Shown: one piece after another, positions 1-64,000 of the stretch
How the letters are laid out: each line of letters opens with the position of its first letter
How positions within the stretch are numbered: position 1 is the stretch's first letter
Assembly: GCA_001789045.1 (NCBI GenBank)
Contig: MFYG01000021.1
Location: forward strand, 13,341 to 77,340
Length of the DNA: 64,000 bases
Reading direction: 5' to 3'
From: Candidatus Peribacteria bacterium RIFCSPLOWO2_12_FULL_55_15
Lineage (GTDB): Bacteria > Patescibacteriota > Gracilibacteria > Peribacterales > Peribacteraceae
Notes under the pieces: generated by a model
The model's database searches: none
Told to the model about the DNA's origin: nothing
Seen by the model: only the letters and a program-made list of their open reading frames with translations
Translations under genes and position numbers: made by a program

Positions 1-1
1 G

Positions 2-610
2 GTTGATGTCGGTTCCGGATGCACGAGCGTGACGGTTTTTGAGGAAGGAACCATTCTTCATTCCATCTGTCTTCCTGTTGGGGGTGAGAACGTCACGAAT
101 GACATTGCCATTGGTCTTAGGACATCTGTAGAGACGGCTGAGCGCTTGAAAATTGAATTTGGCTCGGTGTTGCCGCAGGAGATTGGTGAACGGGAGATGA
201 TAGATCTTTCCTCTATCAGTCGTGTCGACACACAGACTGTGAGTAAGCGGTATCTTGCGGAAATTATGCAGGCGCGGTATTACGAGATTTTCTCTCTTGT
301 GAAGGGAGAGCTCGATCGCGTGGGGCGTGCGGGAATGCTGCCTGCAGGTGTGGTACTGACCGGAGCTGCGGCAAAAGCGCCAGGTGTGCTTGACCTTGCC
401 CGCGATACGCTGGGGCTTCCTGTACAGATGGGATTCCCTGTGGAGGTGGGGGGTGTTATTGAGAAAGTGGATGATCCTGCGTATGCCACCGTGCTTGGGG
501 CTTTGGTGTGGGGGCTCCGTGATGGGAGCAATCCTTCGCGGAGCGGCGTGCTCCATGTCCGTCGTGCTCTCCAGCATGTTGGTGGATGGTTCAAGAGTTT
601 ACTTCCCTAG
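2..610 (+). CDS. ftsA: Cell division protein FtsA, C-terminal part (5' end lies outside the window)
   Basis: The frame is open from the window edge (VDVGSGCTSVTVFEEG...). Actin-fold ATPase motifs are present (GGENVTNDIA, VVLTGAAAKAPG). It sits directly upstream of ftsZ. Confidence 0.9.
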   Translation, partial: VDVGSGCTSVTVFEEGTILHSICLPVGGENVTNDIAIGLRTSVETAERLKIEFGSVLPQEIGEREMIDLSSISRVDTQTVSKRYLAEIMQARYYEIFSLVKGELDRVGRAGMLPAGVVLTGAAAKAPGVLDLARDTLGLPVQMGFPVEVGGVIEKVDDPAYATVLGALVWGLRDGSNPSRSGVLHVRRALQHVGGWFKSLLP

Positions 611-644
611 TCTTTTTTTCCTCGTGTCTTTTTCCCTTTCTCCC

Positions 645-1883
645 ATGTCCGACGCCTTCCGCTCACTCTTTTCTTCCTCTCGATCTACGCCGCTTCATCC
701 AGCACAACCGGAGTCCACGGATTCCAGGGAAGTGCGTCCGGATATGTTGCCGGGAGCGGTGATCCGCGTTCTCGGAGTCGGAGGCGGTGGATGTAATGCT
801 GTTGCACGCATGGTGAATGGGAAGGTGCCGGGTGTGGAGTTTATCGCAGTGAATACCGATGTTCAGGCGCTCTATCACAGTCCGGCTCCTCGGAAGATTA
901 CGATCGGTCGTGGGACAACGCGAGGACTGGGTGCGGGGGCGAATCCCGAAATTGGCAAGCGTTCTGCGGAGGAAAGTACCGAAGAGATTAAGGCTGCTCT
1001 CGATGGGACTGATATGCTTTTCATCACAGCTGGACTCGGTGGTGGGACAGGGGGAGGAGGCGCTCCTATCATGGCGGAACTCGCACGCAGCATGGGTATT
1101 CTTACCGTTGCGGTGGTGACGAAGCCGTTCAATTTCGAAGGATTTCGTCGGAGGAAGCAGGCAGAGGATGCATTAGAGAACCTCAAGGGGAAAGTCGATA
1201 CCCTCATTACTATTCCGAATGACAAGATTCTTTCCCTTATCGATAAGACGACACCACTGACGGAGGCATTTGAGATTGTCGATGAAGTGCTCCAACATGC
1301 CATCGAAGGCATTAGTAGTCTCATTACACAGCATGGTCTCGTGAACGTCGATTTTGCCGATGTGAAGGCCATCATGCAGGATGCCGGGACCGCGCTCATG
1401 GGGATTGGGTATGGCACGGGGGATAGTAGGGCTGCGGAAGCTGCTCGTGCTGCGGTGGAGAGCCCCCTCCTTGAGCTCTCGATTGGTGGTGCGACGGGAA
1501 TTCTCTTCAATATTACCGGTGGCAATGATCTCTCGATGTTTGAGGTGGATGAGGCTGCGCGTGTCATTACGGAGAACGCTGCTCCGGAGGCGAATATCAT
1601 TTTTGGAGCGGTCATCGATGAGAGTTACACGGGTCAGGTGAAGTGCACGGTGATTGCGACTGGGTTTGATTCAGCGCCTCTCTCACCTGTTTCCACAAGT
1701 CCGGCAACATCTGCACAGCGTTTTGTGAAGAATGGTTTTCATGGGAAAATTCCCCAAATGCCGCCACTGAGAGAGGAGAAGCCCGTGGAAAATGGGAAGA
1801 GGAATCTTCCGATTAGTGAGGAGGAGTTGGAGGTGCCGGCGTTTATGAGGAAGAAGATTGAAGGCGTGGGAGGGAAACTTTGA
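645..1883 (+). CDS. ftsZ: Cell division GTPase FtsZ
   Basis: VLGVGGGGCNAV and the tubulin signature TAGLGGGTGGG are present, with NTD.Q and an FtsZ C-terminal tail. I chose the ATG at 645 because the ORF-track start at 384 would overlap ftsA. It ends with TGA. Confidence 0.93.
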   Translation: MSDAFRSLFSSSRSTPLHPAQPESTDSREVRPDMLPGAVIRVLGVGGGGCNAVARMVNGKVPGVEFIAVNTDVQALYHSPAPRKITIGRGTTRGLGAGANPEIGKRSAEESTEEIKAALDGTDMLFITAGLGGGTGGGGAPIMAELARSMGILTVAVVTKPFNFEGFRRRKQAEDALENLKGKVDTLITIPNDKILSLIDKTTPLTEAFEIVDEVLQHAIEGISSLITQHGLVNVDFADVKAIMQDAGTALMGIGYGTGDSRAAEAARAAVESPLLELSIGGATGILFNITGGNDLSMFEVDEAARVITENAAPEANIIFGAVIDESYTGQVKCTVIATGFDSAPLSPVSTSPATSAQRFVKNGFHGKIPQMPPLREEKPVENGKRNLPISEEELEVPAFMRKKIEGVGGKL

Positions 1884-2328
1884 GCTCAGGGTGACACGTC
1901 TTTGTCCCTGTTGACCCGAACCCTCCTCGCGTCTTTGCCCCAATCGTTGTTTCTACCCATTCCGCCTGTTCGCATTTCACGAATATTCCCTGCGCGATCC
2001 GCTCGCCGCGCTCGACGGTGACTGGGGCTTCGCCGAAGTTATAGACCTGGATCATGATTTCATCCTTTGGTCCGCAGTAGTCCTGGTCAATGATGCCGAT
2101 CGAGTGTGGGAACATCAGGGTCTTCTTCCGTGGGAGGCTTGATCGTGGGGCAATAAGGAGGGCATAGCCTTTGGGAGTCTCAATGATGACGTTTCCGGGA
2201 ATAAGCCCGAGAGTTTTTGGTGGAATCACCGTCGTCTCCCTCGTCACAAAATCGAATGCCACCGCTCCCGCTGTTTCGTAGGTGGGGAGGGGGAGACTTT
2301 GGTCGTGGCGGCGGATTGGGATTTGCAC
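1843..2328 (-). CDS. dut: dUTP diphosphatase (trimeric dUTPase)
   Basis: Motifs SIGIIDQDYCGP, ERGERIAQ and RGGFGSTG are present. Its 3' end overlaps the ftsZ 3' end by about 40 nt (convergent). Confidence 0.85.
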   Translation of the reverse strand: MQIPIRRHDQSLPLPTYETAGAVAFDFVTRETTVIPPKTLGLIPGNVIIETPKGYALLIAPRSSLPRKKTLMFPHSIGIIDQDYCGPKDEIMIQVYNFGEAPVTVERGERIAQGIFVKCEQAEWVETTIGAKTRGGFGSTGTKTCHPELKVSLPRLQSSSS

Positions 2329-2378
2329 AAGGCGATAATACCTCAGAGAGACGGATCATGGGGCGGAGGAGAGAAGGG

Positions 2379-4691
2379 TCATAGACTCATGCCGATGGCT
2401 CTGAGGTTTTGTTCTTTCACTTGGTTATCTCTCTCTCCGATCCGATCTCTGATATCCCCAGTTGTGATAATGTTTAAATCGATGAGATAATGGAAGTTTT
2501 TGAGTTCTGTTCCAAGGAGTGCTTGGACCTTCGTGTGTGTGAGAATCTGGGCAATGATTGGTTCTGTCCATCGCTTGCGCATTTCTCCGATGAAGGTTGC
2601 GCGGGCTGTCTGTGGCAGACGGGTATACGATTCATGTAGCTGCCGGAGTAATCCGTTTACAACAGCTGCTGTAGGGAGTTTTCCATTCGTGTCGGGACGC
2701 AAGAGGTTGACAAAGTGGGCGGGAGGGACCAGGAAGAGCTCGCTGATGGTATTTCCGTAATCCGAATCGATTTTCGTGAGATCTACTGTTGCTGAATATT
2801 TCTCTTCGTATGCCTCTTCTATAGATTCACGGTATTTCACAAATTCCTCTATTGTGGGGTCGTAGATAGTGATCGCCCCGCCGGTTTGCGTGTGGACAGT
2901 ATTTGTCCCGAAGAGCTTGGCAATGGCGTAATCTAGGCGGTCTTCTGCCGAGGGACCGACGACATCTTTCCCATCTTTGTTTTTGTCCTGTTCATCAATG
3001 CGGAGGCCACCCCCCGCTCGTATGAGTTGCTCTGCTTTCCGAAAAGCTTTTTCGATGACGTGCTCTGCACCCATGGTGCCTTCCCTGGCACGTCTTATGT
3101 ATTCGGTACTCATGAATTTGAGAGTGGAGAGGAGGTGGCTCTGTGGGGCTGAACACTGTGGATCGAATATAAGACCACCGAATGATTTCAACACTGGTTC
3201 GGTGAGGTATGGGTGCTGTCCTGGCTGGAGTGCTCTAATGAGTTTTACTGCTGCCCATGTGGGAGTGTGGCCTAAATCTCCTTTGATGATGGCGCGTTTT
3301 ACAATGCCTCGTACGAAGTGGTATTCGTATTTTTCTAAGTGTGTCTGGATGTGGGGAATCATGTCCCATGCCTGTCCCTTTGCGCTTGCAAATGCAAAGC
3401 CTTCCTCTTCCTGTTTCTTCCCCGCCTGTTCGTTGCGCACTTCTATGGTGCGCCAGAATTCTTCATTCTGCATAGGAGTCCAATGGACGGGGAGTTTGAT
3501 GTTTTCGCCAATGTTTTTTCCGAAGCACGTTGCTGTTCCATGACTGCCTGTTTTCAGATTGTAGAGGGCACCTCGGCTCGACATGACATTGAGCCAGGCA
3601 CGGATTCGTGCTGGGCTAAAGCTCGAGCCTCTTTCTTGGAAGAGAGTAATGAGTTCTTTCGTTCCTGTTCGTTCAAATTCTCCATTCTCTGTCTTCATTT
3701 CTTTTTCTTCATTTTCCTCGAGATTTTGACGGAGCGTTCGTTGGAATTCATCATCGGGGATGAATCGTGCTGCTCCGTATGCCATGGATGCAGCACGGCG
3801 TTCTTTCTGTGTTTCCCATTTCCTTTTGTATGCTTCCCAGATTTTCTTCAGGGCAGCGGGAATAGCGAGGATTGTCATCGTGTTCTCCCACCCTTCTTTC
3901 AGGAAGCCTATTGGAGAGAAAATTTGTTTCATTTCATCCCAGTACGCCTTATTTTCTTCTTCGAATCCTTTGCGCATTTCTTGCACAGCTTTAAGGACGG
4001 GGTCGAGATATTCTGCGTATTTTTTCAGTTCTTCCTGAATCTGGGCCAACTTTATCTTTGCATTGACAGTCAGGCTGAGCTTTTTGATGATTTTCTCCTT
4101 TTCCTTCCCAAATTCTTCATCGTCTGGGTCTGTGTTGCGCCATTTGGTATCGATGTCGGGATATTGCTCTTTGATGCTTTGGAGTTCCTGTTCTAGATTC
4201 TGATGCATGGTGTCCATGGCGTGATCATCTTCGTGAAGAATGCGCATCCAGTGAGCGAAATCTCCTGGGGGGAGGTCTCCATTTTGGAATCGCTCGATGG
4301 TGTCAGCCTCGTTTTCCAAATGGGAGACGACATCGCGCTCGTGATAACAGTATGCGGCGATGTCTCTCACCTGATCCGCGATATCCACGCGGTCTTTATT
4401 TTGCTTATCCTTGGATTTTTTCCGTTCGCTCTTCTGGATTCCATCGAGCGCTTTCACAAAGCCACGATGGTCGATGAGGCGGAGGGCCTCATCCATCATT
4501 TCCCGGAGAGCTCTTGCTTTCGCGTAGAGGGATTCCTTCTGCTCTGGTTTCTGGAGCGTGCGTTCGGCATCTGTTCGCGTTACTTCCGTCACGATACCGG
4601 GTTGTGGTCCCACTTCTGTGGGGGGGTCCTCGGGATTGAGCTCGCCACTTCCTATATCTTCTGATGGTGGTGTTGGTCCTGTCTTCGTCAT
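2379..4691 (-). CDS. Large hypothetical protein (770 aa), charged and coiled-coil-rich N-terminal half, no motif recognised
   Basis: This is a long intact ORF with the same compositional character as its neighbours. Its start lies 1 nt downstream of the upstream gene's stop, which suggests an operon with 4693..5166 and dut. Confidence 0.6.
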   Translation of the reverse strand: MTKTGPTPPSEDIGSGELNPEDPPTEVGPQPGIVTEVTRTDAERTLQKPEQKESLYAKARALREMMDEALRLIDHRGFVKALDGIQKSERKKSKDKQNKDRVDIADQVRDIAAYCYHERDVVSHLENEADTIERFQNGDLPPGDFAHWMRILHEDDHAMDTMHQNLEQELQSIKEQYPDIDTKWRNTDPDDEEFGKEKEKIIKKLSLTVNAKIKLAQIQEELKKYAEYLDPVLKAVQEMRKGFEEENKAYWDEMKQIFSPIGFLKEGWENTMTILAIPAALKKIWEAYKRKWETQKERRAASMAYGAARFIPDDEFQRTLRQNLEENEEKEMKTENGEFERTGTKELITLFQERGSSFSPARIRAWLNVMSSRGALYNLKTGSHGTATCFGKNIGENIKLPVHWTPMQNEEFWRTIEVRNEQAGKKQEEEGFAFASAKGQAWDMIPHIQTHLEKYEYHFVRGIVKRAIIKGDLGHTPTWAAVKLIRALQPGQHPYLTEPVLKSFGGLIFDPQCSAPQSHLLSTLKFMSTEYIRRAREGTMGAEHVIEKAFRKAEQLIRAGGGLRIDEQDKNKDGKDVVGPSAEDRLDYAIAKLFGTNTVHTQTGGAITIYDPTIEEFVKYRESIEEAYEEKYSATVDLTKIDSDYGNTISELFLVPPAHFVNLLRPDTNGKLPTAAVVNGLLRQLHESYTRLPQTARATFIGEMRKRWTEPIIAQILTHTKVQALLGTELKNFHYLIDLNIITTGDIRDRIGERDNQVKEQNLRAIGMSL

Positions 4692-4692
4692 A

Positions 4693-5166
4693 TTAGAGTT
4701 TACATATTCTTATAATACTGTCAATGAACCACTCCCCGCGGTCGGAGAGTTCCGGAATGAATCTCGCAATCTGCAGTCGGATAGCAGTTGCATCGGTGTC
4801 CCCCGTTTGGATTTTCACCGTTTTCTGTTGCTTCCCTTCAAAAAACTCGATGTGGAGTTCGGTGTAGAAGGGGGTAGGAACCAGCCAAAATCCCGTACAG
4901 TTATCCCAGCGGATGATGGTGCCCTCGAAGAGGAAGCCTTGGAGAAAGATTTCGATTCGCTTTTCTGGTGGAATGTGGTCGTGTAGGAGGGGATAGAGGA
5001 GACCGCAGAGGAGCATGAGGAGGGAGAATATCCAGTTCTCTGTGTAGGCGCCGTAGCTTGCGAAACTTAGGATAATGATGAAGAACACGACGTACCAACG
5101 CATTGTCCGGTTGTGTTTCGGGTGAGATGGGGCGCTCCAACTGAGGATGGGTGTGAGTTTTTCCAT
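4693..5166 (-). CDS. Small membrane protein (two N-terminal TM helices plus a soluble C-terminal domain)
   Basis: Hydrophobic stretches WYVVFFIIILSFASYGAY and WIFSLLMLLCGLLYPLL are present. It is tightly coupled to the 770-aa ORF. Confidence 0.55.
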   Translation of the reverse strand: MEKLTPILSWSAPSHPKHNRTMRWYVVFFIIILSFASYGAYTENWIFSLLMLLCGLLYPLLHDHIPPEKRIEIFLQGFLFEGTIIRWDNCTGFWLVPTPFYTELHIEFFEGKQQKTVKIQTGDTDATAIRLQIARFIPELSDRGEWFIDSIIRICKL

Positions 5167-5237
5167 AAATCTTGTAATTGTAGCATAATGTCTGCATATT
5201 TACTTCTGTTCATGTGTTGCATGAATGTGAGAATTAT

Positions 5238-5314
5238 GGGCAATTAGCTCAGCTGGTTAGAGCGCCACATTGACATTGTGGAGGTCAGTGGTTCGAGTCC
5301 ACTATTGCCCACCA
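5238..5314 (+). tRNA. tRNA-Val (anticodon GAC), CCA encoded
   Basis: Cloverleaf folded by hand: acceptor GGGCAAT/ATTGCCC, D arm GCTC..GAGC, anticodon stem CCACA/TGTGG with loop TTGACAT, T arm AGTGG-TTCGAGT-CCACT. Length 77 nt. Confidence 0.9.
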
Positions 5315-5341
5315 TTCGACTCTGCCCTTTGGGCATTGCTC

Positions 5342-5965
5342 ATGGCAAGCTATTTCAATATTGACGGCATACTGGCGCAGATTTTTCCTCGTCGTCTTCC
5401 TTCGGAGCGCGAGCTTCTTACATGTATCGATCCTATTCGTCTTGAGGGATTGGCGCTCCGCAGGAGGGGTATCACGTCGCTCGATCGCCTGGTGGCCGCA
5501 GCTTCGTATCGAGAAGCGGGTATACGGCAGATGGTGCATGTTTTCAAATACTCCCGCATGCGGGAGTATTCGCATGATCTCGTCGCCTGCCTTCTCCCCT
5601 GTTTCCGTCTTTTGTCTCATACTCCGCCTCCCGTCCTTTGCCCGGTGCCGCTGCACTGGATGCGGCTGATGTTCCGTGGTTTCAACCAAGCTGCAGACCT
5701 TGCGGCGATCATCGCGAAAGAAAAAGAATGGCAGGTACAGGCGCTTCTTCGACGTATTCGATCGAGTCCTGCCCAGGTTGGTCTTTCGACCATTTTCCGT
5801 CGTCAGAATGTGCATGGGATTTTTCGATGTATTGGAAAGTCGTCTCCCTATGTACTCCTCATCGATGATGTCGCAACGACGGGGGCGACTCTCGATGCAT
5901 GCGCACGTGTACTTAAAGATGCTGGGGTGAAGCGAGTCGAAGGATTGGTGGTGGCATTAGGGTGA
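5342..5965 (+). CDS. comF: ComF-family phosphoribosyltransferase-domain protein
   Basis: C-terminal PRTase motif LLIDDVATTGATL is present, along with RGFNQA. I chose the ATG at 5342 because the track start at 5270 lies inside tRNA-Val. Confidence 0.8.
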   Translation: MASYFNIDGILAQIFPRRLPSERELLTCIDPIRLEGLALRRRGITSLDRLVAAASYREAGIRQMVHVFKYSRMREYSHDLVACLLPCFRLLSHTPPPVLCPVPLHWMRLMFRGFNQAADLAAIIAKEKEWQVQALLRRIRSSPAQVGLSTIFRRQNVHGIFRCIGKSSPYVLLIDDVATTGATLDACARVLKDAGVKRVEGLVVALG

Positions 5966-5969
5966 TGGA

Positions 5970-6096
5970 CTCCCCCGCCTGGGGAGGGAATGTTTGCCAT
6001 CCAGTACTGTCTAAGGTGCGAACATTCCCTAGAAATTACGAACTAAAAACTACAAACTGCAACGCGATCTCTGTGGAAAACTTTTCTGTTTTCCAC
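5970..6096 (+). other. Structured intergenic region with three hairpins and a degenerate 7-nt periodic tract
   Basis: CTCCCC-5nt-GGGGAG (5970-5986). GGGAATGTT-26nt-AACATTCCC (5986-6029). AATTACG AACTAAA AACTACA AACTGCA (6034-6061). A perfect 9-bp hairpin GTGGAAAAC-ttttct-GTTTTCCAC (6073-6096). Confidence 0.6.
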
Positions 6097-6118
6097 CGTA
6101 TTGGTAGGATGCGGCCAT

Positions 6119-7240
6119 ATGCTTCCTGTTGTTGCCACACTTGCTTTTATTCTTCTCCTCACGGGTCTCATTTTGATCCACGAGGTTGGGCATTTCCTTG
6201 TGGCCCGTCTCTCTGGTGTCAAAGTTGAGGAGTTTGGTTTTGGCCTTCCTCCGCGTATTTTTACACTTTTCCATTGGCGGGGGACGCGTTTCACATTAAA
6301 CTCGATTCCTGTGGGAGGGTTCGTTCGTCTTAAGGGGGAGGGTGCTGTGACATCATCGGCACGAATGGCCAAAGGGAGTTTTGCGCGCGCAGGCGTTCTC
6401 CGTCGTTCAGCTATTCTCCTCGCTGGGGTAGGCATGAATTTTTTTCTTGCTTTTCTTATTTTTGTCATTGGGTTTTCCGTGGGCGGGTGGGTCCCGACGT
6501 ACCGAACCGTTTCAGAACTCAATGCTGCCCGTGAGCGCGGCGATATACAGTTCACTCCGAGTGTGGTTATTGAAGATGTTGTGGCTGGCGCGGGTGCGGA
6601 CAGAGCAGGTGTTCTGCGGCAGAGCATCCTTCTGAAGGTAGGTTCTGTTCTTGTCTATTCGCCGGACGATGTTGTCAGGGAGCAGATGGGCAAACAACAG
6701 GTGCTCTACACCCTTCTCATTGGATTTCCACATGAACAGGAGAGCGCTGTTTTGGTCAGAGTGCAGGATGGGAAAACGGGTGTGCTCCTTCGCTCGGTTC
6801 CGCGCGATCTCATTACCCGACCTCGTTCAATTGTCGCGTCGTCGGTTCTTGCCTTGCGTGAGTCCTGGGTTGTTATGGTACAGACGGTGCGTGGGATGGG
6901 GGCGCTTTTCCTTTCCGTGCTTCGGTCTGCGTCTGTTCCAAAGGAAGTGACTGGCATTATTGGCATTGCGCATTTGACCTATGCTTCTGTGCAGGAAGGT
7001 GTCGGGACATATCTTCGTCTTGTCGCACTTTTAAGTTTGAGTCTTGCTGCATTAAATGTTCTCCCGTTTCCCGCTCTGGATGGGGGGCGCCTCCTCTTCG
7101 TGTTTTTGGAATGCTTTTGGCGGAAGCCTCAAAGTCGGCGTATTGAGCTCACTATCAATATGGTGGGTTTTAGTGTGCTTATCGGTCTTATTGTTCTCGT
7201 GACGTTCTATGATGTCCTGCGCCTCTTCATTGTCTCATAG
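6119..7240 (+). CDS. rseP: Site-2 (M50) zinc metalloprotease RseP/YluC family
   Basis: HEVGHFLVA (HExxH), a PDZ-like middle region and NVLPFPALDGG (the LDG motif) are present. The start is uncertain: TTG 6101 or ATG 6119. Confidence 0.85.
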   Translation: MLPVVATLAFILLLTGLILIHEVGHFLVARLSGVKVEEFGFGLPPRIFTLFHWRGTRFTLNSIPVGGFVRLKGEGAVTSSARMAKGSFARAGVLRRSAILLAGVGMNFFLAFLIFVIGFSVGGWVPTYRTVSELNAARERGDIQFTPSVVIEDVVAGAGADRAGVLRQSILLKVGSVLVYSPDDVVREQMGKQQVLYTLLIGFPHEQESAVLVRVQDGKTGVLLRSVPRDLITRPRSIVASSVLALRESWVVMVQTVRGMGALFLSVLRSASVPKEVTGIIGIAHLTYASVQEGVGTYLRLVALLSLSLAALNVLPFPALDGGRLLFVFLECFWRKPQSRRIELTINMVGFSVLIGLIVLVTFYDVLRLFIVS

Positions 7241-8678
7241 TGCGCTCGTCCCGTCCGTAGTCCAAAAGGATTTCCGCGAGCTTTGGATTGATATTCTTCG
7301 CTTTGTTGAGCAGAAAATTCCGCGTACGCAGTTCATTACCTGGTTCCGGGATACCATGATTCTTGGAGAGGAGGAAGGGACGCTCATTGTGGGGCTTCCT
7401 CTTCCGATGTCTCTCAATTGGCACCTCGAGCACTATCGGGCAGTCACACTGCAGGCTGCACAAGCGATCCATTCGTCCATTGAACAAGTGGTGTATAAGG
7501 TGGATGTCGGGTTGAAAGATAATCCATCGCGTGCGATTGATCTTCTTCATCATTTTCCAGAGCAGAAGCGTCGCAAAGTTTCCGGAAGGCAAGAGGTGCG
7601 TCTCGCTGAGGGGATTGTCAGTAAAATTCTTAATCCACTCTACACGCTGGAGAATTTTGTCGTTGGAGCGAATAGTCGTCTTGCCTACGCTGCATCGCAA
7701 GCAGTGGCGACACAGCCTGGAGGGCGTTATAACCCCTTATTTGTCTATGGCGGCGTTGGACTTGGAAAAACGCACCTTTTGCAGGCTACAGGCAATGCCA
7801 TTCTCCGGCAGCGTCCGACCGCAATGGTGGTCTATACCACGACGGAGGATTTTACCAATCATGTCATCGAGGCAATTCAGCACCAGAAGATGGAACAGTT
7901 CCGGCGGCGGTATCGCGTCGTCGATGTTCTCATCATTGATGATGTGCAGTTTCTTGCGAACAAAGAGCGGACGCAGGAGGAGTTTTTCCACACGTTCAAT
8001 GCGCTCTATGAGGAACATAAACAGATCATTATCTCTGCGGATCGTCCGCCACAGGAACTGCAGTTGGAAGATCGTCTTACGTCACGCTTTGCGCGTGGCA
8101 TGATTGCGGATATTTCTGTGCCGGATTACGAGACACGTCTTGCGATTTTAGTGGAGAAGGCGCAGGAGTATGAGCTCTTCATCGATCGTGCTGTTCTCGC
8201 GTTCATCGCGGAGCATGTAACACAGAACGTGCGGGAACTGGAGGGGATTTTGATGCAGGCTGTTGCGCAGTACGAGTTGGAGCAATGCATGCCGACGATT
8301 AAGAGCATTGCGGATATCATGCGCAAACTCAATCATGATCCCCATGCCTCTGAGGATCAGGTAGGGTTCGAGTATCCGAAGCAGCGGAGTGCGACGTTCC
8401 AGGATGTCCTGGAAGCCGTCAGTCGGTATTACTCGGTATCCGTGCAGGATATGCTTGGCGCATCGCGTGTCCGTGAAATTCTCCTTCCGCGTCAGATTGT
8501 GATGTTCCTTTTAAAGAAATATCTCCGCACGAGCTATGTCCGTATTGGAGAAATCTTCAGTAATCGGGACCATACGACGGTGATGAATTCGTACAACAAG
8601 ATCGAAGAGATGCTGCAGAATGATCATCAACTCCTTAGAGAGATGCGGGCACTGGAGAAGGAAATGGATTTCGTGTAA
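7209..8678 (+). CDS. dnaA: Chromosomal replication initiator DnaA
   Basis: N-terminal domain (WIDILRFVEQKIPRTQFITWF), AAA+ Walker A GGVGLGKTHLL, Walker B LIIDDVQF, and a C-terminal DNA-binding domain (GEIFSNRDHTTVMNS). Its 5' end overlaps the rseP stop by about 30 nt. Confidence 0.93.
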   Translation: MMSCASSLSHSALVPSVVQKDFRELWIDILRFVEQKIPRTQFITWFRDTMILGEEEGTLIVGLPLPMSLNWHLEHYRAVTLQAAQAIHSSIEQVVYKVDVGLKDNPSRAIDLLHHFPEQKRRKVSGRQEVRLAEGIVSKILNPLYTLENFVVGANSRLAYAASQAVATQPGGRYNPLFVYGGVGLGKTHLLQATGNAILRQRPTAMVVYTTTEDFTNHVIEAIQHQKMEQFRRRYRVVDVLIIDDVQFLANKERTQEEFFHTFNALYEEHKQIIISADRPPQELQLEDRLTSRFARGMIADISVPDYETRLAILVEKAQEYELFIDRAVLAFIAEHVTQNVRELEGILMQAVAQYELEQCMPTIKSIADIMRKLNHDPHASEDQVGFEYPKQRSATFQDVLEAVSRYYSVSVQDMLGASRVREILLPRQIVMFLLKKYLRTSYVRIGEIFSNRDHTTVMNSYNKIEEMLQNDHQLLREMRALEKEMDFV

Positions 8679-8705
8679 TTCGTGGTGGAAACCTAGGAAA
8701 AAGCC

Positions 8706-8786
8706 GATGTGTCATGGTGAGCGTAGACGAACCATCACATCGGCAAGCCAGTGTGTCGCCCTTCGACTACGCTCAGGGTGACACAC
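8706..8786. repeat. Two inverted copies of a conserved-loop hairpin element (8706-8741 and 8751-8786)
   Basis: Unit 1 is GATGTGTCATGG-TGAGCGTAGACGAA-CCATCACATC. The reverse complement of unit 2 is GTGTGTCACCC-TGAGCGTAGTCGAA-GGGCGACACAC. The loop is the same, and the stems differ but stay complementary. Confidence 0.7.
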
Positions 8787-8825
8787 TTCTGTTTCTTCAA
8801 AAGGCTTTCTGCTACCCTTCCTGCG

Positions 8826-10664
8826 ATGTCTAAACGTGTGCAAGCGCCGCATGGTAAGAAGTCCCACGATGCTCCATCGGATCTCGAAAAGATGCGCCAT
8901 TCCCTGGCGCATGTTCTTGCACAGGCGGTTCTGAAACTTTGGCCGGATACGAAGATCACAATCGGTCCGCCGATTGATTACGGATGCTACTACGATTTCC
9001 TCTTTCTAGAGCCTATTTCTGACGCCGACTTTCCGAAGATTGAAAAAGAGATGAGGAAGAGTATCCACCAGGGACAGACCTTCCGGTGTGACGCGCTTCC
9101 GACGAAGGACGCGAAGGCGTATTGGAAAAAACGCAAGCAGCCGTTCAAGGTGGAGCTCATTGAAGACTTAGAGAAGAACGAGGGTGTGAAGACGGTTACC
9201 CATTATGCGAATCTTGGTCCAAATGGCGAAGAGACCTTTGTCGATCTTTGTCTGGGGGGCCACGTTGCGAACCTGAGGGAGATTCCTGCGGATGGCTTTA
9301 TTATTCTCAGCATTGCTGGCGCTTATTGGCGAGGAGATGAGAAGAGGGGGCAGCTGACGCGGATCTACGTTGCGGCATTTTCCACGAAAGAGGAACTCGG
9401 TGCACATCTCCATATGTTGGAGGAAGCAAAAAAGCGTGATCACCGAAAATTGGGGAGGGAGATGGATCTCTTTGTGTTCAGCGATATGGTGGGGCCTGGT
9501 TTACCGCTTTGGACTCCGAAGGGGACTATCATTGCTGACGAGCTTGAGTGTCTTGCGCGGGAGACGGAGGCGGCTGCAGGGTATCTTCGTGTCCGCACGC
9601 CTCATATTGCGAAGGGGAAGCTCTACGAGCGGACAGGTCATCTCAAGCATTACCGGCAATCCATGTTCCCTCCCATGCAACTCGATGGGGAGGAAGCCTA
9701 TTACCTGAAGCCGATGAATTGCCCGCATCATCACGAGATTTTCGCGAGTAGTACGCGGAGCTACCGAGATCTTCCGATGCGTCTCTCGGAGTACGGGCAC
9801 TGCTATCGTTATGAAGACTCCGGGGCACTATTCGGCCTTATGCGCGTGCGATCGCTCTCGATGAATGATGCGCACATTTACTGCACCGAGGACCAGTTTG
9901 CATCGGAGTTTGTTGCTGTCATAAATATGTACCTGAAGTACTTTACGCTCTTTGGTATCGGGAAATATGTCATGCATCTCTCGCTCCATGATCCTTTGGA
10001 GCTCGGTAAGAAGTACGTGGATAATAGGAAGCTCTGGAAACATACGGAGGACATGGTGCGATGCGTCATGAAGCAGACTGGTTGCAATGTCATCGAGGTG
10101 CCGAATGAGGCGGCGTTCTACGGTCCGAAGATTGATGTAGAGGTATGGAGCGCCATTGGTCGTGAGTTCACTCTTGCGACAAACCAGGTGGATTTCGATG
10201 TTCCGACTCGCATGGGTTTGCGGTACGTTGATCGCGATGGTGTTTCGAAGGCGCCGCTCTGTATCCATCGTGCTCCCCTTGGTACACATGAACGCTTCAT
10301 CGGTTTCCTCATCGAGCACTTTGCGGGGCATTTTCCTCTGTGGCTCGCGCCCGTCCAAATCGGCTTGCTTCCGGTGGCGGAAAGTCATGAAAAGTATGCT
10401 CGTCCACTCGAAGGAGAGCTCCGCTCGAACGGCATACGCACGCAGTTTTTCGATCACACTGAGACGCTCGGGAAGCGCATTCGCGAAGGGGAGACAGCGA
10501 AGATTCCGTACCTCCTCGTGATTGGTGATAAGGAAGTTGGTGCGGATACGGTGACTGTGCGGAATGTCGCGACGAAACAGCAGGTGGTTGTGTCACGGAA
10601 GGAGTTTGTGGAAAAGACTGTGCACGATATTCGGGAGCGGAGACTCAAGTGCTCGATTGGGTGA
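8826..10664 (+). CDS. thrS: Threonine--tRNA ligase (no N-terminal TGS domain)
   Basis: HSLAH editing-domain motif near residue 25, class II motifs (KPMNCPHH, FGLMRVRSLSMNDAH) and an anticodon-binding tail are present. I chose the ATG at 8826; the track start at 8751 lies in the hairpin repeat. Confidence 0.9.
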   Translation: MSKRVQAPHGKKSHDAPSDLEKMRHSLAHVLAQAVLKLWPDTKITIGPPIDYGCYYDFLFLEPISDADFPKIEKEMRKSIHQGQTFRCDALPTKDAKAYWKKRKQPFKVELIEDLEKNEGVKTVTHYANLGPNGEETFVDLCLGGHVANLREIPADGFIILSIAGAYWRGDEKRGQLTRIYVAAFSTKEELGAHLHMLEEAKKRDHRKLGREMDLFVFSDMVGPGLPLWTPKGTIIADELECLARETEAAAGYLRVRTPHIAKGKLYERTGHLKHYRQSMFPPMQLDGEEAYYLKPMNCPHHHEIFASSTRSYRDLPMRLSEYGHCYRYEDSGALFGLMRVRSLSMNDAHIYCTEDQFASEFVAVINMYLKYFTLFGIGKYVMHLSLHDPLELGKKYVDNRKLWKHTEDMVRCVMKQTGCNVIEVPNEAAFYGPKIDVEVWSAIGREFTLATNQVDFDVPTRMGLRYVDRDGVSKAPLCIHRAPLGTHERFIGFLIEHFAGHFPLWLAPVQIGLLPVAESHEKYARPLEGELRSNGIRTQFFDHTETLGKRIREGETAKIPYLLVIGDKEVGADTVTVRNVATKQQVVVSRKEFVEKTVHDIRERRLKCSIG

Positions 10665-10692
10665 ATGCCCCCTCCCCTTGCCCATCACCCTG

Positions 10693-10713
10693 CCCTCTCC
10701 CGCGGGGAGAGGG
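10693..10713. repeat. GC-rich palindromic (REP-like) hairpin CCCTCTCCC-GCG-GGGAGAGGG downstream of thrS
   Basis: Perfect 9-bp inverted repeat read directly from the sequence. Related copies lie at 23207-23227 and 37321-43, with weaker ones at 21976-97 and 38281-38345. Confidence 0.7.
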
Positions 10714-10731
10714 AGGTGGTAAACTTGTTCC

Positions 10732-11655
10732 ATGTTTGAAGCGTTAGAAATCGGTCCATTCATTCTCTGGACGCATGCAGTATTTCTCCTTATTGGTTCC
10801 TGGCTTGCTATAGAGTTCTTCCTTCGTCTTGCGGAGCGGGCCAATCTTCCACTGTATCACTTTCAGGAGCATGCCTGGTTATACTTTGTTGCTTTTCTCG
10901 GTGGGGGGCGTCTCGCAGCAATTCTTGCGGAGTATCACGTCTATATCCAGGATTTTTTGCGTGTTTTTGTGATCTGGGATGGAGGGTTTAGCTTTCTCGG
11001 CGGCATTGTTGGTATCGGTGTCATCCTTTCCATTGTGACACGTCAATCCCGTGCAACTTTTCTCCAGTGGCTCGATTCCATCTCTCCGGCAGCGATGTTC
11101 GGGTGGGGTTTTGATTGGCTTGGGCGTTTTGCATCTGGTCAGTCATACGGGCGACCGACGGACCTTTTCTGGGGCGTGACGTACGATGCGATGAGTGTGC
11201 GTTACACTGTTCCCGTGCATCCTGTGCAGCTGTACTATGCGGCGTCATTTTTTTCCCTAACGTTTCTCCTCCTGATTGTGCGGAAAATTTCCCGGCGTGC
11301 CGGCGCCGAGACACTCGTTGGTATTACTTTCGCAGCGGTTATTACGATGTTGTTCGAAACATTCCGTGGTGATTTCGGCATTCCGGTTTTTGCCACAAAG
11401 TTCGATTTTCTTGTTCTTGTTCTCCTCTTCTTCAGTCTGAGTCTTGTTGCTGTGTTTCAGCAATGGATGTCTCATCGTGCTCTTCTTTGCTATGTTGGCG
11501 CATTGATTCTCTGTTCTCTTGGGTACGCCCTTGTGCGTCCGTGGTTCCAATTTGCCACAATGGAGTTACGCTTCTCGCAATTCCTCGCGGTGCTGGTACT
11601 CCTTGCGAGCATCGTGTACGTTGTTGTCCATCGTCGTCGTTATCCGTATTTGTAA
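10732..11655 (+). CDS. lgt: Prolipoprotein diacylglyceryl transferase
   Basis: Polytopic membrane protein with WDGGFSFLGGIVG and GRFASGQSYGRPTDLFWGV, the Lgt signature regions. Confidence 0.8.
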   Translation: MFEALEIGPFILWTHAVFLLIGSWLAIEFFLRLAERANLPLYHFQEHAWLYFVAFLGGGRLAAILAEYHVYIQDFLRVFVIWDGGFSFLGGIVGIGVILSIVTRQSRATFLQWLDSISPAAMFGWGFDWLGRFASGQSYGRPTDLFWGVTYDAMSVRYTVPVHPVQLYYAASFFSLTFLLLIVRKISRRAGAETLVGITFAAVITMLFETFRGDFGIPVFATKFDFLVLVLLFFSLSLVAVFQQWMSHRALLCYVGALILCSLGYALVRPWFQFATMELRFSQFLAVLVLLASIVYVVVHRRRYPYL

Positions 11656-11676
11656 GTTTGTTTCTCTTTCATCGCT

Positions 11677-12066
11677 ATGTTTTCCCTTCTCCCAACTCTT
11701 GATGCGTTTCTGGGTGTTCTTTCGGATGATCCTGCTGCGCGGGTGTTCCAGCTCAGTGTTCTGTGTCTTGGTATATTTTCGGTCTATCTGCTCTTCTACA
11801 CGACACGCGATGTCCTTATCCGGAGTTCTTCCATTTCACTCCAACTTTTCTCTATTTTTCTCGTTGCTCTTCTGCCAGTGGCTGGGTTTTTCTTGTATCT
11901 CCTTTTCCGACCTTCACGGACTATTGCAGAGCGAGAGATGACAGAGATGCTCCGTACTCTTGCCCGCGGTCTGCGGTCTGCGGCAGCGATCCGCGGGGTT
12001 GCTAAGGCTGTGCGCTCAGTGGAAAGTCGGCGGGAAAAAGAGGCATCCATTCCTTCGCGTGCGTGA
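11677..12066 (+). CDS. Small membrane protein, PLD-nuclease N-terminal (PLDc_N)-like
   Basis: Two TM helices are present, the second ending LLPVAGFFLYLLFRP, which is typical of PLDc_N domains. Confidence 0.5.
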   Translation: MFSLLPTLDAFLGVLSDDPAARVFQLSVLCLGIFSVYLLFYTTRDVLIRSSSISLQLFSIFLVALLPVAGFFLYLLFRPSRTIAEREMTEMLRTLARGLRSAAAIRGVAKAVRSVESRREKEASIPSRA

Positions 12067-12476
12067 GTATGGACGTACTCTCGTACCTCTTTTGGCCGAA
12101 TCCCGAGGGCGTATCGTACAGCGATCTTCATCCGCGGATTGCTCTTATTTTCTGTGGCATGCTTCTTCTTTCGTCGTTGGTGTTGCGTGTTATGCGAGCA
12201 CGTTCACATTTCGGATCTTTCCGTCGTCTCGCGCATTCTTGGGCTCGTGCCGCTCTATGGTTTGGTTCTGTAGGTCTTCTTCTGGTTGTTGCGCGCGCTG
12301 AGGATATTCAATACATCGCTATGCGGTTTTGGTGGATCGTCTTTGGTGGAAGTTTTGCGCTGTATGTCTTTGTGCAGTGTCGTTGTGCGCGTCTTCTTTG
12401 GTATGAGGTGATCCCCTTTGTTCCATCACAGGATCTTCGAGAGAAGTATCTTCCGCGCCGGAAGCGTTCACATTGA
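12063..12476 (+). CDS. Hypothetical membrane protein (137 aa)
   Basis: Three or four hydrophobic segments. It has a 4-nt overlap with the preceding gene and ends just before corA. Confidence 0.45.
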   Translation: MSMDVLSYLFWPNPEGVSYSDLHPRIALIFCGMLLLSSLVLRVMRARSHFGSFRRLAHSWARAALWFGSVGLLLVVARAEDIQYIAMRFWWIVFGGSFALYVFVQCRCARLLWYEVIPFVPSQDLREKYLPRRKRSH

Positions 12477-12480
12477 TCCT

Positions 12481-13389
12481 ATGCGTTCTCTTACGGTGTC
12501 GGGCGTGACGTGGCATGATTGCACGCAACCAACGCGGAGCGATCTTCATGTCGTACAGCGTCGGTATCGCTTCCATACTCTTGATATTGACGATTGTCTG
12601 AGTGATCACGAACGACCGAAGATTGAGGAGTATGCTTCCTATCTTTTTCTGGTGTTCCACATTCCGTACGGGAGTGAGGCAACGGGGAGAATCCTCAAGG
12701 AGGAGATCAACATTTTCTTCGGTCGGGATTTTCTCGTCACTGTTCGTGATGGGAAGTCACCGTCTGTTGACCGACTCTGGCGCAGTCTCCATACGTCGAA
12801 ACGTCGCAAGGAGGAGTACTTTGGGCGCGGTTCGGGGTTTCTTCTGCATCGTCTTATGCGTGATCTTTTCGTTGAGAGTTTTCCTCTTGTGGAAGGGATT
12901 ATGCGCGAGCTTCGGCGCATCGAGGAGTCACTCTTTGGGAGTGAGGAACAATACGGCATGCTTCAGGCGATTCTCATGCTTCGGCGCAATATCATTATCA
13001 TGCGGTCGATTTTGTATCCGCAACGCGCCATCGTTGCTCATCTCGAGCAAAAGAGACAATTTATTGCGGAAGACCTGGCGCTGTACTTTGATGACATTCT
13101 CGATGGGATTGAGCGACAGTGGTCGCTTCTCGATACGGCAAAGGAAATGAGCGAGGCGTTGCAGGCAACGCATGAGTCGTGGCTCACACAGAAGACGAAC
13201 GCTGTCATTCGGATTCTCACAGGATTTACGGTTATCACTCTCCCCTTCATTATTGTTCCAGGGATCTATGGTATGAATGTGACGCTCCCATTCCAGGTGC
13301 GTCCGTTCGTGTTTGCATCGCTGATATTTGGCATGATAGCGGCTACAGTGGTGTTGCTCTGGTACTTTATCGGTAAGAAGTGGCTATAG
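12481..13389 (+). CDS. corA: CorA-family magnesium/cobalt transporter
   Basis: C-terminal two TM helices with the GMN signature (GIYGMNVTLPF). I chose the ATG at 12481. Confidence 0.88.
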   Translation: MRSLTVSGVTWHDCTQPTRSDLHVVQRRYRFHTLDIDDCLSDHERPKIEEYASYLFLVFHIPYGSEATGRILKEEINIFFGRDFLVTVRDGKSPSVDRLWRSLHTSKRRKEEYFGRGSGFLLHRLMRDLFVESFPLVEGIMRELRRIEESLFGSEEQYGMLQAILMLRRNIIIMRSILYPQRAIVAHLEQKRQFIAEDLALYFDDILDGIERQWSLLDTAKEMSEALQATHESWLTQKTNAVIRILTGFTVITLPFIIVPGIYGMNVTLPFQVRPFVFASLIFGMIAATVVLLWYFIGKKWL

Positions 13390-13412
13390 GTTTTGCTTTC
13401 TTTTCTTAACAT

Positions 13413-14681
13413 ATGTCGCTCATCCAGTGTCTACGCGCACGACAAATTCTTGATTCTCGCGGGAATCCGACCGTGGAGGTTGATTGTGTACTCGATGATG
13501 GATCTATCGGGCGCGCGGCGGTGCCGTCTGGCGCTTCGACCGGCACGCACGAAGTGCTCGAGCTCCGTGATGGCGACAAAGCTCTATATGGCGGGAAGTC
13601 TGTTCTGAAGTCCGTTTGGCATGTGAATGGGGTCATGATGAAGGAACTCACGGGGAAATCGGTCAGCGATCAGCGAATAGTGGACCGGCAACTTCTGGAT
13701 ATGGACGGAACACCGAATAAGGCGAAGCTTGGTGCGAACGCAATTCTTGGAGTTTCCATGGCGGTTTGCCGAGCGCGTGCGGTATGTGAGAAACGTTCTC
13801 TTTGGCGGTCTCTTGTGGATCAATTTGGGGCGTTCTGTCCGCGACAAATCCCCGTTCCATTGATGAATGTTCTCAATGGTGGCAAGCATGCGGATAGCGG
13901 TCTCAGTTTCCAGGAGTTTATGATCGTTCCCACTGGGTTTGATCATTTCTCGGACGCTCTGCGGGCTGGTGTGGAAACGTACCATGCACTTCACCGTATT
14001 CTCCGGCAAGGTGGGTATGTTACGGCCGTGGGGGACGAGGGTGGGTTTGCCCCGCGTGTTCCTGATGCTCCTCATGCGTTCGATCTCCTTCTTCAGGCTA
14101 TTGCCGAAGCGGGGTACCGTGACCGGATCAGGCTTGCGATTGACCCTGCCGCATCGGAGTTTTACAAGGATGGTCGGTACACCGTTGATGGGATGATCGT
14201 CGATGCACACCGGCTGTCGGACTATTACATGGATATCACGAAGCGTTTCCCCATCGTCTCTATTGAGGATAGCCATAGTGAGGATGATTGGGAGGGCTTT
14301 ACAGAGCTCAATGAGCGTACAGGGAGTGCGGTGCAGATTGTGGGTGATGATCTCTATGTCACGAATGTTGAACGTATCCAGAAAGGTATTGATTGCAAGG
14401 CAACGGATGCCGTACTGATAAAATTGAATCAGATTGGAACAGTGAGTGAGACGGTGGACGCTGTTGAGCGCGCTCAAAAGAGCGGTTTGCGTGCGATCGT
14501 CAGTCATCGTAGCGGTGAGACAGAGGACACGTTCATTGCCCATTTCTCTGTTGCTCTGCAAACAGGGCAAATCAAAACGGGCGCGCCATGTCGTGGTGAG
14601 CGAACATGCAAATACAACGAGTTGCTTCGTATTGAAGAGGAACTGGGGAAGGAGGCTGTGTATATGTCGCCGTTTGGGTAG
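13413..14681 (+). CDS. eno: Enolase (phosphopyruvate hydratase)
   Basis: ILDSRGNPTVEV, SHRSGETEDT and IKTGAPCRGER motifs are present. Confidence 0.95.
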   Translation: MSLIQCLRARQILDSRGNPTVEVDCVLDDGSIGRAAVPSGASTGTHEVLELRDGDKALYGGKSVLKSVWHVNGVMMKELTGKSVSDQRIVDRQLLDMDGTPNKAKLGANAILGVSMAVCRARAVCEKRSLWRSLVDQFGAFCPRQIPVPLMNVLNGGKHADSGLSFQEFMIVPTGFDHFSDALRAGVETYHALHRILRQGGYVTAVGDEGGFAPRVPDAPHAFDLLLQAIAEAGYRDRIRLAIDPAASEFYKDGRYTVDGMIVDAHRLSDYYMDITKRFPIVSIEDSHSEDDWEGFTELNERTGSAVQIVGDDLYVTNVERIQKGIDCKATDAVLIKLNQIGTVSETVDAVERAQKSGLRAIVSHRSGETEDTFIAHFSVALQTGQIKTGAPCRGERTCKYNELLRIEEELGKEAVYMSPFG

Positions 14682-14758
14682 TGGTCGGGACGACTGGGCT
14701 CGAACCAGCGACCTCATGCACCCCATGCATGCGCTCTAGCCAACTGAGCTACGTCCCG
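14682..14758 (-). tRNA. tRNA-Pro (anticodon GGG), CCA encoded
   Basis: The reverse complement is CGGGACG-TA-GCTC..GAGC-G-CATGC-ATGGGGT-GCATG-AGGTC-GCTGG-TTCGAGC-CCAGT-CGTCCCG-A-CCA. Its 3' end abuts the enolase stop codon. Confidence 0.88.
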
Positions 14759-14830
14759 AGCTATCGAATCCTACTCCTTGCCAGGAATTTGTCCTTATGC
14801 TTGGATAGAGTCTTTTCCTTTTCCTAATAC

Positions 14831-14859
14831 TTGCATAACTTTACTATTTATTATATAAT
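14831..14859 (+). promoter_or_regulatory. Sigma-70-type promoter candidate for nrnA-infB
   Basis: TTGCAT, a 17-nt spacer, then TATAAT in an AT-rich spacer. The -10 lies 20 nt upstream of the ATG at 14880. Confidence 0.55.
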
Positions 14860-14879
14860 AGTAAGTTAACGATTTCCAC

Positions 14880-16235
14880 ATGAGTCTCACGTCTTCTGCC
14901 ATCGATGCCGCACTTCAGGCCATCCATCGCCATTCGCGGTTCCTTATTCTCCCACACGCTAATGTTGATCCTGATGCTATCAGCAGCGCTCTTGCGTGCG
15001 CATACCTTTTCCGCGCACTTGGGAAGGATGTGACGGTCGTGTGCTTAGAATCGCTCCCCGAAACTCTCCAGTTTCTCCCCGGAGTGGAGACTGTCGCGCG
15101 GGATCCGAGCGCCGCACAGGAGTTTGTCGTTACACTTTCTCTTGGAGAGGGGGTGGAGGTGGACAAGCTCCGCTATACCGTGGAGGATCGCCGTGTCCAT
15201 ATCATTGTGGTGCCGAAGAATGGGAGCATCCATCCGGAGCAGGTGTCATGCGCGGATGGGAACACGCCGTACGATCTTCTTGTTATTGTTGATACGGCGG
15301 ATTTGCCGCTCCTTGGGAGCGTGTACACCCGATACCCGCATCTCTTTTCCACGATTCCCATTCTCAATATCGATCATCACATCAGTAACACCCTTTTCGG
15401 ACAACTTCATCTCATCGATCCTACGTGTGCCAGTACAACGGAAGTTCTCTATCACTGGGTGAGCCGTGCGCCGGAACTCAAGAAGCTGATGACAGCAGAT
15501 CTGGCAACGCTCCTGCTCACCGGACTCATTACCGATACGCGGAGTTTTCAGAATCCCAATACCTCTCCACGATCGCTGGAAGTTGCGGCGGCGCTTCTCG
15601 ACTCGGGTGGGCGTCAGCAGGAAATTATTCAACAGATGTATAAGACAAAACCTTTAAGTACGCTCAAGATTTGGGGGCGGGCTCTCAGTCGTATTCAGGT
15701 TGATCCAGATGCGCGCATCGTTTGGTCGGGAGTCAGCCGTGAGGATCTTACGGAAATGGCGGCAGGGAGCCGGGAAACGCACGGTATTCTCGATGAGCTT
15801 CTCTGCACGATTCCCGGAGCGGATGTGTATGTTCTTTTTACGGAGATGGAGGAGGGTGGGCTGAAGGCGAGTCTTCGGACATCTGCAGGAGTTGATGCGA
15901 GTGCTCTCGCCGCTCGAGCGTATTTGGGTGGAGGGCATCCACGGGCCGCAGGTTTCAAGGTTCCCAAGGGGGGAAACTTCCAATTGCAGGTCCTCTCCTG
16001 CGTTCAGCGACTTTCCAAATGTCTCCACGCATTGCGCGCAGAAGATGATGAAGAAAGCCATGACTTTCTCCTACGGCAACCACTGTCTCCACCTTCCTCC
16101 GTACCCAATGAGCCCTTGCAACAGGAGGTATCTCCTACAGGAACAGGCATTGATATTGTCGCGAAGATGCATGGGGTTCCCGATGCGTCGAAATCCCAGG
16201 ATATTCTTCAGGAGTTGCAGGGGCCGGCGTTGTAG
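14880..16235 (+). CDS. nrnA: DHH/DHHA1 phosphoesterase (NrnA-like oligoribonuclease/pAp phosphatase) with C-terminal extension
   Basis: HANVDPDAISS, NIDHHISN (DHH) and GGGHPRAAGF (DHHA1) are present. Confidence 0.8.
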   Translation: MSLTSSAIDAALQAIHRHSRFLILPHANVDPDAISSALACAYLFRALGKDVTVVCLESLPETLQFLPGVETVARDPSAAQEFVVTLSLGEGVEVDKLRYTVEDRRVHIIVVPKNGSIHPEQVSCADGNTPYDLLVIVDTADLPLLGSVYTRYPHLFSTIPILNIDHHISNTLFGQLHLIDPTCASTTEVLYHWVSRAPELKKLMTADLATLLLTGLITDTRSFQNPNTSPRSLEVAAALLDSGGRQQEIIQQMYKTKPLSTLKIWGRALSRIQVDPDARIVWSGVSREDLTEMAAGSRETHGILDELLCTIPGADVYVLFTEMEEGGLKASLRTSAGVDASALAARAYLGGGHPRAAGFKVPKGGNFQLQVLSCVQRLSKCLHALRAEDDEESHDFLLRQPLSPPSSVPNEPLQQEVSPTGTGIDIVAKMHGVPDASKSQDILQELQGPAL

Positions 16236-16257
16236 GAGGATCCGATGAAAAACGTTG

Positions 16258-18528
16258 ATGTGTCATGAGCGCTCTGCTAGAATCCTTTCAACGTTTTTCC
16301 TTTCTCCTGTGCGACTTATTCATGTTGCAAAGGCATTGAGCATGACCGGGCAGGAGCTTCGCCACGAGCTTCTGCAAGTGGATTTCGGCGTGAAGCCGAC
16401 CGATCGTGAGGTGTCGGATACCCTTGCCCAGGGGATCATTCGCTACCTTGCGCGCAAGTACAACATCACTCCCCAGGGGATTTCCTCTTCGTATGTTCTC
16501 GAAGAGTCTGAAGAGGAATCACCGGAATCTTCTCCTCCAGTCCCCTCATCCCCCCAACCATCTCCTGCGGTGAGAGGGAGTTTTCCCGTTAGCGCACAGG
16601 AGGCTGTTCCCGTTCTCCGCAAACTCACGTTGGAAGATATTCCACGGCCGGCTCCTTCCAAGTGCCCGATTGGTCATGTTATAGGGGAGGATCATCGGGG
16701 CTCGCGATTGATTACGGAGCGGAGCGAGGAACGGAAGAAGCAAACTCTCAAGACGCAGGAGCAGATTAAGCACAAGGAAGGAATTGTTCTGTTGCCTGCC
16801 CGTATTTCGGTGAAGGAATTTGCAGAAAAGACAGGGGTGCAGGTTCCTCTTGTTATAGAGACACTCATGAAAAATGGCGTGATGGCGACGGTGAATCAGG
16901 CGATAGATTTCGATACCGCCGTCATTGTTGCAGCGGAGCTTGCGGTCACTGTGGAACGTGAGCAGGAACAGGCGCGGGCGGAAGACCTCCTCTCACGGAA
17001 TCTCAGAGAGCTTCTTAAGGATGATCCCGGCCCCCTCGTCCAGCGTCCGCCGATTGTCGTTATCATGGGGCACGTGGATCATGGGAAAACGTCGCTTTTG
17101 GATGCCATTCGAAAGACCAATGTGGCGAAGGGGGAAGCGGGAGGGATCACCCAGCATATCGGGGCGTATCAGGTTGAGCATGCCGGGAAGCGCATTACGT
17201 TCCTCGATACTCCTGGACATGAGGCGTTCACGGCCATGCGTTCACGCGGGGCTCAGATTACTGATGTCGCTGTCCTCGTCGTCGCGGCCGATGAGGGGGT
17301 GATGCCGACGACGATTGAGGCCATCCATCACGCTCGTGAGGCGGAGGTGCCGATACTCGTGGCTCTCACGAAGATGGATAAGCCTGCCGCGAATGTTTCG
17401 AAGGTGGAGGGGGAACTTGCGGCCCAGGACCTTCGGCCGGAGGACTGGGGAGGGGAAGTACCTGTGGTTCTTTGCTCTGCAGTGACAACCCAGGGACTTT
17501 CGGACCTCCTTGATCACATTCTCCTTCTTGCGGAAATGGAAAACCTCCAGGCGAATCCTGCGCGGAGAGCCATTGCAACGGTGATCGAAAGTCACCTGGA
17601 TATAGCCCACGGGCCACTGGGCACTGTGATCGTGAACACGGGAACGCTCCATATTGGCGATTCCTTTGTCTGTGGGAATACCTCGGGACGCGTGCGGGCG
17701 ATGATCGATGCAACGGGTGAGCGTATACAGGATGTTCCACCCTCCGGAGCTGTGCGTGTTTCAGGGTTCAGCGTGGTGCCTGATACCGGGGATATTGTCC
17801 AAGTCGTTGCGTCCGAGCGCGAGGCCCGTGCACTCTTGGAGAGTGTAGAGCGGGGCGTCGTCAACGCTGAGCGGCACGGACTGACCGATTTCGTGAGCAG
17901 ACTCACTGAGGGAAAACTTACCCAACTCAAGGTTATTGTGAAGGCGGATGCCCAAGGGTCGCTCGAGGCCATCCAGTCGTCTCTTTCGAAGCAATCCACG
18001 GGAGAAGTTATCGTGAAGGTGATTCATGGCGGGGTTGGGGCGGTGACGGAGAGCGATGTCATGCTTGCTGCCGCGAGCGGCACGCTCATTATTGCTTTCC
18101 ATGCGCCAGTGACGGCTTCTATTATCAAAACGGCAGAGGCACAGCATGTGCGGATTCGCGAGTATGAAGTGATCTATGCGCTTCTGGAAGATATTGCGGG
18201 CATCATGCAGGGATTACTGGTGCCAGAAGAGGAGGAGAAGGTCCTCGGGCACCTGGAGGTGAAGGGGGTGTTCTTCATGAAGAAGAACGAGCAAATCATT
18301 GGAGGGCGTGTGACGGATGGGGTGGCGAAGCGTGTGACGTTCCGGTTACACCGCGCGGATAAAGTTCTTGGCCAGGGGAAGATCACGTCGCTCCGAAAAG
18401 TCGAAAAAGATGTGAAAGAGGTTGGGGATGGGAGTGAGTGCGGTCTCAAGGTTGAATTTCCTATGCCTATAGAACTCGGCGATGTGCTCGAGATTTTCAG
18501 TAAGGAATTTCGGAAGCGGGTGGACTAG
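16258..18528 (+). CDS. infB: Translation initiation factor IF-2
   Basis: IF2_N motif (VRLIHVAKALSMTGQEL), G domain GHVDHGKTSLLD / DTPGHEAF / TKMD, and C-terminal domains. The start is uncertain: TTG 16255, ATG 16258 or GTG 16309. Confidence 0.92.
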   Translation: MCHERSARILSTFFLSPVRLIHVAKALSMTGQELRHELLQVDFGVKPTDREVSDTLAQGIIRYLARKYNITPQGISSSYVLEESEEESPESSPPVPSSPQPSPAVRGSFPVSAQEAVPVLRKLTLEDIPRPAPSKCPIGHVIGEDHRGSRLITERSEERKKQTLKTQEQIKHKEGIVLLPARISVKEFAEKTGVQVPLVIETLMKNGVMATVNQAIDFDTAVIVAAELAVTVEREQEQARAEDLLSRNLRELLKDDPGPLVQRPPIVVIMGHVDHGKTSLLDAIRKTNVAKGEAGGITQHIGAYQVEHAGKRITFLDTPGHEAFTAMRSRGAQITDVAVLVVAADEGVMPTTIEAIHHAREAEVPILVALTKMDKPAANVSKVEGELAAQDLRPEDWGGEVPVVLCSAVTTQGLSDLLDHILLLAEMENLQANPARRAIATVIESHLDIAHGPLGTVIVNTGTLHIGDSFVCGNTSGRVRAMIDATGERIQDVPPSGAVRVSGFSVVPDTGDIVQVVASEREARALLESVERGVVNAERHGLTDFVSRLTEGKLTQLKVIVKADAQGSLEAIQSSLSKQSTGEVIVKVIHGGVGAVTESDVMLAAASGTLIIAFHAPVTASIIKTAEAQHVRIREYEVIYALLEDIAGIMQGLLVPEEEEKVLGHLEVKGVFFMKKNEQIIGGRVTDGVAKRVTFRLHRADKVLGQGKITSLRKVEKDVKEVGDGSECGLKVEFPMPIELGDVLEIFSKEFRKRVD

Positions 18529-20561
18529 GGTGCTGGAGTTGTAGGTGGAGGAGGTGGTGGTGGTGGGGGGGTGGTGGGGGCGGGTGTGGTGAGGTTAATA
18601 ATGAGATTATTCTGCCAGTCGGAGGGCAGGTTCCCGGCAATGGAGGTGTCCGCATCGACGATTCTTTTCACAGAATCAACTATTTGCTCTGAAGTTGAGC
18701 GATCGAAATCCCCGACTTTTATTGCGAGGGTATCAAGAATTCTCTGGAGTTCCTTTCTTGCTTCCTTATACTCTGGTGTACTCTTGTTTACGAGCGTTAG
18801 TATGGTCTGTTGGAACTGTTTTCCGAGGTTGGTTTCCTTGAGTTCCTTTGCTGCGGCGGCGGCTTTATCTGTGGATATGGTCTTTGCGCCAAAGAGCGGT
18901 TTCCCCGCCCATGCGTTTGCCAATATTTGATCCGGACTCAGCTTCTGTCGTGTTCTCATTATCTGCGCGGGGATGGCTAACATTGATGCCACATTGATTT
19001 TATCCGCACCGAGCCATTTTTTCCCGCGCTCCGTCCTGCTGAGGGCTTGCAATGGTCTTTTTGCCATAGCGACGCCGAATCCTCCTGAGAGCGCAACAGT
19101 TCCAGCGCTGTAACCGTAGGCGCCGATTTTCCCCAATTTCTGGCCGGTTGCTTTGATGGCAGCGCTCCCCATACCGATATATTCATCCGATTGGAGAACG
19201 GCGAAGACCCCCATCCATAGGATGATGATTGAGAGGGCCATGAACAGAAAATTGGGGAGGGCTGAAAGGACTCCGTTGGTTGTGAGGGTAATGTTATTCA
19301 GCGCAGCGGCTGTTCCGGGAGCGTTCTGTATGCTTTGCAACGCGATGAATCCTACAGCGATAGGGATGCCGGCCATAACGGGCATGAAGGCTGCAGATAG
19401 GAACTTTTTCCATATTTTGTCTGTGAATGGTTTGATGGAGTCCGCGACAAACCCGAGCGCGACGAAGGGCATGAACCCCATGGTGATCCAGAGGATTGGC
19501 AGGCGGATGATGAAGGCGAGAGCGAGGGCTGCTAGGATGATCAAGTACGAGCCTGTACCAAGCATGATGAGAAACAGCCCCATGGCAAGTTCTATTGTTT
19601 CCGTGAACGATGATGCGGGGCTGGTGAAGATGCCGAGGTTCAATAATGGCTCAAATAATGTGGCAGCATCTGGGTTGAGCGTTGCTCCCTGTTGGAGGAT
19701 TTGCGCCAAAAATGTGGTCAATCCGCTGACAACGTAGTTTGCAGGATTTCCTGCTCCGATTGGATCAATTTTGACGCAGATCAGCGCAGTAGGGCAGATG
19801 GAGCCTGGGGGGGCAAGGGTTCTGAGGATAACACCTGTGATTGCTTTGCAATTGTTGCATGGCACATGAGCGCTAAGGGAAAAGATGGCGCGTGTGCCAA
19901 TAGATGCTGCGTCGACGATTACGCCGGGGATGAACCAGGAGAAGTTCACGAGGATGATGGCGGCGAGAAACTTCAGCGCGTAGCGATCGATGAATTCCTT
20001 GTTCGCTTTGATGATGGTCATGATGGCGCCGAAGAGGAAGACGGCGGCGAAACCGATGTTCACTGCGTTGCGGGAGACGGTCCAGATGTTTCGGTGGATG
20101 ACAGATTGTATATCTGGACTGTAAAAGAGAAAGTACGCGATGGTCCCATTTGCGGAGGAAACGGTCGATTCGACGATTTTGATCATTATGAATATGAGCG
20201 GGACGGCGATGCTGACGAAAATTGTGTAGATGGTCCATACAATGATGCGGCCTAGTGTTGCGATGAAGATTACGAGGAGTAATCCGAAGAAGGCCTTCTG
20301 TGCTAACCACAAAGCTGTATCCCTTATGAATTTCAAGATCCCTTGTGCGACTATGGCCCAAAGCGGGGCTTGTGCGAGGAGGCCAAGAGCATGTGCCTTT
20401 TCAATGATTGCGGTGGAGAGCAGGTCTACTGTGCCGTGCGTCACGGCGATTGAGATAAGGAAGATAATGGCTATTCCTCCGCAGACGCATTTTCCAATGG
20501 AGGAGCGATATTTGTGTTTACGCATTCTTTCCAGAATAGCATATATGTCTATTTCTTGCAA
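18525..20561 (-). CDS. Large polytopic membrane protein (at least 10 TM segments) with a soluble C-terminal region ending in a polyproline tail; possibly TrbL/VirB6-like
   Basis: Many hydrophobic helices throughout. The C-terminus is ...TTPAPTTPPPPPPPPPTTPAP. It follows the pilin-like gene after 18 nt. The start is TTG 20561 or ATG 20525. The VirB6 assignment rests on architecture and context only. Confidence 0.6.
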   Translation of the reverse strand: MQEIDIYAILERMRKHKYRSSIGKCVCGGIAIIFLISIAVTHGTVDLLSTAIIEKAHALGLLAQAPLWAIVAQGILKFIRDTALWLAQKAFFGLLLVIFIATLGRIIVWTIYTIFVSIAVPLIFIMIKIVESTVSSANGTIAYFLFYSPDIQSVIHRNIWTVSRNAVNIGFAAVFLFGAIMTIIKANKEFIDRYALKFLAAIILVNFSWFIPGVIVDAASIGTRAIFSLSAHVPCNNCKAITGVILRTLAPPGSICPTALICVKIDPIGAGNPANYVVSGLTTFLAQILQQGATLNPDAATLFEPLLNLGIFTSPASSFTETIELAMGLFLIMLGTGSYLIILAALALAFIIRLPILWITMGFMPFVALGFVADSIKPFTDKIWKKFLSAAFMPVMAGIPIAVGFIALQSIQNAPGTAAALNNITLTTNGVLSALPNFLFMALSIIILWMGVFAVLQSDEYIGMGSAAIKATGQKLGKIGAYGYSAGTVALSGGFGVAMAKRPLQALSRTERGKKWLGADKINVASMLAIPAQIMRTRQKLSPDQILANAWAGKPLFGAKTISTDKAAAAAKELKETNLGKQFQQTILTLVNKSTPEYKEARKELQRILDTLAIKVGDFDRSTSEQIVDSVKRIVDADTSIAGNLPSDWQNNLIINLTTPAPTTPPPPPPPPPTTPAP

Positions 20562-20579
20562 GGTTTTGAGAATAGAGGA

Positions 20580-21563
20580 CTAGACGACACCGAATGCCGA
20601 TGGGTCGATTGTGGAGAGAATCGTTCCTGCGAAAATGAGCATAAGGAGTCCGACGATTGCCCACAGTATGTGGTCTTTGGCAGTTGTACGGAGACCCGGA
20701 TTCCCGCCAGAATTCATGATTTCGATGCCGCCGATGACAATTCGGAGGAGGGCGAGTCCCACTCCGATGCCGATGAGCCATTTCCAGACAGCAGAAACGT
20801 AGGACATAGCGCCAAGCGTCTGCTGGGAACTGAAAGGTTGCAGGAATGTGAGAGAAGAATTGTCTGGAAATGGAAGTAGTGACCATGTTGGGACGACGTT
20901 TGATCCACATACTCTGTCGGGGCCGCAGTTGCCACTGCAGCAATCCTCTTTGAGATAACATCTCTGATTATCCATGATGCAGCATTTGGATGTCTGTGGG
21001 GAACACCTGAGGCGAAGGGGTTGCTGACAGCAGCGCTCTTCTGGATGTTCACTGCAATCTTTGCCAACTATACGACAGGCAGTATCCACTGGTGGTGGGG
21101 TAGGTAAATTACATTTACCATTTATGCAGACATTGGACCCCTGTTGACCTTGAAAACAGCAATCCGCGTTTTTATTACAGTCTTGGTCGGGTTTTTTACA
21201 GCACTTCTTATCGTAACATATCAATCCAAAAGAATAGCAACATTCTTGTGGAAACTGACATGGTTCTCCGACTGATTTACAGTGGGCACATCTTGCTTCG
21301 CCGAGGAATGTACTATTGCAGTTTCCAAAGCAACATTCATCGCTATCCGTACATTTTATACCTATGTCTTTACAGCATACATTTCCCGGTCCGCAGATCA
21401 GATCTTTGTTAGGACAGCAATCGCTTTGATCATTGCATACATCAGAGATGTTGCTGCATTCTTCTACATCTACATCTACATTTACATTGTCTGCATAGAG
21501 AGCGAGAGGGGTCAGAAGAAAAGTACCAACGAGTACGACCCGCCATGTCCGGCGCATGCGCAT
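20580..21563 (-). CDS. Secreted cysteine-rich protein: signal peptide, six cystine-knot-like modules, and a C-terminal TrbC/VirB2-like two-helix pilin domain
   Basis: Signal peptide MRMRRTWRVVLVGTFLLTPLALYA. 36 Cys in a regular C-x6-C-x5-CC pattern. The C-terminus WKWLIGIGVGLALLRIVIGGIEIM-NSGGNPGLRTTAKD-HILWAIVGLLMLIFAGTIL forms a TM hairpin. The ORF could extend to a TTG at 21596. Confidence 0.7.
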   Translation of the reverse strand: MRMRRTWRVVLVGTFLLTPLALYADNVNVDVDVEECSNISDVCNDQSDCCPNKDLICGPGNVCCKDIGIKCTDSDECCFGNCNSTFLGEARCAHCKSVGEPCQFPQECCYSFGLICYDKKCCKKPDQDCNKNADCCFQGQQGSNVCINGKCNLPTPPPVDTACRIVGKDCSEHPEERCCQQPLRLRCSPQTSKCCIMDNQRCYLKEDCCSGNCGPDRVCGSNVVPTWSLLPFPDNSSLTFLQPFSSQQTLGAMSYVSAVWKWLIGIGVGLALLRIVIGGIEIMNSGGNPGLRTTAKDHILWAIVGLLMLIFAGTILSTIDPSAFGVV

Positions 21564-21602
21564 ATGTAGGTGTATTGTAGAGTGTGATTTTTCCAATTAC
21601 AA

Positions 21603-21878
21603 TCACCGATATTTTTGGTGTGTCATTCTGTCCATGAGTACGACTGCAAGAACTCCTGCCGTGAAGGCTGGGAGCATGCTTATCAGTGGAAAGAGTTCGA
21701 TCGTTCCTGCGATGACGGTGGGAAATGCCGGAACCCTTTTTATTTTCCAGTAGAGATACAATATAGGCGACACCACCAGTGACACGAGTACATTGATGAT
21801 TGGTAACAATGAGAAAAGATCTGCAGTGAGTGCAAACAGAACGAGCAGAGCAATTTCAGTGGAGGAGATTTTAAACAC
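21603..21878 (-). CDS. Small integral membrane protein (91 aa, about 3 TM), first gene of the cassette
   Basis: Hydrophobic ORF with a GTG start, located 6-39 nt upstream of the pilin-like gene on the same strand. Confidence 0.45.
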   Translation of the reverse strand: MFKISSTEIALLVLFALTADLFSLLPIINVLVSLVVSPILYLYWKIKRVPAFPTVIAGTIELFPLISMLPAFTAGVLAVVLMDRMTHQKYR

Positions 21879-22144
21879 AGCGTCCTAAGTATAGGAGATA
21901 CTGAAAAACTCCGCCACTGACTGCTGTTCATCGACCCCCTCACTCCCATTCGGGCATGATGGCTTCGAACGGCTGCCCTCTCCCATAGGTGGAGGGGATA
22001 ACTAAACAAATTTTTTGTTCAATAATTTCTCTTCAATCCTGCAGTAATCTTTCCTCAAGCTCATACCATTTTCACTGGCTTTTTTCGGTAAATGTGATCA
22101 AATTTGTTGCACATAGGAGAGAGCACTGAGTACTATCTGTATAC

Positions 22145-22738
22145 ATGTCTTCGGCGAGCATTCTGAAGGCGCTCTTCAGTTCGCAGACCCGGGTGAAGCT
22201 TCTCTCGACGTTCTTGCTTCACCCCGAGCGCGAATACTTCATCCGTGAGCTGACGCGCCTCCTCAGTGAGCAGATCAACTCGATCCGGCGTGAACTGGAG
22301 AATCTCCGGAGGGTCGGTCTCGTCCGCGCCAGGCACCGTAATCGCAAGAAGTATTACCGTGTCGAGCAGGATTTTCTCTTGTACGGCGATCTTCGTTCCC
22401 TCTTTTCCAAAGTGGTGCAAGGGGAGAGTCCGCTCGTCCATGGACTTCGTAATCTTCCCTATGTGCAGTTGGTGCTCCTCGCCGGGAATTTCTGTGGGAC
22501 GGAGAGCAAAGTGGATCTTCTCCTTGTCGGGAATCTTCGGAAAGAGCTGGTGGAATCTCTTCTCTCTCAGGATGCACAGTACCGCCATGTGAAGTATTCC
22601 ATCTTCTCTGAGGCGGATTTCCTCTATCGCCTGAGCCTCAAAGATCGCTTTGTGACGGAGATCCTGTGCGATCCCAGGCATTTGATTGTCGTCAATAAGA
22701 TGCAGCCACAGATTGAGGAGGCGAGGGGGAAGAAGTGA
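22145..22738 (+). CDS. Winged-helix (ArsR-like) transcriptional regulator with a C-terminal uncharacterised domain
   Basis: The N-terminus RVKLLSTFLLHPEREYFIRELTRLLSEQINSIRRELENLRRVGLV resembles a wHTH. It is divergent from the membrane cassette. Confidence 0.6.
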   Translation: MSSASILKALFSSQTRVKLLSTFLLHPEREYFIRELTRLLSEQINSIRRELENLRRVGLVRARHRNRKKYYRVEQDFLLYGDLRSLFSKVVQGESPLVHGLRNLPYVQLVLLAGNFCGTESKVDLLLVGNLRKELVESLLSQDAQYRHVKYSIFSEADFLYRLSLKDRFVTEILCDPRHLIVVNKMQPQIEEARGKK

Positions 22739-22807
22739 TGATCCTCCTCCGGGAGGACCTATCCAGTTTTCGTTTGACAGGGTGGTGGCAGTCCGTAGGA
22801 TTCCCCT

Positions 22808-23218
22808 GTGACCCAGGCAGTTATCCATGGACAGAGCAAGGCATTTGTCAAAGAACGGCCGGAAATCCGGTCGGGGTATACGGTGCGGGTGCATGAGCGG
22901 ATTCAAGAAGGGGAGAAGGAGCGCGTACAGGTTTTTGAGGGGCTGGTTATTGCCGTACACCATGGCCATGTTCCGACCGATCGGTCGTTCACTCTTCGGC
23001 GCACCGTATCGGGTGTGGGGGTCGAGAAGGTCTATGCTCTCCATTCCCCGCGCATCGAGCGGGTGGAAGTGCGGAAGATTGCCAAGGTGCGGCGCGCACG
23101 GCTCATGTTTCTCCGTCGGATTTCTGGCAAGGCCTCGCGTTTACAAGAGCGCCTTATCACATCGGAAGAGTCACATGCGAAGGAGCACGAGGAAGCGAAC
23201 CCCTTGTCCTCTCCCTGA
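22808..23218 (+). CDS. rplS: 50S ribosomal protein L19
   Basis: RSGYTVRVHERIQEGEKERVQVFEGLVIA, FTLRR...GVGVEKVY.LHSP and VRRARL.FLR are present. The start is GTG. The acidic C-terminal tail runs into a REP-like hairpin. Confidence 0.88.
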   Translation: MTQAVIHGQSKAFVKERPEIRSGYTVRVHERIQEGEKERVQVFEGLVIAVHHGHVPTDRSFTLRRTVSGVGVEKVYALHSPRIERVEVRKIAKVRRARLMFLRRISGKASRLQERLITSEESHAKEHEEANPLSSP

Positions 23219-23227
23219 GGGGGAGGG
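23207..23227. repeat. REP-like hairpin TCCTCTCCC-TGA-GGGGGAGGG spanning the rplS stop codon
   Basis: Inverted repeat with G-U wobbles. It belongs to the same motif family as 10693-10713 and 37321-37343. Confidence 0.55.
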
Positions 23228-23240
23228 AATATGTGGTCTC

Positions 23241-24134
23241 ATGCGTACCTACCTTCTCATAGGGAACTATGGGGTCGGGAATGTGGGGGATGAGGCATTG
23301 AAAGAGTATTTTCTCCAACGATTTCCCGAGATTGAATGGGTAGTGTTATCTGCAAATCCGGAACATGTGGAGATTCCACGGTTACCGTTTGGGATTCGTT
23401 CCTTCTTCACTCCGTGGTGGCGGACACTTCTTGCCTATTGGCAGTGCAATGGGGTGGTATTTGGAGGGGGGAGTCTTTTTACCGATACAGAGTCCTCGTT
23501 GGCTCCTGTTCTCTGGTGGTGGCACGCTGTTCTGGCGGCGTTTATTCGGAAGCCTGTTTTTCTTGCGTTCCAGGGAGTCGGACCCTTCCGAACAAGGCGA
23601 GGGGAATGGTGTGCCCGGTGGGTAGGGAGGAGAGCAGCACTCCTCAGCGTTCGCGATGTGTTGTCTCTTGCGCGCGTGGAGCGATGGAATTTGAATAAAA
23701 AATGTATTCTAAGTTTCGATCCTGTTTTTTCTCTTATGATATCGAAGAATATCCGGCTCTGTCCGAGTTTCGCTGCAATACCAGTTGATGCTGTTCGATC
23801 AAAAATATTGCTCATAATTCCACGTGGAAATTCCTCGCGAGAATTCTGGGATCGTTCTGAGAAAATGCGTGGTGAAGGGTGGGATGGGGTGCGGGTACAG
23901 GAACCAAGGAGCCTCTCGGAACTCTCTGCATTTATTTCCTCATCCTCTTTTCTTCTCACTCAGCGGTACCATGCCGGAATTGTTGCTCTCGTATTGGGGG
24001 TATCTTTCGAGGCAGTGCCGCAGGTTCTAGGGGATAAGTTTGATGCGCTCAATCATGAGGATCGTGATCTTGTACATCTTCGGGAACGTGTGCGTGGGGG
24101 GGAGGAAGCACTGCGTAATGCCCTGCTATCATAG
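23241..24134 (+). CDS. Polysaccharide pyruvyl transferase family protein (CsaB-like)
   Basis: The N-terminus MRTYLLIGNYGVGNVGDEALKEYF (G-x-x-N-x-GD-E-A) and GGGSLFTD are present. I chose the ATG at 23241 because the upstream part of the track ORF overlaps rplS in another frame. Confidence 0.65.
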   Translation: MRTYLLIGNYGVGNVGDEALKEYFLQRFPEIEWVVLSANPEHVEIPRLPFGIRSFFTPWWRTLLAYWQCNGVVFGGGSLFTDTESSLAPVLWWWHAVLAAFIRKPVFLAFQGVGPFRTRRGEWCARWVGRRAALLSVRDVLSLARVERWNLNKKCILSFDPVFSLMISKNIRLCPSFAAIPVDAVRSKILLIIPRGNSSREFWDRSEKMRGEGWDGVRVQEPRSLSELSAFISSSSFLLTQRYHAGIVALVLGVSFEAVPQVLGDKFDALNHEDRDLVHLRERVRGGEEALRNALLS

Positions 24135-24140
24135 CGCTCC

Positions 24141-25976
24141 ATGGAGATCAGGAACTTCTGCATCATTGCGCATATTGATCACGGGAAGTCGACGTTGGCG
24201 GATCGCTTTCTCGAAGTGACCGGCACGCTCAAGAAACGCGAGATGAGGGAGCAAACGCTCGATATGATGGATCTGGAACGTGAGCGAGGCATTACGATTA
24301 AGCTCACGCCAGTGCGTATGTCCTATCAGGGGATTCAACTGAATTTGATCGACACGCCGGGGCACACGGATTTCCGTTATGAGGTGAGCCGATCGCTCGT
24401 TGCCTGTGAAGGCGTGATCCTGCTTGTCGATGCGTCGCAGGGTATCCAGGCGCAGACGCTCGCCGTCCTCACGATGGCGATGGAGCATGATCTGACGATC
24501 ATTCCCGTGCTGAATAAAATCGATCTGCCCTCTGCGGATACAGAGCGCGTTAGCGAGGAAGTTCGGCGCATGCTCGGTTGCAAGAAGGAAGACATCCTCC
24601 TCATTTCCGCGAAGGATGGTAGGGGAGTGGAGGAGCTGCTGCGAGCGGTGATTGAGAGAATCCCAAGTACACAGCCTCTCACCCTACCTTCTTCCAATGA
24701 GAGAGGGGCAAGCTCACGGGCGCTGATTTTCGACGCTGTCATGGATACTTACCGCGGCGTCGTCGCCTACGTCCGCATCTTCGACGGCAGCTTCAGGAAG
24801 GGGCAGGAGGTTTTCTTGCTTGGCGCCAAGGGGCGTTTCGAAGTGCAGGACGTCGGGCACTTCTCGCCGAAGTACATCGCAGATGACGAACTTCCAGCTG
24901 GATCGATCGGGTACGTTGTGACCGGAGCGAAGGATGTTGGGCTCGTGCGGGTTGGCGACACGATTGCCGATCAAGCGACCGCGCATCCGCTCCCGGGCTA
25001 CAAGCATGTGCAGCCGATGGTGTTCGCCGGTTTGTATCCCTCAGAAGCGGATGGTTACCACGATCTTCGCGATGCGCTTGAGAAACTAGCGCTCAATGAC
25101 GCAGCGCTCCAGATCGAACACGAGCGGAATGCCGCGCTTGGGAACGGTTTTCGCTGTGGGTTCCTTGGTCTCCTCCACATGGACATCATCCAGGAGCGTC
25201 TCGAGCGCGAGTACGACTGCGACCTTGTGATCACGGCGCCGAGCGTGCTTTATGAGGTGAAGCTGAGTGTCCGCCAACCTGCGAGCGTCGTGCGCAGCAG
25301 TCTTCTGAAGTCCGATGAGCCCGATGTTGCGCAGATCAGCAATCCCGCCGATTTCCCAGACGCTTCGTGCATCGCTGAAGTCCGCGAGCCCTGGGTCGCG
25401 CTCGAGATCGTGTGCCGTTCAGAGGATGTTGGTGCCGTTATGACGCTCACACAGGAGCGGCGCGGTACGTACTTTGGTCTCGAGTACCTCGATGCGGGCC
25501 GAGCACTGTTAAAATTCGAGGTGCCGCTCCAGGCCATCATCCTCGACTACTTCGATAAGCTCAAATCAGCGACGTCCGGCTATGGGTCGATGAGCTACGA
25601 GCCGATGGAATACCGTGCTGGCGATCTCGTGAAGTTAGCGATTCTCCTCCTTGGCGACCCGGCCGAGGCTCTGAGTACGATTGTGCATAGGAGCGAGGCG
25701 CACGCGGTCGGCGCGATAGTTTGCAAGCGCCTCAAGGAGGCTCTCCCAAAAGCGCAATTCGAAATCCCTATCCAAGCTGCGGTTGGCGCCAAAGTCGTCG
25801 CGCGCGAAACACTCGGCGCAATGCGCAAGGATGTCACGGGCTATCTCTACGGTGGTGACGTCAGCCGCAAACAGAAGCTTCTCAAGAAGCAGAAAAAGGG
25901 CAAGAAGCGGATGAAGCAGATGGGGAAGGTGACGCTCACGCAGGAGGCATTCCTCAGTGTGTTGCAACGTGATTAA
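24141..25976 (+). CDS. lepA: Elongation factor 4 (LepA)
   Basis: IRNFCIIAHIDHGKSTLADR, DTPGHTDF, NKIDL and the LepA C-terminal domain (GKKRMKQMGKV) are present. Confidence 0.95.
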   Translation: MEIRNFCIIAHIDHGKSTLADRFLEVTGTLKKREMREQTLDMMDLERERGITIKLTPVRMSYQGIQLNLIDTPGHTDFRYEVSRSLVACEGVILLVDASQGIQAQTLAVLTMAMEHDLTIIPVLNKIDLPSADTERVSEEVRRMLGCKKEDILLISAKDGRGVEELLRAVIERIPSTQPLTLPSSNERGASSRALIFDAVMDTYRGVVAYVRIFDGSFRKGQEVFLLGAKGRFEVQDVGHFSPKYIADDELPAGSIGYVVTGAKDVGLVRVGDTIADQATAHPLPGYKHVQPMVFAGLYPSEADGYHDLRDALEKLALNDAALQIEHERNAALGNGFRCGFLGLLHMDIIQERLEREYDCDLVITAPSVLYEVKLSVRQPASVVRSSLLKSDEPDVAQISNPADFPDASCIAEVREPWVALEIVCRSEDVGAVMTLTQERRGTYFGLEYLDAGRALLKFEVPLQAIILDYFDKLKSATSGYGSMSYEPMEYRAGDLVKLAILLLGDPAEALSTIVHRSEAHAVGAIVCKRLKEALPKAQFEIPIQAAVGAKVVARETLGAMRKDVTGYLYGGDVSRKQKLLKKQKKGKKRMKQMGKVTLTQEAFLSVLQRD

Positions 25977-26053
25977 TGGTTGCGCGGGCCGGATTTGAAC
26001 CGGCGACCTCCGGGTTATGAGCCCGGCGAGCTACCAGGCTGCTCCACCGCGCG
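25977..26053 (-). tRNA. Initiator tRNA-fMet (anticodon CAT), CCA encoded
   Basis: The reverse complement is CGCGCGG-TG-GAGC...GCTC-GCCGGG-CTCATAA-CCCGG..., with a C1:A72 mismatch and three G-C pairs closing the anticodon stem. It is near-identical in layout to E. coli tRNA-fMet. Its 3' end abuts the lepA stop. Confidence 0.9.
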
Positions 26054-26087
26054 GCGTAGACACTATTCTGCATGGAGAAAATTCCCT

Positions 26088-26115
26088 TTGCAAGCGAAAG
26101 CATGGACGGTAGAAT
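26088..26115 (+). promoter_or_regulatory. Promoter candidate for rpmA with the -10 only 6 nt from the ATG (leaderless-type)
   Basis: TTGCAA, a 16-nt spacer, TAGAAT, then gatgcc-ATG(26122). No SD is present. Confidence 0.45.
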
Positions 26116-26121
26116 GATGCC

Positions 26122-26403
26122 ATGGCACATAAGAAAGCTGGCGGGACAACCACAAATGGGCGAGATAGTCGCGCAAAACGCCGTGGCGTGAAGCGGTTTG
26201 GCGGGCAGGTTGTTCAAGCAGGAGAAGTTCTTCTACGGCAGAAAGGTCTGCGTTTCCATTCTGGCCCATATACCTATATCGGAAGAGACGGCACTATTCA
26301 CGCGGCTCTTTCTGGCACTGTAACGTTTATGAAACGCAAGTTGCCCAATTTTCATGGCTGCAATCGCCGGTGTACCATTGTGACGATTGCTCCGGCTCAC
26401 TAG
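26122..26403 (+). CDS. rpmA: 50S ribosomal protein L27
   Basis: MAHKKAGGTTTNGRDS.AKR.GVK.FGGQ is present. Confidence 0.93.
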   Translation: MAHKKAGGTTTNGRDSRAKRRGVKRFGGQVVQAGEVLLRQKGLRFHSGPYTYIGRDGTIHAALSGTVTFMKRKLPNFHGCNRRCTIVTIAPAH

Positions 26404-26412
26404 GATATCCCC

Positions 26413-27072
26413 ATGTCTGACGTCGGTGGTCTTGAATCATTTACACCTGGTGAAGGTGGTTCGGGGGTTTCCGAGGAATTGAGCGAGGAAGCGAAACAAC
26501 GTTTCGCAGCCGCCGGCGCCGTTCTCCAGCAGATCTATCGGGAGGAGCGCAAGGCGAAGCGACGCGACCGTTCGGTTGTGGACATCATTCTCCAGTTTCT
26601 CAATGACGACCAGCGAGCGCATCTGAGCACTCTCGTCGTTCAACTTTGTGCGAAAAATTGTCCATCACCTTTTCTTCTTGCTATTCTTTCTCTCATCAGT
26701 GAGCCATGTCTGGTGGTACTCCAAGAGTACCTTCGTGAAGCAGATGAGAAGGCATTGGATGGCAATGTTGCTCTCGAAACCGCACTGACTGCATACCAGT
26801 CACTGGATCAGGAAACGAACCGAACACTTATTGAGTGGATTACCAGACTCCAGATTGTTCTTTTCATTGAAAACACAGAGATTCTTTCATCGATTCGTCA
26901 AACGGATGGCACACTCGATCTTTCTCTTCTGCAACTCACCACATTCGTCATCCAAGAATTTTTTAGCATCAAAGGGAAGCAGGCTGAATATGAACGCGCA
27001 CGGCAATTTACAGCCAGCATTCTGCAAATGCTCTTCGAGCCATTCCTCACAGATCTCCACGAACGTCCTTGA
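26413..27072 (+). CDS. Hypothetical protein (219 aa)
   Basis: Intact ORF 9 nt after rpmA. No motif recognised. Confidence 0.5.
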   Translation: MSDVGGLESFTPGEGGSGVSEELSEEAKQRFAAAGAVLQQIYREERKAKRRDRSVVDIILQFLNDDQRAHLSTLVVQLCAKNCPSPFLLAILSLISEPCLVVLQEYLREADEKALDGNVALETALTAYQSLDQETNRTLIEWITRLQIVLFIENTEILSSIRQTDGTLDLSLLQLTTFVIQEFFSIKGKQAEYERARQFTASILQMLFEPFLTDLHERP

Positions 27073-27496
27073 TTTTCTCTCGGTGGAAGAGATAGAGCAT
27101 CCAGTGTTCGATAACCGGGGTTTGTTGGAGAAATTCTTCATAGAGCGCCTGTTGCTTCTCCTCTGACGAGGGAACACCTTTTTCTTCAGCGGTTGTTTCC
27201 GGAGTTCGTAGAATCAGAAGAGTTTTCTCTCCTGGGTTTACGCGGCCAAGCTTCTCCTTTGCGAATTTGTCCTTGAACTGTGCGGAGCGAAAGTACTCGA
27301 GATCCCGGTATCCCTGCTCGATTTCTTGGAGTAAAACGCTGTTTCGATTTTCGAGTTCTTGCAGGATTTGTTCGAAAAGGAGATTCCGGTAGAAGGAAAT
27401 GGTGAGACCGAATGCCATGAGACCCACCACAATGAGTCCGGCCATGATCGTGAGGTTTTTCCGGATTGGTTCCGTGCTTTGTCCGGGTGTAGGCAT
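27047..27496 (-). CDS. Septum formation initiator (FtsB/DivIC-like): single TM plus coiled coil
   Basis: One N-terminal TM (LTIMAGLIVVGLMAFGLTISF) is followed by a heptad-rich segment (LFEQILQELENRNSVLLQEIEQ). Confidence 0.55.
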   Translation of the reverse strand: MPTPGQSTEPIRKNLTIMAGLIVVGLMAFGLTISFYRNLLFEQILQELENRNSVLLQEIEQGYRDLEYFRSAQFKDKFAKEKLGRVNPGEKTLLILRTPETTAEEKGVPSSEEKQQALYEEFLQQTPVIEHWMLYLFHREKIKDVRGDL

Positions 27497-27528
27497 TCGG
27501 TCTGTATTGTAGGGTATGCTTTGTCCCT

Positions 27529-28842
27529 ATGAATATTTATTGCAGTGGCATTGGGGGAATCGGACTCAGCGCCTACGCTTCTCTTCAGCAGGCACTGGGT
27601 CACCGAGTCTCTGGAAGTGACTCTGGAAGTACTCGTCTTCTTGGCGATTTCATGGGTCAGGGGATTACGGTGGCCACGGTGCAGGATGGCTCTGCTCTCC
27701 CGCCGGATACGGATCTTTTCGTCTACTCCGAGGCTGTTCCCTCTCATCATCCTGAGCGTGAACGTGCCAACGCACTTGGCATTCCCTCTTTCTCATATTT
27801 TCAGGCACTCGGTGATCTCTCTCGTCCGTCATTTGTGATTGCGGTGTGCGGTACGCACGGAAAGTCATCCACGGCCGCGATGGCGGCGCGCGTCCTGCTC
27901 TCCACAGGGAAGGATCCTACGGTGGTGGTGGGGACGATGGTGCCGGAATTGGATGGCAAGAATTGGCGGAAGGGGGGAGGGGAGATCTTCCTCCTCGAGG
28001 CATGCGAGTATCGGAAGTCGTTCCATTTTCTCTCTCCCGATCTCATTCTTCTCACGACGATCGATGGGGATCATTTCGATTACTACATAGACGTCTCCGC
28101 ATACGAGGAGGCGTTTAGAGAGTTTTTCCGTCTTCTTCCAGCGGAGGGCTCTCTCGTGGTGCATGGGGATGATCCTGCTGCTCTCCGTGTCGCTGGATCT
28201 TCTGGGCGACGCGTGATTGATGCGGATGTTTGTCCTCTGCCTGTTCTCTCTGTTCCTGGTCGTCACATGCAGGAAAATGCGCGTCTTGTTCTCGGGATGG
28301 CACAGGTCCTCGGGATTCCCATGGATGCGGCACGCTCTTCTCTTGCATGTTTCCAAGGAACATGGCGTCGTATGGAGGTGAAAGGAATACGCGATGATGA
28401 TGTATTGGTGATAGACGACTACGCCCATCATCCGCGGGAAATTCTTGTAACCATCGAAGCGCTCCGTGAGCGGTATCCCGAGCGTCGCATGGTCTGTGTT
28501 TTTCAGCCCCACACCCATGACCGCACGCGAAAATTCTACAGGGACTTTCCCCAGGTGTTTCGCGGCGTTCCTGTTGTCATTATTCCTTATATCTATGCCG
28601 TGCGTACGGAGAACGATACGGAAGAGGTCGATCTTTCTGCTTTTATTGAAGATGTTCGGGAAGGGAGCGGAGGTGAGGTCTTCGGGGATTTTACTCTCGA
28701 GGAAACGGCGACATTCCTCAATGAGGAGATTCTACATTCGGGGGATATTCTCCTCTGTATGGGTGCTGGAGACATTACGGTGCTGGCGGAGTGGATGATG
28801 ATGACGAAGTCTCCGTCCGGAGCCGCTCCAGCACCGCGCTAA
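27529..28842 (+). CDS. murC: UDP-N-acetylmuramate--L-alanine ligase
   Basis: GIGGIGLSAYA....G..VSGSD and GTHGKSSTAAM are present, with Mur ligase middle and C-terminal domains. Confidence 0.88.
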   Translation: MNIYCSGIGGIGLSAYASLQQALGHRVSGSDSGSTRLLGDFMGQGITVATVQDGSALPPDTDLFVYSEAVPSHHPERERANALGIPSFSYFQALGDLSRPSFVIAVCGTHGKSSTAAMAARVLLSTGKDPTVVVGTMVPELDGKNWRKGGGEIFLLEACEYRKSFHFLSPDLILLTTIDGDHFDYYIDVSAYEEAFREFFRLLPAEGSLVVHGDDPAALRVAGSSGRRVIDADVCPLPVLSVPGRHMQENARLVLGMAQVLGIPMDAARSSLACFQGTWRRMEVKGIRDDDVLVIDDYAHHPREILVTIEALRERYPERRMVCVFQPHTHDRTRKFYRDFPQVFRGVPVVIIPYIYAVRTENDTEEVDLSAFIEDVREGSGGEVFGDFTLEETATFLNEEILHSGDILLCMGAGDITVLAEWMMMTKSPSGAAPAPR

Positions 28843-30064
28843 CGATTTTTGCCATTTCTGCACGGTTCACCGGTTCCTCTGGACCAAAAGTACCGGTTGG
28901 CGCTCCTTGGGCATTCGTGTGACCGGCGATGATGTTCTCCTGAAATGCCGTTTCGATTGCTGCTGCGAATGGTGTTTCGATTACAACGTCAGAAAAGAGT
29001 TCCATCTTTGGCCACTGGAGCGGAATGTCGAGAGCGTGGAGTAGGGTCACAACGACTTCTCCCCTGGTGGCGGGTTTCAATGGGTCCACTCTTGGCGCAA
29101 TGTATGCCAGCCATCCTTTCCGTTCAGCCGATGCGAAGAATGGTGAGAACCATGTGCGGCGCGCGCGCGAGTTTTGCGGTTGTTTAGAAGGATTGGTGGG
29201 AGAAATGCCAACGAGGCGATGGGTGATTGCGGAAAGCTCCGCAAGGGTTACGGGATGCTCGGGACCGAATGTTCCCGTTGGTGTGCCGTTCGCATCTTTG
29301 TATCCCGCCATAATCCCAAACTTTGCTGCTGTAAAGACGAAAGGAGCAAACCAAGAGTCTTGTGGAATATCGTGGAATTCTCTGCGTGTGCCATCAGTGA
29401 TCACGGAGACGAGTTGTTCCTTTTCTTCCAGATGCTCCTGTCGCCTCCTCTCTGCTTCTTCGCAGATTAAGGTGATGGAGAAGGTGATGCGACTTCCCTT
29501 CTCGAGGAACAGGGATTTTGTCGGTGGGCTCACACATCCATCGAGTGGTCGGAAATTAACGCTGTACTGTCCCTCTGGCGTGGATGGGAATGAGGCTGGC
29601 GTTGTTCCGGTGAACGCTATCCTGTTCGGTCCTTTGAGATCGAAGGAGAGTTCTTTGGGATTACTATGGACGATGACTGTGCCGACACGGGTGAGGATGT
29701 AGTGGATGTTCACGCGGAGAGCGTCTCCTTCGGCGAATGTAAATGTCATCTGTGAGCGGTCAATGTTTTGTAAGACTTCTCCATTACTGTAGAGCCATAT
29801 TTTTATTTTTGCATTTGCTCCCTCCGGGGATGTTGCCATGATAGTGTAGCTGCCCGCGGCCGGTCTTTCCAGGGAATTTTGTACTTCAGTACTCGTGATT
29901 TGTTCATTTGTTGGTGTGATAAGAGTCCATTTTCCTATCGTTCCACTGGGGCTGTGTTGTTCAATGACGATGGTGTTTGGGAGGACGGACTCTTCGGCAG
30001 AGAGTGGAGTGATATTTTGGAGGAGAGAGAGGAGAGAGAGGAGTGGGAGGAGCAGGAGAAGCAT
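28775..30064 (-). CDS. Secreted surface protein with PEGA-like N-terminal region and three C-terminal SLH domains
   Basis: Signal peptide MLLLLLPLLSLLSLL and SPEGANAKIKI. SLH-like repeats FHDIPQDSWFAPFVFTAAKFGIMAGY..., WFSPFFASAERKGWL... and FSDVVIETPFAAAIETAFQENIIAGH... Its 3' end overlaps the murC 3' end. Confidence 0.75.
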   Translation of the reverse strand: MLLLLLPLLSLLSLLQNITPLSAEESVLPNTIVIEQHSPSGTIGKWTLITPTNEQITSTEVQNSLERPAAGSYTIMATSPEGANAKIKIWLYSNGEVLQNIDRSQMTFTFAEGDALRVNIHYILTRVGTVIVHSNPKELSFDLKGPNRIAFTGTTPASFPSTPEGQYSVNFRPLDGCVSPPTKSLFLEKGSRITFSITLICEEAERRRQEHLEEKEQLVSVITDGTRREFHDIPQDSWFAPFVFTAAKFGIMAGYKDANGTPTGTFGPEHPVTLAELSAITHRLVGISPTNPSKQPQNSRARRTWFSPFFASAERKGWLAYIAPRVDPLKPATRGEVVVTLLHALDIPLQWPKMELFSDVVIETPFAAAIETAFQENIIAGHTNAQGAPTGTFGPEEPVNRAEMAKIVSAVLERLRTETSSSSSTPPAP

Positions 30065-30076
30065 GCCACCATGGTA

Positions 30077-31411
30077 TCATAGGAGGGGATCGATGCGCGT
30101 TTTTCCGATGAAGATCCTCTGCTGCGGGGAAAGTTTGAGGGAACGGAGAGAAGCGACAATGCCGATGCGATCGAGGATGTGCAAAAGGCGTCGGACTGCA
30201 CTTGCATTCTTGGTATCGGTCATGGCAACGATCTGCTCGATACGTTTGCCACGAATGTACACCGTCGTTCCTTCTTGTGCGATCTGGTAACCGCTTGCGC
30301 GTGAGGAAGTCTGGTGGGGGCGTAGGACTGGGAGCGCGTTGTTGCTGGGCGCTTGGCGCTCGTTGCTTGGCGCGTTGCGTTTTTGTCGTTTCACGATGAC
30401 TAAAGGGAGGAGCTTTTTCTTAAGCTCTTCTGTGCCGTTTTTTGTTGCTGCCGAAAGAGTACAGAATACTTCGATATTTTCTCGCTCAAGTGACTGAATG
30501 ATGGCTTTCAATATCTGAGGTGAAAGGATGAGGTCAGTTTTATTAATGACGACGAGTTCTTGTTTTTCTGCGAGGAGCGGGGAGTATGCCGTGAGTTCCT
30601 TGCGAATGGTTTGGTAATCTTCGGCGATGGTATCGCTGTGAGCGCAGTCGAGGAGATGGACGAGGAGGCCACATCGTTCGATATGACGGAGGAAGCGGTC
30701 TCCTAACCCTTTTCCCGTACTTGCTCCTTTGATGAGGCCGGGAATATCGCAGACGATGTACGACGTGTCCGCTACTTTCACGACGCCAAGATTGGGGATG
30801 AGAGTGGTGAACGGATAGTCCGCAATGCGTGGGCGTGCGGAGCTTATGGCGGAGATTAATGTTGATTTTCCGACATTCGGAAGTCCGATGATGCCGATGT
30901 CGGCAATGAGTTTCAGTTCAAGTTTGTATTGTCGTTCCTCTCCCGGCTCGCCGAGCTCTGCAAAGTCTGGGCGTTGGCGAATGGAATTAACGAAGTAGGC
31001 GTTGCCGCAGCCTCCGCGCCCGCCGCGGGCGATGGTGACTTGGTCACCAGATTTTTCGAGATCAGCCAGGAGAACAAATTCCCCCTCCATGTGGGAGGGG
31101 ATTTCCCGCCCTTCCTTTTTTTCATAGACGAGGGTTCCATGGGGCACTTTCAAGACAAGATCATCTCCATCACTTCCGTGGCATTTTTTCCCTCCTCCCA
31201 TTTTTCCATCTTCGGCCGTGAAGCGTTTCTGGGAGGCGAAGGCGCTGAGGGTATCGGTATTGTCATCTGCGACGAGACACACGTTCCCCCCATTTCCTCC
31301 ATTCCCTCCATCAGGGCCTCCTTTTGGCACATATTTTTCCCGTCGCCAGGAGACAGACCCGCGTCCTCCATCCCCTCCACATGCTGTGATGATCACTTCA
31401 TCGAGGAACAT
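30077..31411 (-). CDS. obg: GTPase Obg/CgtA
   Basis: MFLDEV.I....GDGG.G..S.RREK, the glycine-rich GGPDGGNGGNGGNV, the G domain GLPNVGKSTL, and a C-terminal OCT-like domain. Confidence 0.93.
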   Translation of the reverse strand: MFLDEVIITACGGDGGRGSVSWRREKYVPKGGPDGGNGGNGGNVCLVADDNTDTLSAFASQKRFTAEDGKMGGGKKCHGSDGDDLVLKVPHGTLVYEKKEGREIPSHMEGEFVLLADLEKSGDQVTIARGGRGGCGNAYFVNSIRQRPDFAELGEPGEERQYKLELKLIADIGIIGLPNVGKSTLISAISSARPRIADYPFTTLIPNLGVVKVADTSYIVCDIPGLIKGASTGKGLGDRFLRHIERCGLLVHLLDCAHSDTIAEDYQTIRKELTAYSPLLAEKQELVVINKTDLILSPQILKAIIQSLERENIEVFCTLSAATKNGTEELKKKLLPLVIVKRQKRNAPSNERQAPSNNALPVLRPHQTSSRASGYQIAQEGTTVYIRGKRIEQIVAMTDTKNASAVRRLLHILDRIGIVASLRSLKLSPQQRIFIGKTRIDPLL

Positions 31412-31455
31412 AGATCTAAATTATAGGTGATTTTCGCACGGTTCCAATTTTTGTG

Positions 31456-31496
31456 TTGACTGGGTGAAATTATCACTCTAAACTTCTGAGTGATAG
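31456..31496 (+). promoter_or_regulatory. dnaK promoter candidate with an overlapping CIRCE-like inverted repeat (HrcA operator type)
   Basis: TTGACT (31456-61), a 17-nt spacer, then TAAACT (31479-84). The inverted repeat TTATCACTC-N9-GAGTGATAG (31470-31496) compares with the CIRCE consensus TTAGCACTC-N9-GAGTGCTAA. Confidence 0.6.
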
Positions 31497-31517
31497 TCTA
31501 TTTTCCATCTCTTTTTT

Positions 31518-33419
31518 ATGTCAAAGATCATTGGTATTGACCTCGGCACGACGAATTCCTGCGTTGCAGTGATAGAGGGCGGTGAATCTGTGGTGATTCC
31601 CAATGCAGAGGGGAATCGGACAACGCCGTCGGTCGTTGCTTATAAGGATGCGGAAGTGCTCGTTGGTGTGAGTGCGAAACGTCAGGCGGTGACGAATTCC
31701 AAGCATACGATTTTCTCTGCAAAGCGCTTCATTGGTCGTCGCTTTGAGGAGGTTCAGGCTGAGGCAAAGCGGATGCCATTTGAAGTAAAGATGGGAAAGG
31801 AAGGCCGTGCAGTCATTGTGGTGCATGGGAAGGAAATGCTCCCGCAGGAAGTCAGTGCCAAAGTACTTCAGAAACTCAAGCGCGACGCAGAGGCATACCT
31901 TGGGACAACCGTGCAGAAGGCCGTCATCACTGTCCCAGCATATTTCGATGATTCCCAGCGGCAGGCGACGAAGGATGCAGGGGAGATTGCAGGTCTTGAG
32001 GTGGTGCGTATCATCAATGAGCCGACTGCTGCTGCTCTTGCGTATGGTCTTGATAAGACGAAAGAGCATAAGATTGTCGTCTACGATCTTGGCGGTGGCA
32101 CGTTCGATGTTTCCGTGCTCGATCTTGGTGATGGGGTGTTTGAGGTGATTTCGACGAATGGAGACACACACCTTGGCGGGGATGACTTCGATCAGCACAT
32201 TATCGATTGGATTCTTCACGAATTCAAGAAGGAACACGGGGTCGATCTGAGCCAAGACCGCATCGCGCTCCAGCGCCTGAAGGAAGCTGCGGAGAAGGCG
32301 AAGATCGAACTCTCTTCCGCAACAGAGACGGAGATCAACTTACCATTCATCACTGCCGATGCGTCGGGTCCCAAGCATCTTCTCCTCAAGTTGTCCCGCG
32401 CAAAGTTGGAGGCGCTCGTTAGTGACCTCGTTGAGCGGAGCAAAGAACCGTGTCTCAAGGCGCTCAAAAATGCCAAGCTGAAGAAAGGGGACATCGATGA
32501 GGTGGTTCTCGTTGGGGGGATGACGCGCATGCCTGCGGTGGTTGCGACGGTAAAGGAGCTTTTCGGGAAGGAACCCCACCAGGGTGTGAATCCTGATGAA
32601 GTGGTTGCCATAGGTGCTGCCATCCAAGCTGGGGTGCTTGGGGGTGATATTCATAAAGATATTGTTCTCGTCGATGTGACTCCCTTACGTCTTGGGATCG
32701 AAACGCTCGGTGGGGTTGCAACCACGATGATCGAACACAATACGAAGATTCCAACGGCGAAGACGCAAGTTTTTTCGACGGCTGCGGATAGCCAATCCTC
32801 TGTTGAGGTGCATGTGACGCAAGGGGAACGCGAGATGGCCGGAGATAACAAGTCGCTTGGTCGTTTCATTCTCGATGGTATTCCTCCCGCTCCTCGGGGG
32901 TTACCGCAAATCGAGGTTACGTTCGATATCGATAGTAATGGTATCCTTAGTGTGAGAGCGAAAGATAATGGGACAGGCAAGGAGCAACACATCACGATCC
33001 AGGGGTCGACGGGGATTAGTAAAGAAGAGGTGGAAAAGATGAAGAAAGATGCGGAGTTCCATATGGAGGAGGATAAGAAGAAGCGCGAGCGCATTGATGC
33101 ACGGAATCAGGCGGATGCGCTTCTCTTCAATCTCGAGAAACAGATGCACGAGCATGATGCGAAGTTGTCCGATAGTGTGAAGAAAACGGTGAATACGAGG
33201 ATGAATGATCTCAAGGATCTCCTGAAGAAGGATTCTGCAACGGTGGAGGATATCAAGAAAGCGACGGAGGAGCTGGCTGTTTCTGCTCAAGAGATTGGGA
33301 AGGTGGTGTATGAGGAGGCGCGAAAGAAGGATGGAAAGGATTCATCCTCCTCTGTCAAGGCTACGGAGGACAAGAAGGAGAAAGTAGTGGAAGGGGAGGT
33401 GGTGGAAGAGAAGAAGTAA
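31518..33419 (+). CDS. dnaK: Molecular chaperone DnaK (Hsp70)
   Basis: [24 protein letters not shown] and [10 protein letters not shown] are present. Confidence 0.97.
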
Positions 33420-33438
33420 TGGATCGGTTTCCTCCTTC

Positions 33439-33502
33439 GCCATCCGGCTCTCGCTGGCCCGACAAATCTGAACCGTGTCGGTCTGCACTCGAGCCGGATG
33501 GC
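33439..33502. other. Long nested hairpin between the convergent genes dnaK and gap (bidirectional terminator candidate)
   Basis: A 12-bp perfect outer stem GCCATCCGGCTC / GAGCCGGATGGC encloses an inner stem CCGACA / TGTCGG. Confidence 0.5.
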
Positions 33503-33541
33503 TCATGGTTCTGACTGAAAGATGTTTTATTTCATTCGGTA

Positions 33542-34549
33542 TTACATTCGTTCCCCAATATATTTCGCTAGTTCGACTAAGCGATTACTGTAGCCCCACT
33601 CGTTGTCGTACCACGCGAGGACTTTCACCAGGGAACTGTTGGTGACCATGGTGCTCAGGCTGTCAACGATGCTCGAGCGCGGATCCCCGCGGAAGTCGGA
33701 ACTGACGAGCGGTTTGTCTTCTACCCCGAGGATGTTTTTCATCTTTCCTTCTGCCGCTTTTCGAAGAGCGGCATTGACAGCTTCCGGTGTGGTCTTCTTT
33801 TCAACGACACAGACGAAATCCGTAATACTCACTGTTGGGGTCGGGACGCGGATGGCGAGACCGTTCAGTTTCCCCTTGAGGGTGGGAATGACCAGCTCCA
33901 CCGTCTTGGCCGCCCCCGTCGTTGTCGGAATGATGTTTTCCGCTGCGCTCCGTGCCCGGCGCCAGTCCTTGTGGGGAAAATCGAGGATGCGCTGGTCATT
34001 CGTATAGCTGTGGACGGTGGTCATGAGGCCGGAGACGATGCCGAATGCATCGTCGAGCACCTTCGCGATGGGGGCGAGAGAGTTCGTCGTGCAGGAGGCG
34101 TTGCTGATCACATGCATGGTCTTCGGGTCGTACATTTCCTCGTTCACGCCGAGGCAGAACGTCCCATCGGCGGTGTCTTTACAGGGGGCGGAGACAATGG
34201 CCTTCTTAGCCCCCGCTGTGAGATGGAGCGCGGCCTCGTCACGCTTTGTGAATTTCCCTGTGCATTCGAGAACGACGTCGACCTTCAGTTCTTTGTAGGG
34301 GAGCGTGAGAGGATCCTTGCAGGCCGTGGTCCGTATTTTCCCATACTTGCTTGCGAGCATTCCGTCTTTGTAGCACGCGCCGCCGCAGTCGAACCGGCCG
34401 TATGTCGAGTCGAATTCGAAGAGATGTGCGAGGGTTTCCCCGTCCGTGAGGTCGTTGATGAGGACGCAACGGATGTCCGGATGTTTTGTGAGGATGATGC
34501 GCAGCGCCTGTCTCCCGATGCGGCCGAAGCCGTTGATGGCGAGGTTCAT
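33542..34549 (-). CDS. gap: Glyceraldehyde-3-phosphate dehydrogenase, canonical type I
   Basis: INGFGRIGR, SNASCTTNSLAP, TGAAKTV and WYDNEWGYS are present. I chose the ATG at 34549 (MNLAING). Confidence 0.93.
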   Translation of the reverse strand: MNLAINGFGRIGRQALRIILTKHPDIRCVLINDLTDGETLAHLFEFDSTYGRFDCGGACYKDGMLASKYGKIRTTACKDPLTLPYKELKVDVVLECTGKFTKRDEAALHLTAGAKKAIVSAPCKDTADGTFCLGVNEEMYDPKTMHVISNASCTTNSLAPIAKVLDDAFGIVSGLMTTVHSYTNDQRILDFPHKDWRRARSAAENIIPTTTGAAKTVELVIPTLKGKLNGLAIRVPTPTVSITDFVCVVEKKTTPEAVNAALRKAAEGKMKNILGVEDKPLVSSDFRGDPRSSIVDSLSTMVTNSSLVKVLAWYDNEWGYSNRLVELAKYIGERM

Positions 34550-34643
34550 AGTGAAGAGTGTAGCACTGCTGCTGCGCCAGACAGCACTCGCTTGCCCGAT
34601 GAATCCGAACCGCATCGGTGCGCTTGTGCTGTCTGGCTCCGCG

Positions 34644-34677
34644 TAAAAACCCCCCCCACCGACCGTCGGTGGGGGGG
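34644..34677 (-). terminator. Strong Rho-independent terminator downstream of the protease gene
   Basis: On the minus strand, a 13-bp G/C-rich stem (C8ACCGA / TCGGTG8) with a 3-nt loop is followed directly by TTTTT. Confidence 0.8.
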
Positions 34678-34713
34678 GTCACAGGAATGGCACTGAGATT
34701 CCGAGTAGTTGTC

Positions 34714-35706
34714 TTACTTCCGGAACTCTCTGATCACTCGGAGGATCAGGGGGTCCTGAGGGGTGATGGTTCCTTCCATGAGGCCCGTACCGTTGGTTCC
34801 GATAGGGCGGATCAGGAAGCGGAAATCCTTTGCATCCTTGCCGTTTTCCTTGGCCCGTTCTCCCGAAGAGAACGAATAGCCGCTGTCGTCGGCGTGGAGT
34901 TTCTTGAGTTCTTCCTCACTCGGTACCGGGAGCGAATGATCGAGAGCCCATTGGATCCCGTTCCGCTCCGTCCATGCCTTCAGTCGCCTCACCGGAACGA
35001 TAAGATTAAACGTTTCGCCCGCTCCGCGGACGACCATGCCGACATACTTGCCTTTGCCGTCGTAGACGCCACCGCCGGAGCTTCCCGGGAAAGCAGCGAC
35101 CGTGGTCTGGTCATAGACTTTCCCCATGTACACGCGTCCGTGCTGCGACATGATGCCACGGGTCATGGAGTTCGATCCGAATTGTCCGAGGAGCGAACCC
35201 ATGTGGTAGAGCGTCGTGCCTACAGGGGGAAGTTTCTTGTCGAGATAGAAGGAGGCCGACTTGTCGAAGGCTCCCTTCCGTCGCAGCTCGATCAGCGCGA
35301 GGTCCTCGCAATTCTCGGCATCCGAGTACTTCACGATGCGGGCGAACCATCGGACATCGCCGACGGTCCGTCCCTCGTCGTCGCGGTACTGGAGGATGAC
35401 GGAAGCGTCATCGAATTCGACGACCATCCGCCTTGTTCCCGTCTTGGAATCAATGATTTCGCGGGTACTTCGCAGACCCGCGACCACGTGTCCTGCCGTG
35501 ATGAGGTAGGTCCTGCCGTCGACGACACGGCACACGGTGCTGGACCCTTCGGTGAACCCCGCCCGGATGGTCACCGATGTGGCCTGCAGGTGTTCGCCTA
35601 GGTCCTCGGGGCTGCCGATTTTCAGGTCAGCCGAGGCGGAGGGAGGAGCTGGCTTCTTTTCCTGTGCGGCCGCGAAAGCGGTCGAAGCGACCAGGATGGT
35701 CGCCAT
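34714..35706 (-). CDS. Secreted trypsin-like (S1/Trypsin_2) serine protease; the 5' end appears frameshifted
   Basis: Triad contexts ITAGHVV, EDLALIEL and FPGSSGGGVY are present. An ATG at 35746 with an AAGGAG SD 7 nt upstream encodes MNTKKWKGAIIRA. This joins the main frame (..LMATILVASTAFAAAQE) only after a 1-nt shift. Confidence 0.75.
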   Translation of the reverse strand: MATILVASTAFAAAQEKKPAPPSASADLKIGSPEDLGEHLQATSVTIRAGFTEGSSTVCRVVDGRTYLITAGHVVAGLRSTREIIDSKTGTRRMVVEFDDASVILQYRDDEGRTVGDVRWFARIVKYSDAENCEDLALIELRRKGAFDKSASFYLDKKLPPVGTTLYHMGSLLGQFGSNSMTRGIMSQHGRVYMGKVYDQTTVAAFPGSSGGGVYDGKGKYVGMVVRGAGETFNLIVPVRRLKAWTERNGIQWALDHSLPVPSEEELKKLHADDSGYSFSSGERAKENGKDAKDFRFLIRPIGTNGTGLMEGTITPQDPLILRVIREFRK

Positions 35707-35932
35707 CAGCGCGGATGATCGCGCCTTTCCACTTCTTCGTGTTCATGAGATTTCTCCTTTTGTCAGTGCCGTTCCTGTGAATGAACGTGACCTGAACGTG
35801 TCAAGTCAATCTTGTGCCCTACGGAGGGTTTTTCCGCTGGTCAAAAGGAATGTCTGGCGAACTTGACAGTAGTGGTGTCTCATGTGTTTTTGTAAATTAT
35901 TCTTGACACTCCATCAAGAGTGTTTCGTAAAG

Positions 35933-35955
35933 CTTCGACTTCGCTCAGGATGACA
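35933..35955 (+). repeat. Third (half) copy of the conserved-loop element CTTCGACTTCGCTCAGGATGACA
   Basis: It matches CCTTCGACTACGCTCAGGGTGACAC at 8759-8783 in the same orientation. The left stem arm is absent. Confidence 0.55.
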
Positions 35956-35969
35956 TTTAGTATGCTCGC

Positions 35970-37358
35970 GTGTCTCTCTCTCGCGAAATTACCGATCGAG
36001 CGCTGGCGTCGCCGCAGGGGGATGGGGCGTATCGTATCACTGAGAAGCTCACAGATGCCGGGTACGACACGTGGTGGGTCGGCGGATGCGTGCGGGATAT
36101 GCTCCTGGGGCAGGTGCCGCAGGACATCGATATCGGCACGGCGGCTCCTCCGGAAGCCGTATGCGTGCTTTTTCCGCAGGCGGATCTCAAGGGGAAGGAG
36201 TTCGGCAGCGTGCATGTCCTCCTCGGCCGGCGCCGCTTTGAGGTGACGACGTTCCGGGAAGATGACGAGGCATCCGATGGGCGTCGTCCGGAAACCGTCG
36301 CGTTCGGTACGCGGGAAGCCGATGCGCGGCGCCGTGACTTCACGGTGAATGCCCTCTACTTCCATCCCATTTCCCGGGAACTCTACGATCCATTCGGCGG
36401 CGAAGCCGATCTACGGGAGTTGCTACTTCGGTTTATCGGGGAACCGGCGATCCGTATCAAGCACGACGCATTGCGGCTTCTGCGGGCAGTGCGTTTTCGC
36501 GCTTTCCTCAAAGGACAGTATCATCCGGAGACCTATGCGGCGCTGCGAGAGCAGGCGAACATGGTCGAGGTCCTCTCCGGTGCGCGTATTTTTGAGGAAC
36601 TGACGAAGATACTCCTCGGGCCGCGACCAGCGATGGCACTGGAGGATCTGCGGGAGCTGGGGATTCTTTCTTACGTTCTTCCGGAGCTCACTGCCTGTAA
36701 GGGGGTTCCCCAACCGACTGATTATCACCATGAGGGCGATGTGTGGGAGCATATTCTCGCCTGTGCTCGAGCCTTCCGCGAGGAAGACTGCATCGATGTG
36801 CGACTTGCTGCACTCTTTCATGATTGTGGGAAAGTCCAGACTTTTTCTCTCAAGGAACGTATCCGGTTTGATCATCATGCAAGTGTATCTGCGGATATTG
36901 CTGCGCATGCACTGCGACGATTGCAGTGCACAGAGCGGCGGGTAGAAAAAATTACATGGCTCATCCAGCATCACATGATGATGGGATCATTTGAAAAGAT
37001 GCCTCTCGAGCGGCATGGATATTGGTATTACCATCCATGGTTTCCGGAACTCCTCCAGGTGATGTGGCTCGATATCGCGGGGACCGATCCTGCGGACTTT
37101 TCTTTGTATAATAAAATTGTTCAATTACGGGAGCAGTTCCTCGATCATCACCCACGTCCGGAGAAGCCGTTCCTCTCGGGGGAGGAGGTGATGGAAATTT
37201 TGGGGATGCAGCCGGGGGAGAAGGTGGGAGGGGTGCTGAAAGCTCTGCACGATGCGCAGATCCAGAGGCAAATTACGACGAAGAAGGAGGCGCGAGATTT
37301 TTTGAAACGGTTTCCAGGATTTCCTCTCCCCGGGGGAGAGGAAACAGGAGAGGGGTAG
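35970..37358 (+). CDS. cca: tRNA nucleotidyltransferase (CCA-adding enzyme / PcnB family) with HD domain
   Basis: WVGGCVRDMLLG..P.DIDI, RRDFTVNAL and HD-domain motifs HHEGDVWEH and FHDCGK are present. The start is GTG. Confidence 0.85.
   Translation: MSLSREITDRALASPQGDGAYRITEKLTDAGYDTWWVGGCVRDMLLGQVPQDIDIGTAAPPEAVCVLFPQADLKGKEFGSVHVLLGRRRFEVTTFREDDEASDGRRPETVAFGTREADARRRDFTVNALYFHPISRELYDPFGGEADLRELLLRFIGEPAIRIKHDALRLLRAVRFRAFLKGQYHPETYAALREQANMVEVLSGARIFEELTKILLGPRPAMALEDLRELGILSYVLPELTACKGVPQPTDYHHEGDVWEHILACARAFREEDCIDVRLAALFHDCGKVQTFSLKERIRFDHHASVSADIAAHALRRLQCTERRVEKITWLIQHHMMMGSFEKMPLERHGYWYYHPWFPELLQVMWLDIAGTDPADFSLYNKIVQLREQFLDHHPRPEKPFLSGEEVMEILGMQPGEKVGGVLKALHDAQIQRQITTKKEARDFLKRFPGFPLPGGEETGEG
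37321..37343. repeat. REP-like perfect palindrome TTCCTCTCCCC-G-GGGGAGAGGAA inside the last 13 codons of cca
   Basis: 11-bp arms read directly from the sequence. A second imperfect hairpin, ATCCCCCCAC/GTGGGAGGGGAT, follows at 37365-37388. Confidence 0.65.
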
Positions 37359-37424
37359 CGGATCGATCCCCCCACGTGGGAGGGGATAGACGGAGCCTGT
37401 TCTCGGCGAGTACATTTTCTTCCT

Positions 37425-38273
37425 ATGTCTTCCGAACACGTTCCGCGTAACTACGACGATATCCCCATTCGTCGCTCCTACGACAGGGAGGTGACGCGTC
37501 CACTGGCAGGATTGAAAGTGGGAACTGTGACGACACTACGGCGACTCCGATACGGGTCCCACAATTACCATTTACTGTCGGTGCAGTATCCAGCAGCATT
37601 CGCTCCCGAACGTCCGACGGTGTTGGTGTCTGGCGGCGTGCATGGCGATGAGCCGGCTGGCGTGTATGCGCTTCTGGATTTTCTCAACAGCGGAGTGCGG
37701 GAATACGGCGATCGATGTAATTTTGTCGTGTTTCCGTGTGTGAATCCGAGTGGTTTCGAGGCGGATACGCGTTGTGCTATGAATGGCGTGGATCTCAATC
37801 GTTCCTTCGGCGTCGGCAGCGCGCAGCCGGAGGTGGCGGCGCTTGAGGAATGGCTGCGCAACGATGTGCGCCGGTTTCGTCTGCACATCGATCTCCACGA
37901 GGATAATCCCGAAGCACCTCGAGAAGAGGGCGAAGAGGGAGAGGAGAACCCCCGTGCATGTTACCTATACGAATGGATGTGCGATCACCGGCGTCGCATC
38001 GGGCGGCAGTTGATCGATGCGCTGCCGCATGGGGCAGCGGTGTGCTTGCTGCCGATGATTTGGCGGGAGGCGAATGATCGCGGGGTCATCGCCTATTCCG
38101 AAGCGTTTCGCAATGCCAAGTACGTTGTGGGGCCGTTGGATGCCTACACAATGAAACACCGGACTGATCACACTATTGTCACGGAGACGCCTGTGATCTG
38201 GTCGATGGAGAAGAGGATTGCCGTGCAGCGGTTGTGGTTACGGAAAGCGTTGGAGCTTGTGCTCGCCGGGTAG
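37425..38273 (+). CDS. M14-family zinc carboxypeptidase-like / succinylglutamate desuccinylase-aspartoacylase-like protein
   Basis: VSGGVHGDEPAG (HxxE zinc site), NPSGF, DLNRSF and DLHED are present. Confidence 0.65.
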   Translation: MSSEHVPRNYDDIPIRRSYDREVTRPLAGLKVGTVTTLRRLRYGSHNYHLLSVQYPAAFAPERPTVLVSGGVHGDEPAGVYALLDFLNSGVREYGDRCNFVVFPCVNPSGFEADTRCAMNGVDLNRSFGVGSAQPEVAALEEWLRNDVRRFRLHIDLHEDNPEAPREEGEEGEENPRACYLYEWMCDHRRRIGRQLIDALPHGAAVCLLPMIWREANDRGVIAYSEAFRNAKYVVGPLDAYTMKHRTDHTIVTETPVIWSMEKRIAVQRLWLRKALELVLAG

Positions 38274-38367
38274 TTTCTCCCCTCACCGTGTACCCTCTCC
38301 CCCTGCCCCTCCCCCTTTGTGAAGGGTGATGGGAGTAAGGGGGTCAGTCTTGCAATGAGATGTCTCT

Positions 38368-40491
38368 ATGGTAGTATCACCCCCTTTTCCACCTTCTTCT
38401 ATGCCTGAAGTGTCCGATACTCTCCCAGTAGCCACCATTCCTCCAGTCACGGAGGTACCGGCTCCCGCTATCCGTCTTGAGCTTGGTGAACGTCTTCAAT
38501 CTCTCCTTTCTCCTAAGGAACTCCAGAGTGAGGATCTCGATACGGTGCAGGAGTTCATCGAGCGAGGGGGGAGACTCATGGCGATCGACTATACGAAGCT
38601 TCCTCCGGAGGAGAAGCAAGAGGGGTTCCGGAAGGCGCGGGAGTACCTGAATCAGCCGATGCATTCGGTCGTTGCCGGGGTTTCGGTAGAGAATCCCGAT
38701 CGTGTGTACCACCATCCGAATCCGAACGATCCAGCAGAGACATTTGCGCCGATTAATCCTCTCCCGCGTGAATGCGTGGAAGAAGTGATGGACATTGCGA
38801 TGGATGAGGAGCGATGCCCGACGTGGGACGGACAGGAGAACTTTACGGAGCGCCAAAAGGTCATCGACCAGTTCATCGCAAGTGTATACCAAGATCGTGC
38901 GACGCTCGCCGGTCTCATGGCGCTCTGTCAGGGGAAGACGGGTTTCGAGGTCTATCGTGACATGCAGGAGCTCTTCGATTTCTGGCGGGAGTATCGAGAG
39001 GTGCAGGAGGTGATGCGTTACAATGAATCACTCTTACGTAGCAATGGCGATACCACGCTCGAATATCGACCGCTCGATGGGGTGGTTGGTATTTGGCAAC
39101 CCTTCAATTTTAGTTGCATTGGGGCAGGGGACACGATGGGTGCGCTCCTCATGGGGAACTCCGTCGTCATCCATACATCGGCCCGCAATGTTGGTACGTA
39201 CAAGTGGCTGTACGACAAACTCCTGGAGGCCGGCGTGCCGCCGGAACGGGTGCAGTTCGTGATTCCGCACGACGATCCTGATCCGGCGAAAATTGACAAA
39301 TCCATGTCCGAGGCGCTTGCAGCGCACCCCTATATGCAGCTCATCCAGTTCACGGGGTCGCATAAAGTTGCGAAAGATCTCCATAAAATCCAGGCTCAGA
39401 AGGTGCAGGATCCGGAGGGGATTGGCCGTCTCGATTACAAACTCCAGGCGGAGGCGGGCGGGTACAATCCCTTTGTCATCACGGGGTTGCCGGACGGGGC
39501 GATGAAACCTCTCCATGCGTTCCTCGTCGCAGGAGGGCATGAGGATGATGAGCCGACAGCGGAAGCGTGGGATGAGTTCTTCGCTCGTCTCGAGCAGGAA
39601 GGTGGGACATTGCAGAATCTTCTCAATGCTGCTGTTGATTCTGTGACAGGACTGCAAGCGCACAAGTGTTCATCGTGCAAAGAATTCATTGTTGCCGTTG
39701 ATGAGCGGGAATTCGATGGTCTGAGTCTCTGGAATGCGGCAATGTTAAAACTCCTCATTACAGAGCGCCTGAAGCGTGTGAAAATCGGTCCAGCCGAAGG
39801 TGGGGAAGCGGAGATGGGATCGCTGATTGATCAGAAGATGCATAACTCCGTACGCACGAGCCTCATGCAGATTGTGCAGGAGGGAGGTGTTCCTCTTACG
39901 GCCGCAACGATAGAGGAGGCAATGGATGCTTTTGTGGGTCTACCGCATGCAATGGTGCCGGTACTCTACGAAGTCCCGCAGGGGAATCTTGATACGATGG
40001 ACAAGGTGGAGGTCTTTGCGCCAGTCGTGCGGTGGAATGAAGTGAAGGGGATCAATGCTGCTCTCTGCCGTGCGAACGATCTGGAGTATGCCCTCACCGC
40101 CACGGTGGTTGCTCCCACGGAGAGTGAGGCAAAGTGGCTGCGTTCGCAGATGCCGCAGGGGGTGGTCTACGTGAGTAGTGATGATGGCAAGATCGATGGG
40201 TGCACAGGAGCACCCGCGCCGCAGATCCCTTTTGGCGGGAGCGCGAAATCGGGAACGGGCTCTGCGTATCGTCCGGGGAATAGTCGCACTCCTCTGGCGT
40301 TTGCACAGGAAGTCTCCTTTCCTCGTGTCAGTCGTGGAAATTGGGGAAAAGGATTACATCCTTCGCCGACTGGCGATGTCCTCGATGGCGTTTTCCGGCG
40401 GGATCCGGAGGGAGTTGCTGTGTGGGTGCGGGAGAATGTGAAGGTGATGGTGGGCGGGGGTGGACTTGAACCACCGACCGCAGGTTTATAA
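38368..40491 (+). CDS. Divergent aldehyde dehydrogenase superfamily protein (P5C-dehydrogenase-like) with a long N-terminal extension and internal insertion
   Basis: IWQPFNFSCIGAGD...GNSVVIHTS, IQFTGSHKVAKD, EAGGYNPFVI, HKCSS (catalytic Cys context) and PFGGSAKSGTGS are present. The last 44 nt overlap tRNA-Ile on the opposite strand. Confidence 0.65.
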   Translation: MVVSPPFPPSSMPEVSDTLPVATIPPVTEVPAPAIRLELGERLQSLLSPKELQSEDLDTVQEFIERGGRLMAIDYTKLPPEEKQEGFRKAREYLNQPMHSVVAGVSVENPDRVYHHPNPNDPAETFAPINPLPRECVEEVMDIAMDEERCPTWDGQENFTERQKVIDQFIASVYQDRATLAGLMALCQGKTGFEVYRDMQELFDFWREYREVQEVMRYNESLLRSNGDTTLEYRPLDGVVGIWQPFNFSCIGAGDTMGALLMGNSVVIHTSARNVGTYKWLYDKLLEAGVPPERVQFVIPHDDPDPAKIDKSMSEALAAHPYMQLIQFTGSHKVAKDLHKIQAQKVQDPEGIGRLDYKLQAEAGGYNPFVITGLPDGAMKPLHAFLVAGGHEDDEPTAEAWDEFFARLEQEGGTLQNLLNAAVDSVTGLQAHKCSSCKEFIVAVDEREFDGLSLWNAAMLKLLITERLKRVKIGPAEGGEAEMGSLIDQKMHNSVRTSLMQIVQEGGVPLTAATIEEAMDAFVGLPHAMVPVLYEVPQGNLDTMDKVEVFAPVVRWNEVKGINAALCRANDLEYALTATVVAPTESEAKWLRSQMPQGVVYVSSDDGKIDGCTGAPAPQIPFGGSAKSGTGSAYRPGNSRTPLAFAQEVSFPRVSRGNWGKGLHPSPTGDVLDGVFRRDPEGVAVWVRENVKVMVGGGGLEPPTAGL

Positions 40492-40524
40492 GTCCTGTGC
40501 TCTAACCAACTGAGCTACCCGCCC
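40448..40524 (-). tRNA. tRNA-Ile (anticodon TAT), CCA encoded
   Basis: The reverse complement is GGGCGGG-TA-GCTC-AGTTGGTTA-GAGC-A-CAGGA-CTTATAA-ACCTG-CGGTC-GGTGG-TTCAAGT-CCACC-CCCGCCC-A-CCA. The body resembles minor tRNA-Ile. Note the A31:A39 mismatch. Confidence 0.72.
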
Positions 40525-40547
40525 ATAGGATCATTATACTGTACTTC

Positions 40548-40626
40548 GTCAGGCAGGAATGCCTGACCTAAAACATTATCCCTGGTCAGGCCATGCATTC
40601 TTGCATGGCTGATAGCTTGCCTGACC
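40548..40626. repeat. Two hairpins of the GGCAGGAATGCC family between rplI and tRNA-Ile
   Basis: GTCAGGCA-GGAA-TGCCTGAC (40548-40567). Composite GGTCAGGC[CATGCA-TTCT-TGCATG]..GCCTGACC (40584-40626). Confidence 0.65.
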
Positions 40627-40630
40627 TTTA

Positions 40631-41092
40631 CTATGATTTTCCTTTCGATTGTTCCGCCGTAATGTTGACGGTCAACGGTTGTTCCACTGCACCGATGGTA
40701 ATAGCGACGGTGAAGGTGCCGAGGGCTTTGATTTGGGATGGGATTGCGATGGCCTCCGGTGGGATCTCGAGGTTGTGCTGTTCTTTCAGTGCTTCGCTGA
40801 TCGCTTTCTCGGAGATCGCCGCGTAGAGCTTGCCGGTCTTCGTGGTTTTCTTTGTGAAGGTGATGAACTTTCCGGCAAGCGCGGCGGCTGCCCCGGCTTG
40901 CAGGGCTTTCTCTTGTTCCTTCTCTTCCATGCGCTTCTTGATGGCTTCCGCGTAGAGCTTGCGGACGGTGGGGGTCGCGACGATGGCGAGGCGGCGTGGG
41001 AGGAGGTAATTCAGCGCAAAACCGTTCTTCACCGTGAGTAGATCGCTTTTCTTGCCGACCGTTGCGACGTCGTGGAGGAGGAGGATGTCCAT
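40631..41092 (-). CDS. rplI: 50S ribosomal protein L9
   Basis: MDILLLHDVATVGKKSDLLTVKNGFALNYLLP is the L9 N-terminal signature. I chose the ATG at 41092. Confidence 0.88.
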   Translation of the reverse strand: MDILLLHDVATVGKKSDLLTVKNGFALNYLLPRRLAIVATPTVRKLYAEAIKKRMEEKEQEKALQAGAAAALAGKFITFTKKTTKTGKLYAAISEKAISEALKEQHNLEIPPEAIAIPSQIKALGTFTVAITIGAVEQPLTVNITAEQSKGKS

Positions 41093-41151
41093 TAGAGTGC
41101 GGCAGCTTGTTGACAGAGGCCCGACGATCTTAGGGGAGGTCTTGAAGAGCG

Positions 41152-42354
41152 TCAAATAGCCTTGTTGACCTCTTGGTCACTTTTTTGCGCTATTGGTGGC
41201 ATATGTGGGAAGGAGATTGCCATATACCATTTCCACGATGTCCGGTCGTTGTCCGGTCCGACGAAGTCGAACCACACTTCTTCGAAGAATGCTCTCTTTA
41301 TGAATCGTTCTGGCATGTCCCATGCCGGGTCTGCGAGCACGACGTATTCCGGTGTGATGTCGATGACGACGGAGTAGTGGTCTCCGTCCCTGTCGAACCA
41401 TCCGACGATGACTGGGATGCCCTGTTTGACGTACTGCTCGACATCTGCGAGCAATCCTTGCTCTTTCTCTGTCACCGTTGCACCGACATGCTGCGCTGCG
41501 CGCACCAAACCTTCATGTTCCGTCCCATGCTCTGTGGACGCACTGGCGAGTACTGCGAGTTCTCCTTCTGTCATTTCCTTCCCAAAGGCGGAGAGCGCAA
41601 TTTTCAGAGAGGCTGGTCCGCACATGTTCTCGCTCTGTTCGCAGTGTTTCACCATGACCGGCCGGCTTTTCCGCGGTTGCTGCGCGACATAGAATTTTTT
41701 GATGATCTCCCGTGAAGAAAGGTTGTAGAAGGGGTATGCCCGTTCACCAGGGAAGGCTGCCCCCTCTTTTCGTCGGAGGATGCGCTCTGCCACCAGTGCG
41801 CATTCGTGGGCGATGTCGTAGGTCAATCCTTCTGTATCCATGCGTTTTCGTTCCTCGAGCTCGTGTTCGAGAACAAAGGGTATCTCGCGTGGGTCCATTT
41901 TCCCTTCAACCCATACCTCATTTTTGGGGATGTAGTTGTACACCAGGTCGTGTCCCCCAAGGACGAACTCCGGGTCCAGATAGCTTCGTACAATTTTCCC
42001 ATCGACAATGCCTATTGTGAGGGGGCCGCGCGTTTCTCTTTGAGTGATGAATGGGGGTGGCGGTTCTCCTCGCAGGAAGCCGATTTTTCTGAGTGCTGTG
42101 ATGAGAGCAGCCCGTGATTCTGCTTGCAACGAGTCTATGATGCGATCACTGGCAAGGAGAAACTCGATTTCGTCGGCGAAGCAATGGTCAACCCATATCT
42201 CATTTTTGGGGATGTAGTATTTCGGAGAATACGTATTCCAGTCGGAGTTTCCTTGGTGGATGATGTTAAAATCCGTGTCGAGAGTGTTACGAATGAGGTA
42301 TGCATCAACGAGCATGATGTTCTCCTGCGCGGTATCGACGGAGGATTTTTCCAT
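41152..42354 (-). CDS. Cytoplasmic protein with a duplicated N-terminal domain and a C-terminal C39-like (papain-fold) cysteine peptidase domain
   Basis: Internal repeat (YIPKNEIWVD... / YIPKNEVWVE...). The C-terminus has NMCGPASLKIAL (Cys), GDHYSVVI (His) and LADP. There is no signal peptide and no ABC transporter fusion. Confidence 0.55.
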   Translation of the reverse strand: MEKSSVDTAQENIMLVDAYLIRNTLDTDFNIIHQGNSDWNTYSPKYYIPKNEIWVDHCFADEIEFLLASDRIIDSLQAESRAALITALRKIGFLRGEPPPPFITQRETRGPLTIGIVDGKIVRSYLDPEFVLGGHDLVYNYIPKNEVWVEGKMDPREIPFVLEHELEERKRMDTEGLTYDIAHECALVAERILRRKEGAAFPGERAYPFYNLSSREIIKKFYVAQQPRKSRPVMVKHCEQSENMCGPASLKIALSAFGKEMTEGELAVLASASTEHGTEHEGLVRAAQHVGATVTEKEQGLLADVEQYVKQGIPVIVGWFDRDGDHYSVVIDITPEYVVLADPAWDMPERFIKRAFFEEVWFDFVGPDNDRTSWKWYMAISFPHMPPIAQKSDQEVNKAI

Positions 42355-42387
42355 ATATTCGCCACTGCCAAAGTAGGTGTTTTTTTC

Positions 42388-43539
42388 CTATTGTGGATTG
42401 CGTTGAATTATTTTTTGGTGTCGCGTATGTATTGAGATGCTGAGTATGATGCCAAAGAGGAAGAATGCGGCGAGGAATTTTCCGAGCGTGCTCAGAAATA
42501 GTGCAGCGACACCAAATCCTATTCCGAAAAATATATTCATTCCAATAATGCGTCGTTCGGACCATCCCCGTGCAAGGAGGCGGTGGTGGAGATGTTCGCC
42601 CTGCGTGCTACCGGAGAAAGGAGAGCGACCGGCAACGATGCGTTGCGCAATGACGATGAGGCAATCAGTGAAGGGGACGCCGAAGGCGAGGAATGCCGTA
42701 GCAACTTTTCCTCCGGCGTAGATCGTGAGGATGCCGAGCATGAGGCCGAAGAACATCGTGCCGGTGTCGCCCATAATGGTGCGGGGAAATTGAAAATTAA
42801 GAATTGAGAATTGAAAATTCCGTTGTAGTGGGAAGTCAAATAGAAAGCAGCCTGCTGCGATGCTTGCGAGGATGAAGGCGAGGAGCGCAACGGATGGCTG
42901 GTTGACGCGTGTGCTCAGCGCGAGGAGGCCGATCACCGCGAAGCCGATCACCGAAAGGCCGCTTACTTGCCCCGTGATGCCGTCGAACCAGTTGAGGGCA
43001 TTCATGGCGAGGCAGAGCCATGTTACTGTGAATATGCCGGAGAGGAGGGGGAGGGGAGTGAGGAAAATTGAAAATTGAAAATTGAAAATTGAAAATTGCG
43101 ATGGGATGTCAATCGCATCGAGTTTGAGGTAGGGGATTCCTGTCAGGTATTCCAGTGGGTTGGTGATGGTGTATATGCGGCTTCCGGTTGCAAAAATGAT
43201 GATGGCGGCAATGATCTGGATTGCGAGACGGAAGGAGGGGGGGAGGGGAGTGCGGTCGTCGATGAAAGAGACGAGTCCGAGGAGGAGGATGCCGGCGATG
43301 ATGCCGGTGTTTTGGGAATTAAGAATTGAGAATTGAGAATTGAGAATGGGGGTGACGAGGATAAAGAAAATGAGGAATACGAGGATGGCAACAATTCCTG
43401 TGGGGTAGGGGAGTCGTAGGCGGCGGAGGCTGTAGCGCTCGGGGAAGTCGAGGAGGCCAATACGCGGAAAGATGTACGTTGCAGCAGCGTGGAGAATGAC
43501 GCAGAGCGTGAAGGCTAGTACAGGAGTCCAGAACAACAT
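42388..43539 (-). CDS. Glycosyltransferase family 4 (WecA/TagO/MraY-like polyprenyl-phosphate sugar-1-phosphate transferase) carrying three heptanucleotide-repeat insertions
   Basis: VSFIDDRTP, NALNWFDGITG (NxxNxxDGxDG) and IMGDTGTMFFG are present in a polytopic membrane protein. Confidence 0.8.
   Translation of the reverse strand: MLFWTPVLAFTLCVILHAAATYIFPRIGLLDFPERYSLRRLRLPYPTGIVAILVFLIFFILVTPILNSQFSILNSQNTGIIAGILLLGLVSFIDDRTPLPPSFRLAIQIIAAIIIFATGSRIYTITNPLEYLTGIPYLKLDAIDIPSQFSIFNFQFSIFLTPLPLLSGIFTVTWLCLAMNALNWFDGITGQVSGLSVIGFAVIGLLALSTRVNQPSVALLAFILASIAAGCFLFDFPLQRNFQFSILNFQFPRTIMGDTGTMFFGLMLGILTIYAGGKVATAFLAFGVPFTDCLIVIAQRIVAGRSPFSGSTQGEHLHHRLLARGWSERRIIGMNIFFGIGFGVAALFLSTLGKFLAAFFLFGIILSISIHTRHQKIIQRNPQ
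42785..42819 (-). repeat. Heptanucleotide tandem tract A (5 units; plus strand GGAAATT GAAAATT AAGAATT GAGAATT GAAAATT)
   Basis: Read directly from the sequence. It encodes NFQFSILNFQF, immediately before the conserved P-x-x-I-M-G-D-T-G catalytic loop. Confidence 0.9.
43063..43097 (-). repeat. Heptanucleotide tandem tract B (5 perfect GAAAATT units on the plus strand)
   Basis: Read directly from the sequence. It encodes SQFSIFNFQFSIF. Confidence 0.92.
43314..43348 (-). repeat. Heptanucleotide tandem tract C (GGGAATT AAGAATT GAGAATT GAGAATT GAGAATG on the plus strand)
   Basis: Read directly from the sequence. It encodes ILNSQFSILNSQ. Confidence 0.9.
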
Positions 43540-43576
43540 GTATATAAGTGTAGCAATAGTTCTGTATTATTGATCC

Positions 43577-44776
43577 ATGCAGTATCGGACTCTTGATCAG
43601 GCGGACATGCGGGGGAAGCGTGTGCTGTTGCGGGCGGGGTTCGATGTTCCCATGGAGCATGGCCGTGTTCTCGATGCGGAGCGCGTACGGGCGGTGCTTT
43701 CCACCATGCGCGCCATCCTCGATGCGGGGGCGTCCCTCATTCTCCTCGCGCATCAGGGCCGGCCGAAGGGGGAGGGGTTTGAGGCTGTATTCAGCCAGAA
43801 ACCACTTGTTCCAGTCCTTGAGAAACTCCTCAATGTCTCTGTTGCATTTGCCCCGTCGTGCGTGGGTCCAGAAACCCTGGCCCTTGCTCTGGCCCTTCGC
43901 CCCGGTCAGGTTCTCCTCCTCGAAAATCTCCGCTTCCATAAGGGGGAGAAGAAGAACGACCCCGCGTTTGCCAAGGAGCTCGCGCACCTTGGCGATTTGT
44001 ATGTCAATGATGCCTTTCCGAATATGCACCGGTCGGATGCGAGCATGGTTTGGGTGGCGAAGCTCTTGCCGTCGTACATGGGCATCCGTTGCGCGGAGGA
44101 GGTGCGGCATCTCTCATCCGTTCTCGAGGATCCGCGCCGGCCTTTGACGGTCATTATTGGGGGGGCGAAGATGGAAACGAAAATTCCCGTTATTGCGTCG
44201 TTTCTCACATCTGCGGATGACATTCTCCTCGGTGGAACAATCGCGAACACGTTCATTGCCGCGCGGGGGTTTGCAGTCGGCCGATCGAAGTATGAGCCGG
44301 CGTTCGTGCCGCGGGCACAGGAGTTCATGTTGGAGGGGGAGAAAGAGGACTTGGCAGACATTCACGTTCCTCGCGATGCGGTGGTGGCGAGCGAGCCGAA
44401 GGAGGGGGCCGCCACGCTGGACATTCCTTTGGAGGATATCGAGGGCGACATGGCGATCTATGACATCGGCTCGGTGACGGCGGAGCGGTACGCCGTGCGC
44501 ATCGCGGCGTCGGGAATGGTGGTGTGGAACGGGCCGGTGGGAATCTATGAAGTTCCCACGTTTTCCCGCGGCACGCGGCGGCTTGCGGAAGCCATCGCAC
44601 GCGCGACGCGGGAGAGGGGAGTTGCGTCGATTGTGGGAGGCGGCGACACGCTGGATTTTCACAAGCGCTGCGGTCTGGATCTCTCCCCGTACTCGTTCGT
44701 GAGCACGGGTGGGGGAGCTATGCTTGAGTTTCTCTCAGGGAGGCAATTTCACGCACTGGAAGCCCTGTCTCTGTGA
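43577..44776 (+). CDS. pgk: Phosphoglycerate kinase
   Basis: KRVLLRAGFDVP, HQGRPKG, GGAKMETKI and GGGDT are present. Confidence 0.95.
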   Translation: MQYRTLDQADMRGKRVLLRAGFDVPMEHGRVLDAERVRAVLSTMRAILDAGASLILLAHQGRPKGEGFEAVFSQKPLVPVLEKLLNVSVAFAPSCVGPETLALALALRPGQVLLLENLRFHKGEKKNDPAFAKELAHLGDLYVNDAFPNMHRSDASMVWVAKLLPSYMGIRCAEEVRHLSSVLEDPRRPLTVIIGGAKMETKIPVIASFLTSADDILLGGTIANTFIAARGFAVGRSKYEPAFVPRAQEFMLEGEKEDLADIHVPRDAVVASEPKEGAATLDIPLEDIEGDMAIYDIGSVTAERYAVRIAASGMVVWNGPVGIYEVPTFSRGTRRLAEAIARATRERGVASIVGGGDTLDFHKRCGLDLSPYSFVSTGGGAMLEFLSGRQFHALEALSL

Positions 44777-46041
44777 CAATCATTTCTTCTACACAGGCTA
44801 AGCTTCATGCGTATTTTGATGGTGGCCTCTTTCCCCTTCCACGGCTACGTGTATTTTGCCTGGTTGGAGTAAGTGTTCTTCTGTTTTTCTTTGTTGTAGG
44901 ACGTCTTCTTCCATCTGCAGAAGTGCGAGTAATGTCCAGGGAGGACACCATTAGCCGTACGGCGAATATTTTCCTTGTTCTTTCTGGTTCTCTTGCGGAT
45001 GTCCCGCGCCGCGTGCGGGTGCTGCCTCTTATTCCTCTGACTGCTGTGTTGCAGGAGACAGTGACGTTCGACCAGATAAGTAAGAAATTTATGGGGATGT
45101 CTGCAGAGGTTTGGATGACTATCGTTAATACATCGGCGGAAGAGTATTCTTTTCAGAAAGGGACGCGTTTTATGAATCAAGCTGGCGTCATTGTTCGTCT
45201 TCAGGAGAGTGTACGGATTCCTGTGGGGGGGACCTCTCGCGTGCGTGCGAAGGCGGATGAGTTTGATGTGTACGGAGAGATCATTGGTGAGCGGGGGAAT
45301 ATTCCTGCCGGTCTCAAATGGGAAATCCCCGGTCTTTCCAAGGAAGAGCGAACGCGTGTCTATGGTGAAAATTTGCAGGCGGGAACGGGGGGAACGACAC
45401 TCTACAGCACAGTGCTCCGCGCGGAGGATTTGCAGGCGGCGCAGCGCATGCTTGAGCAGGAACTCCTGACAGCCGCCAAACAGATGGTTGAGGAAGAACG
45501 TGTTTTATGGAATGCCCAAAAGGAAAATGCGTGGCTGGAGATTCTTTATTACCCAGAACTTACTCGGCTTACATATGCAGATTTCATTCTTCCTAAGCAG
45601 TTCATTGGTGAGGAAGTACGCACGGTTCCCGTGGAGGGACGCATTACGTACACAGTTCTTGCCTATGATGCCCAGGCTCTTCTTGATCTCTTGTCTGATG
45701 AACTGACGGCACATGTGCGCGATGAGAGGGAGATTATGCCAGATACCTTCCAGAGGGACAGATTAACCGTTCATGTGATTGATTACGCAGATGATATCTC
45801 GTGGGTCAAGCTAACTGTGGATCTAAACGGGAAAGAACGGTATGTGCTCGATCAATTCTCTCCCACAGGGGTCGTGTTTGGTCGCCGTGTTCGCGAAAAA
45901 ATTGCTGGACTTTCGCAGAGGGATGCGCTCCAAATTCTCCGGAACATGCCGGAAGTGCAAAAAGCAGAAATTTCTCTCTGGCCACCATGGAATACCAGGA
46001 TATCGACGATACCATCGCATATTGTTATTACAGAGCAGTGA
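44773..46041 (+). CDS. Hypothetical membrane-anchored protein (422 aa); weak resemblance to baseplate-J-like proteins
   Basis: The GTG start overlaps the pgk stop (GTGA). There is an N-terminal TM (VFCLVGVSVLLFFFVVG). The motif GERGNIPAG is reminiscent of the Baseplate_J G..GN..AG; this was not verified. Confidence 0.5.
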   Translation: MTIISSTQAKLHAYFDGGLFPLPRLRVFCLVGVSVLLFFFVVGRLLPSAEVRVMSREDTISRTANIFLVLSGSLADVPRRVRVLPLIPLTAVLQETVTFDQISKKFMGMSAEVWMTIVNTSAEEYSFQKGTRFMNQAGVIVRLQESVRIPVGGTSRVRAKADEFDVYGEIIGERGNIPAGLKWEIPGLSKEERTRVYGENLQAGTGGTTLYSTVLRAEDLQAAQRMLEQELLTAAKQMVEEERVLWNAQKENAWLEILYYPELTRLTYADFILPKQFIGEEVRTVPVEGRITYTVLAYDAQALLDLLSDELTAHVRDEREIMPDTFQRDRLTVHVIDYADDISWVKLTVDLNGKERYVLDQFSPTGVVFGRRVREKIAGLSQRDALQILRNMPEVQKAEISLWPPWNTRISTIPSHIVITEQ

Positions 46042-46137
46042 AGCCACTTGCTTCGCCATCCCGGCTCTTGTTGGCTTCTGCGGCATGGGATGGTATCAGG
46101 TGTTTCCGTGCATTATGTTTAGTCTGTCCATTGATTC

Positions 46138-46165
46138 TATAAACATAAAATGCATTATGTTAAGT
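46138..46165 (+). other. dif-like 28-bp Xer recombination site candidate
   Basis: TATAAACATAA-AATGCA-TTATGTTAAGT. The right arm matches 10 of 11 positions of the E. coli XerD arm TTATGTTAAAT, and the arms are 8/11 palindromic. The site overlaps the xer ATG (46157). Confidence 0.55.
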
Positions 46166-47131
46166 ATGAAAGATGTGGAAAACCCTCCTCTCCCCCATTC
46201 ATCCGTTCTTGCACGAGCAATAGAGCGGTACCTCGTGTACCTCCGGTCAGAAGAAAATAAGTCTCCGCTCACGGTGGCGGCATACCATCGTTCTTTAGGT
46301 CTTTACATGAAAATTGGCGAAGTAAGTGATCCAAAGGACGTTTCGAAGGTGTCAGTACGCCTGTATAAGGCGAACCTTCATATCTATAGGACGCGCGATA
46401 AGCGAGAGCTCGCTGTACGGACGAAGAATCACCATCTCACCGTCCTTCGGGCATTTCTTCGGTATCTCATTCAGGAGGAGGAGATGGAGATTTACCCACC
46501 GGATCGGGTAACGCGTTTCAAGGAGGAGCAGCGACAGGTGAAGGTCCTCTTCATGGAGGAGCTGGAGCGGCTCCTCACGGCGCCGGATCCTTCGACGAAG
46601 GAGGGGAAGCGGGACAGGGCGATTCTCGAACTTTTCTTCTCGACAGGGCTGCGCCTCGCCGAACTTCGCAGTCTCAACGGCAAGGACATCAACTTTCAGA
46701 CGCGGGAGATTTCCGTGCGCGGGAAGCGGGGGAAGATTCGTGTGGTATTCCTCTCCGATCGTGCCGTTACTGCGCTTCGTGCTTACCTCGATATCCGGCT
46801 CGATCATTTGGTTCCGCTCTTCATTCGCAGTCATCAGCAGGCAGTCACTGCCCTGCCTCCGGGGGAGGAATTCCGTCTCTCACGGATATCAATCTATGTT
46901 CTCGTGAAGAAGTACGCTCGGCAGGCGGGGATTGTATCTTCCCCATCCCCGCACACCCTGCGGCATTCCTTTGCGACGAACTTGTTGCAGAATGGTGCGG
47001 ATTTACGGTCTATCCAGGAGCTTTTGGGTCATAAAGATCTTTCGACGACGCAGATCTATACTCATGTCACCAATCCGCAGCTCAAAGATGTGCATCGGAA
47101 GTTTCATGGAATAGACGTGAAAATTCATTGA
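46157..47131 (+). CDS. xerC: Tyrosine recombinase XerC/XerD family
   Basis: N-terminal SAM-like core-binding domain ([19 protein letters not shown]). The catalytic residues lie in [19 protein letters not shown] and [16 protein letters not shown]. Whether this is XerC, XerD or a single-Xer type cannot be told from the sequence. Confidence 0.85.
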
Positions 47132-47266
47132 CGTTTCTCTCGTTACGCGGTTCCAGTGAATGTGGATATCCGGATGGTGTCCTTCCTGTTCCGCCAACTC
47201 CCCTACCCTATTCACGAATGCGAGAGCCTCTTTCTCATACTTTGGGTGGATAATTTGGCACCGAAT
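47132..47266 (-). pseudogene. Remnant of a pterin-4a-carbinolamine dehydratase (PCD/DCoH-like) gene, C-terminally truncated
   Basis: [33 protein letters not shown] matches the PCD core (..F.nrVaelAE.egHHPD....w..V). The expected ..TH....LT..D.. part is missing. The frame instead runs antisense into xer, and the 5' part overlaps the tyrS 3' end. Confidence 0.4.
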
Positions 47267-48494
47267 CTGGAAAAATATCTGTAAAGCTTTTAGAAACGAT
47301 GAAGCGGAGAAATTTTTTCTTACCAATTTTTACAATCGCACTATGTTTTTGGTTGAAAGTTTTGGCCATTGCTTCTCCTAGTTCGCTTTCCAATTCTGTC
47401 ACCAAGATAGTGTTGCCCTGCTCGTCTAAAAGCTTGATACCTTTTTCTTTTAGTAGCCTTCTTGCATCAGATTTTGAGGATACTAGCCCACTCTTAACAA
47501 GCTCCCCCAGGGGGTCGTCCCCCGTTGAAATTATTTCTGGAATTTCCTTTGGTAATTTGCCTTTGGAAAATACATTCGTAAATTCCTTCTCCGCAGCATC
47601 GGCTTCTTTCGCTCCGTGGTATAGGGTAACGATTGCGCGTGCGAGGCGGGCTTTCGCATCGCGTGGGCCCATGCCATCCTTCGACGAGCTCAGGATGACA
47701 CGAACTTCATCCATCGGTACATCGGTGCAGCACTCGAAGTAGGTTTCCATGAGGGAGTCCTTGATCGACATGAGTTTGCCGAACATCTCGTTCGGTGAGT
47801 CTTCCAGATAGATGCAGTTTTCGTACGTCTTACTCATTTTGCGCCCGTCGGTTCCTTCGAGGAGCTTCAGAGTGAGCACAAACTTCTCGCGCTTCCCGAA
47901 AACCTGCTGCAAGTGACGACCACAGAGCATGTTGAATTCCTGGTCGGAGCCTCCCAGTTCGCAATCAACATTGAGGACAACGGAGTCATACCCGACGAGG
48001 AGAGGGTAGATGAACTCCGAGAGATGGATGGGTTTTCCCTCTTTCTCACGACGGGCGAACATCTCGCGCTGTTCCATTTGTTGCTTGGTGAAGTGGCTTG
48101 CAAGCTTGACCATGAGCTCCGGTGTCAGTTTTTCGAGCCATTCGTGGTTATATCGCACCGTGATTTTGGAGAAATCCAGAACCTTCGCTGCTTGCTCTTT
48201 GTAGGTATGGAAGTTTTCCTCGATCTGCTTGTGTGTCAGCGGTTGTCGCAGTTCATCGCGCCCAGAGGGATCGCCAATCATCGCGGTGAAGCTTCCTATT
48301 ACGAGGATGATCTCGTGTCCGGCATCCACGAATTGTTGGAGTTTCCGCAGCGATACGGCGTGACCGAGGTGTAGTTTGGAGCCTGTGGGGTCGATGCCCC
48401 AGTAGATGTGTAACTTCTTTCCCGATTGCAGTTTTTCCTCTGCGAGTTTCTTGGGGATGACGTTGGCGACGGCGCGAGTGAGGAGATCGTTCAT
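47235..48494 (-). CDS. tyrS: Tyrosine--tRNA ligase
   Basis: HIGH motif (KLHLGHAV), KMSKT, and a C-terminal S4-like domain. Confidence 0.93.
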
Positions 48495-48513
48495 TGTCCG
48501 GTATCATACTCCT

Positions 48514-49464
48514 ATGGTGTCATTTGTGGCGAAAGATGCGATGCGGCTCGACCTTCTTCTTGTACAAGAGGGGGGCATCCGCAGCCGCAGTGAGGCGCAG
48601 CGGATGATTGCGGATGGGTGTGTTCGGCTTCGCGGGAAGATTACGCGGAAGGCGTCGGCTGCGGTGCGTGCCGGTGATTGTGTGGAGTGCGCATGCGCCG
48701 TAGCGACGATTCCGGAATCGTCGCTACGGGATGTGGAGCCTCACGATTTGCGTCTGTCTGTTCTCTACGAAGACGCCGTGTGTATGGTGATCAATAAACC
48801 TGCGGGTTTCGCGGTGCATTCCGGGGCCGGAATGAAGCCGGGGACCGTGACTCTTCTCAGCGGTATCGCTCATCTTTTTCAAGAGCGAGCTCTTCCTTTT
48901 CAACAGGAATCCGTCCTCGCGCATCGTCTCGATAAGGATACGACGGGCTGCCTTCTCCTCGCGAAGAGCCCCGCGGTACACCAGGCATTGCAGCGGCAGT
49001 TCGCCGAGCGCCACGTTCGGAAAATGTACATTGCGCTCGTTGCGGGCATCCCCGTGCACCCACGCGCCATCATCGATGCCCCTATAGGTCGGCATCCTGT
49101 TCGTCGGACGCGGATGACGGTCATGGGGGGCCGGAAGAGCCGGGAGGCGCGGAGCACCTACGAGCTCCTTGCGCGGGGGGAACTCTGTTCCCTTCTTCGT
49201 TGCGATCTTGCGACTGGCCGCACGCACCAGGTCCGCGTGCATTTGGCCGCCATCGGCCATCCCATTCTCGGTGATCGGACGTATCGCAATGCCGCGAGCG
49301 ACCGCTTGCGGGAACAGTACGGCATTCCGTCGCCCTGTCTCCATGCGTGGAAATTGTCGTTCGCGTCGCCAGCCGATGAGCAGGAGCACGATGTGGTGGC
49401 TCCACTTCCCATCATGTTTCAAGAGGTGATGCAGAAAGTATCCATTACTCCCTTTCCGGTTTAA
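48514..49464 (+). CDS. rluD: RluA-family 23S rRNA pseudouridine synthase (RluD-like)
   Basis: N-terminal S4 domain (RLDLLLV...SRSEAQRMI..G.V), HRLDKDTTGCLLLAK and TGRTHQVRVH are present. I chose the ATG at 48514. Confidence 0.85.
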   Translation: MVSFVAKDAMRLDLLLVQEGGIRSRSEAQRMIADGCVRLRGKITRKASAAVRAGDCVECACAVATIPESSLRDVEPHDLRLSVLYEDAVCMVINKPAGFAVHSGAGMKPGTVTLLSGIAHLFQERALPFQQESVLAHRLDKDTTGCLLLAKSPAVHQALQRQFAERHVRKMYIALVAGIPVHPRAIIDAPIGRHPVRRTRMTVMGGRKSREARSTYELLARGELCSLLRCDLATGRTHQVRVHLAAIGHPILGDRTYRNAASDRLREQYGIPSPCLHAWKLSFASPADEQEHDVVAPLPIMFQEVMQKVSITPFPV

Positions 49465-51166
49465 AAATCACCGTGTATTCCATCCGATCGAGAATGTTTC
49501 CTTCGCCGTCACGGGTGATGATGCTGTAGATATTTTCTCCGCGTTTCATTGTACCCATGGGGACGCTGGCAATGTATTTCCAGGTGTCATTTCCTTGTTG
49601 ATAGAGTTGTAAGCGAAAACCGTTGACCCATACTGTATGTGTATTCGGTGACGTGGTTCCGTAGATGGAGAATTCAAACTGGGATGTCGTGTATGGTTCC
49701 CCTTTCGTGGGTGTGGTCACTTGGATGGAGTCAGGTTCTTTCGGTGGATTTTTCGGGAGGACCGATTCTATGGTGGGGGGCGGGAGAGTTTGGTCCACAG
49801 AATGATCGGATTCTGATGCTGTGACGATGCCTTCGTCCCCTTTTCCAAGGATGATCTGGATGTGTACTGGAGCGCTGCGGTTCCCTGCGTCGTCGATGGC
49901 AACAACTTCGTAGATGTTTGTGCCTGGATGGAAATTGCCGAGATTCGTGCTGGCGAGGTAACTCCATGCAGTGTCTCCGGGTTGGAAGAGCTGTAAGCGG
50001 TACTCATTAACGACGATTCCAGCGACTCCCTTTTGGGCAGTTCCGCGAAGTTCGATTTCCGTTTTCGCTGTACGGAAAGTTGCCCCAGATACTGCTGGTA
50101 GAAGAATAGTGGGAGATTTTGTGGGTTTGAGATCCCGTCGTACGGTGCGAGATTGTTCCGCAATGATGATGCCATTTGCATCAAGGGCAGCGATGCGAAT
50201 ATCCACTTTCTCGTCACTTGGGAGGGCGAGTTCCTGGGAAAAGGTATTGCCCTTGACAGTTGCTAGGTAGCCGTTGACTCTGATGGATGTCACACCTTTC
50301 CCATATGTCCCGTGGACTTCGATGGAATCTGCACGTGCAATTTCACCTTCCTTTGGTGCGAGGATAGAGAGAGTCTCTTCTATTTGTTGTGATGCTATGA
50401 TCGGTTTTGGAGAAGTGTGGAGAGATGTTGTGCGGCTTTTTTCCACAAATGGTGATGTGATGATTGTAGGATCGATTCGGAGACGAAGGGCGTAAAGGTT
50501 TTCTTCTGTTCCTGGGACATCTTCAGGAATCGTAATTTGCTGCCCTTCGCCGATGTACAATGCCGATTTGGCGCTTGGCACACGGAGCATGATTCCTAGT
50601 GCATTGCCGGAGTCAAGCACAGCAAGTGTCCTGTTTGTGACGAGTGCCTCTGTTCCCGGAGGAAATTCCAGGGAAAATGCCGGGGTTGTGATGCGACGAA
50701 TTATTGTTCCAGATGCAGAATCTTTGGGGATAGAAAGCCATATTCTACCGTTCAAAAGTTCGAGGCCAATGGCGTTTTTCCCTTCCCCTTGTTGCATGTT
50801 TTTGACAGTGATTGCTGTTTCTTCATCGAGATGGATCTGGGTACTTTCGAAGAAGGCCATAATTGCCATGCTGTTTTCTTCCGTATGAAGCGTATCTCCT
50901 TCATACATTTTCACTATTCCTTCTATACGGAGTGGTTCCTCTCCGTCTACTGATACCGTGGCAGTGCTTCCCTTCTCTACCTGGGCCAACGTTGCAGGAT
51001 GATTCACGCGCCAGTCGGCATGGATCCATGAGAGGGTTTTCCATAGTCCTATGCCGGAGAAGATGATCGCTGTGATGATTCCGCCACGAATCCATAGACC
51101 TATGGTCCGCTCACGTCGTGCGATCCCTAGGTATCCATGCCGGAAGCGGTATTGCCGTGCGAGCAC
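49445..51166 (-). CDS. Membrane-anchored protein with a FecR-like domain and three Ig-like repeats
   Basis: N-terminal TM and a FecR-like block (YEGDTLHTEENSMAIMAFFESTQIHLDEETAITV). Three C-terminal repeats of type VNG[YF]-LQL[FY]Q-G-T-W-Y-AS...G-NIY...D-GN are present. Confidence 0.55.
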   Translation of the reverse strand: MLARQYRFRHGYLGIARRERTIGLWIRGGIITAIIFSGIGLWKTLSWIHADWRVNHPATLAQVEKGSTATVSVDGEEPLRIEGIVKMYEGDTLHTEENSMAIMAFFESTQIHLDEETAITVKNMQQGEGKNAIGLELLNGRIWLSIPKDSASGTIIRRITTPAFSLEFPPGTEALVTNRTLAVLDSGNALGIMLRVPSAKSALYIGEGQQITIPEDVPGTEENLYALRLRIDPTIITSPFVEKSRTTSLHTSPKPIIASQQIEETLSILAPKEGEIARADSIEVHGTYGKGVTSIRVNGYLATVKGNTFSQELALPSDEKVDIRIAALDANGIIIAEQSRTVRRDLKPTKSPTILLPAVSGATFRTAKTEIELRGTAQKGVAGIVVNEYRLQLFQPGDTAWSYLASTNLGNFHPGTNIYEVVAIDDAGNRSAPVHIQIILGKGDEGIVTASESDHSVDQTLPPPTIESVLPKNPPKEPDSIQVTTPTKGEPYTTSQFEFSIYGTTSPNTHTVWVNGFRLQLYQQGNDTWKYIASVPMGTMKRGENIYSIITRDGEGNILDRMEYTVIFKPERE

Positions 51167-51223
51167 AATGGAATAGCCTATCGTACGGCGGTTGCACTTC
51201 TGAGAGCAAGGTGTCGGAAACCA

Positions 51224-52354
51224 TTACATCGTGACGCGCTCGAGTTCTTCTCGTGTGGTGATGCGTTCCTGTACCAGACCTTCTCCCCACTGTCTCATTG
51301 TCTTGTATCCCTCTTTTGTGGCTTGTTCCAGAAGGGTGGATGCTGGTTCTTGGGTGAGGATCATATTACGAAGGGCCGGGCCTATCATGAAGAGTTCCGG
51401 TATTACGCAGCGTCCGCTGTAGGTATCGGGATTTGTAGGGTCGTATGGCGTGTCTTTCGCTTTGTACGCTTCTGCGAGCGTGCGCACGAGGCGTTGGGCG
51501 AGAATTCCGCGGAGTGACGGCGCGAAGGTGAAGGGACTGACGCCCATGGAGAGAAGGCGCGGGATTGCTTCGATCGCCGAGTTCGTGTGGAGGGTTGCGA
51601 GCACCATGTGGCCTGTGAGCGCAGCGTCGATGGCGGTCTGTGCGGTTTCGAGGTCGCGGATTTCTCCGACAAGAATGACGTTCGGATCATGTCGGAGAAT
51701 GGACCGTAGTCCTGTGGCGAATGTGAAGTCGTGGTCGGGGTCAATTTCGCTTTGAACAATACCCGAAATTTCATACTCAATAGGGTCCTCCAGTGTGATG
51801 ATGTTCCTCTGTGTTCCAATAATCGTTTGGAGGAGAGAGTACAGCGTCGTTGTCTTCCCAGATCCCGTGGGTCCAGTAACGAGCATGAGACCATTGGGGA
51901 GATGAATGAGTTCAGCAAGTTTCTCATGGATTTCCTTTGGAAAGCCGAGTTTTTCAAGGGGGATCATTCCCCGTTTTGGGTCAAGAAGGCGGAGTGTGGT
52001 TGTTTCCCCAAAGCGCGATGGGAGGGTTGCGATGCGGACGTTGATGGTTCGTCTGCGCTCACCACCTTCGGCGGTTTTTTCTTGTATATCAAATGTGTAC
52101 TGGCCATCCTGTGGAATGTTCGTGATATTCAATTTGAGCTTCGAGAGGAATTTTACGCGACGCATTAGGTCTGTATAGGTTGCGTGACTGATGGGTTTCA
52201 GTGCATCCAACATGCCGTGAAGGCGGATTTCGAGCCGTACTTCCGTTTTTTCAGGAGATGTGTGGATGTCCGATACCCCTTTTTCCACGCAGTACTTCTG
52301 GAGTGTTTGCAGGAGTTCTTCGCCTCCGAGCATTGAAAAGTCTGGGTGTTGCAT
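51224..52354 (-). CDS. GspE/PilB-family secretion ATPase (short form, no N-terminal GSPII or zinc-finger region)
   Basis: RIATLPSRFGETTTLRLLD, Walker A VTGPTGSGKTTTL, ITLEDPIEYE, ILRHDPNVILVGEIRD and GHMVLATLHTNSA are present. Confidence 0.82.
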   Translation of the reverse strand: MQHPDFSMLGGEELLQTLQKYCVEKGVSDIHTSPEKTEVRLEIRLHGMLDALKPISHATYTDLMRRVKFLSKLKLNITNIPQDGQYTFDIQEKTAEGGERRRTINVRIATLPSRFGETTTLRLLDPKRGMIPLEKLGFPKEIHEKLAELIHLPNGLMLVTGPTGSGKTTTLYSLLQTIIGTQRNIITLEDPIEYEISGIVQSEIDPDHDFTFATGLRSILRHDPNVILVGEIRDLETAQTAIDAALTGHMVLATLHTNSAIEAIPRLLSMGVSPFTFAPSLRGILAQRLVRTLAEAYKAKDTPYDPTNPDTYSGRCVIPELFMIGPALRNMILTQEPASTLLEQATKEGYKTMRQWGEGLVQERITTREELERVTM

Positions 52355-52368
52355 CTCCTTATTATAGC

Positions 52369-54957
52369 ATGGAAGGACATTTCGTTGCTATGATACAAAC
52401 TTCTCGCCTTTCTTCCATGCTCTTGCGGTTGCTGGTTCCCTCAATCGAGGTCCACAAGCGCCGATCCCTCGCGCGGCGCATTCTCATCCTGCACGGAGTG
52501 TTCCTCACGGGGCTTCTTATTATCATTGCGCGACTCATTGATCTGCAGATTTTGGAGGGCACTGAATATCGTCGTGTAGCTCAAGCACAGCATTATGGTG
52601 GGGTGGTTCTTCCTGCCCGTCGCGGGGAAATTTTGGGGGTGAACAGTAAGACGGGAGAGCAGGCGATTCTCGCAACGAATACCACGCTCGATCTTCTCTA
52701 CATTGACCCTTTGATTGTTGATGATCCCGCAAGTGTTGCAAATACCGTGTCGTCCATCCTCTTTACCGAAGAGTTCTATGATCAGTGTGTTCGCTCGTCA
52801 TCGTCGTGTCCTCGAGAACTCATCCAGTTCTTTGAGGGATTGTTCGATCCTCTCACGTTCGTGCGTTCTATCCAGTCCGGTTCGTTCCTTGAGCGTTTGC
52901 CGTCCACGATTCCGTCCATCCATCCTCGGAATATTGTTGTGCCGGATCTGACAGAGGCACGGCGGCTCTTTGCACGGGATATCGAACGTCGCATTTCAGA
53001 GAAACGCGTCCGTTTTGCGCCACTGAAGTACAGTGCAACGAAGGTGGAAATGGAAGCTGTGCAGAAGCTTGGGTTTCCCGGAGTCGATGTAGAGTTTGGT
53101 AAGTATCTGGTGTATGCCGATCCCGAGCTTGTGCCTCAGTCACAGGTTTCTGAGATCGCGCGGTCGTTTTCGAATGTGCTTCGTATCGATGCTTCTTCTC
53201 TTGAGCAGGCACTGCGTTCCCGGCCGCTTCGCTACGTTCCCATCATGCGTCGTCTGCCTCCTGCCCTTTCGCTCAAGGTGAAGGAACTTCTGCTTCGTTC
53301 CTGGAAGGAAACTCTTGCTCAGAAAGCTAAGGCTCGTGACACCACGGAGGCGGAACGCATTCTCGATCTGTTCCGTTGTATTGCTCTCCTTCCGGAGCAC
53401 TGGCGTTTTTACCCTGATGCCACCATTGCTTCCCATGTCGTCGGGTTTCTCAATGCGAACAAGGAGCCACAATATGGCATTGAGCGAACATTTAACCCGC
53501 AGCTCCGTGGGCAAGAGGGACTCATTCGTACGGTCAGCGATTTAACGGGGAGACAGATTCTCACGTCGGAGCAAACCATTATCGATCCTCAGGATGGAAA
53601 GACAGTTGTTCTTACCATCGATCCAATCATTCAAAAGGAAGTGGAAACCATTCTTGTCGATGGTGTTCGACGATTCCAGGCGAACAGTGTGCAAGTGGTG
53701 GTCTTGGATCCCTTCACCGGGCGCATTCTTGCTATGGCAAATGCTCCGCTTTTTGATCGTAATGTCTATGGTGGGGTGTATGAAAAAGAGGCTGTTGTTC
53801 TCTCGGATGAACGTCAACGTGGCATTGTGGTCGAGTTGTATCATCCTCTGACGGATATTCGTGTTGTGAAGGCGTACCTTCCTGATGTTACGACTTCGGA
53901 AGGGCGGAAGAGGCTCAGTGCTAAAACGCGCAGTTCTCTCGAAGAGATCGAGTTGGCGTATGATCTCGAGGATATCGCACGGTATTACCTCTATTACGGA
54001 GAGAATGACCGCAAGGAGATTTTTCCCACGGACGTGAAAGGAGTGTGGTTGAAGTACCGAAATGCCATCGGTGTTGGCGCATATCTCAATCGTTCCGTGC
54101 AGGAAACCTATGAGCCTGGTTCTATCATGAAACCTATTACCATGGCAATTGCCATTGATCAGGGGGAGGTGGTACCGAACGATATTTATGACGATACCGG
54201 ACCGGTTAAGGTTGATGAGTATACTATTAAGAATGCGCTCCTCGTGTACTACGGGAAGGTGACGATGACAAACTGTCTAGAGCTTTCCATTAATACATGC
54301 ATGACGAGCGTGTCTGCGAAGCTCGGTCCGAAATTGTTGTACAGCATGCTGCTCCGGTTCGGTTTTGGGCGTGTGACGGGCATTGAACTCGATGATGAAC
54401 TTCCCGGCAGCATTCGTCCGTGGCGAAGCTGGAGTCGAGCGCTTCTGGCTACTGCATCGTTCGGTCAGGGTATCACCGTGACGCCGATCCAGATGGCAAG
54501 CGCGTTCGGTGCTCTTGCCAACGGTGGGAAACTTCTCCGTCCTACGATCATCGATAGTATTCATCATGCAGATGGGACCGTGGAAAAAGCGCCTGTGCGT
54601 GTGCTGGATCAAGTGATTACTTCCGAGGCGTCAGAAACGATCACGGCGATGCTTGTGAGTGCCGCAGAGAATGGGTTTGCGAAGGCCGGGCGAGTTTTGG
54701 GATATCGCATTGCCGCAAAGACTGGAACGAGTCAGATTGCCGGTCCCGGTGGACGTTACGATACAGGCACAGGATCAACCATTGCGTCGTTCGTCGGCTA
54801 CGGTCCTATTCCCAATCCCCGTTTTGTGATCATTGTGAAGATGGACAGACCGAAGTATCGCGAGACGGTGCATGGCGCCGCCGCCGCCGCTCCCCTCTTC
54901 AAGGAAATCGCCGCGTTTCTTTTTAAGTACTACGGGATTCCGCCGAGCGACGAATAA
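52369..54957 (+). CDS. Class B penicillin-binding protein (PBP2/FtsI-type transpeptidase) with an enlarged N-terminal module
   Basis: N-terminal TM, a dimerisation region (RRGEILGVN), and SxxK (GSIMKP), SxN (SINT) and KTG (AKTGTSQ). The start is ATG 52369 or 52390. Confidence 0.85.
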   Translation: MEGHFVAMIQTSRLSSMLLRLLVPSIEVHKRRSLARRILILHGVFLTGLLIIIARLIDLQILEGTEYRRVAQAQHYGGVVLPARRGEILGVNSKTGEQAILATNTTLDLLYIDPLIVDDPASVANTVSSILFTEEFYDQCVRSSSSCPRELIQFFEGLFDPLTFVRSIQSGSFLERLPSTIPSIHPRNIVVPDLTEARRLFARDIERRISEKRVRFAPLKYSATKVEMEAVQKLGFPGVDVEFGKYLVYADPELVPQSQVSEIARSFSNVLRIDASSLEQALRSRPLRYVPIMRRLPPALSLKVKELLLRSWKETLAQKAKARDTTEAERILDLFRCIALLPEHWRFYPDATIASHVVGFLNANKEPQYGIERTFNPQLRGQEGLIRTVSDLTGRQILTSEQTIIDPQDGKTVVLTIDPIIQKEVETILVDGVRRFQANSVQVVVLDPFTGRILAMANAPLFDRNVYGGVYEKEAVVLSDERQRGIVVELYHPLTDIRVVKAYLPDVTTSEGRKRLSAKTRSSLEEIELAYDLEDIARYYLYYGENDRKEIFPTDVKGVWLKYRNAIGVGAYLNRSVQETYEPGSIMKPITMAIAIDQGEVVPNDIYDDTGPVKVDEYTIKNALLVYYGKVTMTNCLELSINTCMTSVSAKLGPKLLYSMLLRFGFGRVTGIELDDELPGSIRPWRSWSRALLATASFGQGITVTPIQMASAFGALANGGKLLRPTIIDSIHHADGTVEKAPVRVLDQVITSEASETITAMLVSAAENGFAKAGRVLGYRIAAKTGTSQIAGPGGRYDTGTGSTIASFVGYGPIPNPRFVIIVKMDRPKYRETVHGAAAAAPLFKEIAAFLFKYYGIPPSDE

Positions 54958-54975
54958 CGTGGAATATGATTTCCA

Positions 54976-54995
54976 GCTAGGCAAGAATGCCTGGC
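54976..54995. repeat. Third member of the GGCA-GAA-TGCC hairpin family, between the convergent PBP and glmS genes
   Basis: GCTAGGCA-AGAA-TGCCTGGC compares with GTCAGGCA-GGAA-TGCCTGAC at 40548. Confidence 0.6.
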
Positions 54996-55011
54996 CTGCT
55001 TAATCCGAATG

Positions 55012-56784
55012 TCATTTCACTGTCACGCTTTTCGCTAAATTTCTCGGCATATCGGGGTCTTTGCCCCGTTGAACGGCGAGGAAGTATGCGAGGACTTGAA
55101 TGGGGATGATGTTGACGATTGCCTGGGCGGCGCCGACATCGGGGACGCGGATCCATTCGTCGAAGATCTCGTTGCGTTCTGGGGCTAGGCCGATGAGGAA
55201 TGCCCCTCGCGCTTTCAATTGGGTGGCGTTACTAAGGATATCCGGCGTTGCTTCGTCATTCCCTGCGAGCACGATGCATGGGGTTCCTGTCTCAATGAGG
55301 GCAATTGGTCCGTGTTTGAGTTCTCCTCCTGCAAATCCCTCAGCGTGAATGTAGCTCACTTCCTGAATTTTGATCGCGCTTTCAAGTGCCATGGGATAGT
55401 TCCAACTGCGTCCAATAATGTAGAGGTTTTCCTTATTCTTGAGAATTTCTGCCAGATGTTGCAGGCGCTCGACGTAGCGGGGATTGAGGAGATCATTAAT
55501 CGCCGATGCGGTCTCGAGGAGGAGTTTTTTCCCTTCCTGGAGTTTTCCTGCGAGGGCGTAGACAATGAGGAGGAGGATGGCAAGTTGCCCCGTGAGTGCT
55601 TTCGTGGAGGCAACGGCGCGCTCTTGGCCGGCGTTGATGGGTAGGGAGAAATCGGCTTCCCGCGCGATCGTTGAGCTCTGCACGTTCACGATTGCCAGCA
55701 CTTTGCTGCCTTTCGCTTTCGCGATGCGCATGGCCTCGAGCACGTCGGCCGTCTCGCCACTCTGGCTCACGACGATCACGAGCGTGTCGGGAATGAGGAA
55801 GTGGTTGTAGAGCTTAAATTCCCCCGCCGAGATGACGTTCACGTGCTTGTCAGCGATGACGGAGAAGAAGTACTCCGCGGCCATGCAGGCTTTGTGGGCC
55901 GTGCCGCAGGCGGTGAGGATGGTGCCTTTCGCATTCTTGATGGCCTTGGCGATTGTGCGGATCTGTTCCTCGTCCTGATTCACCGCGCGTGCAACGCTCT
56001 TCTTCTGGTCCATGATTTCCTTCAGCATGAAGTGCGCGTAGTTCCCCTTCTCGGCTTGCTCCGTTATCCATGTAATCTCGATCTCGCGCTTCGTCCGCTC
56101 TTCACCCGTTGCAATATCGTAGAAGAGGATGCTCCGTCCATCCGTCACGGCCATCTCCCCGTCGTCAATGTATTGCACAGTGCGCGTGTGCGCGAGGAAA
56201 GCAGGCGAGTCGGAAGCGATGAAGTACCCGTCAGAGCCGACGCCGACAATCAGGGGCGACCCGGTGCGTGCTGCCACCATTGTCTGTGACTGTGTATGAA
56301 GAGCAAGGAAAGCATTGCGCCCCTCGCAGCGCAGACATGCTTTACGGAAGGCTGCCCCGAAGTCTGGCGTCTGTTTCATTTTTTCCTCCACGAGGTGCGC
56401 GACCACTTCTGTATCTGTTTCCGAGAGAAAGCGATGCCCCTTGTTCAAGAGCTCATCGCGGAGTTCCTGGTAGTTCTCGACGATGCCGTTGTGGATGACC
56501 GCGATTGTTCCGTCACAGGAAAGGTGAGGATGTGCGTTCTCTCTGGTGACTCCGCCATGCGTCGCCCAGCGCGTGTGGGCGATCGCAAGCGACGAGGACG
56601 ACCCGAATGCGGCTGGATCCAGGTGGCTTATCTTGCCGATATCTTTGCGCACCTCCATCGATTCTCCTACTTTCCATGCTATTCCCCAGGAATCGTATCC
56701 GCGGTACTCGAGGTTCTTGATGCCCTCAAGCACCAGCGAACCCGCGTCGCGCCGCGACCCAACGTATCCGGTAATTCCACACAT
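55012..56784 (-). CDS. glmS: Glutamine--fructose-6-phosphate aminotransferase
   Basis: MCGITGYVG N-terminal nucleophile, two SIS domains, and the C-terminal ...PRNLAKSVTVK. The MCG start is at 56784. Confidence 0.95.
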   Translation of the reverse strand: MCGITGYVGSRRDAGSLVLEGIKNLEYRGYDSWGIAWKVGESMEVRKDIGKISHLDPAAFGSSSSLAIAHTRWATHGGVTRENAHPHLSCDGTIAVIHNGIVENYQELRDELLNKGHRFLSETDTEVVAHLVEEKMKQTPDFGAAFRKACLRCEGRNAFLALHTQSQTMVAARTGSPLIVGVGSDGYFIASDSPAFLAHTRTVQYIDDGEMAVTDGRSILFYDIATGEERTKREIEITWITEQAEKGNYAHFMLKEIMDQKKSVARAVNQDEEQIRTIAKAIKNAKGTILTACGTAHKACMAAEYFFSVIADKHVNVISAGEFKLYNHFLIPDTLVIVVSQSGETADVLEAMRIAKAKGSKVLAIVNVQSSTIAREADFSLPINAGQERAVASTKALTGQLAILLLIVYALAGKLQEGKKLLLETASAINDLLNPRYVERLQHLAEILKNKENLYIIGRSWNYPMALESAIKIQEVSYIHAEGFAGGELKHGPIALIETGTPCIVLAGNDEATPDILSNATQLKARGAFLIGLAPERNEIFDEWIRVPDVGAAQAIVNIIPIQVLAYFLAVQRGKDPDMPRNLAKSVTVK

Positions 56785-56839
56785 GGTGGCCATTTTATGG
56801 TGGATTTGTGATTGGTCAATCCTCGTCTATACTCTTAGC

Positions 56840-57109
56840 ATGCCCCGAACACATTCTGCGATGAAAGCAGCACGACAAAACCGTATTCGACGGGAACGTC
56901 GTTTGCCGAACAGAACGCTGATGAAGACGATGATGCGAAAGACCGTAGAGGCCGTTACCGCTGGAAAGATCGAAGAGGCACAAAGAATCCTTCCTCTTGC
57001 CATGAAGTCCATCGATATGGCTGCCAAGAAGCACATCATCCATCCTCGTAATGCTGCACGGAAGAAGTCGCGGCTATCTCGGTGTGTCCATGCGTATCTT
57101 GGCGCTTGA
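56840..57109 (+). CDS. rpsT: 30S ribosomal protein S20
   Basis: MPRTHSAMKAARQNRIRRERRLPNRTLMKT...HPRNAARKKSRLS is present. Confidence 0.85.
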   Translation: MPRTHSAMKAARQNRIRRERRLPNRTLMKTMMRKTVEAVTAGKIEEAQRILPLAMKSIDMAAKKHIIHPRNAARKKSRLSRCVHAYLGA

Positions 57110-57470
57110 TATCGGTACGCGTCGAACAGGAGTTGCTTTTGCAGAGTGCCCGCCCGGAATTCCTTTTATTCTTACCACTCTACGTCATGAGTCCGTCCGT
57201 GGTTTTCTCGATCAAGTTGCACAGCTCGTAGACGTGCGATGCATTGATCATATCGTCGTCGGTTTACCTCTTCTTTCTTCGGGAAAAGAGGGAATGCAGG
57301 CGCAGCGTGTTCGTTCGCTTCTTTCATTGCTAGCGCTCTTGGGGGTGTGCGTGTCCACATTGGATGAACGGTATTCCACTTCACGCAATTCCTCCCAAAA
57401 TCCGGATGCGGTGGCAGCATGTATGATACTCACAGTATTCATTGATAGATTAGACGCTAAAAGCTCCTAA
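57090..57470 (+). CDS. ruvX: YqgF/RuvX-like putative pre-16S rRNA nuclease / Holliday junction resolvase
   Basis: MRILALDIGTRRTGVAFAE and HIVVGLPL are present. It overlaps the rpsT end by 20 nt. Confidence 0.78.
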   Translation: MRILALDIGTRRTGVAFAECPPGIPFILTTLRHESVRGFLDQVAQLVDVRCIDHIVVGLPLLSSGKEGMQAQRVRSLLSLLALLGVCVSTLDERYSTSRNSSQNPDAVAACMILTVFIDRLDAKSS

Positions 57471-57510
57471 ATTCTTTGTTGTATCTCTTTAATTGTACCC
57501 TTTTCTGTGT

Positions 57511-57539
57511 TTGACTTAATTTATTTTTTGTTGTATTAA
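57511..57539 (+). promoter_or_regulatory. Near-consensus sigma-70 promoter in a 225-bp AT-rich spacer
   Basis: TTGACT, a 17-nt spacer, then TATTAA(T). It lies upstream of the 57696 gene. Confidence 0.5.
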
Positions 57540-57695
57540 TTAATACTTACTATGATTTCATTTTCTGAAAGCTTTTCTTTTTGTAAAAAATCTATGAAAA
57601 AACAACGGTGCAATTTCGTCCATTCAAACCTTGCGCTCATCTTTTACTCTCTGTCAATGTTCTGGTAGAACAAAGTAAGTACTTCCCTCTAATCT

Positions 57696-58802
57696 ATGTC
57701 TGATGCATCCTCTCCTACTCTTTCCCTCCTTCTCCAACGGAAGGTTGGGGCTGTGTCATCGTTCCACTTGCAGGACATTCTGCAAGATCTTTTTCTCGTT
57801 CTTACTGAGAAGGAGTCTGGTGTCATTAAGAAGCGTTTCGCACTTTTGGGACAGCCAAAACAAACGCTCGAGAGAATTGGGAGAGGGTTCCGTGTGACGC
57901 GGGAGCGCATACGGCAGATCGAGAGTATTGCCATCGGAAAGCTTCGGCGTACCGTACGAACGACGCGATTGAATGCTGTGAATGCATTAGCAAAAGAGCT
58001 CCTGCGAACTCATGGTGGTTTTATGCGAGAGGATGCACTTATCAGCCAGGTTCTAATGTTTGCCAAGAGTGGGACGGAATTAGATGGGGCGATCTTACGC
58101 CTTGCTTTTTCCATTGACAGCGATCTTGCTCGAGGAGGGTGTTCTGGCACGTTTGTACCATTCTGGCGCCTGTCCCCTCTTGTCATGGATGACATTTCTC
58201 TTGTTGAAGATGCCCTCGTGAAAGTGCTCAGAAAGCGGAAATCTTGCATGCATGGGGATGAACTTGTTGCTGCGGTGCAGTCTCTCCAGCTTTTCCGTGA
58301 TCGGGTGCCTAGTCTGGAACTCATTCAGAGTTGCCTTACTGTGGATGAGCGTTTGCGTGAGGTGGAGGATGGGTGGGGACTGACCGAGTGGCGCTTTGTC
58401 CGTCCCCGAAGTATCCGGGATAAGGTGGAGATTGTGCTCAAGAAGACAGGACATCCGCTTCATTTCATGGATATTGCCAATCATATTCGCGAAGAAAAGT
58501 TTGATCATAAGAATGTGACGGTCCAGGCGGTGCATAACGAGCTTATCCGCTATCCGCAGTTTGTTCTTGTCGGTCGTGGACTCTATGCACTCCAAGAATG
58601 GGGGTACGAGCCAGGGACAGTCGCGGAAGTCATTGAACGTATCTTGAAAGATAAAGGGCCGTTGAGTAAGCAGGAGATCATTGCAGAAGTTGCAAAACAG
58701 CGCACAGTAAAGATAGGTACTATTTCTCTTAATTTGCAGAAAATGCCGTACTTTGTACGTGTTGGGCGTGCTGTCTATGCTTTCGATGCGACGAAGAAGT
58801 AG
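57696..58802 (+). CDS. Sigma-70 region-4-like HTH protein fused to HARE-HTH-like C-terminal domains
   Basis: LTEKESGVIKKRFALLGQPKQTLERIGRGFRVTRERIRQIESIAIGKLR is a region 4.2 signature. I see no region 2. The C-terminal blocks HPLHFMDIANHI...LVGRGLYALQEW and PLSKQEIIAEV...RVGRAVYAF look like HARE-HTH. Confidence 0.6.
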   Translation: MSDASSPTLSLLLQRKVGAVSSFHLQDILQDLFLVLTEKESGVIKKRFALLGQPKQTLERIGRGFRVTRERIRQIESIAIGKLRRTVRTTRLNAVNALAKELLRTHGGFMREDALISQVLMFAKSGTELDGAILRLAFSIDSDLARGGCSGTFVPFWRLSPLVMDDISLVEDALVKVLRKRKSCMHGDELVAAVQSLQLFRDRVPSLELIQSCLTVDERLREVEDGWGLTEWRFVRPRSIRDKVEIVLKKTGHPLHFMDIANHIREEKFDHKNVTVQAVHNELIRYPQFVLVGRGLYALQEWGYEPGTVAEVIERILKDKGPLSKQEIIAEVAKQRTVKIGTISLNLQKMPYFVRVGRAVYAFDATKK

Positions 58803-59298
58803 ATGTGGATTGGGCGTTGTCTCCCTTTTCATCATCGTGTTGTTTGGATGCGCGCGTGGGCAGGAGGATGTTGTTCCCATTCCTCATGGGGATGTTTGGA
58901 TTCATGGTGTGCTCTCTCCGGCCGATCTTTCTCCAGTACGACGTGGTTCTTTTCTTCTTTCTCAAGAAGGGCACAATGTTTATTATGTCGAGAGTCCGAC
59001 AATTCATCTCCGTCGTTTTGTCGGGCGTGAACTCCTTTTCTATGGTGTTGTTGAATCCAATAGCGATCCAATGTCCCTTCCTGTTCTTGTGGTGCGTGAT
59101 GTGAGTTGGGGTGATGCATCTTCTTCCTCCTTTTCTTTTTCCTCCTTTTCTTCTCTTTCTTCCTCCATGTCGTACAGTGGTTCTGGCATTCCTTGTGGAG
59201 GGGATGGGGGGGTCCTCTGTCCGGAGGGAGAATACTGTGTGGTAGAATTACTGAGTTCCACCTTTGGTCACTGTCGTTCCATTGAGAATAGATTTTAG
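58786..59298 (+). CDS. Lipoprotein with a Ser-rich low-complexity linker and a small C-terminal 4-Cys motif
   Basis: MRRRSRCGLGVVSLFIIVLFGC carries a lipobox (LFGC). SSSSFSFSSFSSLSSSMSYSGSG and CGGDGGVLCPEGEYC....HC follow. Confidence 0.6.
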   Translation: MRRRSRCGLGVVSLFIIVLFGCARGQEDVVPIPHGDVWIHGVLSPADLSPVRRGSFLLSQEGHNVYYVESPTIHLRRFVGRELLFYGVVESNSDPMSLPVLVVRDVSWGDASSSSFSFSSFSSLSSSMSYSGSGIPCGGDGGVLCPEGEYCVVELLSSTFGHCRSIENRF

Positions 59299-59382
59299 TT
59301 TTTGCAAGTTCTCTTTCTTGACGAGGAGAAGTGCTTCACAGAGAGTGGTGTACGTTCGTTTACCCTCTTTCCCCTTTTCTGT

Positions 59383-60444
59383 ATGACGAAGCATGTTTCC
59401 AATTCTCCGAGTGCGAGCGCCGTTGCTGATCGTAAGGCTCATATTCATGGAACAGACACTGAAAAAATCGATTCACTTCGTCTTGCTCTTGTCCAGATTG
59501 AGAAACAATACGGTGAGGGAGCTATTATGAAGATGGGCGAAGGGAATGCCATACACGTCGCACGTTTTTCCTCGGGATCCCTTGCTCTGGACATTGCTCT
59601 TGGGGGAGGAATCCCGCGGGGGCGCATTATTGAGATCTTTGGTCCAGAGTCGTCAGGAAAAACGACATTGGCTCTTCATGCCATTGCTGAGGCACAGCGC
59701 ATTGGTGGGAAGGCCGCGTTCATTGATGCGGAGCATGCATTAGATGTACAGTATGCAAAGCGTATTGGTGTCAATATCGACGAGCTTCTTGTCTCGCAAC
59801 CTGATGATGGGGAGCAGGCACTCGAAATTACAGAAACACTCGTCCGTTCCGGTGCAGTGGATATCATTGTCATTGATTCCGTCGCAGCACTTACTCCGCG
59901 TGCGGAAATCGAGGGAATGATGGGAGATAATCATATGGGATTACATGCGCGACTAATGAGTCAGGCATTACGCAAGCTCACTGCTATTGTGGGGAAGACG
60001 AACTGTTCTGTGGTGTTCATTAATCAAATTCGCATGAAGATCGGGGTGATGTATGGTAATCCCGAGACGACGACAGGGGGGAATGCGTTGAAATTCTATA
60101 CTTCTATACGTCTTGATGTGCGGCGCATTGATAAAATCGTAGGGAAAGACAGTACGGAGAGTGATGTGATTATTGGGAGTCGAACCCGCGTGAAGGTTGT
60201 GAAAAATAAGATTGCGCCTCCCTTCCGGCAGGCAGAGTTTGATATTCTTTATGCGAAGGGGGTGAGTAAGGAGGGCGATGTACTTGATCTTGGTCTTCAT
60301 ATGGGTCTTCTCCAGAAGACTGGACATTACATTCAGTATGAGGGAGAGACCCTCGGTCAAGGGCGGGAACAGGCACGGGCGTTTCTTTGCGAACATCCGG
60401 AGATCACTCAAGCGCTGGAAAAGGTCATTCGTTCTCGCATGTAA
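59383..60444 (+). CDS. recA: Recombinase RecA
   Basis: [39 protein letters not shown] and VIDSVAAL are present. Confidence 0.96.
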
Positions 60445-60497
60445 TCCACATGCGGTTCCATTGCTCTCATATCTTTTCCTCTTTAGAATGATCATTG

Positions 60498-61859
60498 ATG
60501 CTCGCACAATCATCAACTTTTCTTGAAACTCCTCCGCATGCGCTCGAAGCGGAACGTACCGTGCTTGGCGCACTTCTCCTTGATCCTGAGGCTATTATCA
60601 AGGTGTCAGACTTTCTCCGTCCGGAGGACTTTTATGATCCACGATTGCGCAGTATTTGTCAGGTCATGTATGAGCTCTATCAGCGACATGAGCCCATAGA
60701 TTTCGTGACTGTGGCGAGTCGTTTGAGTGATTCCGGCATACTCAATGATGTTGGAGGAAGTGCTTTTCTCGCAGAGCTTGCTTCTTTAGTGCCCACTTCG
60801 TCCCACATTTACCAATACGGTCAGATTGTGAAGGAGAAAGCGGTGCATCGGAGTGTTATTGATGCGGGCCGGAAGATTGTTGGGTTTGGATATGATCTCG
60901 ATCTTCCTGTTGCGGAACTTTTAGACAGTGTAGAACGTACGGTGTTTTCTGTGACGAATACGGTGCTGAAGGAGAAATTTGTGCATATCCGTGACATTCT
61001 CGATGCACGGTACGAGCGTTTTGCCGAACTTCATGAGGCGGATGATCCCGATGCAGTAAAGGGCACGACAACAGGTTTCCACTCTCTCGATGCGAAGCTT
61101 TCCGGTTTCCAGCCGTCTGATCTCATCGTTCTTGCGGCACGGCCGAGCATGGGTAAGACAAGTTTGGCTCTAAACATTGCGCAAAACGCAGCCATTCGTT
61201 TTCAGAAAACAGTGGGTATTTTTTCTTTAGAAATGAGCAAAGAGCAGCTTGTGGATCGTTTATTTGCTTCTATGCTTGGCGTCGATTCGTGGAAGCTCCA
61301 ACGGGGGAAACTCGATGATACTGATTTTCAGAATATGGGACCCATTATGGATGAACTCAATAAAGCAAACATTTTCATCGATGACTCCGTTGCCTCTTCT
61401 CTGACGGAACTCCGTACCAAGGCGCGGCGTCTTCAGATGGAGCATGGATTGGATCTCCTCGTTGTTGATTACATCCAACTCATGACCACTGGAAATGTGA
61501 GTTATGCCGGGAATCGTGTGCAGGAGATTTCTGAAATTTCTCGTTGTCTCAAGCAATTGGCACGAGAGCTCCGCATCCCAGTTTTGGCGCTTTCCCAGCT
61601 GTCACGCGCTGTGGAGAGCCGGCCTGGGAATATTCCTCAGCTTTCGGATCTTCGGGAGTCTGGAGCGATAGAACAGGATGCTGATGTGGTGCTCATGATG
61701 TATCGTGAGGACTATTATGATGAGGAAAGCGGACGGCCAGGAATGACCGACGTCTATATTCGAAAACACCGCAATGGTCCGACTGGGCGAGTTGAGCTAC
61801 TCTTCAAAAAGGAGCAAATGCGTTTCTACGATGTGGACAAAGTCCACACATCCCAGTGA
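60498..61859 (+). CDS. dnaB: Replicative DNA helicase DnaB
   Basis: PPHALEAERTVLGALLLD, ARPSMGKTSLALNIA, LSLEMS and QLSRAVESR are present. Confidence 0.95.
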   Translation: MLAQSSTFLETPPHALEAERTVLGALLLDPEAIIKVSDFLRPEDFYDPRLRSICQVMYELYQRHEPIDFVTVASRLSDSGILNDVGGSAFLAELASLVPTSSHIYQYGQIVKEKAVHRSVIDAGRKIVGFGYDLDLPVAELLDSVERTVFSVTNTVLKEKFVHIRDILDARYERFAELHEADDPDAVKGTTTGFHSLDAKLSGFQPSDLIVLAARPSMGKTSLALNIAQNAAIRFQKTVGIFSLEMSKEQLVDRLFASMLGVDSWKLQRGKLDDTDFQNMGPIMDELNKANIFIDDSVASSLTELRTKARRLQMEHGLDLLVVDYIQLMTTGNVSYAGNRVQEISEISRCLKQLARELRIPVLALSQLSRAVESRPGNIPQLSDLRESGAIEQDADVVLMMYREDYYDEESGRPGMTDVYIRKHRNGPTGRVELLFKKEQMRFYDVDKVHTSQ

Positions 61860-61878
61860 ATGTTCCATTGCTTTCTTT

Positions 61879-62940
61879 ATGCCATTGTACGCTCTCCCCT
61901 TTCGTCCGGAAATCTCACTTGTCTCGATGTTTGGCTATGCACTGTTCGCATTCTTCGGCGTTCTTTTCCTCACTCCTGCCTTTGTCACGTTCCTTCGCTC
62001 GCACCGTATTGGGAAGCAGCTAAGAGTGGAGACGATCGATGGGAGGGAGCCGACGATGTTCCGGAAGTATCATGAGAGCAAGTTTGGGACACCGACGATG
62101 GGAGGTATCCTTATCTGGGGCGCCATTGTTCTTACGGTGTTCTTTTCCCGTGTTCTTTCATTCTTCGGTGTTGTTGAGCATTCTCTCCTCCAGCGTGGCC
62201 AGGTGTATCTGCCGCTCTTCGTTCTCGTTTTCCTTGGTACACTCGGCGCCATCGATGATTATCTCAATGTGCGTGGCGTTGGCCGGCGGAGGGGTCTTGA
62301 CGTTCTTCCGAAGATCAGTTTTCTCTTTCTTGTGGCGCTGGTCGCAGCGGCATGGTTCTATTTCAGACTCGGTTACGACAGTATTGCCATTCCTTTTTTT
62401 GGGGATGTCACTCTCGGTTGGTGGTATATCCCGCTCTTCGTGTTCCTCATCATTGGGACAGCAAATGCAGTGAACATCACCGATGGGTTGGATGGTCTTG
62501 CAGGCGGTCTTCTCGTCATCGCGTTCGGTGCATTAGGCGTGCTAGCGTATCTCAATGGTCTGTACATTCTGGCAGCGTTCTGCGCAGTCACTGTTGGGGC
62601 TGTTGCAGCATTTCTGTGGCAGAATGTGCCGCCTGCTCTTTTCTTTATGGGGGATACAGGTTCTCTCGCTCTTGGTGGTGTCCTTGCTATGATTGCGCTT
62701 ATGATTGACCAAGTTGCTGTTCTGCCGTTCATTGGCAGTGTCTTTGTTCTCGAAACACTTTCGGTCATTCTCCAACTCATCAGTAAGAGGTTTCGATGCG
62801 GGAAGAAGGTATTCCTCGCCGCTCCTCTCCATCATCACTTTGAGGCATTAAATTGGGGGGAGAGCAAGGTCACCATGCGTCTCTGGATCATTGGGGGGTT
62901 CTTTGCCTTCCTCGGCATTGTGCTTGCGGTGATTTGGTGA
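61879..62940 (+). CDS. mraY: Phospho-N-acetylmuramoyl-pentapeptide transferase
   Basis: KFGTPTMGGILI, NAVNITDGLDGLA, MGDTGSLALGG and PLHHHFE are present. Confidence 0.92.
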   Translation: MPLYALPFRPEISLVSMFGYALFAFFGVLFLTPAFVTFLRSHRIGKQLRVETIDGREPTMFRKYHESKFGTPTMGGILIWGAIVLTVFFSRVLSFFGVVEHSLLQRGQVYLPLFVLVFLGTLGAIDDYLNVRGVGRRRGLDVLPKISFLFLVALVAAAWFYFRLGYDSIAIPFFGDVTLGWWYIPLFVFLIIGTANAVNITDGLDGLAGGLLVIAFGALGVLAYLNGLYILAAFCAVTVGAVAAFLWQNVPPALFFMGDTGSLALGGVLAMIALMIDQVAVLPFIGSVFVLETLSVILQLISKRFRCGKKVFLAAPLHHHFEALNWGESKVTMRLWIIGGFFAFLGIVLAVIW

Positions 62941-62944
62941 GATA

Positions 62945-64000
62945 ATGGGCATCCCAATGATTCGTGTTGCTATCAATGGGTATGGGCGTATCGGACGGAA
63001 TGTCCACCGGCAGTTCCTTATGCGTTTTGCCGATGTTGTCGAGGTTGTTGCCGTGAATGCCTCATCTGCTCCCGACATGCGGGCGTACCTTCTGAAGTAC
63101 GATTCTCTCCATGGCCGTCTCCTTGCGGACGTTCGGGTGGATGGGGATGATCTTCTTGTGAATGGGAAGCGTGTTCGTGTTGTTCAGGAGCGCGATCCTT
63201 CGTGTTGCCCTTGGCAAGAGTTTTCCGTAGATGTTGTCGTGGAATCGACGGGGAATTTTTTGACATGGGAGGAAGTTTGTGGGCACCTTCAAGCAGGAGC
63301 GAAGCGCGTTGTTGTCACCGCTCCGATGAAGGATACGACTCCGACGATTGTCCCCGGAGTCAATGACGACACTCTAGCGGCAGATATGGACATCATCTCG
63401 ACAGCATCCTGTACGACGAACTGCATTGCCCCGGTGATCAAGGTGATCGATGCCGCATATGGTGTGGAATCTCTTCTCGTCAGTTCTGTCCACGCGTACA
63501 CCGCTTCTCAGAACCTTCTTGATAACAAGGCTCAGGAACCTGGGGAACTTCGCCGCGCGCGCGCCGCCACGCTATCGGTCATTCCTACGAAGACTGGGGC
63601 GGTTCGTGCCTGTGATGCGATCTTTCCGCATTTGAAAGGGCGCATGGATGGGATGGCATTCCGTGTTCCTGTTCCTACAGTGAGTTGTGCGTACATGGCG
63701 TTCCTTCTCCGTCGGGAAGCTACCGTTTGTGAGATACATCAGCACATGCGTACCGCATCGTTGCAACCGGAACTCCGTGGTATTCTTGCAGTGTCCGATG
63801 ACGAATGTGTGTCCATCGATTTCCAGACTGATCCCCATTCCTCTATTGTCGATGCGCCGTCTACGAAGGTTGTGGGTGGTCGTGCTGCGCAGATTGTTTC
63901 GTGGTATGATAATGAGTGGGGGTATGCCATGCGTGTAACGGAGATGACACTACGTGTTGGAATGCAGCGTTCCTCTTCTCTTCCTTATGCCGTCTCCGTA
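62945..64000 (+). CDS. Second, divergent GAPDH-family dehydrogenase (3' end runs off the window; not in the ORF track)
   Basis: Hand translation from the ATG at 62945 gives MGIPMIRVAINGYGRIGR..., STASCTTNCIAP, VHAYTASQNLLD and WYDNEWGYA. There is no stop before 64000. NIIP and TGAAKA are replaced by SVIP and TGAVRA, and there is a short insertion (NKAQEPGE). Confidence 0.8.
   Translation, partial: MGIPMIRVAINGYGRIGRNVHRQFLMRFADVVEVVAVNASSAPDMRAYLLKYDSLHGRLLADVRVDGDDLLVNGKRVRVVQERDPSCCPWQEFSVDVVVESTGNFLTWEEVCGHLQAGAKRVVVTAPMKDTTPTIVPGVNDDTLAADMDIISTASCTTNCIAPVIKVIDAAYGVESLLVSSVHAYTASQNLLDNKAQEPGELRRARAATLSVIPTKTGAVRACDAIFPHLKGRMDGMAFRVPVPTVSCAYMAFLLRREATVCEIHQHMRTASLQPELRGILAVSDDECVSIDFQTDPHSSIVDAPSTKVVGGRAAQIVSWYDNEWGYAMRVTEMTLRVGMQRSSSLPYAVSV

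Follow-up and report, generated by a model that had tools for sequence, protein, structure and literature searches.

A three-gene membrane cassette in Candidatus Peribacteria encodes a T4SS_pilin-family protein with a cysteine-rich array and a candidate, highly divergent VirB6

Results

A compact cassette of membrane-protein genes beside infB

We examined a 64-kb stretch of DNA (the window) from Candidatus Peribacteria bacterium RIFCSPLOWO2_12_FULL_55_15, an ultra-small groundwater organism, in which three closely packed minus-strand genes are flanked by infB and by a divergent ArsR-like regulator followed by rplS. Their products are a 91-aa membrane protein, a 338-aa pilin fusion and a 678-aa polytopic protein, referred to below as POLY. 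The features of the locus, in window coordinates, are as follows:

18525..20561, minus strand: POLY, a 678-aa polytopic membrane protein and candidate highly divergent extended VirB6 (ORF, hydropathy, model)
18528..19004, minus strand: hydrophilic helical C-terminal tail of POLY, with a proline run at its end (sequence, alignment)
19014..20105, minus strand: conserved core of POLY, residues 153-516 (BLASTP against P0008, invariant columns)
20580..21596, minus strand: 338-aa pilin fusion comprising a Sec-type signal peptide, a Cys-rich array and a VirB2-like hairpin (ORF, HMM, hydropathy)
20607..20789, minus strand: T4SS_pilin (PF18895) domain, residues 270-330 (Pfam HMM)
20907..21458, minus strand: Cys-rich array, residues 47-230, predicted to be extracellular (Cys positions and spacing)
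21492..21563, minus strand: predicted signal peptide, residues 12-35, MRMRRTWRVVLVGTFLLTPLALYA (inspection of the sequence)
21603..21878, minus strand: 91-aa small membrane protein (ORF, hydropathy)
21879..22144, no strand assigned: 266-bp divergent intergenic region, presumed promoter/operator (position only)
22145..22738, plus strand: 197-aa ArsR-like winged-helix regulator (divergent; ArsR-like annotation of an orthologue)

An initial annotation of this DNA had described three tightly spaced genes on one strand, and the ORFs lie where it placed them (21878..21603, 21596..20580 and 20561..18525). The gap between the small gene and the pilin gene is 6 nt, or 39 nt if the pilin fusion begins at the ATG at 21563, which is possibly its true start, and that between the pilin gene and POLY is 18 nt, or 54 nt if POLY begins at Met13 (ATG at 20525), its likely true start (compare database entry P0001). 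The neighbours were also correctly named: infB on one side, convergent with the cassette and sharing 4 nt with POLY across the two stop codons, and the divergent winged-helix regulator and rplS on the other. The locus is chromosomal, with housekeeping genes around it, and lies ~10 kb from dnaA.

Homologues of the 197-aa regulator were present at 77 of the ~90 loci examined and adjoin POLY wherever the contig extends far enough. A Pfam search at 1e-3 gave no match for this protein; its orthologue in Ca. P. riflensis, gene 539, carries the annotation arsR (K03892, E 5e-6; PMC4736985 supplement), and we regard it as a candidate controller of the locus. Scanning 18300-22400 for promoter consensus sites returned them no more often than in shuffled sequence, with none inside 21879..22144, and terminator counts likewise did not rise above those of shuffled sequence.

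The middle protein joins a T4SS_pilin hairpin to a cysteine-rich array

The hydrophobic hairpin reported at the end of the middle protein is present as quoted, running WKWLIGIGVGLALLRIVIGGIEIM, loop NSGGNPGLRTTAKD, then HILWAIVGLLMLIFAGTIL, with hydropathy peaks at residues 269-295 and 308-333. This region matches T4SS_pilin (PF18895), the Pfam family of VirB2-like pilins of Patescibacteria, at 36.1 bits, above the cut-off of 26.6 (E 6.9e-9). Homologues at loci L005 and L006 also exceed the cut-off (31.8 and 30.8 bits), the domain is found in the database twin P0020 and in the L008 gene as well, and its motif is kept in four homologues. The arrangement is that of the family, with a signal-like segment, two hydrophobic helices and a short basic/polar loop, and between signal peptide and hairpin lies an atypical insert of ~230 residues. 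The 338-aa protein is a member of the T4SS_pilin family.

The accompanying claim of TrbC likeness fared less well: the TrbC model (PF04956) scored 14.2 bits, under its cut-off of 27.9, and the NCBIfam Mbov_0395 pilin-like model 26.2 against a cut-off of 40. A profile of the pilin domain found no chain among PDB sequences, and its hhalign comparison with TrwL gave a probability of 0.2%. At the level of sequence, the tie to proteobacterial VirB2 runs through the Pfam family alone, with no direct similarity.

The array contains 36 cysteines with a 14-residue period (C-x6-C-x5-CC), bringing the cysteine content of the whole protein to 10.7%. Counted with overlaps, there are 14 instances of the motif C-x6-7-C-x4-7-CC, whereas 5000 shuffles averaged 1.1 and never exceeded 8. 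The array can be read as six consecutive knottin-like units of the form C-x6-C-x5-CC-x3-9-C-x4-9-C, all of which fall within the six-cysteine spacing of ICK proteins, taken here as C-x(3-7)-C-x(3-8)-CC-x(1-9)-C-x(4-13)-C. The knottin-array description holds for the spacing and the six units, but not for the Toxin_29 HMM (PF08116), which scored 16.4 bits, under the Pfam cut-off of 25. The array also diverges faster than the pilin domain, at 43, 31 and 26% identity to homologues versus 69, 56 and 54%. Our literature search found no description of a pilin fused to a Cys-rich N-terminal array of this kind (~190 residues).

The 91-aa protein has a hydrophobic hairpin at its N-terminus, followed by a basic KIKRV loop and a second hydrophobic segment bearing the motif E-L/I-x-P-x-x-S-x-L-P; Pfam and NCBIfam searches gave no match. 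Homologues at up to 66% identity occupy the same locus in L007, L008/L009 and L105. A 147-aa ORF stands at the equivalent position in L006/L011/L104, with a weak profile match to the family (4.9 bits, E 1e-3 for a single comparison) and no match by BLASTP. We treat the 91-aa protein as a probable accessory membrane partner of the cassette.

POLY is a syntenic core gene and the pilin its partner in one subclade

POLY is single-copy and syntenic, occupying the same locus in 80 of the 80 listed genomes of Peribacteria/Peregrinibacteria, and its homologues were found in these groups only. The family comprises about 700 clusters (50% identity) under E 1e-30 and has no Pfam model, so that defining it would improve the annotation of many genomes.

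The pilin and 91-aa genes accompany POLY in one subclade only, and about 75 of the 80 genomes carry POLY with no neighbouring pilin. In most Peribacteria POLY is instead followed by an unrelated, fast-evolving protein of ~400 aa, so the adjacency of the pilin could be a lineage-specific chance. Aligned with one another, members of that partner family share 12-18% identity, too divergent to interpret, and no counterpart of it was seen in the long forms of POLY. All copies found of the pilin subfamily adjoin POLY, the small protein or both (the window, L005, L006/L011/L104, L008/L009 and L105). The pilin gene lies on the strand opposite POLY in L006, L011, L104 and L008, and the two are therefore not always one operon. 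The three-gene unit of the initial annotation is conserved in relatives, within the one subclade and with the pilin gene inverted in some of its members.

The subclade restriction of the pilin and small genes, together with a window-wide GC minimum in the 20-22 kb bin (0.475 versus ~0.52), would suit a cassette left behind by an integrated conjugative element or acquired recently by horizontal transfer. We rejected such an origin, which we consider extremely improbable, on the synteny and on finding neither integrase nor relaxase at the locus. The order rplS-regulator-POLY-infB is kept across the order, POLY homologues are confined to Peribacteria/Peregrinibacteria, and no coupling protein, repeat-flanked boundary or tRNA was found at the locus either.

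VirB6 chains are the best fold matches of the POLY model

Hydropathy divides POLY into about 9-10 hydrophobic segments and a hydrophilic tail ending in prolines, in agreement with an earlier reading of at least 10 TM helices and a soluble tail. Extended VirB6 proteins are described as having at least 5 hydrophobic helices and a C-proximal hydrophilic, partly unstructured domain (PMC12857230), and POLY has this polytopic layout, with at least 5 hydrophobic helices and a C-proximal hydrophilic domain. The tail (~160 residues) is poorly conserved and varies in length among relatives, and family members are 544 to 965 aa long. Conservation is concentrated in the core, which carries the motifs VNFSWFIP-V-D and IR-P-LW-T-(A/G)FMPF and conserved cysteines within a beta-hairpin insert predicted to be extracellular.

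AlphaFold modelling of the core from a 76-sequence alignment gave pLDDT 77 and pTM 0.72, with core residues mostly at 80-97. When this model was compared by Foldseek with 350,542 PDB chains, the top three matches were TrwI/VirB6 chains (8rt9_F, 8rtd_L and 7o3v_J; probabilities 1.00, 1.00 and 0.98; E 6.7e-3 to 7.9e-2), followed by a sharp gap to the fourth-ranked match at a probability of just 0.12. The alignments span 330-353 columns on targets of 260-272 residues, and the similarity is modest, with TM 0.41-0.46 and rmsd 8-11 A. A first run on full-length POLY with 17 sequences was poor (pLDDT 60) and served as a hint; 8rtd_L ranked first there too. TrwI is contained in 7O3V, 8RT9 and 8RTD, where the documented chain is 7o3v_F, and the three matched chains were taken to be TrwI on the basis of their lengths and the descriptions of the entries. 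Fold comparisons of helical membrane proteins readily give spurious matches.

Whereas the predicted fold and the pilin context point to VirB6, all sequence and profile tests of that claim were negative. Pfam TrbL (PF04610) matched none of 76 POLY members even at E<=1, with controls at 171 bits for TrwI and 119 bits for Moraxella VirB6, and no Pfam family recurred consistently among these members. Profile searches of PDB sequences with POLY alignments of 17 and 150 sequences returned coiled-coil or low-complexity matches to the tail only. By hhalign, POLY against TrwI, a 10-sequence VirB6 alignment assembled from PLSDB plasmids, PrgH and TcpH gave probabilities of at most 0.5%, and the weak local alignments were mutually inconsistent. 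POLY is a candidate VirB6 by predicted fold and genomic context.

These results also bear on an alternative in which POLY is a Peribacteria-specific envelope or housekeeping protein, the 338-aa protein is a Cys-rich adhesin with a pilin-derived anchor, and their adjacency is incidental. Such an account sits well with a syntenic core gene amid translation and housekeeping genes that mostly stands without a pilin, with the opposite orientation of the pilin gene at four loci, with the negative profile tests and a fold similarity of TM <0.5, and with the many exported Cys-rich proteins of Peribacteria that are unrelated to T4SS (PMC4736985). It leaves aside that the three best matches among all PDB chains were VirB6, with a sharp drop after them and the same top match from the poorer model; that POLY's partner in the subclade belongs to the very pilin family that VirB6 handles; and that every copy found of this pilin subfamily sits at the POLY locus. 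Nor did the search offer POLY any alternative fold or family. We judge the incidental-adjacency account unlikely.

The cassette has no local VirB4, and a VirB4-like gene lies elsewhere in a relative

VirB4 is the motor of T4SS and, to our knowledge, the hallmark ATPase of every such system. The initial annotation had noted no VirB4, VirD4 or relaxase gene in the flanking 15 kb, and this holds for the whole 64-kb window and for 8 kb beyond its start. The sole secretion-type ATPase of the window is a PilT/T2SSE-family gene at 51224-52354, 30 kb away, and no VirB11-type gene was seen apart from this distant PilT-like ATPase. Across all ORFs of ~90 loci, phmmer searches with TrwK, PrgJ, TcpF, TrwB, PcfC and TcpA yielded no VirB4 or coupling protein, and three VirB4 queries found nothing within 10 kb of POLY homologues even at E<10. 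In these ~90 loci POLY adjoins a T4SS_pilin gene in the window's clade only, and in none of them does a gene for VirB4 or a coupling protein lie less than 10 kb away.

Taken by itself, this pattern is what would be expected of a minimal, previously undescribed pilin-display or adhesion module of just three proteins, self-sufficient and independent of an ATPase. We consider such a module very unlikely, because chromosomal T4SS with VirB2-like pilins are known in Patescibacteria and often unclustered with virB4 (PMC12102498), because the complete genome of Ca. Peribacter riflensis has a lone VirB4-like gene far from the locus (PMC4736985), and because POLY is a conserved core gene that in most genomes stands without the other two. 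In the current model of VirB6 function, moreover, the VirB4 ATPase complex is coupled to both the extraction of pilins and the growth of the pilus (PMC11294453). The other reading put forward at the outset, that of a piece detached from a T4SS-derived apparatus, agrees with both the scattered T4SS genes of Patescibacteria and the solitary VirB4-like gene of Peribacter.

The evidence on VirB4 comes from this one relative and from a published annotation table, in which the VirB4-like gene (716 aa; traC, K12063, E 7.8e-46) is separated by 63 kb from the POLY orthologue, with a VirB2-like gene at yet another place (PMC4736985 supplement). Among Patescibacteria more broadly, several components are often apart from virB4, including the pilin gene in about 40% of assemblies with VirB2 and VirB4; in Gracilibacteria, TrsD and VirB3 in most cases do not neighbour virB4, and VirB6 was scored as 'absent', which the survey ascribed to extreme divergence (PMC12102498). 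The names Peribacteria and Peregrinibacteria were not found in the accessible part of that survey's genome table (PMC12102498).

Discussion

On balance, we lean towards seeing the cassette as one detached part, fixed in the chromosome, of a scattered pilus apparatus of the Patescibacteria type, monoderm and T4SS-derived. Most likely it is a piece of an apparatus already known in relatives, not a new machine lacking a motor. A conserved, syntenic POLY fits the chromosomal location of T4SS in Patescibacteria and the requirement for a T4SS with VirB2-like pilins in the epibiotic growth of one cultured, genetically tractable member (PMC12102498, PMC12857230).

Under this detached-part reading, the 338-aa protein would be exported by Sec and inserted into the membrane through its VirB2-like hairpin, with the basic loop in the cytoplasm and the Cys-rich array and C-terminus facing outward. 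POLY, as an extremely divergent extended VirB6, would by analogy with TrwI/VirB6 form a membrane platform that recruits the pilin and founds the base of the filament, powered by a VirB4 ATPase whose gene would lie at another place in the genome. The 91-aa protein may be an accessory membrane subunit, and the divergent ArsR-like protein probably governs expression. The array would be displayed on the exterior of a pilus, or of a stub resembling one, where it would serve as a fast-evolving adhesin directed at a host or partner cell. A VirB2-type filament may have little steric room for an extension of 230 residues on each subunit. More doubtful is the combined proposal that monoderm Peribacteria build a 'bottle-brush' adhesive pilus from a knottin-array VirB2 and that POLY is the missing VirB6 platform of the Gracilibacteria class, which we advance tentatively.

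Patescibacteria account for a large part of bacterial diversity, and their lifestyle is one of attachment to other cells. A pilin with its own fast-evolving Cys-rich domain suggests that the pilus of this lineage functions in attachment or host recognition and provides a concrete, testable protein; if the knottin-array pilus is real, it would be an adhesive filament for host attachment carrying the array on every subunit or on specialised ones. POLY is a candidate for the Gracilibacteria VirB6 that the survey missed (PMC12102498), and its confirmation would help to complete the parts list of the class and widen the known sequence range of VirB6. If POLY is VirB6, the genes for a whole T4SS machine could be spread one by one between housekeeping genes.

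Among the closest known systems are the chromosomal T4SS of Patescibacteria (Quinonero-Coronel et al. 2025, PMC12102498; Wang et al. 2023 via PMC12857230), with which the cassette shares its superphylum, PF18895 and a chromosomal setting amid housekeeping genes with no relaxase; as in Gracilibacteria, its T4SS genes lie apart from virB4 (PMC12102498). It differs from them in having one pilin gene in place of an array of 2-11, in the ~190-residue Cys-rich N-terminal array on that pilin, and in a partner, POLY, that escapes both VirB6 and PrgH profiles.

TrwI/VirB6 of plasmid R388 is the best and near-exclusive fold match of the modelled POLY core, and both proteins are polytopic with long helices. 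With extended VirB6, POLY also shares a C-proximal hydrophilic or unstructured extension and, in the window's clade, an adjoining VirB2-type pilin. In contrast to TrwI, POLY is about twice as long, has invariant motifs of its own (VNFSWF, LW-T-AFMPF) and a Cys-containing beta-hairpin insert; it lacks detectable sequence or profile similarity to TrwI/VirB6, and its gene is not near VirB4, VirB3 or VirB8.

The array resembles knottins (ICK proteins such as the spider PhTx toxins, PF08116) in its Cys spacing, its six repeats and a weak Toxin_29 match. Unlike ICK toxins, it is bacterial, built of tandem units, fused to a membrane hairpin and under the HMM cut-off. From the same lineage come the large exported Cys-rich proteins of Ca. 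Peribacter riflensis, which average 1,655 aa and have been proposed to act in attachment (Anantharaman et al. 2016, PMC4736985). The pilin fusion has a signal peptide and high Cys content in common with them, along with the proposed role; whereas those proteins are not pilin fusions, the 338-aa protein is small, with a T4SS_pilin domain at its C-terminal end.

A pilin cassette embedded among housekeeping genes

Reading the open reading frames (ORFs) of this window from Candidatus Peribacteria bacterium RIFCSPLOWO2_12_FULL_55_15, a Rifle groundwater member of the Candidate Phyla Radiation, placed three same-strand, tightly spaced genes at 18525-21878, as the initial annotation had described:

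21878..21603, minus strand: 91-aa ORF, small membrane protein
21596..20580, minus strand: 338-aa ORF, cysteine-rich pilin fusion
20561..18525, minus strand: 678-aa ORF, polytopic membrane protein (POLY)

The longest ORFs leave intergenic gaps of 6 and 18 nt, which become 39 and 54 nt with the likelier ATG starts at 21563 (pilin) and 20525 (Met13 of POLY), the latter consistent with the matching database entry P0001 and the family alignment. The neighbors are also as claimed: infB on one flank, convergent with POLY, and on the other a divergent 197-aa ArsR-like regulator and then rplS. Beyond these lie a pyruvyl transferase gene and lepA. The POLY and infB stop codons overlap, sharing 4 nt (18525-18528), and so leave zero intergenic room for terminators on either strand. 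The remaining 64-kb window is housekeeping (ftsZ, dnaA, thrS, lgt, corA, eno, dnaK, gap, pgk, a PBP, glmS, recA and dnaB).

Several further features were recorded. The lowest-GC 2-kb bin of the window (20001-22000; 0.475 vs about 0.52) spans the pilin and small-protein genes, the lineage-specific cassette members. Surface or export genes near the locus encode an SLH-domain (S-layer homology) protein (28775-30064, minus) and a peptidase C39-domain protein (41152-42354, minus). A 770-aa ORF (2379-4691, minus) between dUTPase/ftsZ and the dnaA region lacks both a Pfam family and hydrophobic segments and is low in cysteine; an identical protein occurs in many assemblies, where a 107-aa gene is called immediately upstream. 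The window also carries a tRNA-Ile with anticodon TAT (UAU; 40448-40524, minus), which is uncommon in bacteria, where AUA is mostly read by a lysidine-modified CAU tRNA. Finally, dnaA itself (7209-8678, plus) lies ~10 kb from the cassette, and T4SS components are often found near dnaA in Patescibacteria (PMC12102498); GC skew is positive over nearly the whole window, such that an origin switch is not visible here.

A VirB2-like pilin fused to a cysteine-rich array

The 338-aa protein begins with a Sec-type signal sequence, MRMRRTWRVVLVGTFLLTPLALYA, as read from its sequence, carries 36 cysteines within residues 47-230, and closes with a pair of hydrophobic helices that the linker NSGGNPGLRTTAKD connects. 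The Pfam model T4SS_pilin (PF18895), one of two that define VirB2-like pilins in Patescibacteria (PMC12102498), matched the C-terminal 60 residues at 36.1 bits, above its gathering score of 26.6. The proposed pilin hairpin was thereby upheld, but not its assignment to the classical TrbC/VirB2 family, whose Pfam model scored below cut-off (14.2 bits), as did the NCBIfam Mbov_0395 pilin-like model (26.2 vs 40).

Within the array, cysteines recur with a strict 14-residue period (C-x6-C-x5-CC), a motif counted 14 times, where 5000 shuffles gave 1.1 on average and 8 at most. One way to parse the array is as six C-x6-C-x5-CC-x3-9-C-x4-9-C units, a spacing that fits inhibitor cystine knots. Its sole Pfam family match, spider Toxin_29, was sub-threshold, so that 'knottin-like', as first proposed, holds as a statement about spacing and not as a demonstrated fold. 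If the signal peptide is cleaved and the basic loop lies inside, array and C-terminus would both face outward. Divergence is faster in the array than in the pilin domain (identity 43/31/26% vs 69/56/54%) and protein length varies among relatives from 338 to 508 aa, as expected of a surface-exposed recognition domain.

POLY is a conserved core gene with a VirB6-like predicted fold

POLY contains ~9-10 hydrophobic segments, an inserted beta-hairpin with cysteines, and a hydrophilic 160-residue tail with prolines at its end. This architecture fits the 'extended VirB6' type, described as having at least five hydrophobic helices and, close to the C-terminus, a domain that is hydrophilic or unstructured (PMC12857230). 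POLY falls into no Pfam or NCBIfam family. An exhaustive profile search recovered homologs in 708 50%-identity clusters at E < 1e-30, and a scan of GTDB species genomes yielded 181 loci, the best 80 of which are nearly all labeled Peribacteria, Peregrinibacteria or Peribacteraceae.

ORFs were called and mapped in all retrieved POLY loci. In essentially every Peribacteria/Peregrinibacteria genome among them, POLY (~600 aa) and a ~400-aa protein lie on one strand, flanked on the other by rplS and the ArsR-like regulator to one side and by infB and a DHH phosphoesterase to the other. This conserved order marks POLY as a single-copy, vertically inherited core gene outside any mobile element, which argues against the cassette being an ICE remnant, a poorly supported reading that we consider most improbable. 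The ~400-aa partner, present in 57 loci (e.g. L001, 11900-13081, plus) and not in the clade of the window, has one central hydrophobic segment and lacks a family assignment; at 12-18% identity, it is evolving extremely fast.

The cysteine-rich pilin is restricted to one subclade, comprising the window and the homologous loci L005, L006/L011/L104, L008/L009 and L105, in which POLY has an additional N-terminal hydrophobic region and a longer tail; POLY identity to the window is 64% in L005 and 38% in L006/L011/L104. Every copy found of this pilin subfamily, in genomes and metagenomes, sits at this same locus. The 91-aa protein was found in the window, L007, L008/L009 and L105, and in L006-type loci a 147-aa ORF with a weak match to its family profile takes its position. 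The suggested three-gene synteny thus survives as a conserved neighborhood in one subclade but not as a fixed operon, since the pilin gene is inverted in L006, L011, L104 and L008. At L008 (JACPJI010000126.1), the 508-aa pilin ORF spans 2786-4312 (minus), of which the recorded gene calls hold only the last 122 aa, together with a probably spurious 323-aa opposite-strand ORF.

Sequence comparisons gave no link to VirB6: none of 76 POLY members matched Pfam TrbL/VirB6 even at E<=1, matches of POLY profiles to PDB sequences were confined to the low-complexity tail, and hhalign probabilities were 0.5% or less against TrwI, ten aligned VirB6 proteins from plasmids, and the monoderm VirB6 analogs PrgH and TcpH. 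The predicted structure is the one positive signal connecting the two. A first AlphaFold model was poor (pLDDT 60), and the PDB chain that it matched best came from the R388 stalk. A second, of residues 60-520 built from 76 sequences (pLDDT 77, pTM 0.72), returned 8rt9_F, 8rtd_L and 7o3v_J as its three best Foldseek matches (probabilities 1.00, 1.00 and 0.98; E-values 6.7e-3 to 7.9e-2; 330-353 columns on targets of 260-272 residues), followed by a fourth at only 0.12. TrwI is confirmed in the matched entries, where the chain named is 7o3v_F, and from entry descriptions and chain lengths we infer that the three matched chains are TrwI/VirB6. At TM 0.41-0.46 and an rmsd of 8-11 A, the match falls short of proof, making the VirB6 identity of POLY, a highly divergent candidate, a testable prediction rather than a result. 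The main alternative, which sees in POLY a conserved but unrelated envelope protein and in the pilin fusion a mere membrane-anchored adhesin, accommodates the null sequence searches and leaves the three top fold matches aside; we regard it as a real but clearly lesser possibility.

T4SS-type genes are dispersed in related genomes

The initial annotation noted the lack of VirB4, VirD4 or relaxase nearby, and this absence extends further. Searches with proteobacterial (TrwK) and monoderm (PrgJ, TcpF) VirB4 queries down to E<10 found no VirB4, and neither coupling protein nor relaxase was found, in the window, in the 8 kb beyond its start, or at distances up to 10 kb from POLY across about 90 loci. 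The only related ATPase in the window, and its only secretion-type one, is a PilT/T2SSE-family gene of the PilT/VirB11 superfamily (51224-52354, minus; PF00437, 319 bits). This ATPase goes with type IV pilus or type II secretion systems and lies 30 kb from the cassette, beside genes for a 573-aa FecR and glucodextranase-B-domain protein (49445-51166, minus) and a 918-aa PBP.

This absence had suggested a minimal ATPase-free module made of the cassette alone, a poorly supported view that we now think improbable. When 3,035 Patescibacteria genomes were surveyed, about 80% of assemblies carried VirB4; of the 1,948 with both a pilin gene and virB4, only 1,135 had the two close together, and in class Gracilibacteria TrsD and VirB3 mostly did not adjoin virB4 (PMC12102498). 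The names Peribacteria and Peregrinibacteria do not appear in the accessible part of the survey's genome table. The complete genome of Ca. Peribacter riflensis encodes a lone VirB4-like ATPase (gene 599, 716 aa, traC K12063, E 7.8e-46) surrounded by argS, recJ-like and rbfA genes, and its POLY ortholog is gene 540, between arsR-like gene 539 and infB 542 (PMC4736985). Gene 599 is 63 kb from the POLY ortholog and VirB2-like gene 219 lies 380 kb away (gene table, PMC4736985), so T4SS-type genes are dispersed in this relative too. Given the survey scatter and this lone VirB4-like gene, the lack of a nearby VirB4 does not imply a self-sufficient cassette. In the supplement of PMC4736985, gene 540 is mislabeled 'Glycogen phosphorylase', with no KO, and the adjacent regulator is called arsR (E 5e-6).

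We lean towards a cassette that supplies the pilin, and probably the membrane assembly platform, of a Patescibacteria-type T4SS pilus, which would be powered by a VirB4 encoded elsewhere in the genome. In the R388 model, a VirB6 pentamer recruits VirB2 at the membrane base and the pilus is built on top (PMC11294453); a corresponding role for POLY would be to take up the 338-aa protein's hairpin, and the cysteine-rich array would be displayed as an adhesin on the surface of the filament, or of a short stub.

Systems of this kind, in which T4SS genes are chromosomal, lack a relaxase and include VirB2-like pilins, are already known from Patescibacteria, and the cassette would belong among them. 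VirB6 was scored 'absent' in Gracilibacteria, which the survey authors blame on extreme divergence (PMC12102498), and POLY could be the VirB6 that HMM surveys failed to find there. The cassette differs from known Patescibacteria T4SS in that its pair of genes sits in the rplS-infB interval while the motor would be encoded elsewhere, in that POLY combines a VirB6-like predicted fold with no detectable VirB6 sequence similarity, and in that its pilin carries a tandem array of knottin-like units, a fusion of which a full-text literature search found no description.

Follow-up and report, generated by a model that had tools for sequence, protein, structure and literature searches.

What is a regular run of 36 cysteines doing in front of a T4SS pilin domain in a bacterium, and do these cysteines build the cystine knots familiar from spider toxins and conotoxins? 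The host organism is a member of Candidatus Peribacteria from Rifle aquifer groundwater, i.e. a Candidate Phyla Radiation (CPR) bacterium, in keeping with the epibiotic or host-dependent small-genome type that the original prediction had supposed. According to the list of open reading frames in the window (the whole 64-kb stretch of DNA that was analysed), the entire protein is encoded by a 338-codon ORF that opens at a TTG (20580-21596, minus strand), the likely start being the ATG at 21563 (residue 12), which would yield 327 aa. In the 338-aa numbering its features are as follows:

21492..21563, minus strand: Sec-type signal peptide MRMRRTWRVVLVGTFLLTPLALYA, residues 12-35 (a hydropathy segment, with the basic n-region and the small -3/-1 residues read by eye), presumably cleaved after LYA
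21459..21491, minus strand: acidic (NV)n(DV)n tract, residues 36-46, predicted mature N-terminus, its length varying among population variants
21375..21458, minus strand: module 1, residues 47-74, C-x6-C-x5-CC-x6-C-x5-C
21288..21374, minus strand: module 2, residues 75-103, C-x6-C-x5-CC-x3-C-x9-C, site of the best Pfam ICK matches
21201..21281, minus strand: module 3, residues 106-132, C-x6-C-x5-CC-x6-C-x4-C, in the AF2 model
21111..21200, minus strand: module 4, residues 133-162, C-x6-C-x5-CC-x9-C-x4-C, in the AF2 model
21078..21110, minus strand: Pro-rich linker NLPTPPPVDTA, residues 163-173
20982..21077, minus strand: module 5, residues 174-205, C-x6-C-x7-CC-x7-C-x6-C, the sole unit off the x6/x5 core
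20907..20981, minus strand: module 6, residues 206-230, C-x6-C-x5-CC-x3-C-x5-C, with omega-conotoxin-like spacing and profile matches to omega-conotoxins
20808..20906, minus strand: Cys-free linker, residues 231-263, including FLQPF, the counterpart of the LLEPI that starts the mature short pilins (alignment A3)
20583..20807, minus strand: VirB2-like T4SS pilin domain, residues 264-338, with the loop NSGGNPGLRTTAKDH between two hydrophobic helices (PF18895 match, hydropathy, 81% identity with L123_p1, a short pilin)

The answer towards which we lean, with a confidence only modestly in its favour, is that the protein would be a chimeric T4SS pilin of the VirB2-like (PF18895) type, with the array as its N-terminal domain outside the cytoplasm, serving as a disulfide-stiffened surface stalk or adhesin.

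Such a reading presupposes that the long frame is real. A GenBank record of identical DNA (MFXX01000021.1) annotates only the last 75 codons, together with a 95-aa antisense ORF over the cysteine region, and the array is therefore missing from the GenBank protein set; taken at face value, this annotation would mean that the long ORF is not genuinely coding and that the true gene is a 75-aa pilin. This seems hardly credible, however, because the frame runs uninterrupted across 338 codons in DNA of 47.5% GC, because the IMG and ENA gene callers return products of 325-340 aa for the variants (327 aa, beginning MRMRRTW, for the identical DNA), and because a 75-aa product would have no signal peptide, yet pilins need export and a canonical signal peptide stands at the start of the long ORF. 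Moreover, the frame is undisrupted in 10 variants of the population, nearly identical to one another and drawn from many contigs and samples, the sole type of indel being in-frame: the gene is 100% identical on three other contigs and differs on a fourth by a single in-frame indel, L002 carries a 6-bp in-frame indel in the acidic (NV)n(DV)n tract, and further variants have one dipeptide pair more or fewer in that same tract. To this must be added the six-fold regular framework of 36 cysteines, which shuffling never reproduced.

All cysteines of the ORF fall within residues 47-230 (21458..20907, minus strand), where they account for 19.6% of the residues as against 1.0% in 19 neighbouring genes, and they are arranged in a tandem of six modules, each with six Cys and about 28 aa long. 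The count, the position and the spacing within each of the six back-to-back units agree with the original prediction, except that its ‘invariant’ C-x6-C-x5-CC core is present in five of the six units and gives way to C-x6-C-x7-CC in the fifth. The motif occurs six times when overlaps are counted, and none of 200,000 composition-preserving shuffles of the region reached even five copies, so that chance clustering of cysteines can be rejected. The region also contains eight aromatic residues. A higher-order regularity, one that the original prediction had not mentioned, is the pairing of modules by CC junctions into three double modules of 57 aa (residues 47-103, 106-162 and 174-230), and the 57-aa unit A displays a 14-residue C-x6-C-x5-C periodicity.

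Do these modules fold as knottins? Each of the six fits the C-C-CC-C-C framework of inhibitor cystine knot (ICK) peptides, with loops of 6 / 5 or 7 / 0 / 3-9 / 4-9 residues. When a profile of the six window modules (A9) was run against 177,635 PDB sequences, 24 of its 28 matches were solved ICK peptides, including 6px7 (the best, E 1e-3), GVIA, PVIIA and huwentoxin-IV, and a 12-module profile (A4) gave 35 matches, essentially all of them ICK (best E 2e-4); since both profiles are short and dominated by cysteines, this is a likeness of pattern and not proven homology. Every PDB profile match that covers an entire module is an ICK peptide. The description of C-x6-C-x5-CC as a knottin motif is thus borne out by the framework and by the PDB matches, although the curated families fell short: in the Pfam scan no ICK family reached its gathering score, the closest being Toxin_29 (20.9 bits against 25) and Toxin_18 (20.1 against 24.3), both on module 2, followed by Toxin_21 (18.3 against 21) and Toxin_12 (13.9 against 21), with Conotoxin_I2 also among the sub-threshold matches. 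Within that sub-threshold set, only ICK toxin families follow the whole cysteine framework, the GULLO2-like and Dickkopf_N matches being partial.

Structure prediction points the same way, with a similar reservation. The AF2 model of modules 3-4, obtained with alignment rows from the window only (A7), reaches a pLDDT of 75.9 and contains one beta-hairpin per six-Cys unit, between Cys V and Cys VI, but AF2 may map any C-C-CC-C-C framework onto a knottin. Foldseek of this two-module model against the PDB retrieved only DkTx and two cyclotides, all of them cystine knots, at E values of 2-7 that are not significant, with superpositions of 2.4-2.6 Å rmsd over 28 columns and TM-scores of 0.50-0.55 by target length. 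Residues 36-236 modelled from the single sequence gave a pLDDT of 50.6, and the whole-array model was for that reason kept out of all claims about the fold. The 36 cysteines would form 18 disulfides, most likely three to a module and arranged much as in a knottin (ICK-type). Common ancestry with the ICK toxins is unlikely to be demonstrable, convergence on so simple a framework being equally possible.

The original prediction had also supposed a fusion to a membrane or pilin anchor and display on the cell surface; the fusion holds up, and the display agrees with the predicted topology. PF18895 (T4SS_pilin) matches residues 270-330 above the Pfam threshold (36.1 bits against a cut-off of 26.6, model positions 12-71 of 71), TrbC PF04956 scoring only 14.2 bits. 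Hydropathy segments lie at residues 20-38, 266-284 and 306-324 (9-27, 255-273 and 295-313 when counted from Met12); the loop between the hairpin helices contains R/K residues, and the predicted topology places the array outside the cell. The hairpin is almost invariant across pilin relatives, and it is 59-82% identical in the nine closest pilin homologues and L001, which are 107-120 aa long. All of these relatives are without the array, and in the alignment a single gap of about 200 residues sits where the array is. The array is therefore regarded as a lineage-specific insertion, placed after the signal peptide and ahead of the mature pilin; with 338 aa as against 107-120 aa, the protein is not a small mature pilin free of any extra folded domain.

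Does the array have relatives elsewhere? An exhaustive phmmer search with the Cys region across 1.84 billion cluster representatives found no sequence homologue, returning only the near-identical P0001 and P0002, a spurious Cys-free repeat protein; a protein search with a six-row double-module profile produced no candidates, and tblastn of the array against plasmids gave no match. The array is confined to one species-level population. A DNA pattern for the Cys framework hit at least 120 loci in metagenome contigs, nearly all of those listed being TG-rich low-complexity DNA, and the only real analogue among the metagenome matches listed is L043 (contig Ga0163144_10117610), L074 having a different repeat, CC-x5-CC. 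The same pattern found nothing comparable in viral contigs, where L129 proved to be a different, longer Cys repeat. The L043 protein, which is cut off at its N-terminus by the end of the contig, comprises six or more modules of the form C-x6-C-x5-CC-x3-5-C-x3-9-C with the same acidic residue before CC, the same weak Toxin_29 match and a pairwise BLASTP E of 9e-5 to the array. It differs in belonging to an unrelated bacterium (the contig has 70% GC), in the short linkers between its modules, in the want of a pilin domain, the protein ending directly after the last module, and in its neighbouring ORFs, which encode long exported proteins and not pilins. It has no exact match in the protein collection and no match to the Myxococcus cysteine-rich repeat in Pfam. 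The earlier statement that such arrays are unusual in bacteria accordingly stands as far as the 1.84 billion representatives go, but must be qualified by this one analogue.

The same display role could be filled by a disulfide-rich fold that is not knotted, for instance a 12-Cys unit with disulfides that link modules across the CC junctions, a stack of beta-hairpins as in granulin or a disulfide-directed hairpin, and such a fold, though on the unlikely side, has a real chance of being right. It would make sense of double modules of exactly 57 aa, of the 14-residue periodicity in unit A and of the weakness of every knottin match. On the other hand, whole modules find only ICK peptides in the PDB, the AF2 model has one hairpin per six-Cys unit, and the modules of L043 are spaced by linkers of 2-5 residues with no CC junctions, which argues for an autonomous six-Cys unit. 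The EGF-like and granulin-like folds that the original prediction had set against its own proposal find no matching Pfam family even at E up to 10, and since the same is true of defensin and hevein, and metallothionein families are likewise unmatched in Pfam, membership in any of the five is rejected. The granulin motif has twelve cysteines (C-x5-6-C-x5-CC-x8-CC-x6-CC-x5-CC-x4-C-x5-6-C); the 57-aa doubles have three CC pairs interleaved with single cysteines instead of four consecutive CC pairs, and granulin is rejected on this count too. As for a known bacterial repeat family, the Myxococcus cysteine-rich repeat, which other Peribacteria Cys-rich proteins match weakly, is unmatched in Pfam and NCBIfam.

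Two further alternatives would change the role of the array and not merely its fold. Might it be a polyprotein precursor from which free knottin toxins, antimicrobials or protease inhibitors are released against hosts or competitors, the hairpin being an export or anchoring device only? The nearest sequence and structure matches are indeed secreted toxins and the plant knottin-type antimicrobial peptide Ep-AMP1, and Foldseek against BFVD, a set of predicted viral structures, includes the baculovirus conotoxin-like Ctl. Yet modules 1-2, 3-4 and 5-6 abut with zero residues between the last and the first Cys, which leaves no space for processing sites; dibasic or other repeated cleavage motifs are absent, the adjoining genes include no maturation protease, and the array is covalently joined to a highly conserved membrane hairpin. 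A precursor thus appears improbable, and of the three roles originally offered (adhesin, toxin or protease-resistant stalk) that of a toxin is the least supported. More improbable still is a thiolate metal-binding, metallothionein-like domain that sequesters or senses metal at the cell surface. The very high Cys content would fit, as would a divergently transcribed winged-helix protein (22145-22738) with an ArsR/SmtB-type match, but this match, at 25.9 bits, is far under the 55-bit cut-off, the domain is predicted to be extracytoplasmic, and the array has regular spacing, loops of 3-9 residues and its aromatic residues in place of the dominant C-x-C and C-x-x-C clusters of the metallothionein type.

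How, then, would the chimeric pilin with its surface stalk or adhesin work? The functional steps are all ones that we infer. Once the protein is exported and its signal peptide cleaved, the hairpin would sit in the membrane so that both termini lie outside and the basic loop faces the cytoplasm, and the 18 disulfides would turn the array into a row of six mini-domains that is stiff and resists proteases. [quoted passage not shown] Either way, its likeliest job would be to make contact with a partner cell or a surface, or to adhere to it, and it would thereby supply an adhesin function missing from surveys of Patescibacteria T4SS. That the modules are true cystine knots and that the chimeric pilin also polymerises, giving a VirB2-type filament sheathed or tipped with six-knottin chains, we consider distinctly unlikely; VirB2-type helical packing may be sterically unable to accommodate an added domain of some 190 aa on each subunit. 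Disulfide formation poses a difficulty of its own. CPR bacteria are often anoxic and without quinones, so that DsbB-type oxidation would be limited. No Dsb genes occur in the window or just beyond it. The genome of a related species, Ca. Peribacter riflensis, encodes DsbB and a pair of DsbA-like proteins, along with numerous extracellular proteins rich in Cys (PMC4736985).

The genes on either side of the pilin gene say little about secretion:

21603..21878, minus strand: upstream gene for a 91-aa protein with about three hydrophobic segments, no family match in Pfam or NCBIfam
18525..20525, minus strand: downstream gene for a polytopic membrane protein of 666 aa, with 9 or more hydrophobic segments and a Pro-rich C-terminus, no match in Pfam or NCBIfam

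The 666-aa protein may conceivably be a VirB6 analogue, and a 770-aa neighbour belongs to no family in Pfam or NCBIfam. Neither VirB4 nor any other recognisable T4SS gene was found across the 64-kb window or in the roughly 8 kb that adjoin it on each side, and pilus assembly is therefore unsupported; according to the literature, VirB6 escapes detection in the class to which Peribacteria belong, and the T4SS genes of this class are scattered. The pilin gene lies some 12 kb away from dnaA, and T4SS genes of Patescibacteria have been noted at such a position (PMC12102498). Origin from a conjugative plasmid was considered and rejected, the flanks being core chromosomal genes (dnaA, infB, rplS, eno and lepA).

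Set beside the known Patescibacteria VirB2/TrbC-like pilins of PF18895, the protein shares the layout of a signal peptide and a two-helix hairpin, its C-terminal 75 residues matching short Peribacteria pilins at identities of up to 82%. Known members, by contrast, have about 105-120 aa, double pilins reaching about 200 aa, and none of those examined has a folded N-terminal domain, whereas here there are about 200 extra residues with 36 Cys, in a gene that lies outside any pilin array and has no VirB4 nearby. Why should this matter? In a survey of T4SS in 3,035 Patescibacteria genomes, VirB2-like pilins were widespread and adhesins undetected (PMC12102498). A pilin that brings its own extracellular domain would be a concrete candidate for the host-cell contact made by CPR VirB2-like pilins and T4SS. 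Should both knots and polymerisation prove true, this would be the first T4SS pilin acting as its own adhesin and the first prokaryotic tandem knottin array, and it would account for host contact by Patescibacteria T4SS with no detected adhesin. Cys-rich surface proteins as such are already known as a trait of Peribacteria. Their large Cys-rich extracellular proteins, exported and proposed to serve in attachment (PMC4736985), come from the same bacterial class, but have 580-3860 aa and 2-11% Cys, and none is a pilin. Cys-rich extensions like the present one may escape annotation elsewhere.

Among the ICK peptides, the O-superfamily conotoxins and spider toxins share the C-C-CC-C-C order, the loops of 6/5/0/3-9/4-9 residues and the Cys V-VI hairpin predicted here; the modules of the present array, by contrast, are bacterial, six in tandem and membrane-anchored, and their knot is a predicted one. 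To our knowledge, knottins are regarded as essentially eukaryotic and viral mini-proteins. A six-fold tandem of anchored knottins in a bacterium would thus extend the known range of the scaffold and would make available a display scaffold that is concatenated by nature and probably very stable. Two ICK modules per chain are found in the tandem toxins DkTx (6cuc), the top PDB Foldseek match, albeit a weak one (E 2.2, rmsd 14 Å over both modules), and Hi1a (6ba3), which is among the profile matches; these toxins are soluble and have two modules joined by a linker, unlike the anchored six of the present array, three pairs of which are linkerless. In structure, the two-module model is best matched by Cys-rich ‘transmembrane proteins’ of metagenomic pithoviruses in BFVD (e.g. 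A0A481ZBH1), which are viral and known as predicted structures alone, but are likewise membrane-anchored, and which were retrieved with a probability of up to 1.00, TM-scores of 0.61-0.68 over 55-60 columns and E values of 0.02-0.2.

The Cys array and a pilin hairpin are encoded together in a minus-strand ORF of 338 codons (20580..21596), whose parts upstream of the pilin domain are the following, with residues numbered on this ORF:

Residues 12-35, minus strand: Sec-type signal peptide, probably cleaved after LYA
21459-21491, minus strand: acidic (NV)n(DV)n tract, predicted mature N-terminus
20907-21458, minus strand: six Cys modules, residues 47-230
Residues 231-263: linker without Cys

The C-terminal domain matches Pfam PF18895 (T4SS_pilin) above threshold (36.1 vs 26.6 bits) and, below threshold, a pilin-like conjugal-transfer model of NCBIfam; it is a PF18895 member, although the protein as a whole is no ‘small pilin’ and departs from the family in this. 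The protein is thus an exported, membrane-anchored chimera of Cys array and pilin hairpin, which bears out the fusion to a membrane or pilin anchor envisaged in the original prediction, and of this architecture we are highly confident. In the hydropathy profile the signal segment stands out, as do two helices near the C-terminus, one on either side of the loop NSGGNPGLRTTAKDH. By the positive-inside rule, this basic loop would be cytoplasmic and both termini would lie outside, as in the VirB2/TraA topology, and for this reason the array is expected to be outside the cell.

All 36 Cys of the ORF fall within residues 47-230, exactly where the array had been placed, and form six units with precisely the spacings originally listed, of the general form C-x6-C-x5(7)-CC-xn-C-xn-C, an NLPTPPPVDTA linker separating units 4 and 5. 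The C-x6-C-x5-CC core, described earlier as invariant, holds in five of the six units but not in unit 5, which has x7. Cys accounts for 19.6% of the array versus 1.0% over 19 neighbouring genes, and C-x6-C-x5-CC occurs six times (overlaps included), a count of even five being reached in none of 200,000 composition-preserving shuffles. Units 1-2, 3-4 and 5-6 each meet at a CC junction, giving three double modules that are all exactly 57 residues long; unit A repeats every 14 residues (C-x6-C-x5-C three times). The 57-residue double modules and the 14-residue periodicity hint that a two-module unit may have been duplicated to give the array.

Many contigs carry this DNA, either unchanged or at 99.6-99.9% identity, including the following:

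L126: 94-kb scaffold from a Rifle aquifer data set
L002: 3.65-kb ENA contig
L128: GenBank MFXX01000021.1 of GCA_001787615.1, DNA identical to the window, gene at 8957-9946

Most gene callers start at the ATG at residue 12 (MRMRRTW...), and those of IMG and ENA give a product of 325-340 aa. On the identical DNA of L128, by contrast, the GenBank annotation retains only the last 75 codons, together with an antisense ORF of 95 aa that overlaps the Cys region, and the NCBI protein set therefore lacks the array. The 90%-identity cluster holds ten variants of 325-340 aa and a 75-aa NCBI entry, ‘hypothetical protein [Candidatus Peribacteria bacterium ...]’, and the best genome match is likewise a MAG of uncultured Candidatus Peribacteria. 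The (NV)n(DV)n tract differs among population variants by in-frame 6-bp dipeptide steps (DNVNVDVEE, DNVNVDVDVEE, DNVNVNVDVDVEE), which looks like slipped-strand length variation.

Searching an index of 5.8 billion proteins with the array returned only a near-identical copy (P0001), and an exhaustive phmmer search of 1.84 billion representatives added just a spurious Cys-free protein, bearing in mind that very remote relatives rich in Cys may be masked by the composition correction of HMMER. A DNA pattern of the three-module Cys framework was also scanned over JGI metagenomes; the matches listed were mostly low-complexity DNA, with one genuine analogue among them:

3515-4105, minus strand: tandem array on the 70%-GC metagenome contig Ga0163144_10117610 (L043)

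It encodes at least six modules of the form C-x6-C-x5-CC-x3-5-C-x3-9-C with short linkers between them, and aligns with the window array in pairwise BLASTP at E 9e-5. Unlike the window protein, it has neither a pilin domain nor a family assignment, and its adjoining ORFs encode long exported proteins. With L043, this module type has an independent example in another bacterium and is therefore not confined to the window organism.

Do the modules fold as inhibitor cystine knots (ICK)? Sub-threshold Pfam matches were mostly to ICK toxin families (Toxin_29, 20.9 bits; Toxin_18, 20.1; Toxin_21, 18.3; Toxin_12, 13.9; Conotoxin_I2), with two further partial ones (GULLO2-like and Dickkopf_N); the same scan of the array gave no match to granulin, EGF, defensin, hevein or metallothionein families. 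When the six modules were run as a profile against all 177,635 distinct PDB sequences (E <= 10), 24 of the 28 matches were solved ICK peptides, including 6px7 (E 1e-3), omega-GVIA, kappa-PVIIA, r11a, Hv1a, Hi1a, huwentoxin-IV and hainantoxin-IV, the remaining four, all partial, falling on a snake PLA2 inhibitor; with the L043 modules included, the profile found 35, essentially all ICK (best E 2e-4). AlphaFold2 (AF2) without an alignment was unusable for the whole array (pLDDT 50.6), but modules 3-4, with the remaining modules as alignment rows, reached pLDDT 75.9 and pTM 0.55, with one beta-hairpin per module running from Cys V to Cys VI. Foldseek of this model against the PDB returned three matches, all cystine knots (the double-knot toxin 6cuc and the cyclotides hyen D and circulin B), with rmsd 2.4-2.6 A over 28 columns and E-values of 2-7. 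Among predicted viral structures (BFVD), the best matches were uncharacterised Cys-rich ‘transmembrane proteins’ of metagenomic pithoviruses (probability up to 1.0; TM-score 0.61-0.68 over 55-60 columns), baculovirus conotoxin-like Ctl ranking lower. A dozen pithovirus proteins superpose, all of the LCPAC series and as predicted structures only; these models suggest that giant viruses, too, may carry membrane-anchored tandem Cys-knot-like arrays. The knottin likeness claimed at the outset thus recurs in Pfam, PDB profile and Foldseek matches, but curated Pfam cut-offs were missed, so that the modules, which look and would work like ICK peptides, are putative members of that class. Since all available tests agree, each being weak or partly pattern-driven, and none favours another fold, the EGF-like and granulin-like alternatives included, a knottin-like module appears reasonably probable.

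What role might such a chimera serve? Oxidation of the Cys would take place on the outer side of the membrane; DsbB, a pair of DsbA-like proteins and numerous exported proteins rich in Cys are encoded by the related Ca. Peribacter riflensis (PMC4736985). Six compact disulfide-locked modules with a Pro-rich hinge would make a stiff, protease-resistant chain, which a polymerising hairpin would place on the surface or tip of a pilus, and a non-polymerising one would turn into a surface stalk long enough to pass the wall layers. GTDB places the Peribacteria in class Gracilibacteria. In a survey of Patescibacteria T4SS, most genomes had VirB2-like pilins, frequently close to dnaA, and no adhesins were found; in Gracilibacteria, T4SS genes were dispersed and VirB6 was undetectable (PMC12102498). 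The window gene lies ~12 kb from dnaA and adjoins a polytopic membrane protein without family class; from these facts and the adhesin-free survey, a built-in adhesin or contact domain is the most economical reading, though adhesion or a stalk as the role can be proposed only tentatively.

Taken as a whole, a chimeric pilin with a knottin-like surface stalk or adhesin is the best explanation, to which we give slightly better than even credence. The same display role could be served by a different, non-knotted disulfide fold, as the regularity of the double modules and their CC junctions might suggest, but six-Cys units stand autonomously in L043 and the PDB profile matches point to knots, making this unlikely. 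A polyprotein releasing toxins or inhibitors is very improbable, given that no residue separates the modules in three pairs and that the array is fused to a conserved anchor. Still less can be said for metal-binding thiolates, for which Cys richness and an ArsR-like neighbour far below threshold are the sole support, and that the long ORF is an annotation artefact is scarcely credible in view of its signal peptide, ordered framework and frames intact in every variant.

The pilin part alone retrieved nine homologues (59-82% identical, all 107-120 aa), which, like the pilin of the related contig L001, show a single ~200-residue alignment gap exactly at the array position. In related Peribacteria (L123, 2398-3715; L125, 696-2100; L001, 146-1415), three divergent PF18895 pilins stand in tandem upstream of metG, a short pilin first and then a 197-202-aa member with two pilin hairpins in one protein. 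As the locus of the window gene differs from this one, the gap indicates that the array was inserted specifically in this lineage, into either a paralogous pilin or an orthologue that has moved. The proposed search for such arrays elsewhere thus yielded L043 among the matches listed, but the closest pilin relatives lack the array, and the array-pilin fusion appeared in no other protein or contig found by these searches. Cys-rich exported proteins are an already described trait of Peribacteria; those known, however, have 580-3860 aa and none is a pilin. In the part of the literature covered, neither tandem knottin arrays in bacteria nor any VirB2-family pilin bearing a folded N-terminal domain is described. 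The architecture, confined to one population and supported in silico only, is notable and offers a testable adhesin candidate for the biology of the Candidate Phyla Radiation.

The window is chromosomal (ftsA/ftsZ, dnaA, thrS, lgt, corA, eno, infB, rplS, lepA, a Mur ligase, an SLH protein, dnaK, recA and dnaB), and the gene, its sole pilin, is flanked by 91-aa and 666-aa membrane proteins. Divergent from this trio is a 197-aa winged-helix protein (22145-22738, plus strand) with weak ArsR/SmtB-type matches (25.9 bits vs a cut-off of 55), which may regulate it. A 770-aa protein (2379-4691, minus strand) and an adjoining ORF (4693-5166, minus strand; 157 aa in the window, 107 aa in L249), ~2.5 kb from dnaA, have no Pfam or NCBIfam match; the former recurs on no fewer than 40 collection blocks and is therefore conserved in the population. 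The lepA gene is intact in the window (24141-25976, 611 aa) and L128 and split into two called genes, of 265 and 312 aa, on L126 (4560-6385); the variants probably differ here by a frameshift or in their assembly. A tyrosine recombinase of the phage-integrase family, probably Xer-like, lies at 45842-47131 (plus strand), and a T2SSE/PilB-type ATPase at 51224-52354 (minus strand) points to putative type IV pilus machinery, separate from the VirB2-like pilin. AUA is usually decoded in bacteria by a lysidine-modified CAU tRNA, and a tRNA-Ile with anticodon TAT (UAU), uncommon in bacteria, is encoded at 40448-40524 (minus strand).

Follow-up and report, generated by a model that had tools for sequence, protein, structure and literature searches.

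Three in-frame heptamer arrays in a WecA/TagO/MraY-like transferase gene of a Peribacteria genome are probably fixed, tolerated STRR-like insertions

A WecA/TagO/MraY-like transferase gene in a 64,000-nt stretch of Candidatus Peribacteria DNA (the window, whose numbering is used throughout) carries three tandem heptamer arrays of 33-36 nt with the coding-strand unit CAATTYT, all in frame within one open reading frame. We conclude that these tracts are probably fixed, translated and tolerated insertions of a heptameric tandem repeat, STRR-like and of a class already known in bacteria. Coding heptamer repeats are easily taken for phase-variation switches, and this case offers a test that can be made without read data. 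If the repeat is a switch, unit number should vary freely and OFF alleles should be common; if it is a coding repeat that the protein tolerates, the number should be fixed and change only in three-unit steps.

Results

The gene occupies positions 42388 to 43539 on the minus strand and encodes a protein of 383 amino acids. This protein belongs to the polyprenyl-phosphate N-acetylhexosamine-1-phosphate transferase (PNPT) family: it matched Pfam PF00953 (Glycos_transf_4) with an E value of 1.1e-19 and 71.4 bits against a cut-off of 27, and the PNPT motifs DD, NxxNxxDG, MGDxG and HxH are all present in an alignment of 120 homologues, where residues D94, D95, N180, N183, D186, G187, G257, D258, G260, H316 and H318 were invariant. 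An AF2 model (pLDDT 90.7, pTM 0.91) has the multi-helix membrane fold of the MraY/DPAGT1 type, with MraY (6oyh, 8cxr and 5ckr; E ~1e-8, TM 0.66-0.81) and DPAGT1 as top Foldseek matches. A phmmer search against solved structures gave no direct sequence match, and MraY was reached only by this fold search and by a profile built from the 120 homologues (9zno, E 3.6e-9). Homologues carry the name undecaprenyl-phosphate GlcNAc-1-P transferase in their sources; the protein is putatively of the WecA/TagO subtype (UDP-GlcNAc:polyprenyl-phosphate transferase), its substrate being taken only from these names. The gene is divergent from pgk across a spacer of 37 nt. It is single-copy and conserved across Peregrinibacteria, and its synteny with pgk is kept in relatives.

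Tandem Repeats Finder placed the arrays, all on the minus strand, to within 2-3 nt of the three in-frame tracts named in a preliminary description of this DNA. In order of translation, array C (43312-43348; Tandem Repeats Finder 43312-43347, period 7, 5.1 copies, 89% matches) reads ATTCT(CAATTCT)3 TAATTCC on the coding strand, about five units, and gives the peptide ILNSQFSILNS (residues 67-77), the loop between helices two and three; pLDDT falls to ~80 at residues 61-70, between H48-66 and H75-96. Array B (43063-43098; same interval in Tandem Repeats Finder, period 7, 5.1 copies, 100% matches) is a perfect (CAATTTT)5 plus C, translated as QFSIFNFQFSIF (residues 148-159) in a long loop past the fourth helix, with pLDDT of 60-78 at residues 141-160. 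Array A (42785-42819; Tandem Repeats Finder 42787-42819, period 7, 4.7 copies, 84% matches) mixes CAATTTT, CAATTCT and TAATTTT in ~4.7 units. Its peptide, NFQFSILNFQF, is part of a 13-aa insert at residues about 238-251, directly N-terminal to MGD258TG, in a loop between H215-235 and H257-274 with pLDDT of 62 at residues 241-250. That this tract stands immediately before the MGD-TG loop, where the family normally has no insertion, had been claimed beforehand and holds: among 120 homologues only P0002, 90% identical to the window protein, shares it. Modelling of the protein with its inserts, also proposed there, showed that the only weak blocks of an otherwise confident model are the three inserts, all between helices.

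The three sites are 251-278 nt apart, and a 15-nt repeat lies at 42926-42961 of the same gene. A search with the pattern AATTGARAATTGARAATT, allowing up to three mismatches, gave nine matches, all within the three tracts, where shuffled sequences would give 0.27. By sequence logic, the reverse complement of a CAATTYT array has TGA in all three frames and the coding orientation is the only stop-free strand, which accounts for the arrays lying on the coding strand in that orientation. No inverted partner, hairpin or MITE structure, terminal inverted repeat, target-site duplication or associated gene was seen around any array in the gene. A selfish insert of the MITE or Rickettsia palindromic element type is not supported, given the lack of inverted repeats, palindrome and flanking duplication and the lack of an Rfam match. 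A known RNA family was rejected, since Rfam gave nothing for positions 41000-45000 even at E = 1.

Repeat finding and pattern search agreed with the preliminary description that the 64-kb window holds no other CAATTYT-type tract. Tandem Repeats Finder also reported weak period-7 stretches with other units at 6029-6062 (a stretch noted before), 11966-11983 and 30344-30373. When the window was joined with 72 kb of loci from the same clade (135.6 kb in all), 12 of 12 CAATTYT-type arrays lay inside the PNPT-family gene, which makes up 8.1% of that sequence, and no such array was found in 608 kb around more distant orthologues. On this basis the gene looks like a hot spot for arrays, which passive tolerance does not explain. 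A search of JGI metagenomes for close relatives returned almost only orthologues of 47-55% identity, without arrays. Other heptamer units were intergenic in three of the clade loci (L007, L009 and L010).

Comparison of orthologues, which had been suggested at the outset, showed that site B is widely shared, site C is shared by some and site A only by P0002. A codon alignment gave five units at site B in L007, L191, L195, L192, L008 and L010 and 4.7 in L009; five units are kept across orthologues of 58-76% identity. L193 and P0009 have two units, which makes them exactly 21 nt shorter, and L194 has no array there. At site C an array is present, mostly decayed, in L007, L191, L008 and L194, and the inserts fall into two length classes of 10/11 and 17/18 aa, 7 aa apart; the ancestral sequence at this site, AAT-ACA-CAA, is similar to the junction of two units. 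Sites C and A are empty in most relatives, and the distribution suggests that the arrays were gained in the order B, C, A. Differences in array length among orthologues are three-unit steps (21 nt) that stay in frame. No out-of-frame allele was seen among 10 orthologues, a set that was found through intact proteins and would miss frameshifted alleles.

Several features of the arrays bear on how they are maintained. Variant units have multiplied inside individual arrays (CAATTAT makes up three of the five units of L195, and L192 has the CAATTCT type), a pattern of concerted evolution, and both arrays of L191 are pure CAATTTT. Codons of array B are identical at 11 of 11 positions to those of L009 (background 0.36, P ~1e-5) and at 11 of 12 to those of L191. 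Synonymous sites of array B are conserved beyond the needs of the protein, which calls for homogenisation, recombination or selection on DNA. Over a block around array B the window and L007 are 96-100% identical, against 56-76% elsewhere, which shows recombination there.

The gene is identical in eight independently assembled contigs from eight different assemblies and different pipelines, and the 1500 nt around it are 100% identical save for two SNPs in one contig. The exact 383-aa protein is encoded by 22 contigs and also appears in four MAG records at NCBI. No difference in unit number was found in the eight contigs compared as DNA or in the 22 with the exact protein, all being consensus sequence from near-clonal samples. 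A look-up anchored on the neighbouring pgk gave no split gene, and the best 120 protein matches, all covering at least 90% of the query, included no truncated high-identity fragment. Three contigs (L188, L189 and L190) end inside the gene. Their breaks, which might be taken as a sign of heterogeneity, fall outside the arrays at window position 42976 or, in one case, in poly-G junk. AT-rich low-complexity repeats are prone to mis-assembly, and these contig ends could be read in the same sense; nevertheless, an assembly or sequencing artefact, a possibility raised in the preliminary description, is excluded because eight assemblies from different pipelines are identical and orthologues from unrelated samples carry arrays at the same sites.

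Arrays of the same unit were found far beyond this gene. At least 120 loci with four or more CAATTYT units occur in GTDB genomes of many phyla, with several matches in filamentous cyanobacteria. Most of these arrays are intergenic and near gene boundaries, many within ~20 nt of start codons and in either orientation. In nine Pfam-confirmed genes the array is in frame: those for IleRS-type, ValRS, MiaB-like, AroE, Fmt, UvrC, PSD, AcrB and GT1 glycosyltransferase proteins. The Fmt case, from another Peribacteria genome, and the UvrC case, from a Yanofskybacteria genome, contradict an element confined to the present transferase. CAATTYT arrays were also found on 44 viral contigs, against 19, 23 and 45 for three composition-matched control heptamers. 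Among the tandem repeats of those GTDB loci period 7 predominates, with 208 arrays where no other period exceeds 11, and the same genomes hold 52 other heptamer units in 79 arrays. The idea of CAATTYT as a special universal motif is weakened by the control heptamers and by these other units. That all such heptamers form a TGA-bearing superfamily was not upheld either, the enrichment being weak (30 of 79 arrays against 22% expected). In some Bacteroidales, and also within L091 and L038, arrays turn up repeatedly between identical flanks. As a text string in the literature, the repeat gave five matches, all of them irrelevant (primers or eukaryotic sequence).

Discussion

The reading that we favour would run as follows. 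A CAATTYT array of about five units would have been inserted in frame, in the stop-free orientation, at three sites of one PNPT gene, each adding a flexible loop of 11-13 residues that the enzyme evidently tolerates; the enzyme is presumably active with its inserts. The arrays may have been gained serially in the Peribacteria lineage, first B, then C, then A. They would still slip over evolutionary time, with selection on the reading frame passing only changes of three units (21 nt, 7 aa). Slippage, as a probable homogenising force, and local recombination would keep some arrays pure, and others would be interrupted by point mutations and decay to ordinary coding sequence. Two points sit uneasily with fixed inserts: tolerance of a loop peptide alone does not predict the synonymous conservation of array B, and it is difficult to see how ~35 nt inserts of one unit could grow step by step at three sites without the frame being lost on the way. 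Still unusual are the presence of three arrays in a single gene, the synonymous conservation of array B and the confinement of all clade arrays to this gene.

The preliminary description had proposed that the gene carries three slipped-strand ON/OFF switches, with single-unit slippage at high rate switching the initiating enzyme of surface glycans in subpopulations and three arrays raising the rate. Its arithmetic is right for 7-nt units, in that a change of one unit shifts the frame, and the gene does hold in-ORF tandem repeats whose unit is not a multiple of three and which are pure enough for slippage. The gene belongs to a class typical of phase-variable surface functions, all CAATTYT arrays in the clade sequence are in this gene, the spread of unit variants within arrays suggests that slippage occurs, and neuO provides a precedent in which coding-region heptanucleotide repeats give an ON state only if their number is divisible by 3 (PMC13001214). 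However, the variable unit number and OFF alleles of a contingency locus did not appear in the near-clonal contigs or in the 10 orthologues found through intact proteins. Site B has held five units over wide divergence, array lengths change in three-unit steps, and no truncated high-identity fragment turned up among the best 120 protein matches. The arrays are also short (~5 units) against the 3-53 repeats of neuO, which is OFF in 65.6% of 64 genomes (PMC13001214); the gene is a conserved, syntenic single copy; and in-frame arrays occur elsewhere in essential genes, among them those for aaRS, Fmt and UvrC, for which a switch would make little sense. We consider such switching quite unlikely, although slippage at a low rate may yet switch the gene. 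A function of the nucleic acid, with the arrays binding a DNA or RNA factor or serving as antisense or internal promoter-like elements on pgk and the loop peptides as a by-product, would agree with the excess synonymous conservation in array B and with the many arrays within ~20 nt of start codons elsewhere, as reported for TAACTGA. Because the spacer is only 37 nt, the pgk promoter must overlap the PNPT-family gene, and the only two sigma-70-like matches in 42300-43700 (TTGAAA-17-GAAAAT, 9/12, plus strand) fall in arrays A and B. These matches are nevertheless weak, are no more numerous than in shuffled sequence (2 against a mean of 1.1) and lie 480 and 760 nt from pgk. Neither an Rfam match nor an inverted partner or structure accompanies the arrays, which are decayed or lost in L008, in L194 and at site C of L007 with gene and synteny kept, and sites C and A are missing in most relatives. 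The CAATTYT unit is, moreover, not special, because composition-matched heptamers are as common in viral contigs. This makes a nucleic-acid function very doubtful.

The origin of the arrays is a related question. Pre-formed arrays of ~35 nt may have been copied in by template switching, ectopic conversion or an unknown mobile mechanism, which would explain why one unit occurs at three sites of the gene and why arrays stand in frame in so many unrelated ones. A conserved gene that grew by 7 nt at a time would be frameshifted along the way. The two pure arrays of L191, the recombinant block around array B, the junction-like ancestral sequence of site C and the recurring arrays with identical flanks would fit such copying as well. 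It is unlikely all the same, in view of the lack of a target-site duplication, terminal inverted repeat or associated gene, and no array was observed in the act of moving; the 52 other heptamer units are more easily accounted for by a general bias to slippage than by a single mobile element. A broader version, which we regard as rather improbable, is that CAATTYT and perhaps all heptamer arrays are ~35 nt blocks copied by an unrecognised templated or mobile process across phyla, colonising conserved genes on their stop-free strand, and that the glycan-initiating gene of Peribacteria was hit three times, possibly since low-rate slippage helps an episymbiont to vary its surface. By comparison, fixed STRR-like repeats tolerated in loops, the alternative offered in the preliminary description, are supported by the arrays across phyla, the in-frame cases in other genes and the loops of the AF2 model.

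In the Candidate Phyla Radiation and several other phyla, then, an AT-rich heptamer array can be in frame in conserved genes, and in a PNPT enzyme one such array directly adjoins the catalytic aspartate. The finding matters for annotating genomes and aligning protein families, and it bears on the question of why bacteria favour period-7 repeats.

Comparison with known systems places the tracts in an array class that has already been described, of which they are a member. Rickettsia palindromic elements are selfish palindromic DNA of ~100-150 nt found in frame in protein genes. Like them, the arrays are short repeated DNA in frame in a conserved gene and add surface loops, presumably without destroying function; unlike them, they are tandem heptamers, and the gene contains neither a palindrome nor an inverted partner. 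The neuO gene of E. coli K1 (phage CUS-3) is a contingency locus with (AAGACTC)n, of which mixed repeat lengths are measurable within one culture (PMC13001214). It shares with the present gene 7-nt units in the coding region of a surface-glycan enzyme, read as a 7-aa repeat, with the frame kept only at certain unit numbers (PMC13001214). In contrast to its one long array at the 5' end, we found three short arrays of ~5 units in internal loops, without length variation across assemblies and with only in-frame three-unit differences between species.

Heptameric simple sequence repeats are over-represented in bacteria, possibly through polymerase slippage (PMC4692102). STRR-like arrays of this class typically have 3-6 head-to-tail copies of 7 nt, with a unit that is found again as arrays at numerous unrelated positions, both genic and intergenic; the present sites have 4.7-5.1 copies each, and the unit recurs in the GTDB genomes and viral contigs described above, although within the window and the 72 kb of clade loci it occurs only inside the PNPT-family gene. 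Cyanobacterial STRR and the GGGAATC/GGGGATT repeats of Xanthomonas and Nostoc are likewise heptameric, prefer ~4 units and vary in length between relatives (PMC4692102); set against these repeats, the CAATTYT unit is AT-rich, unstructured and coding. Geobacter metallireducens has heptanucleotide elements of four or five units (GGACCGG x4 in 49 copies, and MTYCTGA x5; PMC2700814), which are GC-rich, from a proteobacterium and present in many copies per genome, whereas the arrays here are confined to one gene in the 64-kb window. For both the Geobacter arrays and those of TAACTGA, recognition by a DNA- or RNA-binding factor has been proposed. The unit here, RAATTGA on the opposite strand, differs at two positions from that of the TAACTGA repeats in Beggiatoaceae, Cyanobacteria and Bacteroidetes (MacGregor 2015). 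These repeats too form short arrays (2-6 units) in which one strand has TGA in all frames and the other has none, are mostly intergenic near start codons with a minority in ORFs, on the stop-free strand, and have a patchy phylogeny and no known mechanism (PMC4679880). Their in-ORF copies are at protein termini or in hypothetical proteins (PMC4679880), whereas the three arrays described here lie within a conserved enzyme, in internal loops of which one is beside the active site.

The transferase gene and its product

The transferase gene occupies 42388-43539 on the minus strand, and its 383-aa product matches Pfam PF00953 (glycosyl transferase family 4; E 1.1e-19). As judged from sequence, the product belongs with WecA, TagO and MraY in the polyprenyl-phosphate sugar-1-phosphate transferase family. 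Four NCBI records, all from Candidatus Peribacteria bacterium MAGs, hold the exact protein, and its relatives are Peregrinibacteria/Patescibacteria proteins named at source as undecaprenyl-phosphate GlcNAc-1-phosphate transferases. Acidic and histidine motifs (D94 D95, N180/D186, D258 and H316/H318) are invariant in an alignment of 120 homologues. The AlphaFold2 model, with 120 homologues as input (mean pLDDT 90.7, pTM 0.91), has MraY (E ~1e-8, TM 0.66-0.81) and human DPAGT1 as its closest structures. The divergent gene pgk is separated from the transferase gene by a spacer of 37 nt (43540-43576), an arrangement retained in orthologues. Because the divergent start codons are this close, each promoter must overlap the coding region of the other gene.

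Three in-frame heptamer arrays

Tandem Repeats Finder placed three period-7 arrays on the minus strand within this gene: array A (42787-42819; 4.7 copies, 84% matches), array B (43063-43098; 5.1 copies, 100% matches) and array C (43312-43347; 5.1 copies, 89% matches). A degenerate three-unit pattern (at most 3 mismatches) gave 9 matches against 0.27 expected, every one inside the three tracts. Together with ORF translation, these searches bore out the coordinates, unit, copy number and frame given in the preliminary description. The coding-strand unit is CAATTYT and, 7 and 3 having no common factor, any frame through three units gives QFSI(F/L)N(F/S). The translations are ILNSQFSILNS (C), QFSIFNFQFSIF (B) and NFQFSILNFQF (A).

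The sole low-confidence blocks in the model are the three inserts, each lying between helices: C between H48-66 and H75-96, B within the long loop 118-164, and A between H215-235 and H257-274, immediately ahead of MGD258TG. The position of array A directly before this catalytic loop, also remarked on earlier, is thus confirmed. By MraY topology (PDB 4J72), the C and B inserts would presumably face outward, and the A insert would sit on the cytoplasmic face beside the catalytic aspartate. Among the best 120 homologues, the 13-aa insert at site A occurs only in the window protein and in the 90%-identical protein P0002. These two are identical up to about residue 290, a stretch that takes in the three inserts, and diverge over the C-terminal 90 residues; the P0002 allele is a mosaic and therefore provides no independent evidence for array stability.

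The gene also carries a second, unrelated tandem repeat at 42926-42961 (15-nt unit AGGCCGATCACCGAA; 2.4 copies, 80% matches by Tandem Repeats Finder), which is in frame (5 aa) and codes for VIGFA/VIGLL within a membrane helix. Contigs L188 and L189, which are independent, both stop at window position 42976, 15 nt past this repeat. Weak period-7 stretches elsewhere in the window are found at 6029-6062 (CTACAAA, 4.9 copies at 70%; apparently between ORFs), 11966-11983 (GCGGTCT, 2.6 copies) and 30344-30373 (GCTTGGC, 4.3 copies at 69%).

Array variation among orthologues

DNA of nine orthologues (58-76% identity) was aligned by codon. At site B, a perfect (CAATTTT)5 is shared by the window, L007 and L191. 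L009 has 4.7 units; L010 has five with substitutions, L195 five of mixed CAATTAT/CAATTTT type, L192 five of CAATTCT type with two decayed, and L008 five decayed units. L193, like the homologous protein P0009, retains two units, exactly 21 nt fewer, and no array is recognisable in L194. Site C is occupied only in the window, L007, L191, L008 and L194, where inserts are either 10/11 or 17/18 aa long, a difference of 7 aa between the two classes; only the window lineage has site A occupied. Apart from single-codon differences inside each class, array-length changes amount to three units, and all alleles keep the reading frame. Variant units have spread through individual arrays. In-frame three-unit changes together with such a spread are what slippage filtered by selection for reading frame would produce.

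Between lineages, array B codons match much more closely than do synonymous sites in the rest of the gene, with identity of 11/11 to L009 (background 0.36, P about 1e-5), 11/12 to L191 and 9/10 to L010. The window and the 76%-identical L007 share 96-100% nucleotide identity at gene positions ~337-560 (window 42980-43203), centred on array B, against 56-76% elsewhere. This block resembles a recent recombination tract running across array B, which would account for their codon likeness there; to explain the likeness in other lineages, homogenisation, repeated gain or selection on DNA has to be invoked. In 135.6 kb of clade sequence, 12/12 CAATTYT-type arrays lie inside the transferase gene, whose share of the total is 8.1%, and the 608 kb surrounding orthologues of 47-55% identity contained none. 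Neither this confinement nor the array B codon conservation is explained by passive tolerance.

In L009, the locus of the 58%-identical orthologue, another heptamer array, (AGTGGAT)4 at 9962-9990, fills a 45-nt spacer directly ahead of the start codon of the transferase gene (10001), and (TCCACTT)3 lies at 6479-6500. AAAGTGG-type arrays recur in the further Peregrinibacteria loci L149 and L176.

Unit number across assemblies

An exact-protein look-up located the 383-aa product on 22 contigs. The 1500 nt around the gene were 100% identical in 8 distinct contigs from 8 assemblies, save two SNPs in one. A search for split genes, anchored on the neighbouring pgk product, returned only intact 383-aa genes and three contigs ending inside the gene; these ends fall at window position 42976, outside the arrays, or in poly-G junk. 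No high-identity fragments were found among the best 120 protein matches. One apparent variant (L190, 1-244) was rejected as an assembly artefact of that sample, being a poly-G-rich, low-quality chimera with a garbled copy of array B. This comparison, whose power is limited by near-clonal samples and consensus sequence, lends switching no support.

CAATTYT arrays in other genomes

An exact (CAATTYT)4 scan of one genome per GTDB species returned at least 120 loci. Hosts among the matches listed include Bacteroidales, Saprospiraceae, Acidobacteriota (65-68% GC), filamentous Cyanobacteria, Planctomycetota, Chloroflexota, Desulfobacterales, Clostridia and three CPR lineages (Saccharimonadales, Yanofskybacteria and Peribacteria); array length there is mostly 30-40 nt. 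Every frame of the reverse complement contains TGA, so that ORFs run through the arrays in the CAATTYT sense alone and those on the opposite strand stop there. Most of the listed arrays lie close to gene boundaries. A simple ORF criterion places 18 deep within long ORFs, and Pfam identified 9 of these as real genes: an IleRS-type class I tRNA synthetase, ValRS, a MiaB-like radical-SAM enzyme, shikimate dehydrogenase, phosphatidylserine decarboxylase, AcrB, a GT1 glycosyltransferase, and two with (CAATTTT)n in frame, UvrC of a Candidatus Yanofskybacteria genome (L114, 2744-2774) and Fmt of another Candidatus Peribacteria genome (L101, 4443-4477). As the Fmt case indicates, the transferase gene is not the only one to host the array.

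The listed loci contain 208 perfect period-7 arrays with three or more copies, whereas no other period between 4 and 12 exceeds 11 such arrays; 79 of the 208 have other units, of 52 kinds. Arrays of three composition-matched control heptamers are found in 19, 23 and 45 viral contigs, versus 44 for CAATTYT. With that many other unit kinds and controls as frequent, CAATTYT is one unit of many.

A Chloroflexia and a Bacteroidales genome carry IleRS-type and ValRS genes (L064 ~7700-7813 and L087 ~980-1088; also L071 and L068) in which a mutated, stop-free copy in opposite orientation lies ~6-8 codons upstream of the in-frame array, giving peptides ...ENAKLKIEK... or ...DNLKLKIEN..., then QFSILNS...; such an inverted pair could form a hairpin. 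Two arrays with identical 12-nt flanks occur on one contig in a Prevotellaceae genome (L091, 2242-2294 and 6903-6941; 53 vs 39 nt) and, again differing in unit number, in a Clostridiales genome (L038, 4076-4109 and 4824-4864), indicating arrays inside a larger repeated element whose copies slipped independently.

Discussion

The three tracts are probably heptamer-repeat insertions that are fixed and translated, with loops tolerating them and selection holding them in frame. Slippage would change unit number, and selection for reading frame would let in-frame three-unit changes through. The preliminary description had allowed for an STRR-like heptamer tolerated in loops, which the interhelix position of the inserts in the model and the wide occurrence of the arrays favour. 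Its leading proposal, three slipped-strand ON/OFF switches, is not sustained by unit numbers invariant across assemblies and orthologue alleles uniformly in frame, and a contingency switch acting at a low rate is unlikely. We likewise regard a function at the nucleic-acid level as unlikely. Arrays A (42790-42818) and B (43068-43096) do make, on the plus strand, the only sigma-70-like matches in 42300-43700 (TTGAAA-17-GAAAAT, 9/12), weak promoter-like matches antisense to the transferase gene and directed toward pgk, but the match count is not above shuffle expectation. As to the origin of these insertions, copying-in of pre-formed arrays instead of stepwise growth seems doubtful.

The CAATTYT arrays fit the class of heptameric tandem repeats, which is described but poorly understood, is over-represented among bacterial SSRs, with polymerase slippage put forward as an explanation, and has the cyanobacterial STRRs as its classical members (PMC4692102). 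TAACTGA arrays of Beggiatoaceae, Cyanobacteria and Bacteroidetes lie mainly just upstream of start codons, with some within ORFs on the stop-free strand; their distribution is suggestive of horizontal spread through a mechanism that is not evident (PMC4679880). As far as we found, the CAATTYT unit, its presence in CPR bacteria and the occurrence of three copies, internal and in frame, in a single conserved membrane enzyme, with one of them adjoining the active site, are apparently new. At neuO of E. coli K1, a true contingency locus, the number of heptanucleotide repeats ranges from 3 to 53 across 64 genomes, with 65.6% in the OFF state and mixed lengths within single cultures (PMC13001214); the arrays described here, in contrast, change by three units and have all alleles in frame.
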